Shown here in pieces: positions 1-64,000 of a stretch of 64,000 bases of DNA. The stretch lies in contig CAXTYC010000023.1 in assembly GCA_964248365.1 (NCBI GenBank), positions 1-64,000 of the forward strand. The letters are read 5' to 3'. The notes under the pieces are model-generated. The model did not search any database and was not told the origin of the DNA. It was given only the letters and a program-made list of their open reading frames with translations. Position numbers and translations under genes: made by a program. Positions within the stretch are counted from its first letter, which is position 1, and each line of letters starts with the position of its first letter. The stretch comes from an uncultured Chroococcidiopsis sp. (GTDB taxonomy: Bacteria > Cyanobacteriota > Cyanobacteriia > Cyanobacteriales > Chroococcidiopsidaceae).

Positions 1-56
1 AATAGTTCATAGCTGTTTTTCTACTATTTGTATCATATACAAAGTGAATTGGTATA
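1..56 (-). mobile_element. Probable terminus of a second TA-targeting IS inserted in the GT2 gene (element continues beyond the window start)
   Basis: The GT2 frame loses family-like sequence after ..KSGWL. The minus strand reads TATACCAATTCAC.. from the TA at 56-55, resembling the TATAGCAATCC end of the adjacent IS630. An ATG (M-N-Y) starts at 10-8. Confidence 0.45.
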
Positions 57-600
57 ACCAGCCACTTTTTTCAAGGGCAGTTCTGCGAATAACAAGACCT
101 GCACCTGGAATATGGAAATTTTGCCGATATAATTGTTTTGCAGTTTCGCCGCGATTACAAGCGGCAAATGTAACTGAATGCTCGATCAGGATAGGGGAAG
201 GAGTCATTTCCCAATCTAAAACTACTTTCCCACCAAATGCGCCACAACCAGGATGAGATGAGGCGAAATTAATTGCTTTTTCGACCCAATCTTCTGACAG
301 AAGACAATCATCATCTACAAAAGCTATCCATTCACTAGTAGTATTTTTAATTCCACATATACGCGCATAAGTTAATCCCTGTTTTTTCTCTAATATCCTG
401 CGTAAGCCAGGTATTTTTTTGGAAGTAATATGCTTTTCAACAATTGCTGATGTTTCATCTGTACAATTATTGTCTACTACTAAAACATTCCAGTAATAAT
501 TTTTAGGAACTTTCTGCAATGAAATTGCTGTGAGAGCGCGATCTAGCAATTTGGCATTATTGTAGGTACAAATTATAATATCTATTGATAAAATTTCCAG
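57..600 (-). pseudogene. Glycosyltransferase family 2, truncated/interrupted
   Basis: In-frame LSIDIIICTYNN upstream of the listed ORF, VVDNNCTD, ARICG and FVDDD (DxD) motifs. Only about 180 codons remain, flanked by IS ends on both sides, with no ATG start. Confidence 0.75.
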
Positions 601-614
601 CTTTTACAAATTTA

Positions 615-1766
615 TATAGCAATCCTAAATGGGTTACAAACAAGGCATATATTGTTTTAGCTTAGGGAAATCAAATTTTTGGTGATTAGTAAAGAATTTG
701 AATAACCACTTAACAACAGAGAAAGATTTACAGAGATGCCAAAACTTTCGCAAAAAATTCTTGGCTTGTAACCAAACATCTTCAACAGGATTTTGTTCGG
801 GTGAATTAGGAGCAAATACAATACAAGTAAATTGCCACTGTGAGCGGTCATAACCATGATTAGCTGTTGCAAGAAACTCTTTAACTTCGGTTGATTTATG
901 ATCAGAAGCCCCAGACCAAATTACTACAATTCTTTTTCCAGGATAATGCGACTGTAAATCTTTCAGAAAATTTCCTGTATTCTCCCCGTTTCCTGCTGAA
1001 TATTCCCTAACCATAAATTGTTTAGTTTGATAGTTTAATGCGCCATAATACGTTTGCTTATCTTTTTGAGTTTTGATGGGAATTTCAATTCTGATATCAG
1101 TTTTACCCCAGACATATCCACAAACATCACCAAGAGAGCAAATGACACTCATCTACAAAAAAGACAACTAACCTCTGTGAGAAGATTTCACCTTTATTCT
1201 GAGTCAAGAAATTCTGAATCTCTTCGCGCTTTTTTTTTACTAATTCTGGGTCAGACTTAGGATTAACTTTTTGTGATTTCTTCCAACTAATAGAGGCGGC
1301 TGATAATAGCTCATAATAACTCTGTTTGGATTGATAAATGACACCATACTGTTCATCTAAGTAAGCGACTAACTGCTCAATATTCCAATAGTTTCTTTCC
1401 TTTAACCAATTTATTACTTCTGCCCTTGACTCTGGTGTTAGATAAGCTTTCGACCCTTGATAACCTAGCTTAATTCCATTTAAGCCTTGCTCTAAAAATC
1501 GGTTCTTCCAGGTTGTAATACAAGAGGGGTGTATCCCTAACAATTTTTTTATTTGTGAATAAGGCTCTCCCCTTGCGCCATCTTTACCGCTAATGCTCGT
1601 TTCAGTTCTCTTGCATCTGGATTGCTTTGTATAAACTCTGTCAACAGAATTATTCTTTCTGCATGAAGCTGGTCTTCTAACAAAAAGTTTCTCACGGGTA
1701 TAATCTGGTAATTCAACTTTGAGTATAAATGTACCACTTATTTATAAATCACATAGGATTGCTATA
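615..1766 (-). mobile_element. IS630-family insertion sequence with a degenerate transposase (fragments 1549-1737, 1127-1543, 634-1152)
   Basis: Imperfect terminal IRs TATAGCAATCCTAAATGGGTTACAAA and revcomp TATAGCAATCCTATGTGATTTATAAA, with flanking TA. HTH/winged-helix N-part, FFVDECHL (D1) and PEQNPVEDVW (E) present. D2 is altered (IWSGAS instead of WDGAS) and the reading frame is split in three. Confidence 0.9.
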
Positions 1767-1788
1767 GCACTTACCACCTTCAATAGCT

Positions 1789-2973
1789 TTAAGCAGAATA
1801 TTGCTGAATCGCCTCCTGATAGACTGTTGCAAGAATTTCAACTGATTGCCCCCAACTGAAGTGATGTTCAACTAGCTGCCGAGCATTGATGGCGATTTCT
1901 TGATTGAGTGTGCGATCACTCACAAGTCGAATCACCGCCTGGGCAAATTCTGCGGCATCATTTGCAATGAGAAGATGCTTGCCCGATTTGGCTGGCAAGC
2001 TACCAACACTGAAGGGCGTTGCCACAACGGCTGTCCCTGTTGCCATTGCTTCCAAGACTTTATTTTGGATGCCAGATCCAGCCCACATAGGGGCAATCGC
2101 CACAGCCGCTCTTTGCAAATAGTCATGGACGTTGGACACAAATCCAGCCAGTGTGACACCAGCTGTCAGAAATTGTTTTTGCAGATCTATTGGTAGATTT
2201 GGTCCTACAACTGTGAATTGAACTTGAGGAATAACCGCCCGAATCAGCGGCAGAACTTCGTTAATGAAATACTGGGCAGCATTAACGTTGGGGAAGTAGC
2301 GCATGTTGCCTGTAAAAATGATGGTATTGGGGTGACGCGCTGCTGCAACGAAGGGAAAATTTTCGAGATCGACTCCATTAGGCACAATATGAAGATTTGG
2401 AAAGGAACCAATGGTATCTCGATCAATGGCAGAACAAACCATCAATTGGTGAAATTCACGGGTTAATTCTCGTTCGTACTGTTGCATTCGCTTTGCTTCA
2501 GAGGCAAACAACCATGAGACTAACTTCTATTCTTGTTGAGCTCGTCGAGCCATATTGAGCGACAATGCATCGATGAAATCAAGAATTTTTGGCGTTTTGT
2601 TCCACTGCTTCACAAAGGAAGCCATCCGAGCTAGTTGTACATGAATTACATCGAATGTTGTTTGCGTTAGAAGTTGCTCAACTTTTTGCTGAATTCGACG
2701 ATCTAGGTAATAGGTGGCCTGCCATGATAATGGAAGAAATGGGGCTTTAACGAGGTTTAGCGCTCGTGAAACCCTTGACACTGGAACCACTTCTACTTGC
2801 TTGCAAAAAGACTGCAATAAAGGCAGTCCATGATATTCTTCACGAGTTTGAATAGGGGCAACAAGTACAATCTGATGACATTTTGAGAGTAATTGAAGAA
2901 AGTGTTAGGCACGCAGGCGATCGCCCTGAGTTAGAGGGTATGGAAACCGAGAAGCTAAAAACAGAATTCGCAT
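1789..2973 (-). pseudogene. Glycosyltransferase family 4 pseudogene
   Basis: ATG at 2973 gives MRILFLASRFPYPLTQGDRLRA* (TAA 2907-2905); a second in-frame TAG lies at 2529-2527. The C-half has GSGIQNKVLEAMATG. Confidence 0.88.
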
Positions 2974-3002
2974 AAGCAGTGTGGTAGTTAATTCACCGGT
3001 TT

Positions 3003-3410
3003 CATGAGGTTGAGCCTAAATTCTTGGAATCAGATCTAGCAGTGGGATTCCGCTGATTACAAATTTATAGTACTGTTCACTAATGGTAATTACTCGAAGA
3101 TTTTTTTAGTTGCAAGAGTTGTTTGAGCATATCAATAGTTATACTTTTTAAGTGTTTGAAAACCGTGTATCCAGATATCAGTCATTCCATCTCCACCATT
3201 AACAACAATCATTTCTGCTTGTTGCGGCTCACTCACCAGATTGACTCCAAAATCCCGCAGCATTTCAATGCTACCCATTTCAATTAATTTATCGCCATTA
3301 TTTCCATGAATAGGATCAAAAAATACCCGCTTGCCACGATACTTGTAAAGTTATTCTTTTACTGGATGCAAAAATATTTTACAATTAAGTGATTCATGAT
3401 ATTTTCTCAT
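3003..3410 (-). pseudogene. Polysaccharide pyruvyl-transferase-like remnant
   Basis: From ATG 3410: ..PVKE*LYKYRGKRVFFDPIHGNNGDKLIEMGS..VVNGGDGMTDIW.. (GNxGD and GG motifs). Several stops, and far shorter than a full gene. Confidence 0.6.
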
Positions 3411-3451
3411 GTAGCCTCATATGTTTATACAAAAACTTTTTATTTCAATAA

Positions 3452-4752
3452 CTATCGCAACAACAATAATGAACGAGTTTGAAGCTGGAATAGCTTTCTG
3501 GTTTTAGAATGAAATGCATGACTCAGATAGGAAGCTACGGCTTGAGAAATGACTGTAGCAACTGCCGCACCAACTACCGTATAGCGCGGAATCAGCAATA
3601 AATTCAGGACAACATTGATGACAGCACCTAGCAGTGTACGTCGTAGAGTCAAGTCAGTCAGTCCTTCCGCAATGAAGCAGGGTAAAGTGGCTACACCCAT
3701 GAACACGAATATTGCCGCCCAAATGTGTATAACAAGCACAGAGCTAGATTGAAGAAATTCTGCACCGTAGAACAATTGAATAATGTTTGGAGCCAGCGCT
3801 GTAACAGGCACTGCAACCATAACCGCTATAAGATTCATTAGCCGCAGCAGTCGTCCAACGTATTGATAGTAAGCAGTTTTCGACTGCTCCATTGCTTTAT
3901 AAATAGACGGAGTTACGGAGCAGATGATGGCAGTGGGAATAAAGTACCAAGCTTCTGAAATACGGTTGCCGCAGTGTAAACGCCTACAGCGCGATCGCCA
4001 ACCATTTCTCCTAACATAACCTGGTCAATCTTCATGTATATCATGATGGTTAGACCAGAAAGTAGCAACGGAAAACTCTCTTTCAACAAGGACTTGGCAC
4101 GGGGAAAGCTCCAGCGCCACAACTTCAATGAGTATCCTTTGAACCGATAGACAACGGCTAACGCGATCGCCCCTAAACCCATCTCAGCAAAACTAGCCCA
4201 CGCAAAGGCAATTAAGGGAGCCTGCATTGTAATGAGTTTAACTTTGAGCAGGACAACGCAGATAAACGCTATATTTTTAGCGAAAACCGTGTACTTCGAC
4301 TGCACCTGAGACTGGAACCACACATCAATGGTTTCAAAGGATTGAAAGATGCCCCCAGCAGCCAAAATTGTGACCAATCCAATTGTTAACGGTTGATTAG
4401 AACGTAATACAATGATGGTTCCTACGGCTAATAGCAAGGAGGTACAACCTCCCAATACCTTTAACCAAAAAGCTGTGCCTAATGTTTCTTCTTTCTTGGA
4501 GGGATCTTGAACAATATCCCGAACGACAACGCTGTCTAATCCTAGAGTAATGAGTGGATTGAACAGGTAAACAAACGCAGTAGCACAGCTGAATAGACCA
4601 TACTGCTGTACACCTAAATAGCGGGCAATCCAGACACTCAAAATAAAGCCTACACCCATCCGCAGCACTCAGTCAAAAAACAACCAACCTGTATTGCTGA
4701 CAATAGCCTTGAACTCAGGACTAATTTTGCGACCAAATAAGACTAATTTCAT
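3452..4752 (-). pseudogene. wzx: Wzx/O-unit flippase pseudogene
   Basis: ATG 4752 gives ..IVSNTGWLFFD*VLRMG (TGA 4671-4669). ARYLG and IYMKIDQVMLG motifs. A 1-bp frameshift near 3964 separates ..AAT from ISEAWYFIP.. which joins ORF 3452-3892. Confidence 0.88.
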
Positions 4753-4772
4753 GAATGGCTTGCCTCGCTGCC

Positions 4773-6045
4773 TTATACCAACCGATTGACCTTACCGATT
4801 GTCGTTGGAACCTCCAAAATGTTCAAAATAGTTGGTGCGATGGAAAGCAAGGAAACATTATCTGCATGAACAGCGTGATTCAATATGGGTTTACGAATCC
4901 AAAGAATTCCATCAGGATGATGCATCCCACTTTTAATATCCTCTATCTGATAAAAGACTTTGAAAAATGGAATTGAAACCCCACTATGAGCTACCCTTAA
5001 AACAGCGTTTTCAGCTAGCCGATCAAAAATTCCACAACTCGCATAGATTTCTGAACCTTGCCGCTTTAGTCGCATCACAGAGCGCTGCTCTACTTGTAAT
5101 GATGCAAGACGTTGTTCTGCTACATATGCATCCTGCTCGTTATCAAAGCGGATGAAAAATTCTTCTGCCATGACGGGAGAACAAACATAAGAACTATAGA
5201 CACCCGCAAATGTAAGTAGATCTTCAAAGCGGCGGGGTCGATAGAGATGTTTTCCGCCGATATCTTCATAGGTGAAACATGGCTGTTGACTTAAACCTGT
5301 ACAGAGAATTAATGTGGTTTGACTATCGGCAAGCTGCAAAAATTTACCGACGAGCTTGTCCATCTCTTGGTAGCCATACAAAACAGCATTTTTATACTCT
5401 GCTTGCTCGTCTGCTGAAGGCTGTACTTGAAAGCGCTTTGGCTCCATATTGCGCCAGTACATATGCTGAAAGTGAGCAGTGCTGTTGAGGAAAAACGTTG
5501 AAAAATGAGGTTTTAATTTGCGGTAGTACCAGCGGAATACGTCCCACTGGAGCTTGTCCAAAATTGTTGCTCGTTGCCAGCGGTACTGACCTGTCTGCCG
5601 CTCTTTTAATAATTGTTGAGCGATCTCTCTAACCGTTGCTAAAAACAGACCATGAGTAGCCATGAATTTTAGAAACTTCCAATAGTCACCCCACCCAAGC
5701 GGCACAGAGTCATTTGTATGTTCCTGAACATACCGTCTGACAAAGTTAAAGTAGGGCCACAGCTCTTCAGGATATGGATCTTGTTTCGTTGTCCAGTAGT
5801 CGGGCAAGAGATACCCATTTAACGGTACATCATAGCGGGCATTCATGCTACCACAAATCCAAACCCGGTATCCTGCTGCCGATAAAATATCCCAAATGTT
5901 GCGAGACTTCAGCTTGTGTCCCTCATCCAAACGAAAAATTTGATGATCCCGATAAGGTAATCCAGAATGAACAGTGACCCATTGAATCCACGGTTCTAAA
6001 TAGGGGGGCTGTTCTTCGGCATCGGTTGTATAAACTTCTGACTGA
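4773..6045 (-). pseudogene. Alkaline-phosphatase/nucleotide-pyrophosphatase-superfamily-like protein of EPS loci, 5'-truncated
   Basis: The frame extends upstream of the listed ORF (SEVYTTDAEEQPPYLEPWIQWVTVHSG) with FFLNSTAHFQH and SGMHHPDG motifs. No plausible start or N-terminal segment is seen beyond about 6045. Confidence 0.6.
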
Positions 6046-6484
6046 GTATTGGGAGATGAAGCGATGGGTATCTAGACTCTTATTTCCTACAGTTTGGTGT
6101 CTCGAACACGTTTTACACTGGTCTTATTGGCGACGCGCCCCAGAGCGCTACTGCGCGTTACTGGCATTATCAAAAACGAGCTTGTTTTTCCTCTGGTTAA
6201 ATACAACTGTAATACAAAAAGGCACTAATTGGAAGAACGCCTTAAATAACTTAAGATTAATTATCCAGCCCTATATTTTCTGGTATTTAATTAAACAAGA
6301 GTTGCGAGTGTTCCCAGTTCCCAAATTGAAACGAGGCTTCTTTAGACTTATGGAAATTATGAATGGTTTTCGAGCTTCTCCTATCGAGGATGCCATCGCA
6401 AGTTAGGCAACTCTCTTATTTTTATCTGTTCAAAGTAACAAAAGAGGGTTAATAGCAGTTCACTTTTTGGACGCAACACATCAT

Positions 6485-6516
6485 ATCCCCCCCCTTTAAA
6501 AGGGGGGCATGGGGGC
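6485..6516. repeat. C-run/G-run palindrome (cyanobacterial dispersed repeat; possible terminator for wzc)
   Basis: CCCCCCCCTTTAAAAGGGGGG hairpin just downstream of the wzc stop. Confidence 0.5.
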
Positions 6517-6548
6517 ATAATGTGTTCCCAGTTGCAGTTGATACGGGT

Positions 6549-8852
6549 TTATGCACTTGTATAACTCGTAACTCCATTGGCTACCACACCTAAAACAGGA
6601 GTTTTAGCAAATTTCAAACCCTCTAATGCTTTTTCCAACACCGAATGGTCTGTTTTACCCAGTCCCACAACTAAGATACTAGCATCTGTATGAGTAGCTA
6701 CAAGACTACTATCTGCAAGTCCTAGTAGGGGCGAAGTGTCATAGATAATCAAGTCAAAAGTAGCTTCAAATTGCCTTGCTAAGTTTTGCATCTTCTGCGA
6801 TGAAAGTAGATTTGTGGGATTTGGCGGAATTTGCCCAGCCGTCAACACAAAAAAGCTATCCTCCAAAACAGACTCTAAATTTATAGATGGTTCGGCAGAA
6901 GCATTATCTTCAGCTTTCAGAGACACACAATTAACTCGATGGATCACTTCTTGGAAATCCACTTCAGCAGCGATCGCATTGCTTAAACCTTTTGTATTAG
7001 GTAAGGCCAACATTTGATGAATTTTGGGATTACGCAAGTCTGCATCCACTAATAACACCTTCTGACCCATCACTGCTGCCGTCTGTGCCAGGTGAGTAGC
7101 AATTGTAGTTCTACCATCATCAGAGGAAGCAGAGATGACTGCTAAAGAACGAATAGGTGCATTAAAGCTAAGAAAGCGGATATTCGTGTGCAGAGAACGT
7201 AAGGATTCCCAAAAATGAGCAGTATCTTGCTGTTGAGACTGCTGTTTACGCTTACCAAGCTTAAGATTACTACCAAGCGATTGAATCAATCCGGTTACAC
7301 CTGCTGCTATCACAGGCAACTGCCCCTGTTCATGCTTGAAAGGAATTTCCCCTACCAGCGGCAGTCCAGTTGTCTCTTTAACATCCTCCGGTGTATACAA
7401 GAGATTATTAAACTTATCTATAAGTAAAGCAACTCCAACACCCAACAGCAAACCTAAAGTCGTCCCTAAAATTAAATTCAGCTTTACACTGGCTACAGTA
7501 GGTAGAGGCTCAGTAGGAGGAGTAAGTAGCTGCCAAGGCACTTGCTTTTGAGCAATATCTATCCGCAGTGCTTCTCGTTTAGCCAAAAATTGGTTCAGGT
7601 TATCTTTGGTAATTGCTAATTGCTGCTCTAAATCATCATTTTGACGTACAATCGCCGGAAAGTCTCTCACTTGCTGCCTTAACACATTCTCAGCCTGTGC
7701 TAGAGCTTTGTCTTGAGCCTCTAATGATTGAATTTGGTTAGCAGCATCAAAAAATTGCCCAGTCTGTTGCTGACGCAGAGAACTTGGAGAAGCTAAAGCG
7801 GTTGACTTAGCTGCTGTAGCTTGCAAGTTTTTTCCTAAAATACTTTGTCTTTCTTGCTCCAGCAAAGGCAGCAAATTTTTCTCCTGATTACGTAAAGACT
7901 GGATGGTAGGACTGTATTCCCGAAAGCGAGCTGACTGTGTTGCAATTTGAGTTTGTATTTGCTGAAGTTGATTTAATAAATTTTGGTAGCGGGGAGCCTC
8001 ACTCAAAGTAGAGGCGGCGGTTGCTTCATCCGAACGCAACTGCAACTGCTTTTGCAAGGATGTATACAAGGAGCGCATTTTAGCCAGTTGAGTCTGGGTG
8101 TCTCGTCGCTGTTGCACAACGCTATCGAGTTGAGCAGAAAGCTGTTGCCCTTGACTTGCTGGATTGATCAAATCATACTTTTGCCGAAAACTTTGTAGTT
8201 GGTCTTGAAGTGTTTTAACTTGTTGTCGCAGTTTTGGCAGTTGCTCTTCTACAAATTGAATTCCTTGACGGACATCTGAACGGCGCTCCTCCAAACTATA
8301 TACTAAGTAAGACTTAGCTAATAAATCCAGCACCATCTCAACTTTTGCTGGATCTGGATCTTGGTAACTAACTTCTACAATGTTGGTTGTTGGGATGAGG
8401 TTAAAATTTAGCTTAGGTGCCTTGCTGTCTGGATACCGAGCCTGAAACTGCTTGAGAATAGGAGAGAGCAATTTCGGACTTTTTAATATCCTCAGTTCGG
8501 TTTCACCCACAACTGTAGGTTCTTTTGCTTCACTCAGAGGAGATGATGATAACTTGTCTTCAACAGTTACTGGCTTAATTAAAAGCTCAAACTTACCTTG
8601 GTATGTTGGCGCACTAATTAATGCCTGAGTCACTGCTGCCGCTGCCACTGCAACGGTTACACCTAAAATTACAAATGTTCTTCGCTGCACAGCCGCGAAA
8701 AATTTACCAATATCTAAGCCACCTTCATCATCCTCTTCATGCTGAGCTTGATAAATTACAGGTAACTGAGGTTCCTTGCTAAGCCTCTGGGATAATAATT
8801 TACTGGCATAGCTTTTAATTTCAGTTTTTGGTTTTATTTTTTGTAAACTCAT
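6549..8852 (-). CDS. wzc: GumC/Wzc polysaccharide co-polymerase with a BY-kinase-like domain
   Basis: Two TM segments flank a long coiled coil. ESLRSLHTNI, LLVDADLRNP and IIYDTSP motifs; Walker A variant SASSDDGRTT. Confidence 0.92.
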   Translation of the reverse strand: MSLQKIKPKTEIKSYASKLLSQRLSKEPQLPVIYQAQHEEDDEGGLDIGKFFAAVQRRTFVILGVTVAVAAAAVTQALISAPTYQGKFELLIKPVTVEDKLSSSPLSEAKEPTVVGETELRILKSPKLLSPILKQFQARYPDSKAPKLNFNLIPTTNIVEVSYQDPDPAKVEMVLDLLAKSYLVYSLEERRSDVRQGIQFVEEQLPKLRQQVKTLQDQLQSFRQKYDLINPASQGQQLSAQLDSVVQQRRDTQTQLAKMRSLYTSLQKQLQLRSDEATAASTLSEAPRYQNLLNQLQQIQTQIATQSARFREYSPTIQSLRNQEKNLLPLLEQERQSILGKNLQATAAKSTALASPSSLRQQQTGQFFDAANQIQSLEAQDKALAQAENVLRQQVRDFPAIVRQNDDLEQQLAITKDNLNQFLAKREALRIDIAQKQVPWQLLTPPTEPLPTVASVKLNLILGTTLGLLLGVGVALLIDKFNNLLYTPEDVKETTGLPLVGEIPFKHEQGQLPVIAAGVTGLIQSLGSNLKLGKRKQQSQQQDTAHFWESLRSLHTNIRFLSFNAPIRSLAVISASSDDGRTTIATHLAQTAAVMGQKVLLVDADLRNPKIHQMLALPNTKGLSNAIAAEVDFQEVIHRVNCVSLKAEDNASAEPSINLESVLEDSFFVLTAGQIPPNPTNLLSSQKMQNLARQFEATFDLIIYDTSPLLGLADSSLVATHTDASILVVGLGKTDHSVLEKALEGLKFAKTPVLGVVANGVTSYTSA

Positions 8853-9384
8853 AGCATCAAATAAGTATTAAGCCTAGACTAAGCTTCGACGGAACAAGAT
8901 AACGTTGGTAGAAAGTACTTGATGAAGATGGCTTTGATCCCAACTCACACACAAATGTTAAAGCAGTATATAATTTTAGATTGTTGTCTTAAAGATGAGG
9001 CATAACAATAAATAACTATTACTTTGGTAATTAGCTTGAATTTGCTGTAACTCAATATCTGATCCATCTTCGTTCTTCTACTATTTTTAAATACCTCATT
9101 TTGTAAAAGCTTGGCTATATTGTACAAATTTACACCTTTATTTGACAATTCACAAAACTTTTATAAATTCTACGTCAATTGTGAAATTTGAATAAAGTTA
9201 CAGCTATGGATCTTAGTTTTTAATTTGAATACAAACTAAGATGTGTAAACAAAATCTCAAACTGTAAAAGCTGCATAAGTAATAAAAATTATATTTAACG
9301 ATAAAAGCAGTCTTTCTTTTAAAACAAAGTACTTTAGTGGGAAAGAGTATAAAAATTGAGGAGCTAATTTAAGCTAAAAGACAA

Positions 9385-10470
9385 ATGGACAAAAAGCGAA
9401 GACTAATTGGTATTGATCTACTCCGAGGCTTAGCCATCTATGCTGTTGTCATACTTCATTCAGATAAGGAATTTTAGTTTCGCCTATAGGTTGGACAGCA
9501 ATTATACTATTTTCTAGCTTTGCTGTTCCCTTTTTATTAGCGACATCTTTTTATTTAATTCTTAATAAGATATTTCTGAGCCGCTCTCAGTTTGCTTGGA
9601 AATCAAGACTAACACGCCTGGTAATTCCTTATGGAATTTAAAGCTAAGTTTATCTAATACAAAAATAAAGTACTTAGTTAAACACGAAAATGACAAATTA
9701 GTTCATTTGTTTCAAGAGCCAGTCTAAATTATCTTTTTTGATGGCTCAGCATTTCATCATTATTTTATCCCATTTTTACTTTCAGGATCACTCTTAGTTA
9801 AGTTTGCATATCCTTTAATTAAAAAGCAATTTATGCTGCAAACTTTAATTATGGTATTTCTAAATAGCACTATTATATATCAAATTTATATATTAAATCT
9901 TGTTATTCTCAGTAAAATCATTTCAAATAGGTTCAAGCATTGCCTTCCAAAAATTGCTAGCAGCGAAATCTCCTACAATCAACCAAAACCGACTAATTAA
10001 AATTAGTTTAGGGAAATTAGCTTTGCTAATTAGATGCTTGCCATATATCTTGATGACATTGATATTAAATCATCAAAGCATCATTTAAAAACTATCACAA
10101 TTCGATAGTCATACTACAAAAATTTTATTTTGTGTTTTTGTTATTGTAAATTTTTAGGGTAATTTATTGATTCCAGAAGCTCTATATGAAATTGGCAGAG
10201 GCTATATTACATTACTGTTTGCAATTTCATTATCAACTAACCTCAAGGAAAATCATATCATTGCAAATTTATGGTTTTGCTCTTATGGAATTTATCTCAT
10301 ACATCTACTGGTGATTGAATTTTTTCAGAATAACGAAAATAAAAATTATGATATATCTGATATTTAAGTATCTGTTTTTAGTCTCTTGACGTTTTCTTGT
10401 GTTAGGTTTACGATCATACGTATGAAACTCACATATAGATAAAAAATAAATCAATTTTATAAGGGATGTT
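9385..10470 (+). pseudogene. Acyltransferase-3 (OafA/YrhL-like) membrane O-acyltransferase pseudogene
   Basis: ATG 9385 gives MDKKRRLIGIDLLRGLAIYAVVILHSD. Downstream fragments FAVPFLL, SRLTRLVIPYGI* and CSYGIYLIHLL lie in shifting frames with stops. 3' end approximate. Confidence 0.82.
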
Positions 10471-10576
10471 AAAAGTCTAAGTTAAGAAATTATTGTTCAA
10501 GCATAGAATATTTTCTAAGCTAAATCCAAAAGCTTAGTTAAAGCAGATAAATTTGAAATGTGTCAATCATAGTAAT

Positions 10577-11839
10577 ATGAATACTCTACTTCTAAGTACA
10601 TCTGATATTGAAGGTGGTGCAGCTCGTGCTGCATATAGACTGCATCAAAGCTTGCGGATAATTGGTGTAAATTCCCAAATGTTAGTGCGGTCTAAATTTA
10701 GTGTTGATCGAGCAGCGATCGCCCACAAAACCACACTAGCAAAGCTGGCTCCAAGCTTAAATAGCCTACCATTAAAGCTTTACCCAAAGCGCGATAGCGC
10801 TTTGTTTTCACCTCAATGGTTCCCCGATGGAATCGCTCCTAAAGTTGCTCAGCTTGCTCCTGATATAATCAGTCTACATTGGATTTGTAATGGATACCTC
10901 CAAATTGAAACCCTTGCCAAATTCAATAAACCGCTAGTCTGGACCATCCACGATATGTGGGCTTTTACAGGTGGATGCCATTACTCTCAACAGTGCGATC
11001 GCTACACTGCTTCCTGTGGTGTATGCCCACAACTTAAAAGTAATAAAAAGCGCGACTTATCTCAATCGGTATGGCAACGTAAGCAGCAAGCCTGGAAAAA
11101 TTTAAATTTAACCATTGTCAGTCCGAGTAACTGGTTAGCTCAGTGTGCTAAAGAAAGCTCTCTATTTAAAGATCTGAGAGTAGAAGTCATTCCATACGGT
11201 TTGGATATAGAAAAGTACAAGCCGATTGCTCGAAATGTGGCGCGAACATTACTCAATCTACCTCAAGATAAGCAAATTGTCCTTTTTGGAGCCGCAGGTG
11301 TAGCTACTGACGATCCAAGGAAAGGATTTTATCTGCTGCAATCTGCCTTGCAAAAACTTAGCCAGTCCAAATGGCAAGACAATATAGAGCTTGTCGTTTT
11401 TGGTGCAACTGAACCTGAAAAGCCAGTTGATTTAGGATTTAAGGTTCACTATCTCGGTAGGCTGTATGATGATATATCTCTTGCACTTGTCTATTCTACG
11501 GCTGATGTGATGATAGTTCCCTCCACTCAAGAAGCGTATGGACAAACTGCTTCAGAGTCATTAGCTTGTGGTGTCCCAGTAGTAGCATTTAATGCCACTG
11601 GCTTAAAAGATATTGTTGAGCATCAGCAAAACGGCTACCTGGCTAAACCCTATGAACCAGAGGATCTAGCTCAAGGCATTGCCTATGTGCTAGAAAACGA
11701 CGAACGCCATCAAAAACTGTGCGATCGCGCGAGGGAGAAAGCTGAAAAAGAATTTACCCTAGAACTACAAGGATGGCGCTACTTGTCTCTGTTTAACGAA
11801 ATTATGAATGAAGGCGATCGCCTGCATCACAAGACTTGA
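10577..11839 (+). CDS. Glycosyltransferase family 4 (WcaC-like)
   Basis: GGAARAAYRLH, WTIHDMWAFTGGCHY and EAYGQTASESLACG. ATG 10577 preferred over TTG 10553. Confidence 0.92.
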   Translation: MNTLLLSTSDIEGGAARAAYRLHQSLRIIGVNSQMLVRSKFSVDRAAIAHKTTLAKLAPSLNSLPLKLYPKRDSALFSPQWFPDGIAPKVAQLAPDIISLHWICNGYLQIETLAKFNKPLVWTIHDMWAFTGGCHYSQQCDRYTASCGVCPQLKSNKKRDLSQSVWQRKQQAWKNLNLTIVSPSNWLAQCAKESSLFKDLRVEVIPYGLDIEKYKPIARNVARTLLNLPQDKQIVLFGAAGVATDDPRKGFYLLQSALQKLSQSKWQDNIELVVFGATEPEKPVDLGFKVHYLGRLYDDISLALVYSTADVMIVPSTQEAYGQTASESLACGVPVVAFNATGLKDIVEHQQNGYLAKPYEPEDLAQGIAYVLENDERHQKLCDRAREKAEKEFTLELQGWRYLSLFNEIMNEGDRLHHKT

Positions 11840-11890
11840 GTTTATAATTTCAAAAAATTAAGTTTGACAACTTACATATTCTTTACATCA

Positions 11891-11923
11891 AATCCCTGAC
11901 TCCCAGTAGCTAGGGACTTTTTT
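11891..11923 (+). terminator. Putative intrinsic terminator
   Basis: TCCCT..AGGGA stem followed by a T6 run, about 50 bp after the stop. Confidence 0.5.
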
Positions 11924-12178
11924 GTGTCGAATTTTTCTAAATTAGTTTAAAGATATTGTGAACCGATTGTGAATTTCCCTGCTAAGCATGGCGACATTGA
12001 TTTTTTATTGCTTTAATTTATTTAGCACATTCTCAAAATAAAGTATATTTGTTGATTCCTTAGTATTTTAATTTACACTTTCTCACCAAACAGCAATTTA
12101 ATTTTTAAAATTCTTTATTAAATGTATCTATGGTACTAATTATTTCCCAATAAGTCAATAGACATAACTAAATCTACT

Positions 12179-13444
12179 ATGCCAACTCAAGCAGTGAATT
12201 TAATTAGTAAAAATATGCACTTTATGGGCGATCGCAAGCTAATGCTGTTTGACTTATCAATTTATGGGCATCACCCAAGCTACATTCAGCACTTTATCAA
12301 TTATTGGAGCAAACAGGAATTACCAGGTAGCTTAGATATTGTTGTATCCCCGAAGTTCATTCAGGAACACTCTGATGTTGTATTAGCTGCTAATTCCAAT
12401 AAAGAGGGCATTAATTTTATAGCAATTACTCAAGAAGAAGAAGCAAATTTAAAAACGAGAACCTCTGGCATTAATCGGAATATTCGTGCCTTTCAAGAAT
12501 GGAGATTATTTTGTAAATATGCACAGAGCCTGAAAGCAAATCAATCTTTAATCATGTACTTCGATCCTTACCTGCTACCTTTAGCTGTGGGGATGAAGTC
12601 ACCCTGCTCGTTTTCTGGTATTTACTTTAGACCAACCTTTCATTATTCTAGCTTCAGCAATTTCAGGGCATCGTGGAGCAATCCATTACAGCAATGGCGA
12701 GAAAAATTTATTTTAAATCGTGTTTTGCGTCATTCACAGCTTAAAACATTATTCTGTCTCGATCCTTTTGCAGTTAAACATATTAATAACTTTAATAGGG
12801 CAGCAAGCGCAGTACACTTACCCGATCCAGTTTTGTTACAAAATGAAAATGAAGGCAAGCTAGAAAATTTAAAACAGAAGTTTGGAATTAATTCGGAAAA
12901 GAAAGTATTTCTTTTATTCGGAGCATTAAATGGGCGCAAAGGAATTTACCAGCTATTAGAGGCTATTGGGTTGTTACCACCTGCTCTATGTGAACAAATG
13001 TGTTTGGTATTTGTAGGAGAAGCAAATCCTACAGATCAAGCCTTAATTAAATCTAAAGTAGCAGCTACTTGTCAAGCTCAGCCTGTGCAAATTATTGAAC
13101 ATTATGAGTTTGTGCCAGAACAAGACATTCAAGCATATTTTCAACTAGCAGATGTTGTTTTAGCCCCATATCAACATCATGTTGGTATGAGTGGAATTTT
13201 ACTCTTAGCCGCTGCTGCTAACAAGCCCGTTTTAAGTTCAAATTATGGCTTGATGGGAGAAATGGTGCAGCGTTACCAGCTAGGTATAACAGTTGATTCA
13301 ACCCTGCCAGAGGAAATTGCTAAGGGATTGCAACGCTGCTTAGACAAATCTCCAGACGAATTGCGCGATCGCACACTAATGCAGTTGCTTGTAGAAAAAA
13401 ACTCAGCCGAAGAATTTGCCACTATACTTTTTCAATACGTATGA
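12179..13444 (+). CDS. Glycosyltransferase (GT-B, family 4-like)
   Basis: GHHPSY, FGALNGRKG and ADVVLAPY..GMSGILLLAAA motifs. Confidence 0.88.
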   Translation: MPTQAVNLISKNMHFMGDRKLMLFDLSIYGHHPSYIQHFINYWSKQELPGSLDIVVSPKFIQEHSDVVLAANSNKEGINFIAITQEEEANLKTRTSGINRNIRAFQEWRLFCKYAQSLKANQSLIMYFDPYLLPLAVGMKSPCSFSGIYFRPTFHYSSFSNFRASWSNPLQQWREKFILNRVLRHSQLKTLFCLDPFAVKHINNFNRAASAVHLPDPVLLQNENEGKLENLKQKFGINSEKKVFLLFGALNGRKGIYQLLEAIGLLPPALCEQMCLVFVGEANPTDQALIKSKVAATCQAQPVQIIEHYEFVPEQDIQAYFQLADVVLAPYQHHVGMSGILLLAAAANKPVLSSNYGLMGEMVQRYQLGITVDSTLPEEIAKGLQRCLDKSPDELRDRTLMQLLVEKNSAEEFATILFQYV

Positions 13445-13574
13445 AATAAGTACTTCAAAACAATAAAATTACTGAAGATTCTCCTAGCAAAATTAATTGA
13501 TATGTTGATATCTAATAAGTAATATTATCAAAAGTTCCTGATTTGTATTTGAGTAAGTTAAAGGATATTTTCAA

Positions 13575-14861
13575 ATGGCTCAACTTACCGTAAAGAAGCT
13601 TATACCTCTAGGATTTATAAAGCTTATAAAGAGCTTAATTAAACCAATCCATAAGTTTACTGTTAAACTGCTGCATAATTCTCCTATTAGTTCTGAAATT
13701 ATAGGTCCTCCTAAAGGATTTTATATTTCAACCAAAGATTGGATAGCTAGACATAGTTTAGATGAAAGCAAAAGTCAAGCAAGCTATGAAGAAATTTATC
13801 CAAACCATCAAGTAACTCGGTTAAAACCTAAAACTGTAGATAAAGATATACACTGGCAGTTCCGGCTACAATCGGTCTATGAATTTCCTAACACATTTGT
13901 CGCTGTAATTCCTGGTGGACGTGTTTTCGGAGATAAAGGAGTAGTTATTACTCCTGACGATCAGCTTTTAGCAGATGTTTCTATAGAACTAGGAGCTTTA
14001 AGTCCAGAAAAAGCAAATCATCATTCAATCTTTCGTCAATTAAAATTACCTTCTCTAACTAGTATAGATAAAACGGTAGCTCTACTATCAGTAGGAGGCG
14101 GAAAAGACATATATTTTCACTGGATGTTTGATCTACTACCGCGCATTCATTTACTGCGCTGTAGTGGAATTCCTATAAACTCTATAGATAATTTTATTAT
14201 CAATAAAATTCATCTGCCATTTCAACAAGAAACACTATCTATCTTGGGTATTCCCCAGGAAAAAATAATAGAAAGTCATAATCACTTTCACATAAAAGCA
14301 AAAAAATTAGTAGTACCTGCGTTACCGAGTATACCTGGTCAAGTACCTAAATGGGTTTGTGAATTTCTTAGAAAAGAGTTTTTGTATAACCAGGTGGGAA
14401 TCAAAATAGATGGATGGGAACGTGTTTATATAAGTCGTGCTAAGGCAAAGCACCGTAGAGTTATTAATGAAGAAGAGGTAATCAATTTTTTAGATAAACT
14501 TGAATTTAAAACTCTAATACTAGAGTCAATGACAGTGCCTGAACAAGCATTGTTGTTTTCTTCTGCTAAAGTTATAGTAGCGCCCCACGGAGGTGGTTTA
14601 ACTAATGTTGTTTTCTGTCAACCAGGAACAAAAATTATAGAATTTTTCTCTCCAAATTATGTAATTCCAATTTACTGGGCGCTGGCAACTGAGCTAGGTA
14701 TTGAATACTATTATCTTTTGGGGGAAGGGCAATCACCAAAACTACCAGAAGACGTTGACTATTACTTGCAGCGTGAAGATTTTTTGGCTGACCTTCAGAA
14801 ACATATATCAATAAATATAGACTCTTTAGCAAAGCTGATGAAACTGGCTGGAGTAACTTAA
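13575..14861 (+). CDS. Glycosyltransferase family 61 / DUF563 protein
   Basis: YFHWMFDLLPR, RVYISR..RRVINEEE and VAPHGGGLTNVVFC motifs. Confidence 0.88.
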   Translation: MAQLTVKKLIPLGFIKLIKSLIKPIHKFTVKLLHNSPISSEIIGPPKGFYISTKDWIARHSLDESKSQASYEEIYPNHQVTRLKPKTVDKDIHWQFRLQSVYEFPNTFVAVIPGGRVFGDKGVVITPDDQLLADVSIELGALSPEKANHHSIFRQLKLPSLTSIDKTVALLSVGGGKDIYFHWMFDLLPRIHLLRCSGIPINSIDNFIINKIHLPFQQETLSILGIPQEKIIESHNHFHIKAKKLVVPALPSIPGQVPKWVCEFLRKEFLYNQVGIKIDGWERVYISRAKAKHRRVINEEEVINFLDKLEFKTLILESMTVPEQALLFSSAKVIVAPHGGGLTNVVFCQPGTKIIEFFSPNYVIPIYWALATELGIEYYYLLGEGQSPKLPEDVDYYLQREDFLADLQKHISINIDSLAKLMKLAGVT

Positions 14862-15055
14862 TTAAATTCCTCACAAAGCCTAGAAAGTTTAGTTAAATAT
14901 ATTTCCAAAAGATAAGAAATAAAATAACACGCTCTTTTTGAAAAATAATTATCTGTATTGATTTGATGAAATGTCAAATTTTGTAGCTTAAAAACCAAAA
15001 ACAGTACGTATAAATTATTATAATTTTACTTCAGGACTATAGTCCTGTTTAAACT

Positions 15056-16234
15056 ATGACTAGCACAGCTTTAGAAGTATCTAAAAAAAAGACTCACACT
15101 GATATCCGCATTGCTTGGCTACTGCCATCAGCATTTTTTTACTGGCAACCTGCCATCAGCAAGTTAACGCAGATGTTTCCGCAGACAACTGTGTTTACGG
15201 GACATTGGCAAGGGTTCGCCCCTGGCTTTGAAGACTCATTCTCGGTAGAAGTTCTAGAAAGAAAGGTTATACAACTTACTCGTACATCGACAGGTTATGG
15301 CAATAGCTTCACTTACTTACCTTTGAATATTGTTAGCCGATTACTTCGGTTTAAACCTCATATAATTTTTACCAGTTCTTTCGGAGTCTGGACTATCCTT
15401 GCACTGCTGTTAAAGCCATTAGCAAAATGGCAAGTTGTAATTGCTTACGAAGGTAGCTCACCAAGTGTAGACTATCGAGGTTCTGCACCGCGTTTAGCAT
15501 TGCGACGGGCAATGGTAAAAGCTGCGGATGCCTTAATTACTAACAGTCGAGGGGGAAAAGCTTATTTAATAGATATCCTCAAGGCTAAAGAGAGTAAGGT
15601 TTTTCATCAACCTTATGAAGTTCCGGCTACAACAGCTTTGATGGGATACACCCAAAAAGATGAGCGGGGCAATATCGACCAATTACAAAAACCAGTTTTT
15701 CTATTTGTAGGTGGTATCGTCCCCAGAAAAGGTCTGCATCTATTGTTAGAAGCTTGCGTTGTTCTTCAGAAACAAGGATATCGCAACTATACATTACTAG
15801 TCGTCGGTGACGGAGCGCAGCGAAAAGAACTTGAAGCCTTTAGTCAAAAACATCAGCTAGCAGAATGCGTGAAATGGTCAGGCAGAGTAGATTATGGCAG
15901 CCTGGGTACTTATTTTCGCGCCAGCGATGTTTTTGTCCTTCCCACACTAGAAGACACTTGGGGAGTGGTTGTACTCGAAGCAATGGCTTTGGGCAAACCT
16001 GTTCTGTGTTCTAAATGGGCAGGAGCTTCTGAAATGGTAATTGAAGGGGAAAATGGATACCTTTTTGAGCCGCATCAGCCAGAGGAACTGGCAGAAGTGA
16101 TGCGCCGTTTTATCGAGCAGCCAAATCTCAGTATCTCAATGGGCTACAAGTCGCAACAGTTGATGACACAACATACACCAGAGGTAGCAGCCCAGTTCCT
16201 TGCTAACGTTACATCTTTTGTCGTGAGAAATTAA
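15056..16234 (+). CDS. Glycosyltransferase family 4
   Basis: FVGGIVPRKG and EDTWGVVVLEAMALG. Confidence 0.92.
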   Translation: MTSTALEVSKKKTHTDIRIAWLLPSAFFYWQPAISKLTQMFPQTTVFTGHWQGFAPGFEDSFSVEVLERKVIQLTRTSTGYGNSFTYLPLNIVSRLLRFKPHIIFTSSFGVWTILALLLKPLAKWQVVIAYEGSSPSVDYRGSAPRLALRRAMVKAADALITNSRGGKAYLIDILKAKESKVFHQPYEVPATTALMGYTQKDERGNIDQLQKPVFLFVGGIVPRKGLHLLLEACVVLQKQGYRNYTLLVVGDGAQRKELEAFSQKHQLAECVKWSGRVDYGSLGTYFRASDVFVLPTLEDTWGVVVLEAMALGKPVLCSKWAGASEMVIEGENGYLFEPHQPEELAEVMRRFIEQPNLSISMGYKSQQLMTQHTPEVAAQFLANVTSFVVRN

Positions 16235-16239
16235 GCAAG

Positions 16240-17478
16240 ATGAAAAGTATAAAAGTTTTGATCTCAGCTTATGCCTGTAGACCAAACCAAGGCTCTGAGC
16301 CAGGAGTAGGCTGGAATGTAACTAGAGAGTTGGTCAAAAACCATCAAGTATGGGTAATTACTAGAGAAGATAATCGTCCGTCTATAGAAGCTGAGCTAGC
16401 CAAAAATCCAGTTCCTGGGTTGCAAGTTGTCTACTATGACTTGCCCAAATGGGCACGTTGGTGGTATCGAGGACAGCAGTGGGGAGTACAATTTCACTAC
16501 TATCTCTGGCAGATTGGAATTTACTTCTTAGTCCGCAAGCTTCACCGCGAGGTTGGCTTTGATCTAATACATCATGTAACCTACGTAAAATACTGGTCGC
16601 CGAGTTTTCTTTCACTTCTGCCTGTTCCTTTCATCTGGGGACCTGTCGGCGGTGGAGAATCTGCACCAAAAGCTTTCTGGCGAGATTTTAGCTGGCGGGG
16701 AAGAGCTTACGAAACCGTGCGAGATGTGGCTCGCTGGATTGGTGAAAAAGATCCATTCGTGCGTATGACTGTCGAACACAGTACCTTAACTGGGTCAACA
16801 ACGGAAGATACAGCAAAGCGATTGCACAAAATTGGTGCTACAAATGTACAAATAATTTCCGAAACAGCTTTAGCCAGCGAAGAAATAGCACGATTAGCAC
16901 ACCATACACTGCCCCAAGCTTCGCCAGTCAAATTTATTAGCATGGGTAGGCTGCTGCACTGGAAAGGCTTTCACTTAGGGATACGTGCCTTCGCCGAGGC
17001 AGATTTACCTGAAGATGCTGAGTATTGGCTGCTTGGGGAGGGACCTGAAAGGCAACGGCTTCAGGCTTTGGCTGAGAAATTGGGTATTGCCCACCGTGTC
17101 AAATTCTGGAACAGACTGCCAAGGGAGGAAACCTTGCAGAAGCTGAGTCAATGTGTAGCGCTGGTACACCCCAGCTTGCATGACTCTGGTGGCTGGGTGT
17201 GCTTGGAAGCAATGGCTACAGGTCGCCCTGTGCTTTGCTTGGATCTGGGTGGTCCTGCTGTCCAGGTAACATCAGAAACTGGCTTTAAGGTGGCAGCACA
17301 TACACCAGAACAAGCAGTGCGCGACTTAGCCGCGTCAATGACTCGATTAGCTCAAGATTCCCAGCTAAGAGTAAAGATGGGGCAAGCAGGTCAAAAGCGG
17401 GTTAGTGATGCATACAGCTGGGAAGCTAAGGGTCAGTCCCTGACTCGACTTTACGAAGAAATTCTTGCTCTGCAATAG
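16240..17478 (+). CDS. Glycosyltransferase family 4
   Basis: SAYACRPNQGSEPGVGW, GRLLHWKG and HDSGGWVCLEAMATG. Confidence 0.92.
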   Translation: MKSIKVLISAYACRPNQGSEPGVGWNVTRELVKNHQVWVITREDNRPSIEAELAKNPVPGLQVVYYDLPKWARWWYRGQQWGVQFHYYLWQIGIYFLVRKLHREVGFDLIHHVTYVKYWSPSFLSLLPVPFIWGPVGGGESAPKAFWRDFSWRGRAYETVRDVARWIGEKDPFVRMTVEHSTLTGSTTEDTAKRLHKIGATNVQIISETALASEEIARLAHHTLPQASPVKFISMGRLLHWKGFHLGIRAFAEADLPEDAEYWLLGEGPERQRLQALAEKLGIAHRVKFWNRLPREETLQKLSQCVALVHPSLHDSGGWVCLEAMATGRPVLCLDLGGPAVQVTSETGFKVAAHTPEQAVRDLAASMTRLAQDSQLRVKMGQAGQKRVSDAYSWEAKGQSLTRLYEEILALQ

Positions 17479-17564
17479 ATACTTAGACTAAACCTACCCC
17501 AGTTCTGTTTCGGTTAATTAAATTCAGTGTTCTCACCTCACCTAAAAGAAGTATCTCTTTCCCT

Positions 17565-18503
17565 ATGACTTCACCTTTAGTCAGTATTATCATCACCAAC
17601 TACAACTACGGATGCTACTTAGGCAAGGCTATAGATAGCGCGTTAAACCAAACTTATCCTCATACAGAGGTCATAGTAGTAGATGATGGCTCCACCGATA
17701 ACTCTAAGGAAATCATCGCTAGCTACGGAAAGCAGGTTATCTCAGTGTTCAAGCAGAATGGTGGGCAAGCTTCAGCCTTCAATCAGGGTTTTGCAGTAAG
17801 CAAAGGAGATATTATTTGCTTTCTTGACTCTGATGATATATTCACACCCATAAAAATGGAAGAAGTTGTGAAAACGTTTAAAGAATGCCAAGATATTGGT
17901 TGGTGTTTTCATCATCTTTGTTTAGTAAATATAAGTGAGGCTTTTGCTAAATATAACGATGGATTAAAAAATGAAAAAGTAAATATATTATCTAGAGAAA
18001 ACATTGATTTTAGAGTGAAAATTAAAAAAGCAAAGTTACCTAACTTTGTTCCTGCAACTTCTGGGCTTTGCTTCTCACGATCGCTCTTAAATCAGATTCT
18101 TCCAATGCCTGAAGCTGAAGGTGTATCAATTAGCGACCTTTACATGAAATATATAGCATTAGCTTTAAGTAAAGGCTGTGTTATAAATGGTAATTTAGCA
18201 ATTCAAGGTATACACAGTAATAATGCATATACTTGTAAATCCACAATAGAAAAACAAAAAATATATGCAAAAATAGACATCCTAACAGCCTACTGGATAC
18301 GAGTTAAATTCCCAGAACTTGCTAAGACTACTAATAAGTTATTAGCAAGAGGAATTGGAAGTTATTTTCAAAGTGGAAGTATTGAATTACAATATAAAAA
18401 AACTATCAATAATTATTTATTTACTGTCTCTTTAGCTGAGAGGACAAATATAATTATAAAAGCTTTTTACTACTATTTAAAGTTTTGGGTACGCTTAGCC
18501 TAG
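17565..18503 (+). CDS. Glycosyltransferase family 2
   Basis: VSIIITNYNY, VVDDGSTD and FLDSDD. Confidence 0.92.
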   Translation: MTSPLVSIIITNYNYGCYLGKAIDSALNQTYPHTEVIVVDDGSTDNSKEIIASYGKQVISVFKQNGGQASAFNQGFAVSKGDIICFLDSDDIFTPIKMEEVVKTFKECQDIGWCFHHLCLVNISEAFAKYNDGLKNEKVNILSRENIDFRVKIKKAKLPNFVPATSGLCFSRSLLNQILPMPEAEGVSISDLYMKYIALALSKGCVINGNLAIQGIHSNNAYTCKSTIEKQKIYAKIDILTAYWIRVKFPELAKTTNKLLARGIGSYFQSGSIELQYKKTINNYLFTVSLAERTNIIIKAFYYYLKFWVRLA

Positions 18504-18587
18504 CGGTTAAAGTTGAACACAGCTAGTTCAAGATTTAGCAAAAGTACTTTCCCACTATTGCTTTTAATTTAGGTTAATTTTTAACCC

Positions 18588-19742
18588 ATGCCAAATTGTT
18601 TTACATTTAAGCCTAATGTAGTCTTCTTTAGTGGTCTCCTCCTGCCTCCATCTGAGACATTCATCCGCGCTCAAGGGGAAGGGTTGCAGCAATTCACTCC
18701 CTATTATGTAGGTTCGCGTATAGTAAAGGGTTTATCCTTGCCTTCTGAGCGTACCTTGGTCGTCAATCGAGGTGGATTTTTAGGTGCTGCACAGGAAGGT
18801 TTATTCAAGCTATTAGGATCTGCCCCAAGGTTGTACAAGCAAGTACAGCAGTTAAACCCTGTTTTAATACACGCGCACTTTGGGCTAAATGGATCTCTAG
18901 CCCTCCCTTTGGCACGAATCCTGAAGCTCCCTATGGTGGTGACGTTTCACGGCTCTGATGCTACAAAAAAGGATGAGTATGTACCCTGGTCTTCCATCAG
19001 TCATCAGATATACTTTCGCCGCCGAGAAGCTCTCAAGCGCGAGGCTAGGCTGTTTATTGCCGTATCGGAGTTTATCAAGACAAAGTTGGTTGAGCAGGGC
19101 TTCCCACCAGACAAAATTGTAGTACATCACATCGGCGTAGACACAGAAGTTTTCCAACCCGATCGGGCTGTGCAGCGTGAGCCAGTTGTGCTGTTTGTTG
19201 GGCGGCTAGCTGAGAAGAAAGGCTGCCAATACTTGATTCAGGCTATGGCTCAGGTACAGGCAGAAATACCTGATGTGGAGCTAGTGATCATTGGCGATGG
19301 ACCACTCAGGCTGCAATTAGAAGATTTAGCAGCCTCATCACTAAAACGCTACCAATTTTTGGGACTACAACCACCGCAGGTAGTCAAGAGTTGGATGAAT
19401 CGATCGCTAATGCTTGCTGCTCCAAGTGTCACGGCTTCAACGGGAGATTCTGAGGGTTTGCCTACTGTTGTAGTTGAAGCGCAAGCGATGGGTTTACCTG
19501 TTGTAGGTTCTGTTCATGCTGGTATCCCCCAAGCGGTAGTGCATGGAGAAACAGGTTTCTTGGCGGCTGAGCGGGATTGGACAAGTTTAGCAGAACATAT
19601 TTTGCGACTACTTAAAGACCCGATACTTTGGCAAAGTTTTAGCTGCAATGGGCAGCAGCGAGTAAGGAATTTATTCGACTTGCATAAGCAAAATCAAGCT
19701 TTAGAAGGTATTTATGAAGCTGTTTTGCGCCAAGAAGTTTGA
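18588..19742 (+). CDS. Glycosyltransferase family 4 (WcaL/AmsK-like)
   Basis: SETFI, HAHFG, TFHGSD, GRLAEKKG and GDSEGLPTVVVEAQAMG. Confidence 0.92.
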   Translation: MPNCFTFKPNVVFFSGLLLPPSETFIRAQGEGLQQFTPYYVGSRIVKGLSLPSERTLVVNRGGFLGAAQEGLFKLLGSAPRLYKQVQQLNPVLIHAHFGLNGSLALPLARILKLPMVVTFHGSDATKKDEYVPWSSISHQIYFRRREALKREARLFIAVSEFIKTKLVEQGFPPDKIVVHHIGVDTEVFQPDRAVQREPVVLFVGRLAEKKGCQYLIQAMAQVQAEIPDVELVIIGDGPLRLQLEDLAASSLKRYQFLGLQPPQVVKSWMNRSLMLAAPSVTASTGDSEGLPTVVVEAQAMGLPVVGSVHAGIPQAVVHGETGFLAAERDWTSLAEHILRLLKDPILWQSFSCNGQQRVRNLFDLHKQNQALEGIYEAVLRQEV

Positions 19743-19804
19743 AGGCAAAAGTAACGTTACGTCTTTTTTTTGATTTTTAGATGAATATTTCTAGGAGGTA
19801 AGAG

Positions 19805-22800
19805 GTGCAGAAATCTCAAGAGCAACAGCAAGCGATCGCAACCACTTTCATACAGGAACCACTTGCAGCATCTAGCGTTACAGATCAGCAGATGGTGCAA
19901 GCGGCTATACTTGCCGATCCTTCAATTGATGAGTGTGTTGTACTAAATCGAGCAAAGGAACCCACTAGAGAGCTTGTTGCTTACGTAGTCTCTAGGGGAA
20001 AGTTCTCTCCAGAGCAGATCCAATCTCACTTGCAAGCTAGTCTGCCTTCAGATCTTTTAGCGATCGCCTATGTACCTGTGTCTAAACTGCCCCTTACTCC
20101 TACAGGACAAGTGGATGAGCAAGCTTTGATTGCTCTAGAGGTGGTCGATTCTGACTTGGTGCAAAGATGGGAAACTCAACTGCAATCCCTGCCAGAAATT
20201 GAGCAAGCAGCCCTCGTAGTTCAAGAGTATATAGAAACTTCTCCCCCGCTACATCTGTCAGATTTGCTGCCCGATTGGAAGTCCACCCCAAGCACTAGTA
20301 CTGCAACCACAATTACAACTGCAAGCTCTTTTGATGCTATTGAAGAAGCAACCGAATCCAAGGCACTAGCCATCAGCTACGGCGGATCTCTGCCTGAAGA
20401 ACCTAATGCTCCCACCACTCTACCAGAAGTTCTGCAAAGAGCAGCTCGTCAAATTCAGGGAGATAGCATTGTCTACCTCCAGCCAGACGGCACAGAAATC
20501 TTTCAATCTTATGGGGATTTAGTGGAGGAGGCAGAGCGAATTCTAGCTGGACTGAGAAAGCTAGGGTTGAAACCTCAAGACAAAGTAATTTTACAACTGG
20601 AACTCAACCAAGACATTATCCCAGCGTTCTGGGGTTGTATTTTAGGAGGCTTTATTCCCGTAATTATGGGAGTAGCACCGACTTACAGTTCATCCAATAA
20701 TGCAGTAGACAAGCTGTGTAATGTTTGGCAGTTATTAGATCAGCCTTTAATATTAACCACCCAAGCACTCCAAAAATCAGTACAATCTCTAACTCAATGG
20801 CTACCCGCTGAAGATTTTCAAGTAAGCTCAATTGAAGCATTAAGAAAAAACACTGCTGATAAATCATATCACCCTTGTAAACCAAATGATCCGGCATTTT
20901 TCAACCTGACTTCTGGCAGTACCGGAATGCCAAAATGTATCAGTCTGACTCACTGGAATCTAATATCTCGCGCTATAGGAACTAATATCCTCTCTCACCA
21001 CGACTGTGAAGATGTAATTCTAAATTGGCTGCCTTTCGATCATATTGGTAGTATTTCAGACTGGCATATTCGCTGTGTTTACTTAGGCTGTAAACTTATT
21101 TATACAAATAAAGAATATATTCTTGGTCACCCATTAAACTGGTTAGATTTAATTGATAAATACCGCATTACTCATAGCTGGGCATCTAACTTTGCCTATG
21201 CCTTGATTTATGATGCCCTCAAACAAGAACCTGAACACAAATGGGATCTATCCTGCGTCAAATCCTTACTCACCGCTGGAGAAGCTGTTTCTTCCACTGC
21301 TGTGAAGGATTTTATTGAAAGTCTTGCTGTTCATGGTTTCAAAAAAACAGCCATTCGTCCAGCTTTTGGCATGGCAGAGATGGGATCTGGTATTACTTAC
21401 TATCAGCCAACAGAAGAAAATCCTCTACTTTTTCATACTGTTGACAAATCTTCTTTAAAAGGCTCCATTAAAAGAGTAAGTGCAGAGCATCCAAATTGCA
21501 CAACTTTTACAGATTTAGGTCCAGTGATTCCTGGGGTATCGATTCGGATTGTAGACAAGGAAAACTCACTGTTATCTGAGGATACAATTGGTTGTCTACA
21601 AGTAAAGGGCGATGCTGTATTTGCTGGCTACTACAAAAACCCAGAAGTCAATAAAGAAGTATTTGTAGAGGATGGCTGGTTTAATACCGGAGATTTAGGA
21701 TTTATTTCCGATGGTCATCTGGTTGTTACAGGTAGGGCTAAAGAAACCATTATTATTAATGGAGCCAATTATTACAACCATGAAATTGAAGCGGTAGTAG
21801 AAGAAATTGAAAGAGTTGATGTTTCTTATACTGCTGCCTGTGCTGTGCGGGATGCTAAGGGTACTACCGATAAATTAGCAATCTTTTTCAGTGCTTGCGG
21901 TGTTGATGAAGAGCATCTAATTGAATTGCTAAAGCAAATCCGGCAAACAGTTGTTGGCAAAGTGGGGGTAAATCCTGATTACTTAATTCCTGTTGAAAAG
22001 GAGGTTATTCCCAAAACAGCAATTGGTAAAATTCAGCGATCGCAACTAAGCAAACTTTTTGAAGCGGGTGAATTTGACCATATTCTCAAACGCTTAGATA
22101 TTCTGCTCAAAAACGCTAATACACTGCCAGACTGGTTCTATCGCAAAAGCTGGCGACCGAAAGAAGTTGTATCTTTAAATATTCAACCTCTGACGGGTCA
22201 AACTCTGGTGTTCCTTGACTCATTAGGAATGGGTGAGTTGATCGGTGCAGAACTAAGCCGTCAGTACCAGCCATGTGTCAGCGTCGAGGTGGGGTCAGAT
22301 TTTGTTCAGTTGAGTAGCGATCGCTATCAAATCAATCCTCAAAACCCTGACCACTATCGGCAACTACTTGAGTCTGTTTCAGAATGCACTTTACAAATTG
22401 GTCAAATTCTGCATTTATGGAATTATGACAATTATGCTGGCGAAATTTCAAGTCCAGAGGAACTAGAGCAGGCGCAGGAAAGAGGAATCTACAGTTTGCT
22501 GTTCTTGGTGCAGGCGCTGGCTAAAGTTCAGAGTTCTGAGCATCCAGTTCGCTTGTTAGTTGCAGCTAGTCACACCCAGCCTACCTCGGCATCTGACAAA
22601 GTTGCGGCTCAAAAAGCGCCGATGTTGGGTTTGATTAAAGCAGTGTCTCAGGAATTATCTTGGCTGGACTGTCGCCATGTGGATTTATCTCTAGACACGG
22701 TAGAAATCAATGCTGAGCAAATACTGCGAGAGTTACGAGTTTTGCAGCGATCGCCAGAAGTAGCTTACCGCCAAAATCAGCGTTTGGTTCCCTGCTTGGA

Positions 22801-25051
22801 GAAAGTTGACTGGAGTCAGGAGCCAGAGCAACAACTGCCTTTTAAGCAAGGTGGAATGTATCTGCTGAGCGGTGGTTTAGGTGGTATTGGTGTTGAGATT
22901 GCTAAGTATCTGTTGCAAAATTACAATGCTCGGTTACTGTTGGTAGGTAGAACTGCGTTACCAGAAAGAAACACATGGGATGCGGCTTTAAAGGAAAAAA
23001 ATGCTGTGCGAGAGCGGATCGAGGCTTACCTATCTCTAGAACAACTGGGAGGAGAGATTGCATATCAGGCTGTTGATATTTGCGATCGCATTCAATTGCA
23101 ACAGGTAGTTGATCGAGCTAAGTCGCTTTGGCAATGTGAACTAGATGGAGTAATTCATCTAGCAGGAACCGCACCAGAACGCTTGTTAGTTGACGAAACT
23201 CGTGACAGTTTGGCAACAACCCTGCGTCCCAAGGTTTTGGGTACTTGGGCGTTGCATCAATTGATTAAAGACCAGCCAAACAGCGTTTTTATCAGCTTCT
23301 GTTCGTTGGCGAGTTTCTTTGGCGGCGCGATGATTGGTGCTTATGCTGCTGCTAATAGTTTTCTAGACTGCTTTACCCACTATCAGCGATATCATCGTTC
23401 ATTGCAGAGCTATTGCTTTGCTTGGGGGATGTGGGAAGCGATCGGTATGAGCCGGAATTCTCAAGCAAAGGATTTACTTCGTGCCAAAGGTTATCAAGCT
23501 GTGACGCTAAAGCAGGGGATGCATTCACTGCTGATAGGTTTGCACCACGATCAAGGGCAACTACTGGTAGGTTTGGATGGCAGTAACCGCAATATCCGAC
23601 GGTATATAGAACCGCAGTTGTGTCGCCGTGTTCAGACACTATCTGCTTATTTCACTGCTAACACCGATTTATTGCTCTCAGGTAGGTTAGAAGCATTGTT
23701 AGTGAGCGATCGCTTCGGCACACCAAGTAAATGCACCTTTCGGCAGATCCAGCAAATGCCGCTAACAGATACAGGTGAAATCGACCGCACACAGCTAGCC
23801 GCAATTGGTCGTGCGGGAGCTGCCGATCAGGTGAAGCCGACAACAGAACTAGAATGCCAACTAGCTAGCATCTGGCAGCAGGTATTGGGGGTTTCCCAAG
23901 TAGGCATCCATGACAACTTCTTTGAGTTAGGTGGGAGTTCACTACAAGCCGCGCGTTTATTTGCTGAAATTGAAAAAACCTTTGGCAAAAATCTGCCCTT
24001 GGCTACCCTCTTTGAAGCTCCAACAGTCGCGCAGCTTGTCACTCTTATCAGCACACAAGAAGAGTCAGTATTGTGGTCTTCGCTGGTTCCGATTCAAACT
24101 GGGGGTTCTAAGCCACCTTTGTTTTGTATTCATGGAGCTGGTGGCAACATTCTCATGTACCGCCAACTAATACCTTACTTAGATTCAGAGCAACCAATTT
24201 ATGGAATACAGCCAAAGGGACTAGATGGACATGAGACACCCCTTAACCGGATTTCAGAAATGGCGAGTGTTTATGTCAATGAAATGCGTGACTTGCAACC
24301 TGAAGGACCCTACTACTTGGCTGGTTTATCTGCTGGTGGCTTAATTGCCTTTGAGATGGCACAAGTCCTTCAAGCTCAGGGTCAACAAGTGGCAATGCTT
24401 GCCTTAATCGATCCTCACGCTCCTGGTTATCCCAGATTATTGCCTGTAGTACCTCGATTATTATCATTGCTACCTTATGCAGCTTACCATTTAGCCAAAA
24501 GAAGCCCATCTCGTATAGCTAAGCTGTTCCAATCTAGACTATCGCAAGCTCGTTCACAATCACAGCAAGCAGTCAGTCAAAGCTATGCAACAAGTGAAAA
24601 TCTTCAACAGAACGAGGGATTAGAGGTATCGATCAATAGCAATAGAAACTTACCTCGAAAAATTAATTCTTTGCGCGATCGATTGGAATATTTCAGCCTC
24701 TGGCTTTTGAAATTTACTCCCTGGGCATTTCTTGTGCCGAGGTTTTACTTAGAGGAGGCGAATTCTTTACCTAACTCTCTTCAGAAGATTCAAAAAGCCA
24801 ATGTTGAGGCAATGCTTTCTTACAATGCCCAAGCCTATCAAGGTCGGGCAATCCTGTTTCGCGCTAGCGAACAACCACCCGGATGTTACCCCGATCCCCA
24901 GTTGGGCTGGAGTAATTTAGTGGCTGGAGGACTTGAGGTTTACCAAATCCCTGGCTATCACAGTGAATCTTTGCTGTATGAAGAACGAAGTGTTCGAGTT
25001 CTTGGCAAGCAGTTGAAGACTTGCTTAGATCGAGCGATCACAAATAAGTAG
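19805..25051 (+). CDS. Stand-alone NRPS-like enzyme: pseudo-Asub, keto-acid-type adenylation domain, ketoreductase, carrier protein, thioesterase
   Basis: RBS AGGAGG before the GTG start. A motifs TSGSTGMPK, WLPFDHIG, AFGMAE, TGDLG, GRAKE, PKTAIGK. KR GGLGGIG and YAAAN; carrier DNFFELGGSSL; TE GLSAG and PGYH. No C or KS domain. Confidence 0.92.
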   Translation: MQKSQEQQQAIATTFIQEPLAASSVTDQQMVQAAILADPSIDECVVLNRAKEPTRELVAYVVSRGKFSPEQIQSHLQASLPSDLLAIAYVPVSKLPLTPTGQVDEQALIALEVVDSDLVQRWETQLQSLPEIEQAALVVQEYIETSPPLHLSDLLPDWKSTPSTSTATTITTASSFDAIEEATESKALAISYGGSLPEEPNAPTTLPEVLQRAARQIQGDSIVYLQPDGTEIFQSYGDLVEEAERILAGLRKLGLKPQDKVILQLELNQDIIPAFWGCILGGFIPVIMGVAPTYSSSNNAVDKLCNVWQLLDQPLILTTQALQKSVQSLTQWLPAEDFQVSSIEALRKNTADKSYHPCKPNDPAFFNLTSGSTGMPKCISLTHWNLISRAIGTNILSHHDCEDVILNWLPFDHIGSISDWHIRCVYLGCKLIYTNKEYILGHPLNWLDLIDKYRITHSWASNFAYALIYDALKQEPEHKWDLSCVKSLLTAGEAVSSTAVKDFIESLAVHGFKKTAIRPAFGMAEMGSGITYYQPTEENPLLFHTVDKSSLKGSIKRVSAEHPNCTTFTDLGPVIPGVSIRIVDKENSLLSEDTIGCLQVKGDAVFAGYYKNPEVNKEVFVEDGWFNTGDLGFISDGHLVVTGRAKETIIINGANYYNHEIEAVVEEIERVDVSYTAACAVRDAKGTTDKLAIFFSACGVDEEHLIELLKQIRQTVVGKVGVNPDYLIPVEKEVIPKTAIGKIQRSQLSKLFEAGEFDHILKRLDILLKNANTLPDWFYRKSWRPKEVVSLNIQPLTGQTLVFLDSLGMGELIGAELSRQYQPCVSVEVGSDFVQLSSDRYQINPQNPDHYRQLLESVSECTLQIGQILHLWNYDNYAGEISSPEELEQAQERGIYSLLFLVQALAKVQSSEHPVRLLVAASHTQPTSASDKVAAQKAPMLGLIKAVSQELSWLDCRHVDLSLDTVEINAEQILRELRVLQRSPEVAYRQNQRLVPCLEKVDWSQEPEQQLPFKQGGMYLLSGGLGGIGVEIAKYLLQNYNARLLLVGRTALPERNTWDAALKEKNAVRERIEAYLSLEQLGGEIAYQAVDICDRIQLQQVVDRAKSLWQCELDGVIHLAGTAPERLLVDETRDSLATTLRPKVLGTWALHQLIKDQPNSVFISFCSLASFFGGAMIGAYAAANSFLDCFTHYQRYHRSLQSYCFAWGMWEAIGMSRNSQAKDLLRAKGYQAVTLKQGMHSLLIGLHHDQGQLLVGLDGSNRNIRRYIEPQLCRRVQTLSAYFTANTDLLLSGRLEALLVSDRFGTPSKCTFRQIQQMPLTDTGEIDRTQLAAIGRAGAADQVKPTTELECQLASIWQQVLGVSQVGIHDNFFELGGSSLQAARLFAEIEKTFGKNLPLATLFEAPTVAQLVTLISTQEESVLWSSLVPIQTGGSKPPLFCIHGAGGNILMYRQLIPYLDSEQPIYGIQPKGLDGHETPLNRISEMASVYVNEMRDLQPEGPYYLAGLSAGGLIAFEMAQVLQAQGQQVAMLALIDPHAPGYPRLLPVVPRLLSLLPYAAYHLAKRSPSRIAKLFQSRLSQARSQSQQAVSQSYATSENLQQNEGLEVSINSNRNLPRKINSLRDRLEYFSLWLLKFTPWAFLVPRFYLEEANSLPNSLQKIQKANVEAMLSYNAQAYQGRAILFRASEQPPGCYPDPQLGWSNLVAGGLEVYQIPGYHSESLLYEERSVRVLGKQLKTCLDRAITNK

Positions 25052-25073
25052 CACAGGTATTTAAGGGAAGCAA

Positions 25074-25100
25074 AGGGGAGTTAGTAAATTCTAATTCCCC
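25074..25100 (+). other. Intergenic hairpin between the NRPS-like gene and tyrA
   Basis: GGGGAGTTAG-TAAATT-CTAATTCCCC stem-loop with no T-run. Confidence 0.5.
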
Positions 25101-25127
25101 TCGCTCCTCGCTCATGCCTATTTTCAA

Positions 25128-26267
25128 GTGAAGTCTATTTTCGGACTTAATCTAACAATGCAACAAGCAAAGCTTCAACAAATTGACCAAGACTTGATTA
25201 GGCTGCTAAGGGAAAGAATAGCAGTCTTGGCAGAATCAGGAATTCCTCCTTTAGAGCAGCAACTGTCAGACTGCTCATCCTACCTTGCTCAGACAGGCGT
25301 GCCAGAATCTCTATGGCAAAATATTGTCACAGGTTGTGTTGCTGCACTCAAGAGCGCATCCTTGTCTCACAATCAGATTGAGCCGCGCAACATTACTGCG
25401 ATCGGCGGAGGCGGTATGATGGGGCGCTTCTTTACACAGCGGCTGCAAGCAGCTGGACATAATGTTAATGTTCTCGAATACAATGACTGGGATAATGCAG
25501 AGAAATTACTATCCCAGGCAGATTTAGTATTAGTCTGCGTTCCCCTCAAAAGTACATTGGCTGTAATTCAAAAGGCAGCTAAATACCTTCGTCCAACCAC
25601 TGCACTAGTTGATATTGCCAGTATCAAAACTCCCTTCGTGCAAGCTATGCTAGAGCAGCATAAAGGACCTGTATTGGGTTTACATCCCATGTTCGGTCCA
25701 GGGGTCAAATCCTTCTTGTCACAAAAAGTTGTAGTTTGCCCAGGTCGTGAAAATGAGGCGTTCCAATGGTTTCTAGACTTTATTAAAAATGATGGCGGCA
25801 AGCTGATTACCTGTACGCCCCAAGAACACGATCGCATGATGATAGCTATCCAAGCAATCCGGCATTTCTGTACGTTTAGTCTTGGTGTTTTCTTGGCAGA
25901 AGAAGAAATTGATATAGCCCGTAGCCTAGAGTTTGCTAGCCCGATTTATCGCCTTGAAAGTAACATAGTTAGTCGCCTGTTTGCCCAGGATGGGTCTTTA
26001 TACATAGATATCATACTAGCTTCCGAGGAACGCACTGGGGCAATCGGTAGGCTGGCGCAGACTTATAACCGTTTGGCGAAATTGGTGGCACAAAAAGATC
26101 GCTCCGCCCTGATGCGCGAGTTTGTAAATGTCGGCAATGCTTTTAAACAAGAGTCGGATCGCGCTCTTGAAGAAAGTAATTATGTGATCAACGCCATCAG
26201 TACACTTTTAGCGGCAAGCGAGGTCAAAGCGAATTCAACGCCAGCAACACTTGTCAGCAACACTTAA
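25128..26267 (+). CDS. tyrA: Chorismate mutase-like/prephenate dehydrogenase (T-protein-type TyrA)
   Basis: N-terminal AroQ-like IDQDLIRLLRER, Rossmann IGGGGMMG, DIASIK, GLHPMFGP and EHDRMM. The start may be ATG 25158. Confidence 0.88.
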   Translation: MKSIFGLNLTMQQAKLQQIDQDLIRLLRERIAVLAESGIPPLEQQLSDCSSYLAQTGVPESLWQNIVTGCVAALKSASLSHNQIEPRNITAIGGGGMMGRFFTQRLQAAGHNVNVLEYNDWDNAEKLLSQADLVLVCVPLKSTLAVIQKAAKYLRPTTALVDIASIKTPFVQAMLEQHKGPVLGLHPMFGPGVKSFLSQKVVVCPGRENEAFQWFLDFIKNDGGKLITCTPQEHDRMMIAIQAIRHFCTFSLGVFLAEEEIDIARSLEFASPIYRLESNIVSRLFAQDGSLYIDIILASEERTGAIGRLAQTYNRLAKLVAQKDRSALMREFVNVGNAFKQESDRALEESNYVINAISTLLAASEVKANSTPATLVSNT

Positions 26268-26289
26268 ACTTACTTGAGCTTATCTGGAA

Positions 26290-27753
26290 ATGAACCTACG
26301 ACAAAAGGCTGCTAAAGGTGTAGCTTGGTCTGCGATCGAAAATTGGGGTAATCAGGCAATCTATTTTGTCCTATTTCTTGTGCTTGCCCGCCTGTTACCA
26401 CCAGAAGCCTTCGGGCTGGTTTCCTTGGCTGGTATTTTGATCAGTTTTATGATGGTCTTTGCTGATCAAGGAATTAGTGATGCGCTCATACAACGCCAAG
26501 AACTGGAACCAGAACACTTAGATACTGCTTTCTGGACTAACGTTGGCGTTAGTGCTTTGCTAACTATATTTAGCATTGCTGCTGCCCAACCCGTGTCTAA
26601 CTTATTCCATCAGCCGCAGTTGATGCCAATTATATGCTGGTTATCCCTAAGCTTTTTGAGTAGCGGCTTGAGTAGTGTGCAGCAGTCACTTTTGCGTCGC
26701 CAATTTGCCTTCAGAGCTTTAGCAGTGCGATCGCTCTTAGCGTTATCTGTCGGAGGTATCGTCGGTGTAAGTATGGCTTGTATGGGCTGGGGTGTCTGGA
26801 GTCTAGTTGGTCAGCAGTTGGTCGGTCGGTTAGTTACAGTTCTAGCTCTATGGTGGGTTAGTGACTGGCGACCTGGTTTTAGGATTTCTGCCAAACATTT
26901 TAAGGAGTTGTTCTCCTTCGGGATAAAAATGCTCGCAGGTAGTATACTCGCTTTTTTTAGTATCCGCTCTGATGATTTTTTAATCGGATACTTCCTCGGT
27001 CCTGTGGCACTTGGCTACTACACAGTTGCCTACAGGCTGCTGGTAGCTATGACACAGATGATAAGTGCTACTACACGCCAAGTCGCACTACCGATATTTT
27101 CCAGGCTACAGCAACAGACCGAGCAGCTAAGGCAAGCATTTCTCAGTGCCACACAGTTCTTGAGTTTGTTTGTTTTTCCAGCCGCTTTAGGTCTAGTGGT
27201 ACTAGCTCCCGAAGTGGTGCGGACTTTGTTCGGTGAGCAATGGACACCAAGCGTTCCGGTGATGCAGATTCTTGCTCTGAGTGTCATGACACAGATAGTC
27301 GGTTCTCTGGGTGGAATTATCTTGGTAGCAGTCGGCAAGCCTGATTGGGGTTTAAAAATGATTTTGCTCAACACTGTGGTTAACGTCATCGGTTTTGCGA
27401 TCGCAGTTCGATGGGGCATTGTGGCTGTGGCAGCATCATTTGTAATTCGTGATTATCTACTTCAACCTGTTTTGTTTTGCCTCGTCTATAAGCTTACAGG
27501 CATCAAGGTTTTCACTTATCTTCGCCAATTTGCCGTCCCACTTGTTGGTTCGCTAATCATGATATTTTTTATCTTGGGAGCAAAATTCTTCCTGGGTAAC
27601 TTGCTAAACTCGCAGGCATTATTAGCAACTTGTGTGACGCTTGGAGCGTCGATATACACAGCAACAATACTGTTAATTGCACCAAAAATATTCTGGCAAG
27701 TAGTTAATTTTGCTGGCTTATCATTAGGAATTTCTAAGTTGAAAAAAACTTAA
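26290..27753 (+). CDS. wzx: Wzx/WzxC-type MOP flippase
   Basis: KAAKGVAWS, LARLLPPEAFG, DTAFWTN and LGYYTVAYRL; multiple TM helices. Confidence 0.92.
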   Translation: MNLRQKAAKGVAWSAIENWGNQAIYFVLFLVLARLLPPEAFGLVSLAGILISFMMVFADQGISDALIQRQELEPEHLDTAFWTNVGVSALLTIFSIAAAQPVSNLFHQPQLMPIICWLSLSFLSSGLSSVQQSLLRRQFAFRALAVRSLLALSVGGIVGVSMACMGWGVWSLVGQQLVGRLVTVLALWWVSDWRPGFRISAKHFKELFSFGIKMLAGSILAFFSIRSDDFLIGYFLGPVALGYYTVAYRLLVAMTQMISATTRQVALPIFSRLQQQTEQLRQAFLSATQFLSLFVFPAALGLVVLAPEVVRTLFGEQWTPSVPVMQILALSVMTQIVGSLGGIILVAVGKPDWGLKMILLNTVVNVIGFAIAVRWGIVAVAASFVIRDYLLQPVLFCLVYKLTGIKVFTYLRQFAVPLVGSLIMIFFILGAKFFLGNLLNSQALLATCVTLGASIYTATILLIAPKIFWQVVNFAGLSLGISKLKKT

Positions 27754-27900
27754 AACTTTTAGCCATAAGCGCTACAAATTTGGTTATTCACGGTTATCTA
27801 ATTACTTATATGGCTCAAATAAATATTCAACCACACAGGTCTTAATTACATAAGTTTTAGTAGCGAATATGGTGAATTGATACTTTAAGGAAATTACAGT

Positions 27901-29064
27901 ATGCGTGTTTTAAGTATTCATAACCGCTATCAAATTCGAGGTGGAGAAGACGAGTCTAGGGAAGCAGAGGAAAAACTTTTACGGGAAATGGGTAACATCG
28001 TTGATGTATATGAAGAAAACAACGATCGCTTAGCAACTATCAACTCTGTAGAAATGGCTCTGAGGACAGTCTGGTCTAAAGAGGCTTATCAAACAGTAAA
28101 ACAGCGTCTAAAAAAGCAGCCCCACGATATAGTTCACGTTCAAAATTTTTTTCCTCTAATTTCTCCCTCAGTTTACTACGCAGCAAAGTCCCAAGGGGTT
28201 CCTGTAGTTCAGACTTTGCGTAACTATCGTCTTTTGTGTCCTAATGGTTTGTTTTTTCGCAACGGAAGTGTCTGCGAAGATTGTCTGGGCAAGGCAGTTC
28301 CTTTGCCTGGGGTATGGCATGGCTGCTACCGAGAAAGCCGCATGGCAAGTGGAGCTGTTGCAACAATGCTGACTGTGCATCGCACCATGCGAACTTGGAT
28401 AGAGATGGTAGATGTATATATTGCCCTTACCGAGTTCGCGCGTCAGAAGTTTATTCAAAGTGGTTTTCCAGCAGAAAAAATTGTAGTTAAGCCTAACTTC
28501 GTTCACCCCGATCCAAAACCAGGAGAAGGGCGCGGAGGGTATGCCCTCTATGTGGGAAGGCTTTCAGTAGAAAAAGGATTAGATACGCTGCTATCCGCTT
28601 GGGAGCGATTGGGAAAACAGCTACCTCTCAAAATTGTTGGGGATGGACCACTAACAGATCAGGTAGTTGAGGCTAGTAAGAAACTTGGCTGTGTAGAGTG
28701 GTTGGGACGCAAACCGATGCAGGAAGTTTATGACTTGATGGGTGAAGCTACCTTTGTGGTTTTTCCATCAAAGTGGTACGAAACCTTTGGTCGAGTGGCA
28801 GTAGAAGCTTTTGCTAAAGGTACTCCAGTGATTGCTGCTAATATTGGAGCGATCGCTGAATTAATTGAGCATCGTCGCACTGGGCTACACTTTCGTCCAG
28901 GCGATTCGGAAGATTTAGCAACGCAGGTAGAGTGGGCTTTGACGCATCCAAGAGAACTTGCCCAGATGCGCTACCAGGCTAGAACTGAGTTTGAGGCTAA
29001 ATACACCGCCCAGCAAAACTACCGCAGATTGATAGATATTTACCAATTGACCTGTGACAATTAG
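27901..29064 (+). CDS. Glycosyltransferase family 4
   Basis: HNRYQIRGGED, NYRLLCPNG, GRLSVEKG and YETFGRVAVEAFAKG. Confidence 0.92.
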   Translation: MRVLSIHNRYQIRGGEDESREAEEKLLREMGNIVDVYEENNDRLATINSVEMALRTVWSKEAYQTVKQRLKKQPHDIVHVQNFFPLISPSVYYAAKSQGVPVVQTLRNYRLLCPNGLFFRNGSVCEDCLGKAVPLPGVWHGCYRESRMASGAVATMLTVHRTMRTWIEMVDVYIALTEFARQKFIQSGFPAEKIVVKPNFVHPDPKPGEGRGGYALYVGRLSVEKGLDTLLSAWERLGKQLPLKIVGDGPLTDQVVEASKKLGCVEWLGRKPMQEVYDLMGEATFVVFPSKWYETFGRVAVEAFAKGTPVIAANIGAIAELIEHRRTGLHFRPGDSEDLATQVEWALTHPRELAQMRYQARTEFEAKYTAQQNYRRLIDIYQLTCDN

Positions 29065-29088
29065 TTCTGAATTGGATGGCAACAAAAG

Positions 29089-31011
29089 ATGAAAAAAATT
29101 CCTGTACTTACAATCAGTGCTGGCGCGATTTTATCTTCTTGTTTAATCGTAGCCAATATGATGCAGCAGCGAATATCGTTTCAGTCCTTGGCAAGTAATT
29201 CTGCTGTACTAGCAAATAACACAACAACCGTTCCAGCTGCGGAAGTTACAACTGACAATATTATCTTTCCAAAGGATGGGGGTGTAATTAATGTTAAAAA
29301 TGCTCCATACAACGCTAAAGGAGATGGTGTTACTGACGACACGGCGGCAATTGGGCGGGCGCTGGGCGCTTACCCTAATGCAAATAAGATTATTTATTTA
29401 CCAAAAGGTACTTATCTAGTCTCGAACCAATTACAATGGCCCAATGGTAGGGGTGGACAAGAACATAAAAGAACAATCCTACAAGGTCAGAACACAGGAA
29501 AGACAATTATCAAGTTAAAAAATAGCGCCCCTGGCTTTACCAACCCATTTTTGCCTAAAGCAGTGATTTGGACTGGCAATGCTCCTGCTCAGCGGTTTCG
29601 GAATGCTATTCGTAATTTGACAGTAGATACAGGTACTGGTAATTCAGGTGCGATCGCCATCCAGTTCATTGCAAATAACCAAGGCACAATACGTAATGTA
29701 ACCATACGCTCAGGTGATGGTCAAGGTATTGTAGGACTTGATATGTCCTACACCAATGAAATCGGTCCTTTATTAGTTAAAAATCTCAAAGTCTATGGCT
29801 TTAATGTCGGCATCAAGACAGCTAACAAAGTTAATAGCCAAACCTTTGAACATATCACCTTGCAAAACCAAAAAGAATACGGTTTTGCTAACTATGGTCA
29901 AGTAATTAGCATCCGAGACTTGCAGAGTAACAATGTTGTGCCTGCAATTTATAATAAAGACGGAATTCTAACTTTAATTGATTCAAAATTAACTGCAACC
30001 AACAAAGTATCAGGGCAGCCTGCCATTAAAAACGACTCAACGCTTTTCGCCCGTAACATCAAGATATCAGGCTATCAAATCGCCATTGGGAATAAAAGTG
30101 GTCGGCAGAATGTTGCCAGTTCGTCAGTGACGGAATTTGTATCTCATCCAATCTCTAGCGTTTTTCCCACACCATCCAAATCGTTGAATCTGCCGATAGA
30201 GGAAACACCAGATGTATCATGGGATGCCTTAAGTAATTGGGAAAGCCCAACTCATTTTGGTGCAGTTCCTAATGACAATAGAGATGACAGTGCGGCAATT
30301 CAGGCTGCGATCGACTCTGGCAAAACAACCGTGTACTTTCCTAATGGTTCGTATATAGTTAATCATACTATTTATATCAGAAATAAAGTCAAAAGAATTA
30401 TTGGACTAGAGGCTGGTATTGTTGGTAAGGGCGTTTTTCGTTTTGTAGAAGGTAGTGCGCCTGTTGTAGTTATAGAACGTCTTGACGGAATTGGAAGTGG
30501 AATTATCCATGCCACTTCTAGAACACTAGTTCTCAGCAGTATGAGCCTGGCTCCCAGCGGTGGTAAAGCCAGCTATTCCAATATTGGAAATGGCAAACTT
30601 TTTATTGAAGATGTGGTAGGAGGACCTTGGAAATTTGAGCGGCAAAAAATTTGGGCGCGGCAGTTCAACGCTGAAAATCAAGGTATACACATATCTAACA
30701 ACGCGGGAAACTTATGGATACTAGGTCTCAAAACTGAAAGAGATGGTATTTTGGTAGATACTAAAGCAGGTGCAAAAACTGAAATAATAGGAGGATTGAT
30801 TTATTCTAATTCTGACCGGAAAACAACACCAATGTTTACAAATGAAAACTCTGCTGTTTCCCTGACTATTGGAGAATGTAATTTTAATCGAAATTTCTAC
30901 TTTAATTTAGTTACTGAAACACGAAATGGTGTGATGAAACAATTAAATAGAGGTGATACACCACAGCGTTGTAATGGTAGTGCCATTCCTTTATACGTTG
31001 GGCATAAATAA
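29089..31011 (+). CDS. Exported beta-helix protein, pectate-lyase-3/GH55-like
   Basis: N-terminal hydrophobic segment. Two repeats of the beta-helix start motif (YNAKGDGVTDDTAAI..IYLPKGTY and FGAVPNDNRDDSAAIQAAI..VYFPNGSY). Confidence 0.85.
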   Translation: MKKIPVLTISAGAILSSCLIVANMMQQRISFQSLASNSAVLANNTTTVPAAEVTTDNIIFPKDGGVINVKNAPYNAKGDGVTDDTAAIGRALGAYPNANKIIYLPKGTYLVSNQLQWPNGRGGQEHKRTILQGQNTGKTIIKLKNSAPGFTNPFLPKAVIWTGNAPAQRFRNAIRNLTVDTGTGNSGAIAIQFIANNQGTIRNVTIRSGDGQGIVGLDMSYTNEIGPLLVKNLKVYGFNVGIKTANKVNSQTFEHITLQNQKEYGFANYGQVISIRDLQSNNVVPAIYNKDGILTLIDSKLTATNKVSGQPAIKNDSTLFARNIKISGYQIAIGNKSGRQNVASSSVTEFVSHPISSVFPTPSKSLNLPIEETPDVSWDALSNWESPTHFGAVPNDNRDDSAAIQAAIDSGKTTVYFPNGSYIVNHTIYIRNKVKRIIGLEAGIVGKGVFRFVEGSAPVVVIERLDGIGSGIIHATSRTLVLSSMSLAPSGGKASYSNIGNGKLFIEDVVGGPWKFERQKIWARQFNAENQGIHISNNAGNLWILGLKTERDGILVDTKAGAKTEIIGGLIYSNSDRKTTPMFTNENSAVSLTIGECNFNRNFYFNLVTETRNGVMKQLNRGDTPQRCNGSAIPLYVGHK

Positions 31012-31052
31012 TGACAGCAATAATTTGGATACTTGCCCCTAGAGGTAAATAA

Positions 31053-32378
31053 ATGAATTTACAAGCTATATCTCAAAAAAAAAGAAAGGGATATGTCCAG
31101 CTTTCCCATTTGTTAATGTTGGCGTTTTGCTTGGCTTTTTATCCCCGCGTTCTCACTTTATTAAAAATTCCATCATTTGTTAATCTTTTACACCTGATAA
31201 TTATTCCAGGTATTTGTTTATTTACAATACTTAAAACCCGAACTAGAAGTAAGAGCCAAATTGCCATTTCAAAGGCGTTAATTTTTGGCATAACTATCTT
31301 GTTTACAGTAATGGTTGCTAGCGCCCTTTTAAATAGGGCTGGATTTATCAATGTAATCGTAGATTTTTTGCTTCTGTGCGAACCGTTCATGATGTTGCTG
31401 GCATTCGTAAGCATTCCCATGTCTCCAACCAAAATTGAACAAATTCGCACTTTGCTAATTTATTCTGGCTTTATTAACACCTTGTTTGCCTTTGTTCAGC
31501 ACTATATTCTCAAGCTGCACCTCCGCCCTGGGCAAGAAGATAACATCAAAGGAGTATTTATCGCACAAGGAGCAGGTCACGTTATAGGCGCTTCGGTTGC
31601 ATTGACCTTTGGTCTGTATTATTTTTTCAATGCTAAGACTGTTCCCCTGTGGCTCCGCGCATGTGTATTACTTGCTACTTTTTGGCATATAATACTTGCT
31701 GATGCCAAGCAGGTGTTGCTAGCTTTTTTGGTAGGTGGGTTACTTCTATTATTAACTAAGTTCAAGGATATTGGACAGGCAATAAAGTACCTTTCAGCTG
31801 GAAGTGTAATTGTTTTACTGTTAGTTTGGTGTCTAGAAAATGTGCCTGCTTTCTCTGCATACAAGACTTGGCTCAGACCAGAAATCTATGGTCCTGATGG
31901 TGAAGCTACCAAACTCAAGTTGGCGACATTTTCAATCGTTCCTTCATACTATCATTCACCCCTAAATCCTTGGCTGGGTCTTGGACCTGGTCATACCGTT
32001 GGGCGCTTAGGAGGATGGATGCTTAGAGAATATGAAGCTTTATTGACACCTTTAGGCTCTACTACCCATCCTGCTAGCAATGCTGTGTGGGCAGCAACAG
32101 CAGCAAGTTGGCTCGGAAACCAATCGAGTATGTTCTCGCCACTGTTTGGCTGGGCTGGTATCTGGGGCGATTTAGGTTTTTTAGGGCTAGGAGCATACCT
32201 GTATCTCGCGTTTTTAGTTTGGCATAAGCTTTGCTTGAATGACTTTTCCAAATTTTTACTATTGTGTGTATCTGTTTTTGGTCTGATTTTTTCTCAAATG
32301 GAAGAACCTGGTTATATGCTATTTGTGGCAACCATAATCGGTCTTCAATGGCAAGAAAAACGATACAGAAGAACTTAA
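31053..32378 (+). CDS. Polytopic membrane protein, Wzy/O-antigen polymerase-ligase-like
   Basis: About 11-12 TM segments, a periplasmic loop with WLGLGPG, and a position within the EPS operon. Confidence 0.65.
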   Translation: MNLQAISQKKRKGYVQLSHLLMLAFCLAFYPRVLTLLKIPSFVNLLHLIIIPGICLFTILKTRTRSKSQIAISKALIFGITILFTVMVASALLNRAGFINVIVDFLLLCEPFMMLLAFVSIPMSPTKIEQIRTLLIYSGFINTLFAFVQHYILKLHLRPGQEDNIKGVFIAQGAGHVIGASVALTFGLYYFFNAKTVPLWLRACVLLATFWHIILADAKQVLLAFLVGGLLLLLTKFKDIGQAIKYLSAGSVIVLLLVWCLENVPAFSAYKTWLRPEIYGPDGEATKLKLATFSIVPSYYHSPLNPWLGLGPGHTVGRLGGWMLREYEALLTPLGSTTHPASNAVWAATAASWLGNQSSMFSPLFGWAGIWGDLGFLGLGAYLYLAFLVWHKLCLNDFSKFLLLCVSVFGLIFSQMEEPGYMLFVATIIGLQWQEKRYRRT

Positions 32379-32959
32379 AATTAAATAGATACCGCAAATA
32401 TACAAAAAGCAAAAACACTGCTAAAAGATTGGACATCTGAATATTTGTATTGGACGTTTCCAAAAATTAAAGCCAGCCCTAATAACAAATCGCGTATACG
32501 TTAAGCCCCACAAATCACCCAAGAGGCGCGACGTTTCGGGAAAGAAGCTTCTTTCCCGAAAGCTCGCAAGTCGTGGCTTTAATTTATGGAGAATTCTATT
32601 AAAGCTGGGGCAGTTGTCGGGGTTTTTGATTGAAAACACCGCAGCAGCAGAATTTGTCCCCCCTACACTTGTGAAGGTTTCATAAACTTTTCAGTAAGTT
32701 TATGTAAAATTACGCAAAGTAGCTAAATAGACATGGTATAAAAAATACATATCCTTGAACCTGTGTGAATTTTAGGAATTATGTTAGTCGAAAACGAGTG
32801 GCAATCTGGGCTATAGCCCAGAATTGGTAAAACTTTTTTGCTGACTCGTTAAGGGTTGTTTGCTTTAAACAATTGTTATTCGTACTAGACTAGCAATCTG
32901 GAAAATTCAGAAATTTCGCCAGTCTGACAGGTTATTACTTATAGCTTTTGTATTTATAG

Positions 32960-34303
32960 ATGAGTGTTCTTATGAATCTCAAATCCATCTATGCTCGTAT
33001 TGGCATATCTGCTCGTACGCGCATTGTATTTATTAGTGTTTTATTCTTTCTTACTGGGCTAATTATTTTTACTGGGCTATCTATTTTTACTCAACCAGCT
33101 AGTGCAATTAGTTTTACAACCAACAGTGTTCGACCAGCAGATGTACTCGATTACGAGGCACTAGGTTACACATATGACACACTTTCTATCCAAGGCAGCA
33201 ATAGAAATCTAAAGGTCAGAAAAAATGCTGCAAGTTTGAACTCGGGCGAAATCAGCAGGTTCGTCAATGCCGTTTTAAGCTTGAAACGGACAATGACTTC
33301 AGGCAGTGATGGCACGCGAATTAGTATATACGATCAGTTTGTAGCAACGCATTTAGGAACCACAGACGTAGCGGGGCGTATAGGTCCAGATGGCAGACGT
33401 TTTTCAAGTCCTGCTCATGGCAATGCTGCCTTTCTACCATGGCATCGTGAATTTCTATATGAATTTGAACACCTTTTGCAGGTAGTAGATCCGTCCGTAA
33501 CAATCCCCTACTGGGATTTTACAGATCGTAATACAAGAAACATTATCTTCCAGAACAATTTCATCGGACCTAATGGCGGTGCTTCTGGAGTAGGCGGTGG
33601 TGCGGTACAGTCTGGTTTTTTCTCAGCAGCTAATGGATGGCGGCAAAGAAGAGACTTGAGTAGCAACACATGGGCAGGGAGATCTACCGATACCCAACCA
33701 CTTACACGCTATATGCGTTCTCCTGATAGATTACCTACTACAACTCAGGTCAATCAAATCCTTGCCCAAACTTCCTATGATGCGTTTCGCGGTTCCCTGG
33801 AAACTACAGCACATGCTGGAGCCCACCTGTGGATGGGAGGCTCGACGGCAAATGTCTCAACTTCTCCCAACGATCCAACGTTTTGGCTGTTGCATGCGAA
33901 TGTAGACCGCATCTGGGCTGAATGGCAAGTGGATGGACATTGGGGTAGCGATTGGTATACTAGGACTGGTAAACCTTTCGGACACAACCTGAATGACATG
34001 ATGTGGCCCTGGGATCAAGGTCGCATGAGTGCTGCGGCTGATTTGCAAGCCTTAATACCCAGTCTATCCTCAGTTGAAGCTAGAACTCGCCGTTCACTAC
34101 GTTCAGTTGAATTTAGGGTTGCCAGTAGTCCAGAAGAGTTAATGTCAGATCACAACCGTCATTTGTACAATCCATTTGACTCTCAGGGTGAACACGAGAT
34201 GCATCACCATATGCTTTGTGAGGCAAATACATCGAGCGATATGCAATGTGACAACAACACAGACAACATTGCTGCTGCCTCATCCATCCTTCCTCCAGCC
34301 TAA
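32960..34303 (+). CDS. Exported tyrosinase (type-3 copper protein)
   Basis: Signal-peptide-like N-terminus ending PASA. VRKN; CuA FVATH..PAHGNAAFLPWHR; IPYWD; CuB AHAGAHLWMGG..NDPTFWLLHANVDRIW. Confidence 0.92.
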   Translation: MSVLMNLKSIYARIGISARTRIVFISVLFFLTGLIIFTGLSIFTQPASAISFTTNSVRPADVLDYEALGYTYDTLSIQGSNRNLKVRKNAASLNSGEISRFVNAVLSLKRTMTSGSDGTRISIYDQFVATHLGTTDVAGRIGPDGRRFSSPAHGNAAFLPWHREFLYEFEHLLQVVDPSVTIPYWDFTDRNTRNIIFQNNFIGPNGGASGVGGGAVQSGFFSAANGWRQRRDLSSNTWAGRSTDTQPLTRYMRSPDRLPTTTQVNQILAQTSYDAFRGSLETTAHAGAHLWMGGSTANVSTSPNDPTFWLLHANVDRIWAEWQVDGHWGSDWYTRTGKPFGHNLNDMMWPWDQGRMSAAADLQALIPSLSSVEARTRRSLRSVEFRVASSPEELMSDHNRHLYNPFDSQGEHEMHHHMLCEANTSSDMQCDNNTDNIAAASSILPPA

Positions 34304-34340
34304 ACGTCTTTGCTATTTTAATTAACTAGGTGAAGCGCTT

Positions 34341-34398
34341 TCCGTTCCTCTCAGGAATATAGAACTTATCTGTGAAAGCTACATTTCTGAGGGGAGAT
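34341..34398 (+). other. Long intergenic inverted repeat downstream of the tyrosinase
   Basis: CCTCTCAGGAATATAG ... CTACATTTCTGAGGGG. Confidence 0.45.
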
Positions 34399-34474
34399 GG
34401 TAAGTGGCATCGTTTACTTAGCACCCTCGTCAGTCTTGAGAAATTCTCAACTGAATACAACTTAAGGATTCAGA

Positions 34475-34942
34475 ATGTTGAAATTAATAGGCTTGAGTGC
34501 AACTTTATTTACTAACACTTTTGTGTTTTTGTCTGGCGCTCAATTGGAGGCGATCGCACGAGAGCCTGATTACCCTTGCTACATGATTGCTCCCTCCGGC
34601 CAAACTGTAGATTTATCTAACTCCCTGTGTAGTTTCGGACATAATATTGTTGATACTAGTGCTAATATTGACGACTTATTCTTTGCTGATTATAAGCAAG
34701 CTCTAATCAAAAAGTATCCAAACTTAAATAATGTTTTGCTGGAGCAACAACCTGAAGCGTTTGGGTATGCTCATGCTGTTTGTAATGGTCTGAAGTCTGG
34801 GCTTTCTCCTAATGTAATTCAAAGTTTACAAAACGAGCAAATTGTTAATACCATTTCTGGAAGAAACACGATTGTTGACTTAGAATTGATTAATTTTTTA
34901 GCTCCTAAATACTATTGCCCACAATTCAAGCAAGGTAGGTAA
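34475..34942 (+). CDS. Secreted Cys-containing hypothetical protein, DUF732-like C-terminus
   Basis: Signal-like N-terminus, CYM..GQTVDLSNSLC, YAHAVCNGL and APKYYCP. Confidence 0.6.
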   Translation: MLKLIGLSATLFTNTFVFLSGAQLEAIAREPDYPCYMIAPSGQTVDLSNSLCSFGHNIVDTSANIDDLFFADYKQALIKKYPNLNNVLLEQQPEAFGYAHAVCNGLKSGLSPNVIQSLQNEQIVNTISGRNTIVDLELINFLAPKYYCPQFKQGR

Positions 34943-35449
34943 ATCACAATTTTGTCAAAATCATTACAAAAGCACTGTTATTAAGCAATATTTGGCATAA
35001 CTAATTTTTGTCTAGCTGATTACAAGTTTATAGCTGAGCGCTATCACCCTTATGCTTATTTTTTATTTTTTCAAGTCATCAACTATAAATTTACATAAAA
35101 ATCAAAATTACACTAACAAATAATCTTTTAAATATCTTAAAAATACGGTATTTTTTATTACCTTTAACTATATATTTTTTTAATAAAGCGCTGCTATTAG
35201 TCCGTTCAAACAGGTTTTTTGGATGTATTCTATATTAATACTCCTCAAAAAATTGAATTTTACTTACAGTTACTAAGATTAGCATAACTTTTTTGTTAGT
35301 AAATCATAAGTAATTATTAATAATTAGAACTGCTACTTTAAATAAGTTAGCACTAGTTATTTGTAAGGTTACACAATTATTAACTTTATAATCAACTTTT
35401 TTGAGAAAGTGATTATTTGTTTATTCTGGAAAATTAAGGATTAATTTAT

Positions 35450-36319
35450 ATGCTAATGAAAGCTGATACAAAGCAAATAAAGAATCAAGCCAAATTAGTA
35501 CTTACAAATCAATTTCAAGCTTTAGATCTAACAAAGCTAAAAGCTACAAATTCTCAAATAACTACGCATGACATTGATGTGATAGGCTCACCTGTGACAG
35601 CTGCACCTTTCGATGTCCAAATAGAAATGATGTTGGAATGGGCTAGTAGCCGTGCAAGTAAAGTGGTTTGTGTAGCAAATGTCCATATGCTGACGGAAGC
35701 TTATTGGCATCCAGAGTTTAGCTCAGTCTTAAAAAATGCAGATATGGTGACACCTGATGGTATGCCCTTAGTTTGGATGCTGAAGCTAATGGGAGCGCGT
35801 GATCAAAATCGTGTGGCTGGAATGGATATTTTATTGTCTTTGTGTAAGCTCACTCCCCAGCGAAACATTAGTATTTTCTTCTTGGGTTCCCAGCCAGAAA
35901 TTCTGGAGAAAATGAGCAAGAAATTAAAGTGTGAGTTTCCTAATTTGCAAATAGCAGGGATGGAGCCATTACCCTTCCGTCCACTTACACGAGCAGAGGA
36001 TGAGGCTCTGATCCAAAAGATTCATAACAGTGGATGTGGCATAGTTTTAGTGTCTCTTGGATGTCCAAAACAAGAGTACTGGATGAATCAACACAAAGAC
36101 AAAATTCAGGCTGTGATGATTGGGGTGGGGGGAGTTTTCCCAGTGTATGCAGGAATTGTGAAACGCGCTCCCTTATGGATGAGGAATTTAGGATTAGAGT
36201 GGTTTTATAGGTTCGTTCAAGAGCCGCGTAGACTGTGGAAACGATACGGAACTACTATCCCTCCTTTTATTTGGTTAGCTTTAAAGCAGTTACTCAGCTT
36301 AAAGCTAAAATTGGGGTAA
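35450..36319 (+). CDS. WecB/TagA/CpsF glycosyltransferase (GT26)
   Basis: VTPDGMPLVW, RVAGMD, LGCPKQE and LEWFYRFVQEPRRLWKRY. Confidence 0.93.
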   Translation: MLMKADTKQIKNQAKLVLTNQFQALDLTKLKATNSQITTHDIDVIGSPVTAAPFDVQIEMMLEWASSRASKVVCVANVHMLTEAYWHPEFSSVLKNADMVTPDGMPLVWMLKLMGARDQNRVAGMDILLSLCKLTPQRNISIFFLGSQPEILEKMSKKLKCEFPNLQIAGMEPLPFRPLTRAEDEALIQKIHNSGCGIVLVSLGCPKQEYWMNQHKDKIQAVMIGVGGVFPVYAGIVKRAPLWMRNLGLEWFYRFVQEPRRLWKRYGTTIPPFIWLALKQLLSLKLKLG

Positions 36320-36486
36320 GTAGGTGCTTTAATGGCGGCGAGGCTTGCTTAAAGGGCGCAGCTGTACACCGAAAGACTGCCACAATTATATAATGTGTTG
36401 ACATAGCAAACTTGACTTAACTGTGGCAATCTGAGAAACAGATAGCAAATCTGATATTCTCGCTACAAAAATAAAGCTAATAGGTT

Positions 36487-37713
36487 ATGCAGACGCTGCC
36501 CAATCCAGCTACCTCTCAAGCCGCCAACCGTCAACTCTCGACTGACACCACCATTCACCGCCGCCAGACGAGGGCGGTGAAAGTTGGTAATGTCGCCATT
36601 GGCGGTGGCTACCCTGTCGTAGTGCAATCGATGATTAATGAAGACACTCTGGACATAAATGGCTCAGTTGCAGCCATTCGTCGCCTACACGAAGTTGGCT
36701 GTGAAATCGTCCGAGTGACAGTACCAAGTATGGCTCACGCCAAAGCCTTGGCAGAAATTAAGCAGAAATTGTCTGCAACTTACCAGTCAGTACCACTAGT
36801 TGCAGATGTACATCACAACGGCATGAAAATTGCCCTGGAAGTAGCAAAACACGTTGATAAAGTGCGGATAAATCCAGGGTTGTACGTATTTGAGAAGCCT
36901 AAAGCCGATAGAACCGAATATACTCAAGCGGAATTTGATGAGATTGGTGAAAAGATCCGTGAAACCTTAGAACCGCTTGTGATTTCCCTGCGGGATCAGG
37001 GTAAAGCCATGCGGATTGGCGTTAATCACGGTTCCTTGGCTGAGCGTATGCTGTTCTCCTATGGCGACACTCCAGAAGGCATGGTAGAATCAGCGCTGGA
37101 ATTTATTCGCATTTGTGAATCTTTAGACTTCCGCAATCTAGTTATCTCCTTAAAAGCGTCGCGGGTTCCTGTGATGCTAGCTGCTTATCGCTTGATAGTA
37201 CAGCGGATGGATGAACTGGGGATGGACTATCCTCTGCATCTGGGTGTAACAGAAGCTGGGGATGGTGAATATGGTCGTATCAAGTCAACCGCTGGAATTG
37301 GTACACTTTTAGCTGAAGGAATTGGCGACACCATCCGAGTATCACTTACAGAAGCACCAGAAAAAGAAATTCCTGTTTGCTACAGCATTCTGCAAGCACT
37401 CGGCTTGCGCAAGACAATGGTGGAATATGTTGCTTGTCCTTCTTGTGGACGCACTTTGTTTAATTTGGAAGAAGTGCTGCACAAAGTACGGGAAGCAACA
37501 AAACACCTAACTGGTCTTGATATCGCTGTTATGGGTTGTATCGTCAACGGTCCTGGCGAAATGGCAGATGCTGACTACGGTTATGTTGGTAAGCAGCCAG
37601 GTTACATCTCTCTGTATCGTGGCAGAGAAGAAATTAAAAGAGTACCTGAATCTCAAGGGGTAGAGGAATTGATTAACTTAATTAAAGCAGACGATCGCTG
37701 GGTTGATCCTTGA
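36487..37713 (+). CDS. ispG: (E)-4-hydroxy-3-methylbut-2-enyl-diphosphate synthase
   Basis: [33 protein letters not shown] and [10 protein letters not shown]. Confidence 0.97.
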
Positions 37714-37898
37714 GGGGCTAGGGGCTAGGGGCTAGGGGCTAGAGAAGAAAAATGGACTAGGAACTAGGGAAATAGTAATTAGTGTAAGTTACAAAGATTT
37801 CTCAGTCCTACCAGTCAAAGTATACTAACCCCGCGCTTCCTCTAACCTCTAACCCCTCTTCTTCCCCTAGTCCCTAGTCCCTAGCCCCTAGTCCCTAT
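37714..37898. repeat. STRR heptamer arrays in inverted arrangement
   Basis: (GGGGCTA)n at 37714-37742 and (CCCTAGT/CCCTAGC)n at 37864-37897. Confidence 0.85.
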
Positions 37899-37955
37899 TT
37901 GCTGTGCTAAATTGGGCATACTCGGTTCGCATTTTCCTCCGGCTCAGCAGTTATT

Positions 37956-39248
37956 ATGGTCATGAAAAAGCGTGGAATCTTGTTAGGTGCAACAGCGGTG
38001 ATGCTATCAACAGCTGCCGTTACCAATCTTAGTGTTCACTCACAAAGTCAAGCTTTCTTTCGTGAAAGCCCGAAAGAATTAGTAGATGAAGTCTGGCAGA
38101 TTATTGACCGCCAGTATGTGGATGGCACTTTTAACAAGGTAAATTGGCAGAGTGTACGTAAGGATTATCTGAGCCGTTCTTACACTAACAACGAGGATGC
38201 TTACAAAGCTATCCGGCAAATGTTGGAGAAACTGAAAGATCCTTACACTCGCTTTATGAACCCAGAAGAGTTCAAGAGTATGCAAGTGGACACTTCTGGA
38301 GAACTCATTGGCATTGGCATCCAGATTGGTGCGGATGATAAAACTAAGCAGCTGACTGTAATTTCGCCAATTGAAGATACACCCGCCTTTGCTGCTGGTC
38401 TTCTCGCCAAAGACGTTATTACCAAGATTGATGGTAAAAGCACTAAGGGGATGGATGTCAACCAAGCAGTATCTCTGATTCGGGGACAGCCAGGAACGAG
38501 TGTAAGGCTGACAGTACTGCGGAACGGTCAGCCGAAGGAATTTCAGATTAAACGAGCAAGGATCGAAATTCATCCAGTAAAATACAGCTATCAAAATAGT
38601 CCCATAGGCGGCGTGGGTTACATTCGCTTGAATCAATTTAGTGCGAATGCTGCTGCGGAAATGCGTAATGCAATTAGAGATTTAGAAAAAAAACAAGTGG
38701 CTGGGTATATTTTGGATTTACGTAATAATCCAGGCGGCTTGCTTTTATCAGGTGTGGAAATTGCCCAGATGTGGCTCAATGACGGTACGATTGTTTCAAC
38801 AGTTAATCGTCAGGGGAAACAAGACATTGAAAAGTCCGATCACCGCGCTTTAACGAATAAGCCCTTGGTAGTGCTGGTAAATGATGGCTCAGCTAGTGCA
38901 AGTGAAATTCTCTCTGGTGCATTACAGGATAACAAACGTGCTGTTTTAGTAGGGGAAAAGACGTTTGGTAAGGGCTTGGTGCAATCGGTACGAAGTTTGG
39001 GAGATGGTTCGGGGTTAGCAGTGACGATCGCTAAGTACTATACTCCTAGTGGTCGTGATATTAACCATGCAGGGATTGCTCCCAATGTAGAGCTAAAACT
39101 GACAACACAGCAGAAACAAGCGTTGTTCCTACGCAATCGTGATAAAGTTGGTACACCAGCAGATCCCCAGTACGCTAAAGCACTAGAAACCTTACAAAAG
39201 CAAATCGCCTCCAAAAGTAGCCCTCAAGCCCAGTCGCTACCAAGGTAG
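37956..39248 (+). CDS. C-terminal processing peptidase (S41A, Ctp family)
   Basis: DPYTRF, PDZ GIGI, LDLRNNPGG, SASASEI and TFGKGLVQ. The paralog (CtpA/B/C) was not resolved. Confidence 0.95.
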   Translation: MVMKKRGILLGATAVMLSTAAVTNLSVHSQSQAFFRESPKELVDEVWQIIDRQYVDGTFNKVNWQSVRKDYLSRSYTNNEDAYKAIRQMLEKLKDPYTRFMNPEEFKSMQVDTSGELIGIGIQIGADDKTKQLTVISPIEDTPAFAAGLLAKDVITKIDGKSTKGMDVNQAVSLIRGQPGTSVRLTVLRNGQPKEFQIKRARIEIHPVKYSYQNSPIGGVGYIRLNQFSANAAAEMRNAIRDLEKKQVAGYILDLRNNPGGLLLSGVEIAQMWLNDGTIVSTVNRQGKQDIEKSDHRALTNKPLVVLVNDGSASASEILSGALQDNKRAVLVGEKTFGKGLVQSVRSLGDGSGLAVTIAKYYTPSGRDINHAGIAPNVELKLTTQQKQALFLRNRDKVGTPADPQYAKALETLQKQIASKSSPQAQSLPR

Positions 39249-39383
39249 GGACTAGGGACTAGGGGCTAGGGGCTAGGAAAACAGAGATGGGGGAGATGGG
39301 GGAGCTGGGGGAGAATTCCTAATCCAAAATCCACGCATCCAAAATCCAAAATTCCCCAGCCTCTAGCCCCTAGCCCCTAGCTA
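39247..39383. repeat. Composite STRR cluster
   Basis: (AGGGACT/GGGGCTA)n, GATGGGGGA repeats, (AATCCAA)n and (TAGCCCC)n; the outer arrays are mutually inverted. Confidence 0.85.
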
Positions 39384-39569
39384 CTAAATGGGTTGGCATT
39401 TACCTGCTCGGATTAAGCCAATGCGCCGAGCAAAAGCTTCATCTTGAGAAGTAAATGGTCCCCAGCGTTCTTGAATGGTTGAATTCTCCAGGGTTATTTG
39501 ATTGCTGGAGATAATATCACAATGCCCATCTGTACGCTTGACAACGTACCAAGTTTGTGTATTTGTCAT
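39384..39569 (-). CDS. Small conserved cyanobacterial hypothetical protein
   Basis: 61 aa with the pattern WYVVK..G.C ... WGPF.SQ.EA.ARRIGLIRAGKC.P. Confidence 0.7.
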   Translation of the reverse strand: MTNTQTWYVVKRTDGHCDIISSNQITLENSTIQERWGPFTSQDEAFARRIGLIRAGKCQPI

Positions 39570-39598
39570 TGGATAGATGATAGTTAGCCGATTTAAAT

Positions 39599-39660
39599 TG
39601 GGGCGAGTTTTACAGATATAACTGTGAGATCACCCATATGGTGGTTTTCCTCGCCCCTAC
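39599..39660. repeat. REP-like (GTAG-type) palindromic dispersed repeat
   Basis: GGGGCGAG..CTCGCCCCTAC; related copies at 47495 and 54769. Confidence 0.65.
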
Positions 39661-39714
39661 TGTGTTGCCTTACCAATAACTAGGGAAATTTTGCTCCTAA
39701 TACATGATGAATCT

Positions 39715-41784
39715 TTAATGATGACCGTTGCCGTTGCCATTACTGCCCATTGTCTTCACTCGCTCTGCCAGTTTGTCAGGCACTTCTTGCAGATGGTGAT
39801 ATTGCCATTGGAAAGAACCAACTCCCAGGGTAAGCGAGCGCAGCTCTACAATAAAGCTTTGCATCTCGGCTTGGGGTAAATAAGCTGTGAGTTTGTCCCA
39901 ACCAGACCAGTCATCTCTACCCTCATAGCCCAAGATTTGCCCCCGTCGTCCACTCACCAGTTGCATCACCTTAGAAGTAAATTCGCTGGGTGTTGCAACT
40001 TCAATAGCGGCGATTGGTTCTAACAATGTGGGTTCACATTGATTCATCCCCGTTTGCATAGCAATTCGAGCCGCCTGCTTAAATGCTTGCTCGGAACTAT
40101 CTACCGTGTGGTATGAACCATTTGTCAAAGTTACCGCCACATCCACAACTGGAAAACCCAAAGGACCATGTGCTAGAGACTCCCTGACACCCATTTCCAC
40201 ACCAGGGATATACTGTCTGGGCACTGCACCACCTACAATCGTTTCTCCGAAGTTAAAGCCTGATCCACGAGGAAGCGGCTTAATTTCCAGGTAAACATCC
40301 CCAAACTGTCCGTGTCCTCCAGATTGATGCTTGTAACGCCCGTGAACCGATGCGGCAGGTTTGCGAATAGTTTCTTTGTAAGGTACTTGTGGCAGGTGAG
40401 TCGTCATCGGCAAGTTATATTTCCGCCGTAGTCGGTCTAAGGCGACTTGCAGATGTATCTCCCCTTGACCCCAAAGGATAACTTCGTGGGTGTCGCCGTG
40501 TTGCTCCCAATGTAGGGATGGATCTTCTTCTAAGAGCTTGGTTAGCGCTCCACTTAGCTTAACTTCGTCGTTACGCTTTTGGGGAGCGATCGCCAAGGCA
40601 TAAACTGGCATCAATTGCTCAGCCTTGGGTAATTCTGTCTTTAATTGCCCATTTGACGAGAGCGTATCACCTGTTTTGATGCCCTCTAAGCGGCTCAAAG
40701 CAATAATTTCACCAGTTTGGGCTTCATTTATTGGTAACTGCTGCTGCCCCATTAAGCGATAAATACCGCCAGTGCGTACGCCGTTGAGGATAGCTCCGTC
40801 GGTTAACTTACCTTGCCAAACTCGTACCAGGGAGATTTTCCCACCTTGAGGAGTGTAATAAGTTTTCAGCACTTGCCCTAAAGGTGCATCAGGATGGAGA
40901 ACAATTCCCCGCCGCTGTGCCGTAGTTTCTGGTTCAGGAGCTTCTCGCAGTAGCGCTTCTAAAAGTGGTCGCACTCCAAAATCTTGTTCTGCTACACCAC
41001 AGAAGACAGGAACAACCAAATCTGCTCCCAATTCGAGTTTCAAATCTTGCAGGATTTCTTCTTGGGGTGGATTAATTTCTTCTAAAAGTTCTTCCAATAA
41101 GTGATCGTCAAAGTTGGCTAATTCTTCCAGCATTTCTGCTCGTGCGGCTTGCTCTTGTTCCTTTAGGGTGTCTGGGAACCCAATCGGATCGGCTGGAGCG
41201 CCTGGGTGATATTGATAAGCTTGTTCACTCACTAGGTCAATATAACCAGTCAGCTGTTCATCCTGAATAATTGGATATTGGTGCGGTACTAGAGGACGAC
41301 TAGAAACAGACTTGAGGGCGTGCAACATTTCGATAAAGTTGTTGCTTACCCGATCCATTTTGTTGATAAATACTAGGTGGGGAATTTCCCAGTCATCGAG
41401 GAATTTAAATAGGGGTGCGAGGGTGAGAACTCGTTGGCGAAGTACGCCATCCGAGGCATCGTTAACTGGTTCGCAGACGACAACCGCTGCATCTACACCC
41501 ATTAAAGCGTTATAAGTTTCTTGGGCGAATTCGACTGAGCCTGGGCAGTCGATAAATGTGAAGCGCACACTATCATACTGGGTGCTAGCTGCGCTCACTT
41601 CTACACTCATATGGCGATCGCGCGCTTCTGTTGCACTGTCTCCTACGGTATTGCCGTCTTTGACACTACCTTTGCGAGAAATCGCCCCTGTGACGTACAA
41701 CAAACTTTCGAGTAACGTTGTTTTGCCACTTAAATAGGGACCTACAATGGCAACATTGCGCGCGCTTCTCACTTTTTCGTTCAT
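39715..41784 (-). CDS. Elongation factor G paralog (EF-G2-like)
   Basis: GPYLSGKTT, DCPG, NKMD, GQGEIHL, HQSGGHGQFG and YHTVDSS; the G1/effector regions diverge from canonical FusA. Confidence 0.92.
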   Translation of the reverse strand: MNEKVRSARNVAIVGPYLSGKTTLLESLLYVTGAISRKGSVKDGNTVGDSATEARDRHMSVEVSAASTQYDSVRFTFIDCPGSVEFAQETYNALMGVDAAVVVCEPVNDASDGVLRQRVLTLAPLFKFLDDWEIPHLVFINKMDRVSNNFIEMLHALKSVSSRPLVPHQYPIIQDEQLTGYIDLVSEQAYQYHPGAPADPIGFPDTLKEQEQAARAEMLEELANFDDHLLEELLEEINPPQEEILQDLKLELGADLVVPVFCGVAEQDFGVRPLLEALLREAPEPETTAQRRGIVLHPDAPLGQVLKTYYTPQGGKISLVRVWQGKLTDGAILNGVRTGGIYRLMGQQQLPINEAQTGEIIALSRLEGIKTGDTLSSNGQLKTELPKAEQLMPVYALAIAPQKRNDEVKLSGALTKLLEEDPSLHWEQHGDTHEVILWGQGEIHLQVALDRLRRKYNLPMTTHLPQVPYKETIRKPAASVHGRYKHQSGGHGQFGDVYLEIKPLPRGSGFNFGETIVGGAVPRQYIPGVEMGVRESLAHGPLGFPVVDVAVTLTNGSYHTVDSSEQAFKQAARIAMQTGMNQCEPTLLEPIAAIEVATPSEFTSKVMQLVSGRRGQILGYEGRDDWSGWDKLTAYLPQAEMQSFIVELRSLTLGVGSFQWQYHHLQEVPDKLAERVKTMGSNGNGNGHH

Positions 41785-42437
41785 ATAACCTCCTAGGCGG
41801 TTTTCCTTTGCCGGACCCGCATCTTTGTGAGTTGACGATGGATAATGTTGTAGAGAATTATCTCGTCTTTAATCTGACCTTATCTTGTATTTAATCCTAT
41901 TAATAAAAATCGTAGTGTCTTGTAAGATTTAAATTAATTAGTATTAATTCAAATAAATTTTTGTACAAATATTTTTAGTTTTATAAAGAGAAGGAACGTT
42001 AATCCCTTATCGTCCACCAATTGCATACTGTGGTTGGCGATGGAAGCTAATTGCCAGGTGAAGCACGATCAATGCTTTCACTTTCTTAAGAAATTATATA
42101 GTTTTTTTTGTTTCTCGCAATAGACTTGGACACTGCACAGGAAGGGTTTCCCGACAGGAGGCAAAGTGTCCGCGTATACTGCACTCGCTCCAAGCCGCAG
42201 GCTAGACGCGATCGTTCGGACGCAAAAAGTCTCGCGCAGATCTCCTTATGCAATACGTCTAGTGTCTAGGTTAAAGCAACAATTTTGAGCTTTAATGGTA
42301 GCTGATGAGCTTTGAGATTCAAGTATTCTTTTAATTAAAAGCTAATAGCTAGTAGCTTTAAAGAAAAAGGTTTTATTTTAAAAGGGGAAGCAGGTAAGTT
42401 CCCTTGCTTCCCCTTTTAGAACTGTTCAATTCGTCGA

Positions 42438-43430
42438 TTAGTCTTTTTTGGCGGGGGGTTCTTTTTCCCGCAACAGTTCGGCTGCGGTTCGCAGTAAATC
42501 GCTTAAGATATTGCGAAGTTGTCGCTCTTTCTTGCCTAGAGCTTCCCCAGCTTCTCGTAGCCTTTCTTCTAATTGTAGTTGCGATCGCTTTTGTTCAGCT
42601 TGATCAACTTCTGTTTCAGCTTTGGTACGAGTTCGGTTATACCAGTTTTTTGCTTCCTCTAGATTTTCCTTAATTTCCTCATATCGTCCTCCATATCTTG
42701 CAGCCAAGTTAGCTCTTAGAATTGCTGCTTGTGCTTGCAGTTGGGCATAGCGTTTTTTGAGTAAAGCAAACTCTTCGCTGTTTTTGAAGTTATTGATCGC
42801 AGATGCAATTGATTCTTTGATATTTGGGGAAGATTCTTTACCCGCCTCTTCCACATCAATTAGCAATCTGTCAATTTCTTTTTGCAGTTCCTCTTCTTCA
42901 TTGTCTATTTGTGCCTGTAGCTGCTTAACTTCTGCCTGATTTTTGGCAATAGCTTGCCGTCTTATGCTACTAAAGCCTTCGATCACACCCTCAATCGCAG
43001 CTGTAATTTCTTCTTTGATTTCGCTACCTTTTTCTTGCAAACTTTCACTTACCGCACCTACAGTATCTTTAACAATTGTGCGAATGTCGTTGGAGCCTGC
43101 TTTTAATTCTGTAGCTACTTGGGATTTTGTTTGAGATATGGCACTTTGCACAATCTCTCTGATGCGTTCAGATCTTAGCTGCCCTGCTGTTTTAGCTTGC
43201 TGTAGCTCTGATTTGATTTGTTCCCTAATTTGCTCTACAAAGAGTTGATCCTTTGAGCTTGCGGACACAACAGGTCGCCCAGCAAAGTCCTCAAAATTTT
43301 CGTAGTCTTTTGGATCGATGCTGGAGTCATCCTGGTAGGGGCTGGAGGTTTGATCATGATTGATTAATCCTGGCTTACCCTCAGCCAATTTCTCCATGAT
43401 TTTTTGTTTTTCTTCGTTACTCAGAGTCAT
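42438..43430 (-). CDS. Hypothetical highly charged coiled-coil protein
   Basis: 330-aa E/K/Q/A-rich helical ORF with an RBS-like GGAG upstream. Confidence 0.75.
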   Translation of the reverse strand: MTLSNEEKQKIMEKLAEGKPGLINHDQTSSPYQDDSSIDPKDYENFEDFAGRPVVSASSKDQLFVEQIREQIKSELQQAKTAGQLRSERIREIVQSAISQTKSQVATELKAGSNDIRTIVKDTVGAVSESLQEKGSEIKEEITAAIEGVIEGFSSIRRQAIAKNQAEVKQLQAQIDNEEEELQKEIDRLLIDVEEAGKESSPNIKESIASAINNFKNSEEFALLKKRYAQLQAQAAILRANLAARYGGRYEEIKENLEEAKNWYNRTRTKAETEVDQAEQKRSQLQLEERLREAGEALGKKERQLRNILSDLLRTAAELLREKEPPAKKD

Positions 43431-44023
43431 GTTACCTTTCTCCTGATTCTAAGTAAAATTGTTAAACGCTAGAAGGAATTGATATTTGAGCCTGTAGATT
43501 ATTGTGAATTAATTACCCGTTTGACTAATAACTATTTTTTGAATATTTTTACTAATTTTTAGGGTAAGTTTACATCTCTATATAAAAAGTTTACATACTA
43601 AATTAATTCAACCACCTCTGTCTGACGACTGAGGTTTAGTTGAGAGAAGATAGCGGTAACTGGGTCAAGTGAATTGGGTGATTTCTTACGGTAGCTTGAG
43701 ACAAAATTCAAAAAGGGGTGGGGTTTGTGCTACCTGCTAGAGGGAATTAGAGTCAGGTATGGCATAAAAAGTAGTATTGCCTTCTTCGATAGTGAAGTGT
43801 TAGCTATATAAACTTAGAAACTGAATTGGACGACTTGGAGGCGGATAAAAATCACCTAGCTAACCTTTGTATGACCAGACAGCGCAACACCAGAGGAGAG
43901 ATACCGATTGAATAAAGGGGAAGGGGCGCTTAAACTGACGGATTAGAACCGTTGACCATCATAATATCAACAGGGATAATTTCAGCTTGCCAAGAATTGT
44001 AAAAGAGGAGGCATTAAGCGTCA

Positions 44024-44266
44024 ATGCGTTGTACTATTTCAAGTCGTGCTGGTCAAGTCTTAGCTAATGGCTATTTGTTCATCCAAAAAGATGAGAATGG
44101 TGAACTACGCTTAAACTTGCGTACAGATAGAGGTAAGTTAATTCAAGGTGGAATTATTGACACTGATGGAGATTTAACCGCAGCCAGTCAAGTATTATTC
44201 CGTGCCTTGTATGAAACTTGGGGAATGAGCGATATTACCCTCAGTGCGATCGCCTCTTATAAGTGA
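44024..44266 (+). CDS. Small hypothetical protein
   Basis: 80-aa ORF with a strong RBS (GAGGAGG) upstream. Confidence 0.7.
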   Translation: MRCTISSRAGQVLANGYLFIQKDENGELRLNLRTDRGKLIQGGIIDTDGDLTAASQVLFRALYETWGMSDITLSAIASYK

Positions 44267-44462
44267 GTATAGCTTGGGGTTTTAACCCCAGTGGTAGGCT
44301 GTTCTGCGGCTTAGTATATTCTTTGCCTCAGATCTTAATAAGATACCTCAAGCACCTAACGCCACGTACTCGTAGTAAGTGGCTAGTAAGGTAATAATTG
44401 GCGCATTTTTGCAATCCCCTAGATCCTCTCGCTTCCTCTAGCTATAGCGCCTCTAGCTCTCG

Positions 44463-45173
44463 CTAATCGTGAATCGTGCCATCGGGCATAATTGCCCCAG
44501 TCAATTTTGCTCCGGTGAGTTTAACCATGATCCGGTTTTGCGATCCTACCTTGGCTCCCCTTAAATCAGCTCCGCTTAAATCGGCTCCACTTAAATCAGC
44601 ACCAATTAAGTTTGTTTCCTGCAAATTAGCCCCACTGAGATTTGATTGCAGCAGGTTAGCTCTAAATAGATTTGCTCGATACAGATTCGCGCCTTGTAGA
44701 TTGACCTTATGTAGAAATGCATCACTCAGGTCAGCGTTACTCAAGTTAGCACTGCTGAGGTTTCTGCCTGACAAGTCTTTTTCTTTTAGGTGCGCTCCTC
44801 TGAGATCGGCTCCACTCAAATCCGAATAGGGTTTTTTAGCTTGATGGTGAGATTGTTGAGAGCCAGAGCCAGAGGCAGAGTAATAGTTTGGTCGGGGTGG
44901 CTTTTCTTGATGGTGTGGGGGTGTTGATTTTGACTGGGCTGGCGTTGTGGTATGTTGCTTATGAACACGCGATTTTATTGACCGCAAGTGGTCACGAGCG
45001 TGATTTATTTCCTTGAGTTTTTCCTGAGCCTTCTGCTGGAGTCGTTGATTATCGGAAGGAATGCGATCGGGATGCCAAATAAAAGCCAAGTCCTTGTAAG
45101 CCTGGTTTATTTCCTCAAGGGAAGCTCCTGGCTCTAACCCAAGCGCTCTGTAGTAATGGTCAAGATTATGCAT
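44463..45173 (-). CDS. J-domain + pentapeptide-repeat protein
   Basis: YYRALGL..WHPDR J-domain and A(D/N)LxG pentapeptide repeats; ATG 45173 preferred. Confidence 0.92.
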   Translation of the reverse strand: MHNLDHYYRALGLEPGASLEEINQAYKDLAFIWHPDRIPSDNQRLQQKAQEKLKEINHARDHLRSIKSRVHKQHTTTPAQSKSTPPHHQEKPPRPNYYSASGSGSQQSHHQAKKPYSDLSGADLRGAHLKEKDLSGRNLSSANLSNADLSDAFLHKVNLQGANLYRANLFRANLLQSNLSGANLQETNLIGADLSGADLSGADLRGAKVGSQNRIMVKLTGAKLTGAIMPDGTIHD

Positions 45174-45389
45174 CACTACTGATGTACCGTTTTTAGCTTC
45201 ATCATAGCGAAGTTTGTTACCCAATTATGTTAGTGGCTGCTTTTGGGCGTGGCGGATGCGCCTGGGAAGTAATGGGGGCGTTAACAACAGTACTTAGGAG
45301 CGTTGGAAATTATATTCTTTTTGTGGTTCGCCATGTTGTTTTTGCAGTTAATTAAAAGCTAAAAGCTAAAAGCTAATAGCTAATAGCTT

Positions 45390-46037
45390 TTATGCCATTT
45401 GGTTTTCAATTGCCCAACGTGCTAGTTCTGTACGGTTATTAAGTCCAGTTTTACCTAACATATTAGAAACATGACTTTCTACCGTGCGCTGACTCACATT
45501 CAGTTCTTGAGCAATATCGCGGTTAGCCAAACCTCTTGCCACAAATTGCACTACTTTCAGTTCCGTTTGCGTCAGATGCACATCGAAAGGAACCTGAATT
45601 TTCGTCTCGTTTTCGCCGCCACCTCCTGTCTGTTGTCTTTGACGGTATGCCTGCTTTAGCGAAGCTTCCACTTGAGCCACTAATTCTTCTGGCTCAAATG
45701 GTTTAACCATATAAACATCTGCACCAATGTTAAGACCCTTAATTTTGTCCCCGCTTTGACCCTTGGCGGAAAGGAATAAAATTGGAATCCAACTAGTGCG
45801 TTCGTCTTGCCGAACTTGATTGACAAACGAATAGCCGTCCATTTCCGGCATCATCACGTCGCAGATGATCATGTCTGGAATTTCCTGCTCTAAGACTTCT
45901 AGAGCTTCCCGTCCATTTTCAGCCGTGATGACTTCATAGCCTCGGAATTCTAAGTAATCCTTGACGAGCAAAATGAGGTTAGGGTCATCATCAATCAACA
46001 GCAGTCGTTTATGCTCTTTTACGCTGGTTTCTTTCAT
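45390..46037 (-). CDS. NarL/LuxR-family response regulator
   Basis: LIDDD, CDVMMPEMDG, KPF, and LuxR HTH GLANRDIA..SQRTVESHVSN. Confidence 0.95.
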   Translation of the reverse strand: MKETSVKEHKRLLLIDDDPNLILLVKDYLEFRGYEVITAENGREALEVLEQEIPDMIICDVMMPEMDGYSFVNQVRQDERTSWIPILFLSAKGQSGDKIKGLNIGADVYMVKPFEPEELVAQVEASLKQAYRQRQQTGGGGENETKIQVPFDVHLTQTELKVVQFVARGLANRDIAQELNVSQRTVESHVSNMLGKTGLNNRTELARWAIENQMA

Positions 46038-46393
46038 GCTGTGCTATTCGTCACGCTTGAAACAGTCAATTCCAATAGTTTTTTCGGGGTTTTTTTTGTT
46101 TAATGGCATTCTACTGAATTTGTTGTTACTTCTTTCTAGTAGAGAAGCCATTCTTAATCTTCTGTAGAAGATGTTGAGTTGTTCCCTCCATACGGCAACC
46201 GCGTTTATTATCAGTCAAAGTACGGAGACCTTTAGTAAACCTTAGACAGTATAACTGAGGCGCTATCATTATATATTCATTTTTAAAGTATTGGGTTTAA
46301 AAACTGATACAATCACCTTAAAAATACCTAACTTTATACCCAAGAGGATGTAAAAGCTAACGCCAGCAATACCTATAGCTTTGGGTTGACAAA

Positions 46394-46426
46394 CTTACCT
46401 GTGGGGTTGATACCTGCCATAGGTAA
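46394..46426 (-). terminator. Hairpin downstream of the ferredoxin gene
   Basis: TTACCTGTGG..CCATAGGTAA inverted repeat. Confidence 0.4.
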
Positions 46427-46457
46427 TTAGACTGAAAAAATAGTATCGGATGAAGCC

Positions 46458-46931
46458 TTATTGTGCATTGCCAGAAGGAGCGATCGCACCAGGTGCAGGT
46501 TGGGGCAAAGGATGAATCAAGAATGCGTATGACTGCACGACTTGATTGCCGATTAGATGTTCTTGAATAATTCGCTCAATTACTTCAGGCGTTGCCATCC
46601 GATACCAAACGCCATCAGGATAAACAACTAAGATTGGTCCAGAGGAACAAACTCGCAAACAATTAGCTTTAGTGCGAAAAATGCAACTGGGGCGATCGCT
46701 CGTTGGTTTGTCGAGTTTTAACTGTTTCAGGCGCTTTTTCAGATATTCCCAAGATTCTAGACTGGCTGCCGAGGAGCAGCATTGAGGTAGGGTTGGATCG
46801 GCACAAATAAATATATGTCGCTCAATTTGGGGTAATCCCAAAGCATGGACACAAGCGGACATTGCATCTGTATCTTTTGCCTGACAAGTTTCAACTTCTT
46901 CCTTATTCGATTGGATTGTATCTTCCGTCAT
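46458..46931 (-). CDS. Thioredoxin-like [2Fe-2S] ferredoxin
   Basis: [24 protein letters not shown] and IIQEHL. Confidence 0.9.
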
Positions 46932-47000
46932 TGTTACTCTCTAATTTAACTGCCTAAAACTATTGTCACCCCTAGCTGTACCCTTGCACCCTCTGCATTT

Positions 47001-47030
47001 CCTAGCCCCTAGCCCCCAGCCCCAGTCCCT
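47001..47030. repeat. STRR heptamer array
   Basis: CCTAGCC/CCCAGCC/CCCAGTC tandem units. Confidence 0.75.
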
Positions 47031-47035
47031 CATGA

Positions 47036-47051
47036 GTTCGGAAACCCGTAC
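47036..47051 (+). promoter_or_regulatory. K-box upstream of groESL
   Basis: GTTCGG-AAAC-CCGTAC matches the cyanobacterial K-box consensus GTTCGG-NNAN-CCNNAC. Confidence 0.85.
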
Positions 47052-47090
47052 AACCCCTTTTGTTGCGATCGCATCTGGCTAGAGGCTAAA

Positions 47091-47117
47091 TTAGCACTCA
47101 GGAGTCGAGAGTGCTAA
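47091..47117 (+). promoter_or_regulatory. CIRCE element (HrcA operator)
   Basis: Exact TTAGCACTC-N9-GAGTGCTAA, 18 bp before the groES start. Confidence 0.97.
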
Positions 47118-47135
47118 CAAGCGAGAAATTTTTGT

Positions 47136-47447
47136 ATGGCAGCAGTATCTCTAAGCGTATCTACAGTTAAACCTTTAGCCGATCGCGTTTTTGTAAAAGT
47201 CAGCGCCTCGGAAGAGAAAACCGCTGGTGGTCTTTATTTGCCAGACACCGCGAAAGAAAAGCCTCAAGTCGGTGAAGTAGTAGCTTTAGGACCTGGCAGA
47301 CGCAACGATGATGGTTCTCGTCAGGAAATGGAAATCAAAGTCGGAGACAAAGTTCTCTATTCCAAATATGCTGGAACCGACATCAAACTAGGCACAGAAG
47401 AATACGTTCTGTTGTCGGAAAAAGACATTCTGGCAGTAGTTAGCTAA
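47136..47447 (+). CDS. groES: Co-chaperonin GroES
   Basis: [22 protein letters not shown] and [12 protein letters not shown]. Confidence 0.98.
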
Positions 47448-47468
47448 TGGGTAATGGGGAACGCGCAG

Positions 47469-47580
47469 TTACCAACTACCAACTACCAACTACCGTACGG
47501 GCGGGTTTATCAGACATACTTGTGAACCTTCAAATAACTGGTTTAAAGTCGCCCCTACCAAGTACCAACTACCAATTACC
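47469..47580. repeat. (TACCAAC)n STRR with a nested REP-like palindrome
   Basis: Heptamer array interrupted by GTACGGGCGGGTTTA..TAAAGTCGCCCCTAC (47495-47558). Confidence 0.8.
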
Positions 47581-47590
47581 AAAATCTTAG

Positions 47591-49237
<1,647 letters not shown>

Positions 49238-49243
49238 TTATGT

Positions 49244-49268
49244 GTATGGTGGGCAATGCCCACCCTAC
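49244..49268. repeat. Short REP-like palindrome
   Basis: GTATGGTGGGCA-A-TGCCCACCCTAC. Confidence 0.65.
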
Positions 49269-49274
49269 AATTAT

Positions 49275-49309
49275 CAGCTGCTTCCTTTGTGGGAGCGGCT
49301 GTTTTTTTT
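49275..49309 (+). terminator. groESL intrinsic terminator
   Basis: CAGCTGCTTCC-loop-GGGAGCGGCTG followed by a T8 run. Confidence 0.85.
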
Positions 49310-49396
49310 ACGAACCGCCAACACGTGCGTGTAGCGCCAGCGTTTAGACGCAAAGAGCGCGAAGGAGGAAATTGCTAAGTGAAGAGGCAGGGTTTA

Positions 49397-49747
49397 TTAA
49401 GAATTAGTGAGAATTTTATTTGCTCTGTACCCACATACTGGGCAAGGACTCACCCAGCGATAACCTTTTGGCGTTGCGGGGTGAATTCTGTTATCTGTAG
49501 GACAATATTTATGGTAAAGCCAGCACTCAAGTCCATAAGCTTCATGAACTGTATCGCAGTGAATAAAAATATAATAAGGGTATTCTCTATTCTTTATTCT
49601 TTTTCTTAAACTCCTATCAGATCTACCCACATAGAGAACAGGATTGTTCAGCGCTTTCAAAAAAAGATATACACCAGGTTTATCTGTAACATCAGTATGT
49701 TGCTCAAGTTGATTTAATTGCCTTACTTCAGAATATTTATATACCAC
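49397..49747 (-). CDS. Small GIY-YIG-nuclease-like protein
   Basis: PGVYLF..VLYVGRS..LRKRI, a downstream E (LECWLY) and C-terminal CPVC; AT-rich. Confidence 0.65.
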   Translation of the reverse strand: MVYKYSEVRQLNQLEQHTDVTDKPGVYLFLKALNNPVLYVGRSDRSLRKRIKNREYPYYIFIHCDTVHEAYGLECWLYHKYCPTDNRIHPATPKGYRWVSPCPVCGYRANKILTNS

Positions 49748-49911
49748 TAAAATTTATCCATCTGCCTTATTCAATTAGTTAGTGTATCTAAGCAATTAGA
49801 TAATTTTTACTGTAATTCCACCTATTTATTCTTTCAGTTTCAACTTAATTGCGTTGTTGTACTGATACATACAAAAATAGATTTCATTTTGACAAATGCG
49901 ATCGCACCCAA

Positions 49912-50035
49912 TCAATAAGAACGGTTAATAAAGTCTTCTGGATCAATGCCAGCTTGCGTTAATATCGCACCTAATGTTCCTGGCATATCACTAGTATGAA
50001 ATCTCTCGATAACTAAATCCTGCTAACCTACCCAT
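49912..50035 (-). pseudogene. hicA: HicA-family toxin remnant (internal deletion)
   Basis: MGRLAGFSYREI is joined almost directly to DMPGTLGAILTQAGIDPEDF; the central GSH-containing segment is missing. Confidence 0.75.
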
Positions 50036-50042
50036 TAGTTAA

Positions 50043-50274
50043 CTACTGACCTACAACTAAGGGGTATTCAAATTGCTCAGCTATTGGTTGCAAGTAATCG
50101 GTTTCGTTACGCTGGCGAACGTGCTTCTAATAGTTTAGGTGCTACATCACGAGCAATTTCCAAAGTTTCAGCAATCGTCCGTCCTTGTGCGACTAACCCT
50201 GGAAGTTCCTCAGAAGTTGCTAAATAAACTCCTTCTGGTAGTTTCTCAATGTGTATGTTGACAATTTTTTCCAC
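50043..50274 (-). pseudogene. hicB: HicB-family antitoxin, frameshifted near the 3' end
   Basis: GTG start gives EKIVNIHIEKLPEGVYLATSEELPGLVAQGRTIAETLEIARDVA, stop at 50109-50107. The tail DYLQPIAEQFEYPLVVGQ* is in another frame. Confidence 0.75.
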
Positions 50275-50512
50275 TATTATTCTTCCTAGTTGCGACTATA
50301 TTACCTCATTAAACAAACTAGCTCTCTAGCTTTGAATATTTTTATTATGATGATGTTATTATCAAGTTCAACATGATACCTTTGATATCATGAGGTAATT
50401 TTTATGATTTTTGTGATATAATATGGCTAATAAATGTAATTATTACAGTTTTCATAAAAGAGAGCATTGAATTTTAATTCAATGCTTTGGTCAAAAATCA
50501 ATAGGGCTTGAT

Positions 50513-50761
50513 TTAGTAGTAGTCTGTTTCTGGTTGTGTTTGCGCTATAGCAAAGTTAAATGGATCGTACAGGAAGCGAGTTGCTTCTTCCTCTAAACGG
50601 TGGATTAGATACGGTTCGATCGCGTTTCCCTGGCGCAGAGCAGCCAAGTAACCGTCTAAATACAGTCGCAGATCGTCAGTGCGATGTCCTCGATTCCACA
50701 TATCGACTAGGGAGTCGGTTAGTTTTTGGTAGTAGCGTATGGTCTGAGTGTCCTGTAGCAT
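50513..50761 (-). CDS. Conserved cyanobacterial hypothetical protein (DUF6761-like)
   Basis: MLQDTQTIRYYQKLTD..LYLDGYLAALR..IHRLEEE. Confidence 0.8.
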   Translation of the reverse strand: MLQDTQTIRYYQKLTDSLVDMWNRGHRTDDLRLYLDGYLAALRQGNAIEPYLIHRLEEEATRFLYDPFNFAIAQTQPETDYY

Positions 50762-51490
50762 AACACAAACGTGAAGTATAAAATGTGAGTTTTTTAAGTT
50801 GTGAGTTTTCTATTATGAAGTATCTAGCGTGAGTTTAGGCTTGAGATTTCAATTAGAAATCTTTAATATAGGACGGGTGGCAGTTAGGTTAGGCAAATAC
50901 TTAGCTACTGTGCGATCGCCTGTTATTTTCTTTCATCTTACCTTCAACTAAATACCCACCTGCATGGATCTAATGGGCGATTTTTGCTGATACCTGGGTG
51001 GAGCTTGACTGGATCTGTATTTAAAGGAAAATACTGTGATTTTTTCCGCAATATAGTGTTTCTTGTTTCACTTAATAGCTATTTAGTCAACTATTCCTTT
51101 TTGTCCCTGCTACCTTAATTAATCAGCCTATCAGTTTAAAATTCCAGCCAGCGATCAGTCTTGAGAGTGAAAATCATCAACTTATTCCTAGAACAACTCA
51201 GTTAATTCTCCCTTGAAGATAAATTAATTATCAATATTTATTAAGTATAGTTGAAAAAAATAACGTATGCTTGAATTTGCTTTTGATGTTTAAAGGTTGT
51301 AGGCACAAAAGACCATTTGGTTTGATGGCAGATAGAAATAGAATTGCCCAAACTTCCTACTGGTAAGCTTTTCCCAATCTTTAAATCTAAAATATATGGT
51401 TTCCAAAATGGTATGAGGTAGCAGCTGCTACAAAAGCCAACTGCAAGCTTTGTTACTTTGAGATGCAAGTAAGCAAAGGATCTTGCCAGG

Positions 51491-52267
51491 GTGAGTTCAG
51501 TCTGTATTGAAATTGTAGAGGGGAATCCACATTTGCGATCGCTGCTGTGTTGGCACTTGCAACAGGTAGGCTATCGAGTGCATCAAGCCGCCAGTCTTTA
51601 CCAAGCGCGAGATGTGTTTTTAACACGCCAGCCAACATTGATCGTACTTGATACTGAACTTGCCGATGGTGATGGACTCGAATTTTGCCGTTGGTTACAG
51701 CGACAGCAACAGCCGTTAATTTTAATGCTGTCTATCCGTAACACTGAAACTGATATTGTCACTGGGCTGAAGGCAGGAGCAGATGATTATCTCACAAAAC
51801 CATTTGGGATGCAAGAGTTTTTAGCGCGGGTAGAAGCACTATTGCGGCGAAATCGTACACCAGTTGCACCTGCATATTTGGATTATGGAATTTTACAAAT
51901 CGATTTGGTGCAGCGTCGTGTGTGTTTTCAAGGCGAATACATTGATTTGACACCCCAGGAATTCAGCTTGCTCTATGTTTTAGCTCAAGCGGGTGGTTTA
52001 CCTTTGAGTAGATCGGAATTGCTACGTCGCGCTTGGCCTGATGCAATCGATAATCCTCGTACTATAGATACTCATGTGCTGTCTCTACGCAAAAAAGTCG
52101 AAACTGATCCGCGACAGCCTAGTTTAATTCAAACTGTGCGTAATGTGGGATATCGGTTTAATGTAGAAATGCTCAAAGCAACGAGTGTACAGCCATCAGA
52201 GGCATTCAAGCGTCAAAAGTCCAGTACCGATCATCCTCAGCGCTCAGCCTTGAGTAGTCAGTTTTGA
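51491..52267 (+). CDS. OmpR-family response regulator
   Basis: Receiver with atypical VEGN acidic pocket and GADDYLTKPF; winged helix LTPQEFSLL..RTIDTHVLSLRKK..IQTVRNVGYRF. Confidence 0.93.
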   Translation: MSSVCIEIVEGNPHLRSLLCWHLQQVGYRVHQAASLYQARDVFLTRQPTLIVLDTELADGDGLEFCRWLQRQQQPLILMLSIRNTETDIVTGLKAGADDYLTKPFGMQEFLARVEALLRRNRTPVAPAYLDYGILQIDLVQRRVCFQGEYIDLTPQEFSLLYVLAQAGGLPLSRSELLRRAWPDAIDNPRTIDTHVLSLRKKVETDPRQPSLIQTVRNVGYRFNVEMLKATSVQPSEAFKRQKSSTDHPQRSALSSQF

Positions 52268-52697
52268 ATTAATTAACAGTATTGCACGAATACGCAAGCA
52301 TGGACTGTGTTTACATTCGTGCGGCTGTTTGTTCATTCCGCCTCTTTTACTTAAAATGATTATAAAAACAGTAGTTTACATTATATACTAAATTTATAGT
52401 ATTTATTTACAAAATTTACAGAAAGTCATGGTATTCTCATAAAATACCTCTTTTGGTACTTCCAGATCTGCCTGCGAAGTAACTACTCTACTAATCGTTA
52501 AGACAGTGAGAAAGGATACAAAATAAGGTGATTTTCGGGATAATCCCTTCATTTCTGGACGAAAAGTTCAGAAGGCTTTTAGTATTCATTAGATTGCGGT
52601 TTCAGGCAACGCGATGGCTGACCAATTTAGGATAGAAACGAAGTTGTGAGATGCGTAGCGTTGATTCCTGCTAACTGTTGAGTAAAGGCACAAGAAT

Positions 52698-53939
52698 ATG
52701 AGTAATGTCCAGGCAAAATTTTCAGCAACCGAAAATACATTTCATGTAGAAGGCTACGAGAAAATTGAGTTCAGTTTCGTCTTTGTCAACGGCGCTTTCG
52801 ATGTAAAGAACACAGAACTAGCAGACAGCTACAAAAAATTTGGTCGTTGTCTAGCTGTAGTTGACCATAACGTGAATCGGCTCTACGGAGAGCAAATTGA
52901 AGCATATTTCAAGCACTACAACATTGACCTTACCGTCTTTCCTGTTGCAATTAGCGAACCTACTAAGACCATAGAAACATTTGAATCAATCATAGATGCT
53001 TTCGCAGATTTCGGTCTGGTACGTAAAGAGCCAGTGCTAATTGTAGGCGGCGGATTGGTGACAGATGTTGCAGGCTTCGCTTGTGCGGCTTACCGTCGCA
53101 GCACCAACTACATCCGCATTCCCACTACACTAATCGGTTTAGTCGATGCAGGAGTAGCAATCAAAGTTGCTGTCAATCACGGGAAGCTCAAAAACCGCTT
53201 GGGTGCATACCACGCACCACAAAAAGTGTTGATGGACTTCTCCTTCTTGCGGACACTCCCCACGCCAGAAGTCCGTAATGGTATGGCGGAATTGGTGAAA
53301 ATTGCTGTTGTCTCAAACGCCCAAGTGTTCGAGCTGCTGTGCGAGTATGGGGAAGATTTACTTAATACTCACTTTGGCTACCTTGGCGGTACGGGCGAAC
53401 TGAAGGAAGCCGCTCATCGGGTGAAATATGAGTCGATCAAAACGATGCTAGAATTGGAGACTCCCAATCTCCACGAGCTAGATCTAGACCGCGTAATCGC
53501 CTACGGTCATACTTGGAGTCCTACATTAGAATTGGCTCCGGCTGTACCACTGCTGCACGGTCATGCAGTAAATATTGATATGGCATTGTCAGCAACGATC
53601 GCAGCGAAGCGGGGTTACATTACAATCGAAGAGCGGGATCGCATTTTGGGACTAATGAGCCGCATCGGTTTAGCCTTGGATCATCCTCTACTCGATAGCG
53701 ACCTATTGTGGTATAGTACACAGTCGATCACCCAAACGCGAGACGGATTACAACGAGCTGCAATGCCAAGACCAATTGGACATTGCTTCTTCGTCAACGA
53801 TATGACGCGGGAAGAACTCGATGCAGTTCTTGCCGATCACAAACGCATCTGTGCCTCGTACCCCCGTGCTGGTGCAGGTGTCGATGGCTATGTAGGTAGC
53901 TACCAACAAAATTTAGTGGAGAGTACAGCCAATGTCTAG
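52698..53939 (+). CDS. mysA: Desmethyl-4-deoxygadusol synthase (sedoheptulose-7-phosphate cyclase)
   Basis: [40 protein letters not shown] and GHTWSP. Confidence 0.93.
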
Positions 53940-54765
53940 TGCTGCTGACGTGGAAAGTCCTCGTCCCGTCACACCATTGGGTATTTTGGTAGAGCATCTC
54001 GAAACTGCGGTAAGCATGGTCGAGGCAGAACCAAATGTGCCTACTGCTGTAAAAGCGCACTTACAAAAAGCCTTGCGTCTGGGCGCAGGTTTAGACCCTT
54101 ACATCGAAGAGTATACGACAAAAGAATCTCCAGCCCTGAGCGCGATCGCCCAAAAAACTCATACTGAGGATTGGAGTAAGCGGTTTTCAGATGGTGCTAC
54201 CGTGCGTCAATTAGAGCAAGAGATGCTGTCGGGACACCTGGAAGGGCAGGTACTCAAGATGTTCGTCTACATGACCCGTGCCAAAAGCATATTGGACATT
54301 GGGATGTTTACAGGGTACTCAGCTCTTGCGATGGCAGAAGCTTTACCTGCTGACGGGTGTTTAGTAGCCTGTGAGGTGGATCAATATGTCGCCTCTTTTG
54401 CCCAAGGTCTATTCCAAGGTTCCCCGCACGGGGCAAAAATTCAGGTCGAATTAGGTTCAGCACTTGCTACCCTCGAAAAGCTTGCACAAAAGGAAGAATC
54501 CTTCGATTTGGTATTTATTGATGCCGACAAAAAGGAGTATGTGCAGTATTTCCAAACTTTGTTGGACACTAACTTGCTAGCACCTCAAGGGTTTATCTGT
54601 GTAGACAATACCTTGTTGCAGGGACAAGTTTACCTTCCCGAACAAGAAAGAACCCCCAATGGAGAAGCGATCGCCACTTTCAACCAGGTCGTTGCTAACG
54701 ATTCCCGTGTTGAGCAAGTGATACTGCCTTTGCGAGACGGCTTGACGATCATCAGGCGAGTGTAG
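53932..54765 (+). CDS. mysB: O-methyltransferase of MAA biosynthesis
   Basis: [27 protein letters not shown] and FIDADK; overlaps the mysA stop. Confidence 0.92.
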
Positions 54766-54768
54766 TCA

Positions 54769-54829
54769 TAGGGGCGGGTTTAACAAACAATCAATTGGGC
54801 AATAGATAACCCAAATAAACCCGCCCGTA
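54769..54829. repeat. REP-like palindromic dispersed repeat inside the mys operon
   Basis: TAGGGGCGGGTTTA..TAAACCCGCCCGTA. Confidence 0.75.
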
Positions 54830-54874
54830 TCCACGTTCTAGGGGTGAGGTTGATCCACACTTTTAAGGCTATAT

Positions 54875-56239
54875 ATGGTGCAACAACAATCTACACAAGG
54901 GCGTGTTTTCGCCGCCTTCCAAAATTTGGGGACGCTGGCGTTACTGGCGATCGCTTTTCCCTTTAACTGCATCGTCGTCTTAACATCGCTGCTATGGAAC
55001 TTTTTGAGCCGACCGTTCCAGCAGCAAGTTGTTTTCAACCCCAATTCCAAAAATATCTTGATCGCTGGCAGTAGGATGACTAAAGCCCTTCAGCTAGCGC
55101 GATCGTTTCATGCCGCTGGGCATCGAGCCATTTTAGTTGATACCGATAAATACTGGTTAGCTGGTAATCAATTTTCCAACGCTGTCGCTGCCTCTTACAC
55201 AGTACCCGATCCAAGCAAAGATTTAGAAGGCTATACTAAAGCCCTATATGCGATCGCCATCAAAGAAAAGATCGACTTTTTTATTCCGGTAGCCATTTTC
55301 GCTGTCATCTACTATGACTCGCAAGGTAAACCACCGTTACCAGACGATGTAGAGTTTTTCCACTTCGATGCTGATGTCACAAAAATGCTAGATGACAAGT
55401 TCGCCTTTGCCGAAAGGGCGCGAAGTTTCTCGTTATCAGTCCCCAAATCGTTCCTAATTACCAACCCCGAACAAGTCCTCAACTTCGACTTTTCCAACGA
55501 GAAAAATAAGTACATCCTCAAAAGCATTCCCTACGACCAAATACGTCGCTTGGATCTCACCAAGTTACCTTGTGATACCCCAGCGCAAACAGCAGAATTT
55601 GTCAATAGTCTGCCTATCAGCCCAGAGAAGCCCTGGATTATGCAGGAATTTATTTCCGGCAAGGAATACTGCACTCACAGTACCGTAAGAGACGGAGAGA
55701 CAACAATGTACTGCTGCTGTGAGTCATCCGCCTTTCAAGTCAACTACGAAAACGTTGATAAGCCTAAAATTATGGAATGGGCGACTCATTTTGCCAAAGA
55801 ACTGGGACGTACTGGGCAGCTCTCCTTTGACTTTATTGAGGCTCCTGACGGAACTCCTTACGCGATCGAGTGCAACCCCCGCACTCACTCTGCCATTACT
55901 ATGTTTTACAACCACCCAGGAGTAGCGGATGCCTATCTCGATAAAGACGTTGCAAGCAAAACCTCTACAATTTATCCTTTGCAACCGCTTCCTGATAGTA
56001 AGCCTACCTATTGGCTGTACCACGAACTCTGGAGACTTAATGAGGTTAGATCGTTAAAGCAATTACAAACTTGGGTAAGAAATATTTTGCGGGGGAAAGA
56101 CGCAATTTTTGAGGTGAGCGATCCCCTACCCTTCCTGATGGTACACCACTGGCAAATTCCCTTACTCCTGCTCGACAATCTATTAAGACTCAAAGGCTGG
56201 ATCAGAATAGATTTTAACATTGGTGAACTTATAGAGTAA
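54875..56239 (+). CDS. mysC: ATP-grasp mycosporine ligase
   Basis: MTKALQLARSFH, LDDKF, YILKSIPYD, EYCTHS, CCESSAFQVNYE, AIECNPRTHS and DPLPFLMVHHWQIP. Confidence 0.92.
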   Translation: MVQQQSTQGRVFAAFQNLGTLALLAIAFPFNCIVVLTSLLWNFLSRPFQQQVVFNPNSKNILIAGSRMTKALQLARSFHAAGHRAILVDTDKYWLAGNQFSNAVAASYTVPDPSKDLEGYTKALYAIAIKEKIDFFIPVAIFAVIYYDSQGKPPLPDDVEFFHFDADVTKMLDDKFAFAERARSFSLSVPKSFLITNPEQVLNFDFSNEKNKYILKSIPYDQIRRLDLTKLPCDTPAQTAEFVNSLPISPEKPWIMQEFISGKEYCTHSTVRDGETTMYCCCESSAFQVNYENVDKPKIMEWATHFAKELGRTGQLSFDFIEAPDGTPYAIECNPRTHSAITMFYNHPGVADAYLDKDVASKTSTIYPLQPLPDSKPTYWLYHELWRLNEVRSLKQLQTWVRNILRGKDAIFEVSDPLPFLMVHHWQIPLLLLDNLLRLKGWIRIDFNIGELIE

Positions 56240-56244
56240 AAATT

Positions 56245-57422
56245 ATGCCTTGGTAGCCTCTCAACAAGTATTGCTGAGATTTCTGGTTCGCTTGGCAAGG
56301 GGAAACTTTATATGTTTTCTATCTCCAAGCTAATAAACTCACTTGTAGCTACAATCCAGAACGAAGACATAATTTAGCATCTATTGGTCACGCCGTCTTG
56401 ACTAATTTTGGTTGGCAAGAAATCAATCCCGATCAGCCAGTCATTTCAAACAGAGATGGAAACTTTTGGAATAATCTTTCAATTTGGACAGGAAGTATTA
56501 TCGAAAAAGAAGGCTTATATTATCTGTTCTACACAGCAAGATGCAAAGACGAAGCGTGGGTGGAAACACCTTACGAGCGACGTATACCTCAAAACATTGG
56601 TGTAGCTGTGTCGGAGGATTTAAAGACTTGGACTAGAACCCTCACCTCGTTAGAAAAACCTGTTATTCCCAATCCTGGTATAGATAGTCAATTTGACGGC
56701 ATAAACTGGCGCGATCCTTATGTGATTAAAGACGATATAGATGGGCAGTTTTATGCTTTTATCTGTGCTCATCCAAAAGATACTTCTGCCGATGCTGGTG
56801 GTGTTATCGCTTATGCCACTTCTAAGGATTTATCTAATTGGCAAGACGAACCTTATCGAATTTTGTACAGCAGCAATAAATTTTTATTTACTGAAGTTCC
56901 TCAAGTTTTTTGGCGAAAGACTAACGACTTGAAATCCTGGCGCTTGTACTTTTTGTTTAGTCCTCGCTGGAGTTCCTTTTTTAATAGAGAAATACCAACT
57001 GGTATTACATATTATGTCCATTATGTACCCATAGAAAATAGAAAAAAGGTCAGTTATGACAATATTCCTTGGGAGACAGAGCCAGCTAAGATACTTGTTA
57101 AAGGTCTACATGGTGGGAAGCTGATCGAGCCAGAAAAAGAAGAAAATCCGGTTCATCATTATAATGGTATGTTTCTGACACAGTTGAAGGTCCTTATCAT
57201 CCAAGAAATGAAGATGACTTTATTGTCAAAGGTAGCGAGACAACTGGAATGTATGGAACCAACTTTCTGCAAGTATCGACAGATCCAGAAGAATGGATTG
57301 CTTATGGTTGGTATCACAGATTGCACGCTTTAGCAGTTTCCCAAGCGTTTCGAGTTGACTGGAAGAATACATGGAATCTGGATACTTTGAAAATTTCTCT
57401 TACCAGTACAGGGCTTAAGTGA
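56245..57422 (+). pseudogene. GH32/GH68-like five-bladed beta-propeller glycoside hydrolase pseudogene (probably two propellers fused by deletion)
   Basis: ATG 56245 gives MPW*PLNKYC*DFWF (stops 56254, 56275), then WTGS, WRDPYV and TEVPQ. After about 57160 another frame reads WYVSDTVEGPY..MYGTNF..IAYGW to TGA 57422. Confidence 0.82.
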
Positions 57423-57423
57423 G

Positions 57424-57484
57424 TTTCGCGCAAAGACGCAAAGGCGCTAAGAAGCTCTTTGTGTCTTTGCGCCTTTGCGTGAGA
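57424..57484. repeat. Palindromic dispersed repeat (CGCAAAG type)
   Basis: TTTCGCGCAAAGACGCAAAGGCGC..GTGTCTTTGCGCCTTTGCGTGAGA; a related half-copy lies at about 49312-49365. Confidence 0.7.
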
Positions 57485-57543
57485 TAATACCACCGAGGAA
57501 TCCTTTTAGGGCAAAATAGTAAGTTGCAGCATTCGGTCAGTTT

Positions 57544-58695
57544 ATGCCCTCTCGTTCACTTGATGCTTATGAGAGTACAGCTACCCAAAAGCAAGTAATT
57601 GGTGTAGCAGTAGTGGGGACTGGATTTGGTCAAAAAGTCCACATCCCTGGATTTGATGCTAATCCCCAAACTCAGGTAGTTGCTGTTTATCATCAGGATT
57701 TGGAAAAAGCAAAAGCGATCGCCTCCTCTCACAACATCCCCCACGCTTGTCATACAATTGACGATATCCTTGCCCTGCCCGAAGTGCAAGCAGTCAGCAT
57801 CTCGACACCGCCATTTCTACATTACGAGATGGCGAAACAAGTCATACAAGCGGGAAAGCATCTGTTACTAGAAAAACCTACAACTCTGAGTGCAGAGGAA
57901 GCACGAGAGTTATATCATCTGGCTAAACAAAAAAGAGTAATTGCTACCCTGGATTTTGAATATCGCTTTGTTCCAGCATGGCAGTGTTTAGCAGAACTGC
58001 TATCTGAAGATTATGTAGGTAAGAAGCGTTTAATTAAAATTGATTGGCTAGTTTCCAGTCGTGCTGATGCATCCCGTCCTTGGAATTGGTATTCTCGTAA
58101 AGATCAAGGTGGTGGAGCGTTGGGAGCATTAGGTTCTCATGCTTTCGATTATATTAACTGGTTATTTGGTTCGGTAAGCAAATTGTGCGCCCATCTAAGT
58201 ACTAGCATACCAATGCGACCCGATCCAGTTAGCGGGGAATTGAAGCGGGTGGATGCGGATGACACCTGTACGATCATGCTGGAATTAGCAGATGGTACGC
58301 CTTGTCAGGTTTGTATTAGTGCGGCTGTCTATGCGCCTCGTACTCATGGTGTAGAAGTTTATGGCGATCGCGGTACTCTAGTTTTAGGCAGTAATAATCA
58401 AAAAGATTATATTCACGGGTTTCATCTGTCAGGTAGTCAAGCCGGACAACCTTTAGTCCAGTTAGAAATTCCCATGCGTCTTAATTTTGGCAAAACTTAC
58501 ACTGATGGGCGCATTGCAGCATTTATTCGAGTAGTAGATTACTGGGTACAAGCAATTGACAAAGGGGAAGCAACAGCACCCTCACTGCGCGAAGGCGTTT
58601 ACTCTCAGTTGTTGATGGATCTTAGTCACACCTCCCATCAACAGCGCAGTTGGGTAGATGTACCTCAGTTAGAAACGTTTTTGGCTGGTGGTTAA
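57544..58695 (+). CDS. Gfo/Idh/MocA-family NAD(P)-dependent oxidoreductase
   Basis: VVGTGFG, STPPFLH, GKHLLLEKP and GGGALGALGSH. Confidence 0.92.
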   Translation: MPSRSLDAYESTATQKQVIGVAVVGTGFGQKVHIPGFDANPQTQVVAVYHQDLEKAKAIASSHNIPHACHTIDDILALPEVQAVSISTPPFLHYEMAKQVIQAGKHLLLEKPTTLSAEEARELYHLAKQKRVIATLDFEYRFVPAWQCLAELLSEDYVGKKRLIKIDWLVSSRADASRPWNWYSRKDQGGGALGALGSHAFDYINWLFGSVSKLCAHLSTSIPMRPDPVSGELKRVDADDTCTIMLELADGTPCQVCISAAVYAPRTHGVEVYGDRGTLVLGSNNQKDYIHGFHLSGSQAGQPLVQLEIPMRLNFGKTYTDGRIAAFIRVVDYWVQAIDKGEATAPSLREGVYSQLLMDLSHTSHQQRSWVDVPQLETFLAGG

Positions 58696-58747
58696 GGTAT
58701 TTAAAGAGATTAACCAACAATCTAAAGATAAAACTGATTAGCTATTC

Positions 58748-59443
58748 ATGAGTTATCTTCCATTTATTTCTGATCAAAAGCTGAAAAATGCAGTCCAAAA
58801 TGTAGTTGATTGTATTTTAGAGACAGAACAAAAACAAGAAGAAGAAATGTATAAAAATGTTATAGACCCTTTTTCAGCAATTTTTGACGGTGCAGTACAA
58901 GGCTTTAGTTTAGAAGCATGGCTTAAAAAAGAAAAATCTAGACAAGTTCAGAAAACAGTACAAAACCGAATAGGATATTTTCACCAAGAGATTTTAGGTA
59001 GCATTCCTGGCTGGACAACTCTAGATGAAGGTGTAGATGTTTGTAATCAAGAGAGGAAAATAATAGCGGAATTAAAGAATAAGTACAACACAGTTAAAGG
59101 AAGCGATAAGTTTGGTATTTATGATTATTTGTTATCGTGTTTAAGCAAACCAGAGTATCAAGACTTTACAGCCTACTATGTTGAAATTATTCCTAAAAAC
59201 AGAACAGCCTACGATAAACCTTTTACTCCTTCAAGTAGAGAATCTGGGACGCGAAGACCTATGAATCAAAAAATCAGAGTAATAAGTGGGCAAGAATTTT
59301 ACAAATTAGCTACTGGCGAACCTAAAGCTTTAAGTATGCTATTTAATATATTACCAGACGTGATATGTGATGTTTCAGGATTAGAAAAACTTAGTGAACA
59401 ACAGAAGGCGACATTTAGAAGCTTGTTCGATAGAGCTTACTAA
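58748..59443 (+). CDS. Type II restriction endonuclease, Eco47II-family-like (GGNCC predicted)
   Basis: NVIDPFS, RQVQKTVQNRIGYFHQ, PD-(D/E)xK-type GVDV..IAELKNKYNT and FYKLATG; converges on a C5-MTase. Confidence 0.8.
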   Translation: MSYLPFISDQKLKNAVQNVVDCILETEQKQEEEMYKNVIDPFSAIFDGAVQGFSLEAWLKKEKSRQVQKTVQNRIGYFHQEILGSIPGWTTLDEGVDVCNQERKIIAELKNKYNTVKGSDKFGIYDYLLSCLSKPEYQDFTAYYVEIIPKNRTAYDKPFTPSSRESGTRRPMNQKIRVISGQEFYKLATGEPKALSMLFNILPDVICDVSGLEKLSEQQKATFRSLFDRAY

Positions 59444-59451
59444 CTTAATAA

Positions 59452-60501
59452 TTAATCTTCAGCATTTGATAAAGCACTGACTATTGCTCGTCCTAAGTGA
59501 TAAGCAAAGTTTACAGGCACTGCATTGCCAATCTGCTGATATTTTGAACCAATACCTCCAATGAATTCCCAGTCATCTGGAAAGGTTTGAATTCTGGCAT
59601 ATTCCCTTACTGTAAATGGTCTGGTTTCATCTGGGTGACAGCGTTCAGTTTGTTTTTGTGATGGTGAAGTGGTCAGCGTTAAACTCGGCTCGTCCCAAGA
59701 GATTCGACGTGCCATACCTGTTCTTCCACCTGAGAGATAATAGCTTTTCATCATATAGCTTTTCTGAATATCTTCTGGTAAGTCTCGCCAACAGCCACCA
59801 GGCGGCACTAAAGCTAAAATAGCAGCTTTTTTAGGGCTGTATTTCATTCCTTCAGAAGGTGGAACATTTTTTAGAGCATCTCTTACCGTAAGAATTCTTG
59901 CAGAAGGAGCAGGGTACACAAAGCGAATGCCTGAACGAATACCGATGATAATAACTCTTTCTCGCTTCTGCGGCACATCATAGTTAACCGCATTCAACAA
60001 ACGATAGTGAACGTCATAACCTAAAGATTCTAGGACTGATAAAACTGTTTTGAGAGTTTTACCTTTTTGATGACTAATTAAACCTCTTACATTTTCAGCT
60101 AGAAATAATTTAGGCTGTACCTCTTTTACACAACGTGCAAATTCATAAAACAAAGTACCACGAATATCTTCAAAACCTAAACCTTTACCTGCATAGCTGA
60201 AAGCTTGGCAAGGAAACCCCCCAGTAACAACATCTGCACTCATGCCATCAAAAGAAACCTTAGAGACATCAGCATGAATCACATTCCAATCTGGGCGATT
60301 ATGTCGAAGCGTTGCTACAGCATCTTTGTCAATTTCAATCAGCGCTTTGGCTTTTAATCCAGCCTGTTCTAATCCAAGCGCTAGACCGCCAGCCCCCGCG
60401 AAAAGCTCAATAACAGTGGCTGTAGTTGTGGTTGAAACTTGAACAGGGGGAGCAGTGTACGGGATATCTGGAAGTTTAAACAGATCTAGCTGCGTATACA
60501 T
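59452..60501 (-). CDS. DNA (cytosine-5)-methyltransferase (M.Eco47II/M.Sau96I-like)
   Basis: Motifs FAGAGG, GFPCQAFS, ENV, QKRER, TRD LTTSPSQKQTERCHP and QIGNAVP. Confidence 0.95.
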   Translation of the reverse strand: MYTQLDLFKLPDIPYTAPPVQVSTTTTATVIELFAGAGGLALGLEQAGLKAKALIEIDKDAVATLRHNRPDWNVIHADVSKVSFDGMSADVVTGGFPCQAFSYAGKGLGFEDIRGTLFYEFARCVKEVQPKLFLAENVRGLISHQKGKTLKTVLSVLESLGYDVHYRLLNAVNYDVPQKRERVIIIGIRSGIRFVYPAPSARILTVRDALKNVPPSEGMKYSPKKAAILALVPPGGCWRDLPEDIQKSYMMKSYYLSGGRTGMARRISWDEPSLTLTTSPSQKQTERCHPDETRPFTVREYARIQTFPDDWEFIGGIGSKYQQIGNAVPVNFAYHLGRAIVSALSNAED

Positions 60502-60587
60502 AATTAACGAGTATAAGTAATCTTTCTAATAAACTTGAGGCACTCCCGTAGTAACTGCGGTGTGTGAACTGCTTTCTCTTATTTGAG

Positions 60588-60658
60588 CAGCTAATTAGCT
60601 AATTGTCAATATAACTAAACAAAAATATATCTATTAATCAACACAGCTAATTAGCTAA
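60588..60658. promoter_or_regulatory. Twin palindromic operator-like sites in the divergent MTase/RHH promoter region
   Basis: CAGCTAATTAGCTAA at 60588-60602 and 60644-60658, each containing the palindrome AGCTAATTAGCT. Confidence 0.6.
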
Positions 60659-60699
60659 GCTATACTAAGAATTAACTCTATTCAGCAAAAATAGGCAAA

Positions 60700-60903
60700 A
60701 TGGCACAGACACAAAGAAAGCCTGTATATGTACAGCCAGAACATCACGACATATTAAGGCGAATTGCTTATGAGGAACGCTGCAATCTATCAGATGTACT
60801 GGATGTGGTATTGGAACAAGCAGATTGGACAAAAGTTGCAAAAGAGGCAAGTAACAAACCTACTTACAGAGCAATGGAGAGAGGAGGTCAATATAAGGTT
60901 TGA
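60700..60903 (+). CDS. Small ribbon-helix-helix-like DNA-binding protein
   Basis: Beta-strand RKPVYV, helix PEHHDILRRIAYEE, turn, helix LSDVLDVVLE. Confidence 0.6.
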   Translation: MAQTQRKPVYVQPEHHDILRRIAYEERCNLSDVLDVVLEQADWTKVAKEASNKPTYRAMERGGQYKV

Positions 60904-61180
60904 TATATGATGTTTTCAACACCACTGGTAACGCATTTCTGCCAAATGAGACTCTAACCCCAATAGTTCCAACTGCAACGAAGCACTAGAAACTCTCCAA
61001 CTGAATATCCTATATTTTGCACAATCAAGTCAAAGGATAGTTGGGTAAATGTACTCTAGTTAGAAACTTTTCTCACTGGTGAGTAATAACTAGCATCAGT
61101 AGATTTCACCAGGACATTAATCAATCATTAAATTAAATTTAAAAAAATCTATCAATGACTCCTGTAGGGAGTGAATACTA

Positions 61181-62392
61181 GTGTTATCAGTAGCAATTTT
61201 TGTATGCCTTGGCTGGATTATATCAGTTTGTCTGCATGAATTTGGTCATGCGATCGTTGCCTATTGGGGTGGTGATACTTCAGTTAAAGATAAGGGATAT
61301 CTAACATTAAATCCGCTCAAATATACTGACATTAACCTAAGCCTAACTTTGCCGCTCATTTTTGTGCTAATGGGTGGAATTCCTCTACCTGGCGCAGCAG
61401 TTTATATTAATCATAATCGCCTACGCAATCGCTGGTGGCAAAGTGCAGTATCAGCAGCAGGTCCCGTTACTAGTGCTATTGTGGCTTTATTATTAGCACT
61501 ACCCTTCAAATTAGGTTTAGCGTTGCCCAATAGTGAATCGTTGTGGATCTGGTCGGCTCTAGCATTTCTAATTTATTTAGAAATTTATGTCACTATCATA
61601 AATTCTCTGCCAATTCCATCGCTTGATGGTTATGGCGTAATTGAGCCTTGGTTGCCTCAGAAAGTACAAACACAGCTAGGGAAATTTAGCAAATATGGAA
61701 TACTTTTCCTATTTGGAATGCTTTGGTTTGTGCAGCCGATAAGTAGATTTTTGGGTGATTTATCTACTACCATTGCCTCTTTTCTTGGCGTTCCCCTGGA
61801 GATGATTGGGGCGGGTTCTAGCTTATTTCATAGAGCAGCAGGTATTCTACTGTTAACAGCCATTGGTATTATTTTTCTCATCCGCAGGATGGCGCGAAAA
61901 CCGCATGAGGGTTGGTTAGAGCGAGGTCAAGGGTTTGCTAAATCAGGGCAATATGAAAAGGCAATCGCAGCCTACGACCAAGTAATTAAACACAAGCCTG
62001 ACTACTATGAAGCTTGGATTAATCGCGGGATTGCATTAGATAAATTACAGCGCTATACAGAAGCATTAGAATCCTATGAGAGAGCAATAAAAATTCAGCC
62101 TGAAAATATTGATTATTGGTATTATAAAGGCTATACTTTATGTAAGATGCAATGCTATGAAGATGCGATCGCCTCTTTTGATAAAGCAATTCAATTCAAT
62201 CCTAAAAATACCTTGGCTTGGTACAACAAAGCTTGCTGCTACGCAGAACAAAATAAAGTAGATTTAGCAATTGAAAGCCTGAAAGAAGCAATCAATCTTG
62301 ACTTGCATAAAGTTAAGAAATTGGCAAAAACTGACCCTAGTTTTGATTTAATTCGGGATAATCCGTTGTTTAAGCAGTTGATTGATGAATAG
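61181..62392 (+). CDS. Site-2 protease (M50) with C-terminal TPR repeats
   Basis: HEFGH, SAAGP and NSLPIPSLDG, followed by several TPR units. Confidence 0.92.
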   Translation: MLSVAIFVCLGWIISVCLHEFGHAIVAYWGGDTSVKDKGYLTLNPLKYTDINLSLTLPLIFVLMGGIPLPGAAVYINHNRLRNRWWQSAVSAAGPVTSAIVALLLALPFKLGLALPNSESLWIWSALAFLIYLEIYVTIINSLPIPSLDGYGVIEPWLPQKVQTQLGKFSKYGILFLFGMLWFVQPISRFLGDLSTTIASFLGVPLEMIGAGSSLFHRAAGILLLTAIGIIFLIRRMARKPHEGWLERGQGFAKSGQYEKAIAAYDQVIKHKPDYYEAWINRGIALDKLQRYTEALESYERAIKIQPENIDYWYYKGYTLCKMQCYEDAIASFDKAIQFNPKNTLAWYNKACCYAEQNKVDLAIESLKEAINLDLHKVKKLAKTDPSFDLIRDNPLFKQLIDE

Positions 62393-62488
62393 GTAATACA
62401 ATACTTTCGTAATAATCTTTTACAAACATTATCATAGATTGACAGTTAGGACATTGCATCATTCTTCTATTGTGCAACGCCCCTGATT

Positions 62489-63040
62489 TTATAATTGTTG
62501 CACTCGCAACCGTCGAAATCCTTCTTTGATCGCTGCCACAATTAAAACCCCGATTGCGATCGTCAGTACATCGTGGATTGTTGGCTTAAAACCTCCTAAT
62601 GAAACTAAAAGCGTAGTGGCTGCTGCTGGTGGATGAGAGGCATTGAGCAATATTCCAAACAACATATTTAGCGTTACTGCCAAAACCGCCGCAGCCACGC
62701 GAACTCCAGTTATTTCCCCCGTTGCAAGTACGCCAGGAGCGCTGTTTGCCCCAAATACAAAGACTGCCAGAAATCCCGTGCATACTCCGATGAAATGTCC
62801 TATAACCGTGTTGTAGAACCTCGAAAATGGTACATCGGGTTGTTCTGCTTGCAAAAACGCAGTTGGTCCCAAACTTGGAAAAATCCAAGGCTGGTGGGCA
62901 ACAAGTCCTAGAGATCCAACTAGCAGCATGAGTCGGCCTGAAACAAGGGGAACCCAAATCCAGTCGGGAATTGGGCGCTTAGGGTTGACATGGCGTGAGG
63001 CAGGTTGGGAAGATCTGCGGATCATCGATTTAGGCGGCAA
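62489..63040 (-). CDS. HPP-family membrane protein (possible nitrite transporter)
   Basis: PSLGPTAFL, VIGH and ASHPPAAATTL. The start may be ATG 63025. Confidence 0.88.
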   Translation of the reverse strand: MPPKSMIRRSSQPASRHVNPKRPIPDWIWVPLVSGRLMLLVGSLGLVAHQPWIFPSLGPTAFLQAEQPDVPFSRFYNTVIGHFIGVCTGFLAVFVFGANSAPGVLATGEITGVRVAAAVLAVTLNMLFGILLNASHPPAAATTLLVSLGGFKPTIHDVLTIAIGVLIVAAIKEGFRRLRVQQL

Positions 63041-63488
63041 CGACTAAGGTTTGCGGAGCGGCTTGCCGAATTCGGTGGAGTAACCAAGTGAGTTGGCGTT
63101 TGGTATGTTCGCTGCATTGGCTACAGACATATTCTAGGTCACGATCGCGCAAGGCTTTTGATGCTTGATCTAAAACGATCCAACAGAGCTGGACTTCGTT
63201 AGCAACTAGCCACAGATCTTGGAGATCTCGCATCAAGGCTAAACTTCCCGATCGCGGTTCGTCGAATCGAATTTGGATCAGGCGTTCGGGTTCTTCGCTT
63301 TTGTTTTTAGAGTAGCGATCGACAAGGGGTTTGAGTTTCTCCACATCAAGACGCGACCATGACGCTAGCAGTTGACAAGTTTCCTCAACATCAGGTTCAT
63401 CCCCGTGATGATTTGCCACCTTAATCAACGCATCTGCAAGCTGCTGTTGGGTGGTCTGAGCTAGTTGTAGATAGTTGCCGACGTGCAT
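63030..63488 (-). CDS. Helical-bundle (ferritin-like) protein associated with the molybdopterin oxidoreductase
   Basis: ATG 63488 lies 2 bp after the oxidoreductase stop; H.DEPDV, LMRDLQDL and RQAAPQTLVV. Confidence 0.7.
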   Translation of the reverse strand: MHVGNYLQLAQTTQQQLADALIKVANHHGDEPDVEETCQLLASWSRLDVEKLKPLVDRYSKNKSEEPERLIQIRFDEPRSGSLALMRDLQDLWLVANEVQLCWIVLDQASKALRDRDLEYVCSQCSEHTKRQLTWLLHRIRQAAPQTLVVAA

Positions 63489-63490
63489 AA

Positions 63491-64000
63491 TTATTTCTCC
63501 ACTTTGCGTATGCGAACCGCAGCATATTTGAAGTGCGGTTGTTTGCTCACAGGGTCCCATTGAGTAACTGTTAGCTCATTCGCAGCACGAGTGCGACCTG
63601 GATCGTCCCAGTAGCCGTAGTGAAAGGGGATAAAGAGTGTACCTTGAATGATATCTCCCACACGGGCGGGTTCGATTACTTTACCGCGTCGCGATTCTAC
63701 TTCGACTAGATCGCCGTCGGCAATGCCATATTTAGCCGCATCTTCCTTAGAAATTTGCACAAAGGCATCTGGTGCCGCTTCATAAAGCGCTTGCGATCGC
63801 CCTGTTTTGGTGCGCGTGTGAAAGTGATATACTAGTCGTCCAGTGGTGAGCCAGAACGGATAGTCGTCATCCGGTTGTTCGTGGGGAGGAATATAGTCAG
63901 CCGCTTTAATAATCGCTCGACCGTTTGGATCGTTGGCACGATATTCTTCAGCAGAAATGCTTGCACCCGTGTCGAGATCTTGTCCGTAAGTTTCGCAATA
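63491..64000 (-). CDS. Molybdopterin (bis-PGD) oxidoreductase, nitrate-reductase-like, 3' part only
   Basis: Open frame from the window edge: YPFWLTTGRLVYHFHTRTKTGR..GDLVEVESRRG..FIPFHYG..AANELT..DPVSKQPHFK. Confidence 0.9.
   Translation of the reverse strand, partial: YCETYGQDLDTGASISAEEYRANDPNGRAIIKAADYIPPHEQPDDDYPFWLTTGRLVYHFHTRTKTGRSQALYEAAPDAFVQISKEDAAKYGIADGDLVEVESRRGKVIEPARVGDIIQGTLFIPFHYGYWDDPGRTRAANELTVTQWDPVSKQPHFKYAAVRIRKVEK

Follow-up and report, generated by a model that had tools for sequence, protein, structure and literature searches.

A tyrA, A-KR-T-TE and tyrosinase cassette in a cyanobacterial polysaccharide cluster: a candidate system for phenolic decoration of a glycan

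The window (the whole 64-kb stretch of DNA that was analysed) carries what we read as an accessory cassette of three genes, encoding a TyrA, an A-KR-T-TE protein and a tyrosinase, placed on a common Wzx-type cyanobacterial polysaccharide. In the best explanation, to which we assign a probability of roughly 0.55, the TE acylates the glycan with 4-hydroxyphenyl-lactate (Hpla) and the tyrosinase then oxidises the phenol outside the cell, yielding catechol or quinone for cross-linking, adhesion or darkening. The parts are all known, yet the system fits no known family, as it lacks a defining feature of each one tested. A literature search, judged by titles and abstract openings in a library with few subscription journals, listed no paper that describes such a system; the sequence-only reading knew of none either.

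The A-KR-T-TE gene (19805..25051, + strand, 1748 aa; ORF and Pfam domains) is flanked by a GT4 glycosyltransferase gene (18588-19742) and tyrA (25128-26267), with wzx (26290-27753) next. ORF and Pfam data agree with the order, shared orientation and gaps of 62, 76 and 22 bp first reported for these genes, given the tyrA start at 25128; the true start is probably the ATG at 25158, because homologues start there, making the gap before tyrA ∼106 bp. The upstream glycosyltransferases (10553..19742, + strand, all by family matches) comprise GT4 (10553), GT4 (12179), GT61 (13575), GT4 (15056), GT4 (16240), GT2 (17565) and GT4 (18588); they form the core of a type of polysaccharide cluster that is widespread in cyanobacteria. 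The Wzx flippase (26290..27753, +; Polysacc_synt_3, E 4e-92), which is downstream of tyrA in relatives too, is followed by another GT4 (27901..29064, +; family match), a secreted-type pectate-lyase-fold protein (29089..31011, +; Pect-lyase_RHGA_epim, E 8e-30) with orthologues in related clusters, and a polytopic membrane protein (31053..32378, +) kept in related clusters at 43-74%. Beyond the tyrosinase lie a DUF732-like small protein (34475..34942, +), with an equivalent position in G690, and the last gene of the cluster, a WecG/TagA glycosyltransferase (35450..36319, +) that adjoins the tyrosinase in G690, G691 and G692. A Wzc-type co-polymerase/kinase (6549..8852, − strand) is divergent from the cluster; in locus L002 wzc stands before the tyrosinase.

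The description of the locus as a Wzx/Wzy operon holds for Wzx, Wzc and the glycosyltransferases, all present in the window, but the 31053-32378 product is a probable Wzy that had no match in Pfam and NCBIfam searches and a weak ESM Atlas link to Wzy_C (12% of members, one cluster). Neither wza nor a WcaJ-type initiator was found in the 64-kb window. Scans likewise found no other NRPS/PKS gene there, as had been claimed, and no Acyl_transf_3, sulfotransferase or GDSL gene. An Rfam search of the 64 kb gave 0 matches, and promoter and terminator scans were at chance level (43 vs 38.5 and 13 vs 17 respectively).

Pfam places AMP-binding (220-610), KR (1017-1211), PP-binding (1352-1415) and thioesterase (from 1437) domains on the 1748-aa protein and finds neither C nor KS; the A and KR regions extend over ∼190-765 and ∼775-1260. 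The KR catalytic residues (K1143, S1167, Y1180, N1184) and the TE triad (Ser1509, Asp1536, His1719) are intact, the carrier Ser1379 is present, and the genome encodes a Sfp-size PPTase. The closest PDB match is StsA (6ULW, E 2e-258), with an unbroken alignment over 118-1417; residues 31-101 resemble an Asub (a sub-threshold match to Pfam AMP-binding_C) and, with the stretch between KR and T, make up the split pseudo-Asub of keto-acid modules. The motifs WLPFDHIG and AFGMAE, already pointed out in the sequence-only reading, begin at residues 408 and 520. I414 aligns with StsA I306, the hydrophobic residue replacing the amino-binding Asp, and G522-M523 with the Gly-Met motif of StsA (G414-M415), which supports the proposed keto-acid type of A domain. 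StsA, ClyF and CrpD share the A-KR-T order with split pseudo-Asub, and ClyF and CrpD are described as terminating in a TE, as the window enzyme does (PMC7923214); they differ in that a C domain or partner module precedes them and that their substrates are aliphatic. Among the matches listed in an alignment scan with the protein, most were unrelated A-KR modules.

The pocket code IGSDWLAASG agrees with putative aryl-pyruvate starters of the AerA type at 10/10 positions, although the search pattern itself had set four of these. It is identical in aer-type A-KR-T starters of Planktothrix, Dolichospermum, Aphanizomenon and most Nostoc rows, and differs in the Bacillus aliphatic (Sts-like) modules; the A domain is 63-70% identical to starters of aer-type clusters. 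AerA is described as accepting phenylpyruvate or hydroxyphenylpyruvate, the aryl-pyruvate being reduced to aryl-lactyl (PMC10143770). Because of the pocket match, conversion of an aryl-pyruvate to a (hydroxy)phenyl-lactyl group by the window enzyme is well supported. The earlier proposal of carrier-bound 4-hydroxyphenyl-lactate thus stands as to the AerA-type aryl-pyruvate pocket and the intact KR, but the pocket does not discriminate between phenylpyruvate and hydroxyphenylpyruvate. The window enzyme resembles AerA in the order of its domains, in its keto-acid signature and in its pocket code, and differs by its TE, its own TyrA and its polysaccharide-operon setting; the downstream C-domain NRPS and AerD/E/F of aeruginosin clusters are absent from the window. 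The several HIP1 sites first taken as a sign of long residence in cyanobacteria are seven copies of GCGATCGC in the A-KR-T-TE gene, at 1.33/kb vs 1.0/kb genome-wide and with 0 in tyrA; this density is ordinary for the genome and weak evidence of such residence.

TyrA (+ strand) belongs to the PRK11199 type of prephenate dehydrogenase (NCBIfam 312 bits, cut-off 273) and has a piece similar to chorismate mutase at its N-terminus. It is the third such dehydrogenase of the genome, after a housekeeping copy on contig C8 and a scytonemin-cluster copy on C5. In a tree it is sister to scytonemin tyrA copies. These relationships support its earlier assignment as an enzyme dedicated to the cassette, non-housekeeping and supplying 4-hydroxyphenylpyruvate.

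The third gene, which was overlooked at first and which we assign to the cassette, encodes an apparently secreted tyrosinase (32960..34303, +; Pfam Tyrosinase, E 1.5e-41). Its N-terminus has a hydrophobic signal-like segment, as read directly from the sequence, and its tail is rich in His, Met and Cys; the six Cu-binding histidines (131, 153, 162, 285, 289, 312) are kept in 24/24 tyrosinase rows aligned. Orthologues adjoin the A-KR-T-TE gene in relatives. Distant lineages carry the tyrosinase as a fusion with giant proteins of surface type (DUF4347/SWM/FG-GAP), so the enzyme probably works extracellularly, a setting in which it would be reasonable for the substrate to be tethered. The subfamily also occurs in 6/401 genomes without clade TE and far from polysaccharide genes. 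A UV-absorbing sheath, the purpose first suggested, is weak as stated, because the absorption of a simple phenol is confined to the region around 275 nm and the genome already has mycosporine genes (52698-56239 of the window) and a separate scytonemin cluster on C5, identified by sequence and gene order; the tyrosinase points to phenol oxidation instead.

The route that we favour would run in four steps. By strong inference, TyrA would convert prephenate to 4-hydroxyphenylpyruvate, which the A domain would adenylate, the carrier hold and the KR reduce to 4-hydroxyphenyl-lactyl (Hpla). The TE may then act as an acyltransferase that, on the cytoplasmic side and prior to Wzx flipping, passes Hpla from its serine to a hydroxyl or amine of a sugar, carried either by a nucleotide or by the lipid-linked repeat unit; this is the weak step. 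Finally, the exported tyrosinase would hydroxylate the bound phenol and oxidise it, and the resulting catechol and o-quinone could cross-link, glue or darken the sheath.

The window proteins scanned include no MBOAT, other membrane acyltransferase or DltD-like protein as an alternative for the transfer, which counts for the TE as transferase. The Dlt system, in which an adenylation domain and a carrier D-alanylate teichoic acid via an MBOAT and DltD outside the membrane, is alike in using adenylation and a carrier for surface-polymer decoration, but has an amino acid substrate and no KR, TE or oxidase, and its MBOAT and DltD are missing from the window cluster. Plant walls contain feruloylated polysaccharides, and insect cuticle and mussel glue rely on catechol tanning; if the best reading holds, the shared principle is a polymer-bound phenol with an extracellular oxidase, by analogy only, as those enzymes are eukaryotic and unrelated. 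Acylation of a sugar by a TE has a reported precedent in Pks13, which acts on trehalose (PMC7261415). The Pks13 TE has the same Ser-Asp-His triad (S1509, D1536, H1719 in the window TE) but a fatty substrate and a free disaccharide acceptor, and the structural match is generic: Foldseek with the modelled TE (pLDDT 73.7, stretches 156-195 and 209-222 below 50) ranked it first at TM 0.56 and 21% identity, with other TEs scoring alike.

The window TE belongs to a clade of 28 rows (SH-aLRT 98, quick tree), collected by a profile made from 10 of its own members and including non-independent kin, that terminates A-KR-T, FkbH-type, HPPD-NRPS and PKS-NRPS proteins and A-T loaders. Polysaccharide loci hold 18/28 clade rows and 7/33 rows outside the clade; 5/28 have no polysaccharide gene and another 5/28 just one glycosyltransferase ∼8 kb away. 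In one case (L178) an FkbH-type loader with a clade TE lies between orthologues of the window glycosyltransferases (62-69%), with tyrA and tyrosinase absent in 18.6 kb, and in another (L227) an HPPD-fused NRPS with a clade TE adjoins wecG. The window TE carries a long lid specific to its clade. Membrane docking by this lid was dropped, as the ranges of best 18-residue hydrophobicity overlap (medians 0.52 in 8 A-KR rows, 0.41 in 20 other clade rows and 0.36 in 33 outside rows), and the basic character of the lid is not usefully above that of other TE lids. Separately, an ammonia-lyase/ligase/T-TE cassette occurs in other polysaccharide operons (L248-L251).

The cassette was found in 10 distinct cyanobacterial lineages, at identities down to 52%. 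Of these, 8 have tyrA, 7 have wzx and 6 carry a tyrosinase on the contig of the cassette; in two further lineages of the 10 the tyrosinase is on a separate contig beside the other cluster genes. A metagenome scan gave just 2 loci. The co-occurrence of A-KR-T-TE, tyrA and wzx, which the sequence-only reading had asked to be checked, is thus conserved in distant cyanobacteria. A contig-join test gave no overlap for L005/L286, L004/L236 and L001/L235; L109 and G692:C437 overlap at only 92% identity, which indicates a sister copy, and the tyrosinase/A-domain adjacency was read directly from C437. Alternatively, the cassette could be unconnected to the polysaccharide, having inserted there by chance or serving in trans as the starter of an NRPS encoded in another part of the genome. 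This might be suggested by the identity of the A domain to aeruginosin-type starters, by a three-gene NRPS on C11 and by the sparse, patchy distribution of the cassette (1/401 genomes in a phylum sample, 2/401 in an order sample). However, the terminal TE is intact, gene neighbours are retained at 52-55% identity across several families, and the distant loci group into one clade by their A domains and into one by their tyrosinases. Synteny already largely refutes this very improbable explanation.

Orthologues of the 12179 GT4 occur in 12/15 genomes with a strong TE-clade match vs 61/401 overall. This enrichment, the eight glycosyltransferases around the A-KR-T-TE gene and the existence of a GT4-A-T-TE fusion (P0160, its TE just 32% identical) would suit a small glycoconjugate or primer, in which a cluster glycosyltransferase glycosylates released Hpla to give a secreted glycoside or the aglycone at a glycan end. 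We consider this improbable: Wzx and Wzc indicate a polymer, 49 of the 61 genomes with the GT4 have no strong TE-clade match, and TE, tyrA and tyrosinase were all absent within 10 kb of the GT4 in 8/8 sampled loci of genomes without such a match. The cluster glycosyltransferases therefore build a glycan independent of the cassette, and a dedicated partner role of the 12179 GT4 for the TE is ruled out, as it mostly occurs without the TE.

Several loci weigh against glycan acylation. Fourteen same-pocket A-KR-T-TE genes sit outside polysaccharide operons, so the architecture can exist without a glycan, and the objection that homologues might lie mostly outside such loci is half borne out, although the TEs of all 14 are of other clades. 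In an Acaryochloris (L006), tyrosinase, wzx and sulfotransferases are kept, but the TE is not a member of the clade and has Cys as its nucleophile, and tyrA of the cassette type is absent. In G694 a clade TE, a sulfotransferase and tyrA are followed by unrelated genes, the tyrosinase being located elsewhere, and L165 combines one of the same-pocket A-KR-T-TE genes, a melC1-like gene and a tyrosinase without polysaccharide genes. These last three arrangements, and the sulfotransferases adjacent to, or fused with, some same-pocket modules, fit a soluble pigment precursor: the TE would hydrolyse or dimerise Hpla, the product (perhaps sulfated) would be exported, and the tyrosinase would polymerise it to a melanin-like sheath pigment, the operon placement reflecting co-regulation. 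Asp-melanin of Aspergillus terreus reportedly requires just the cytoplasmic NRPS-like MelA and the tyrosinase TyrP in a different, oxidising compartment (PMC5735947), and the scytonemin cluster also couples an extra tyrA for hydroxyphenylpyruvate with, in some strains, a tyrosinase, and leads to a sheath product (PMC2726228). As in the Asp-melanin type, the window enzyme has a tyrosinase linked to it, with its Cu sites intact and a signal-like segment, but the enolisable ketone is lost through the intact KR, and the two genes stand among polysaccharide genes; scyA-F and trp genes are absent from the window and present on C5. MelA is an A-T-TE enzyme that dimerises an unreduced keto acid, and free Hpla is obtainable with a dehydrogenase alone, without ATP or carrier. 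Moreover, the TE and tyrosinase of L165 fall in clades other than those of the window, and in L178 a clade TE serves a non-phenolic FkbH-type loader amid the same glycosyltransferases, where a pigment is impossible. We regard a soluble pigment as unlikely, though it is the most serious rival to glycan acylation.

The transfer of Hpla to the glycan remains the weak, inferred step of the preferred reading, and a broader version of it is tentative. One TE clade might deliver the acyl group of any loader (hydroxyphenyl-lactyl, glyceryl, HPPD-derived aryl peptides, PKS-NRPS products) to polysaccharide as a general cyanobacterial route, the Hpla form with its secreted or surface-anchored tyrosinase giving a catechol-cross-linked, tanned or adhesive matrix, and L248-L251 being a convergent cinnamoyl version.

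Because the whole cassette is present in a cultured strain, Lyngbya confervoides BDU141951 (L002), the system is directly testable. If the best reading is true, many orphan NRPS/PKS genes in cyanobacterial polysaccharide clusters would be glycan-decorating lines rather than antibiotic clusters, and there would be an enzymatic path to catechol-polysaccharide glues. It would also open a genetic approach to the toughness and adhesion of sheaths and to those dark sheath pigments whose structures are not settled; for gloeocapsin the chemical class is described as still debated (PMC10359912). A bacterium would make a phenol-bearing polysaccharide and cure it by an extracellular oxidase, a strategy hitherto tied to plants and animals.

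The source genome (5.58 Mb) is cyanobacterial, carrying rbcLXS on its contig C11 and HIP1 sites at 1.0/kb. A plus-strand run at 10553-36319 encodes, in order, GT4, GT4, GT61, GT4, GT4, GT2 and GT4 glycosyltransferases, a 1748-aa A-KR-T-TE protein (keto-acid adenylation, ketoreductase, carrier and thioesterase; 19805..25051), TyrA (25128..26267), Wzx, a further GT4, a pectate-lyase-fold protein, a probable Wzy, a tyrosinase (32960..34303), a small DUF732-like protein and WecG, with wzc (6549-8852) divergent from the run. Intergenic gaps are 5-147 bp from the GT4 gene at 15056 through the probable wzy, and 581 bp lie ahead of the tyrosinase gene, which may have its own promoter. The sequence-only reading had singled out the A-KR-T-TE region, and its coordinates, gaps and motifs all proved correct when the sequence was read again. 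Elsewhere in the window, a second polysaccharide cluster (7-5930, minus strand) looks decayed, its flippase broken into 3913-4668 and 3452-3892, a GT4 gene split (1789-2817) and an IS630-like element present at 634-1737. A mycosporine-type cluster (52698-56239: DHQ-synthase-like, O-methyltransferase and a 454-aa gene without Pfam match) has a GH32/GH43-like gene after it, and the window showed no mysD/E-like gene. At 58748-60501 lie genes for a restriction endonuclease resembling Eco47II and, convergent to it, a C5 cytosine methylase.

The best solved relative of the A-KR-T-TE protein is the StsA A-KR-T (6ULW; E 2e-258, residues 118-1417). The keto-acid marks described for StsA are I306, G414-M415 and a split pseudo-Asub (PMC7923214, PMC11253843); the named residues correspond to I414 and G522-M523 here, and the KR, carrier and TE residues are intact. 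Judged from its sequence, this protein truly belongs among the keto-acid A-KR-T modules and would work like AerA. The A4 motif, used as a scan pattern, picked out 75 stretches. Many belong to A-KR-T starters with C-domain NRPSs downstream, along with genes that we take to be AerD/E/F-like from resemblance and gene order, without a family match. Ten pocket positions (414, 415, 418, 419, 459, 489, 491, 520, 528 and 529), mapped by alignment and GrsA numbering, were read in 59 A domains. The pocket IGSDWLAASG, its first four positions set by the search pattern, occurs in the window and all eight other rows of its A-domain clade, and also in aer-type starters of Planktothrix, Dolichospermum, Aphanizomenon, Iningainema and five of six Nostoc rows; Bacillus Sts-like modules have IGVMWIGASA or VGVMWMAASA at the same positions. 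AerA substrates are described as phenylpyruvate or hydroxyphenylpyruvate (PMC10143770), and the pocket alone cannot tell these apart; the adjacent TyrA leads us to choose hydroxyphenylpyruvate. This TyrA is PRK11199-type, and the genome has two further such dehydrogenases, a 280-aa housekeeping type (C8) and the scytonemin-cluster copy (C5); for scytonemin tyrA, the pathway is described as ending at hydroxyphenylpyruvate (PMC2726228). We strongly infer that TyrA would supply hydroxyphenylpyruvate and that the A-KR-T domains would activate and reduce it. Same-pocket A domains at other loci (L116, L126, L133, L166 and L139) belong to A-T-sulfotransferase-C (L116 by Pfam), A-KR-T-C or A-KR-T-sulfotransferase-TE proteins, several adjoining a convergent MATE/flippase gene, and the protein P0045 joins an aromatic amino acid lyase to A-KR-T-TE.

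The A-KR-T-TE group comprises 11 genomes (the window's and those of loci L001, L002, L003, L004, L005, L006, L007, L008, L109 and L174), of which L003 and L007, with 100% identical proteins, were counted once (n = 10). Identity to the window protein ranges from 81% (L001) down to 52-57%. The grouping of A-KR-T-TE with tyrA and wzx, on which the sequence-only reading had built its proposal, recurs across distinct lineages: tyrA lies directly 3' or one gene later in 8/10, and wzx follows in 7/10 (for L005, on the contig carrying the rest of tyrA). The L006 and L109 genomes yielded no tyrA, the contigs of L004 and L109 stop before the wzx position, and unrelated genes follow at L008 (genome G694). 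The tyrosinase gene is on the same contig in six of the ten (window, L002, L003, L005, L006 and contig G692:C437); in genomes G690 and G691 it adjoins wecG on a separate contig, G690 keeping the window's order, in G694 it is located elsewhere, and no member of the cassette tyrosinase subfamily was found in G693. Beside this synteny, the reading in which the gene is incidental to the locus, or acts in trans, is very improbable. The A-KR version is rare and patchy, occurring in its own genome only in a 401-genome phylum sample and in its own genome and one congener in a 401-genome order sample.

Among 58 aligned A-KR-T-TE proteins, 20 (counted by eye) have in common a long lid bearing the motifs GPGYPxLLP and WxFxVPRxYL. 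A profile from 10 long-lid TEs, searched in 401 genomes at E <= 1e-55, gave 34 places in 29 genomes, all with neighbourhoods read ~10 kb to each side (the window and L001 standing for two). At E < 1e-80, 11 of 17 places are in or against polysaccharide clusters, five have a single GT4 ~8 kb off (one congeneric cluster type) and one lacks any; among the 17 places with weaker matches, five are in polysaccharide operons and 12 elsewhere. In a quick 61-domain TE tree (L007 omitted), the window TE falls in a 28-row clade (SH-aLRT 98), collected with its own profile and containing non-independent kin rows, of which 18 are in polysaccharide loci, five weakly linked and five with none seen, against 7/33 rows outside it, where non-cyanobacterial rows were scanned for some neighbours only. 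Neither a lid-hydrophobicity test nor a fold search with the TE was discriminating.

Loaders vary within the TE clade: A-KR (8 rows), FkbH-type (L178, L245), A-T (L226, L234), HPPD-fused NRPS (L227), multi-module NRPS (L228, L229, L177) and PKS-NRPS (L225, L230-L233). The most telling locus is L178, where a 1044-aa FkbH-type-T-TE protein (L178:7532-10666) lies between orthologues of the window glycosyltransferases at 12179 (64%), 15056 (62%) and 16240 (69%), neither tyrA nor a tyrosinase being present in the 18.6 kb examined; its loader was called FkbH on the strength of a HAD motif and of the name given by JGI to the relative P0146, Pfam giving no name. FkbH chemistry is glyceryl loading, and the protein is a candidate for glyceryl transfer onto polysaccharide. 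A loader swapped while the TE and glycan genes stay is as expected if the acceptor recognised by the TE is a glycan. An HPPD-fused A-T-C-A-T-TE gene adjoining wecG, epimerase and GT4 genes (L227:3121-10848) represents a second hydroxyphenylpyruvate route into the clade, and P0136 carries a similar fusion. At L230-L233, L225 and L258, a PKS-NRPS line with a C-(A)-T-TE end shares one operon with the same GT4 backbone, and after it come an unannotated secreted-type protein of 440-470 aa and an ABC transporter. All five other congeners with a TE-clade TE (L220-L224) have a formyltransferase/luciferase-like NRPS and C-T-TE with uptake genes for nickel/cobalt and iron alongside, and P0160 fuses GT4 with A-T-TE. 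With a TE of another clade, polysaccharide operons at L248:1165-12386, L249, L250 and L251 combine an aromatic amino acid ammonia-lyase, AMP ligase, T-TE, GAF, GDSL and a BD-FAE esterase-like gene (plus DAHP synthase in L248 and L251), a candidate cinnamoyl/coumaroyl-polysaccharide system.

We favour glycan acylation followed by oxidation, at a probability of roughly 0.55. The TE would move the acyl group onto a nucleotide sugar or lipid-linked repeat unit, as suggested by the loader swap, by finding no acyltransferase other than the TE in the window, and by Pks13 as a precedent for TE acyl transfer (PMC7261415). The tyrosinase would oxidise the phenol outside the cell, to which intact sites, a signal-like N-terminus and surface-type fusions point. 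In distant lineages the tyrosinase lies directly upstream of A-KR-T-TE, as part of a fusion protein that reaches 2783 aa and has DUF4347, SWM, FG-GAP repeats and mostly a His/Asp/Met-rich tail; these seven tyrosinase rows form a clade (SH-aLRT 99) and keep 6/6 copper histidines. Counting against the favoured reading, full-length members of the tyrosinase subfamily occur in 8/401 genomes, six of which have them without a TE-clade TE and away from polysaccharide genes. Tandem pairs of the subfamily also sit beside topoisomerase I, without polysaccharide genes, in five genomes of one family (L280-L284).

Further observations count against glycan acylation. Of the A-KR-T-TE genes sharing the A4 motif or pocket, 14 are located away from polysaccharide operons (L023, L047, L105, L115, L117, L118, L120, L125, L128, L139, L145, with a divergent GT2 and a nucleotidyl transferase nearby, L158, L165 and L170), which shows that the architecture can release something without a glycan. 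At L006 the polysaccharide surroundings are retained and the TE is a Cys-type one from outside the clade, and G694 has lost the downstream polysaccharide genes. The TEs of all 14 fall outside the TE clade. Release of a soluble melanin-like precursor, which we consider doubtful, finds a parallel at L165:3564-10024, where a melC1-like gene (so called for its twin-arginine leader and its position, without a Pfam match), a tyrosinase and a same-pocket A-KR-T-TE form one operon without polysaccharide genes. This bacterial look-alike of the described Asp-melanin system (PMC5735947) is a candidate Asp-melanin-like pigment pathway, but its tyrosinase belongs to another subfamily. Glycan acylation and a soluble precursor are not mutually exclusive, since quinones of a soluble product could bind the sheath too.

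Compared with the aeruginosin, Asp-melanin, Dlt and scytonemin clusters, the system lacks a defining feature of each, and no description of it was found in the literature searched, judged from titles and abstract starts. The cassette of tyrA, A-KR-T-TE and tyrosinase is real, conserved and apparently undescribed. The GT4 gene at 12179 occurs in 61 of the 401 genomes searched with the TE profile, including 12 of the 15 with a strong TE match; 49 of the 61 are without such a match, and at eight of eight sampled loci from these no TE, tyrA or tyrosinase was found within 10 kb. A small glycoconjugate as the product is unlikely. A common glycosyltransferase backbone, mostly without the cassette, argues against glycosyltransferases made for the acid and fits optional decoration of a widespread polymer.
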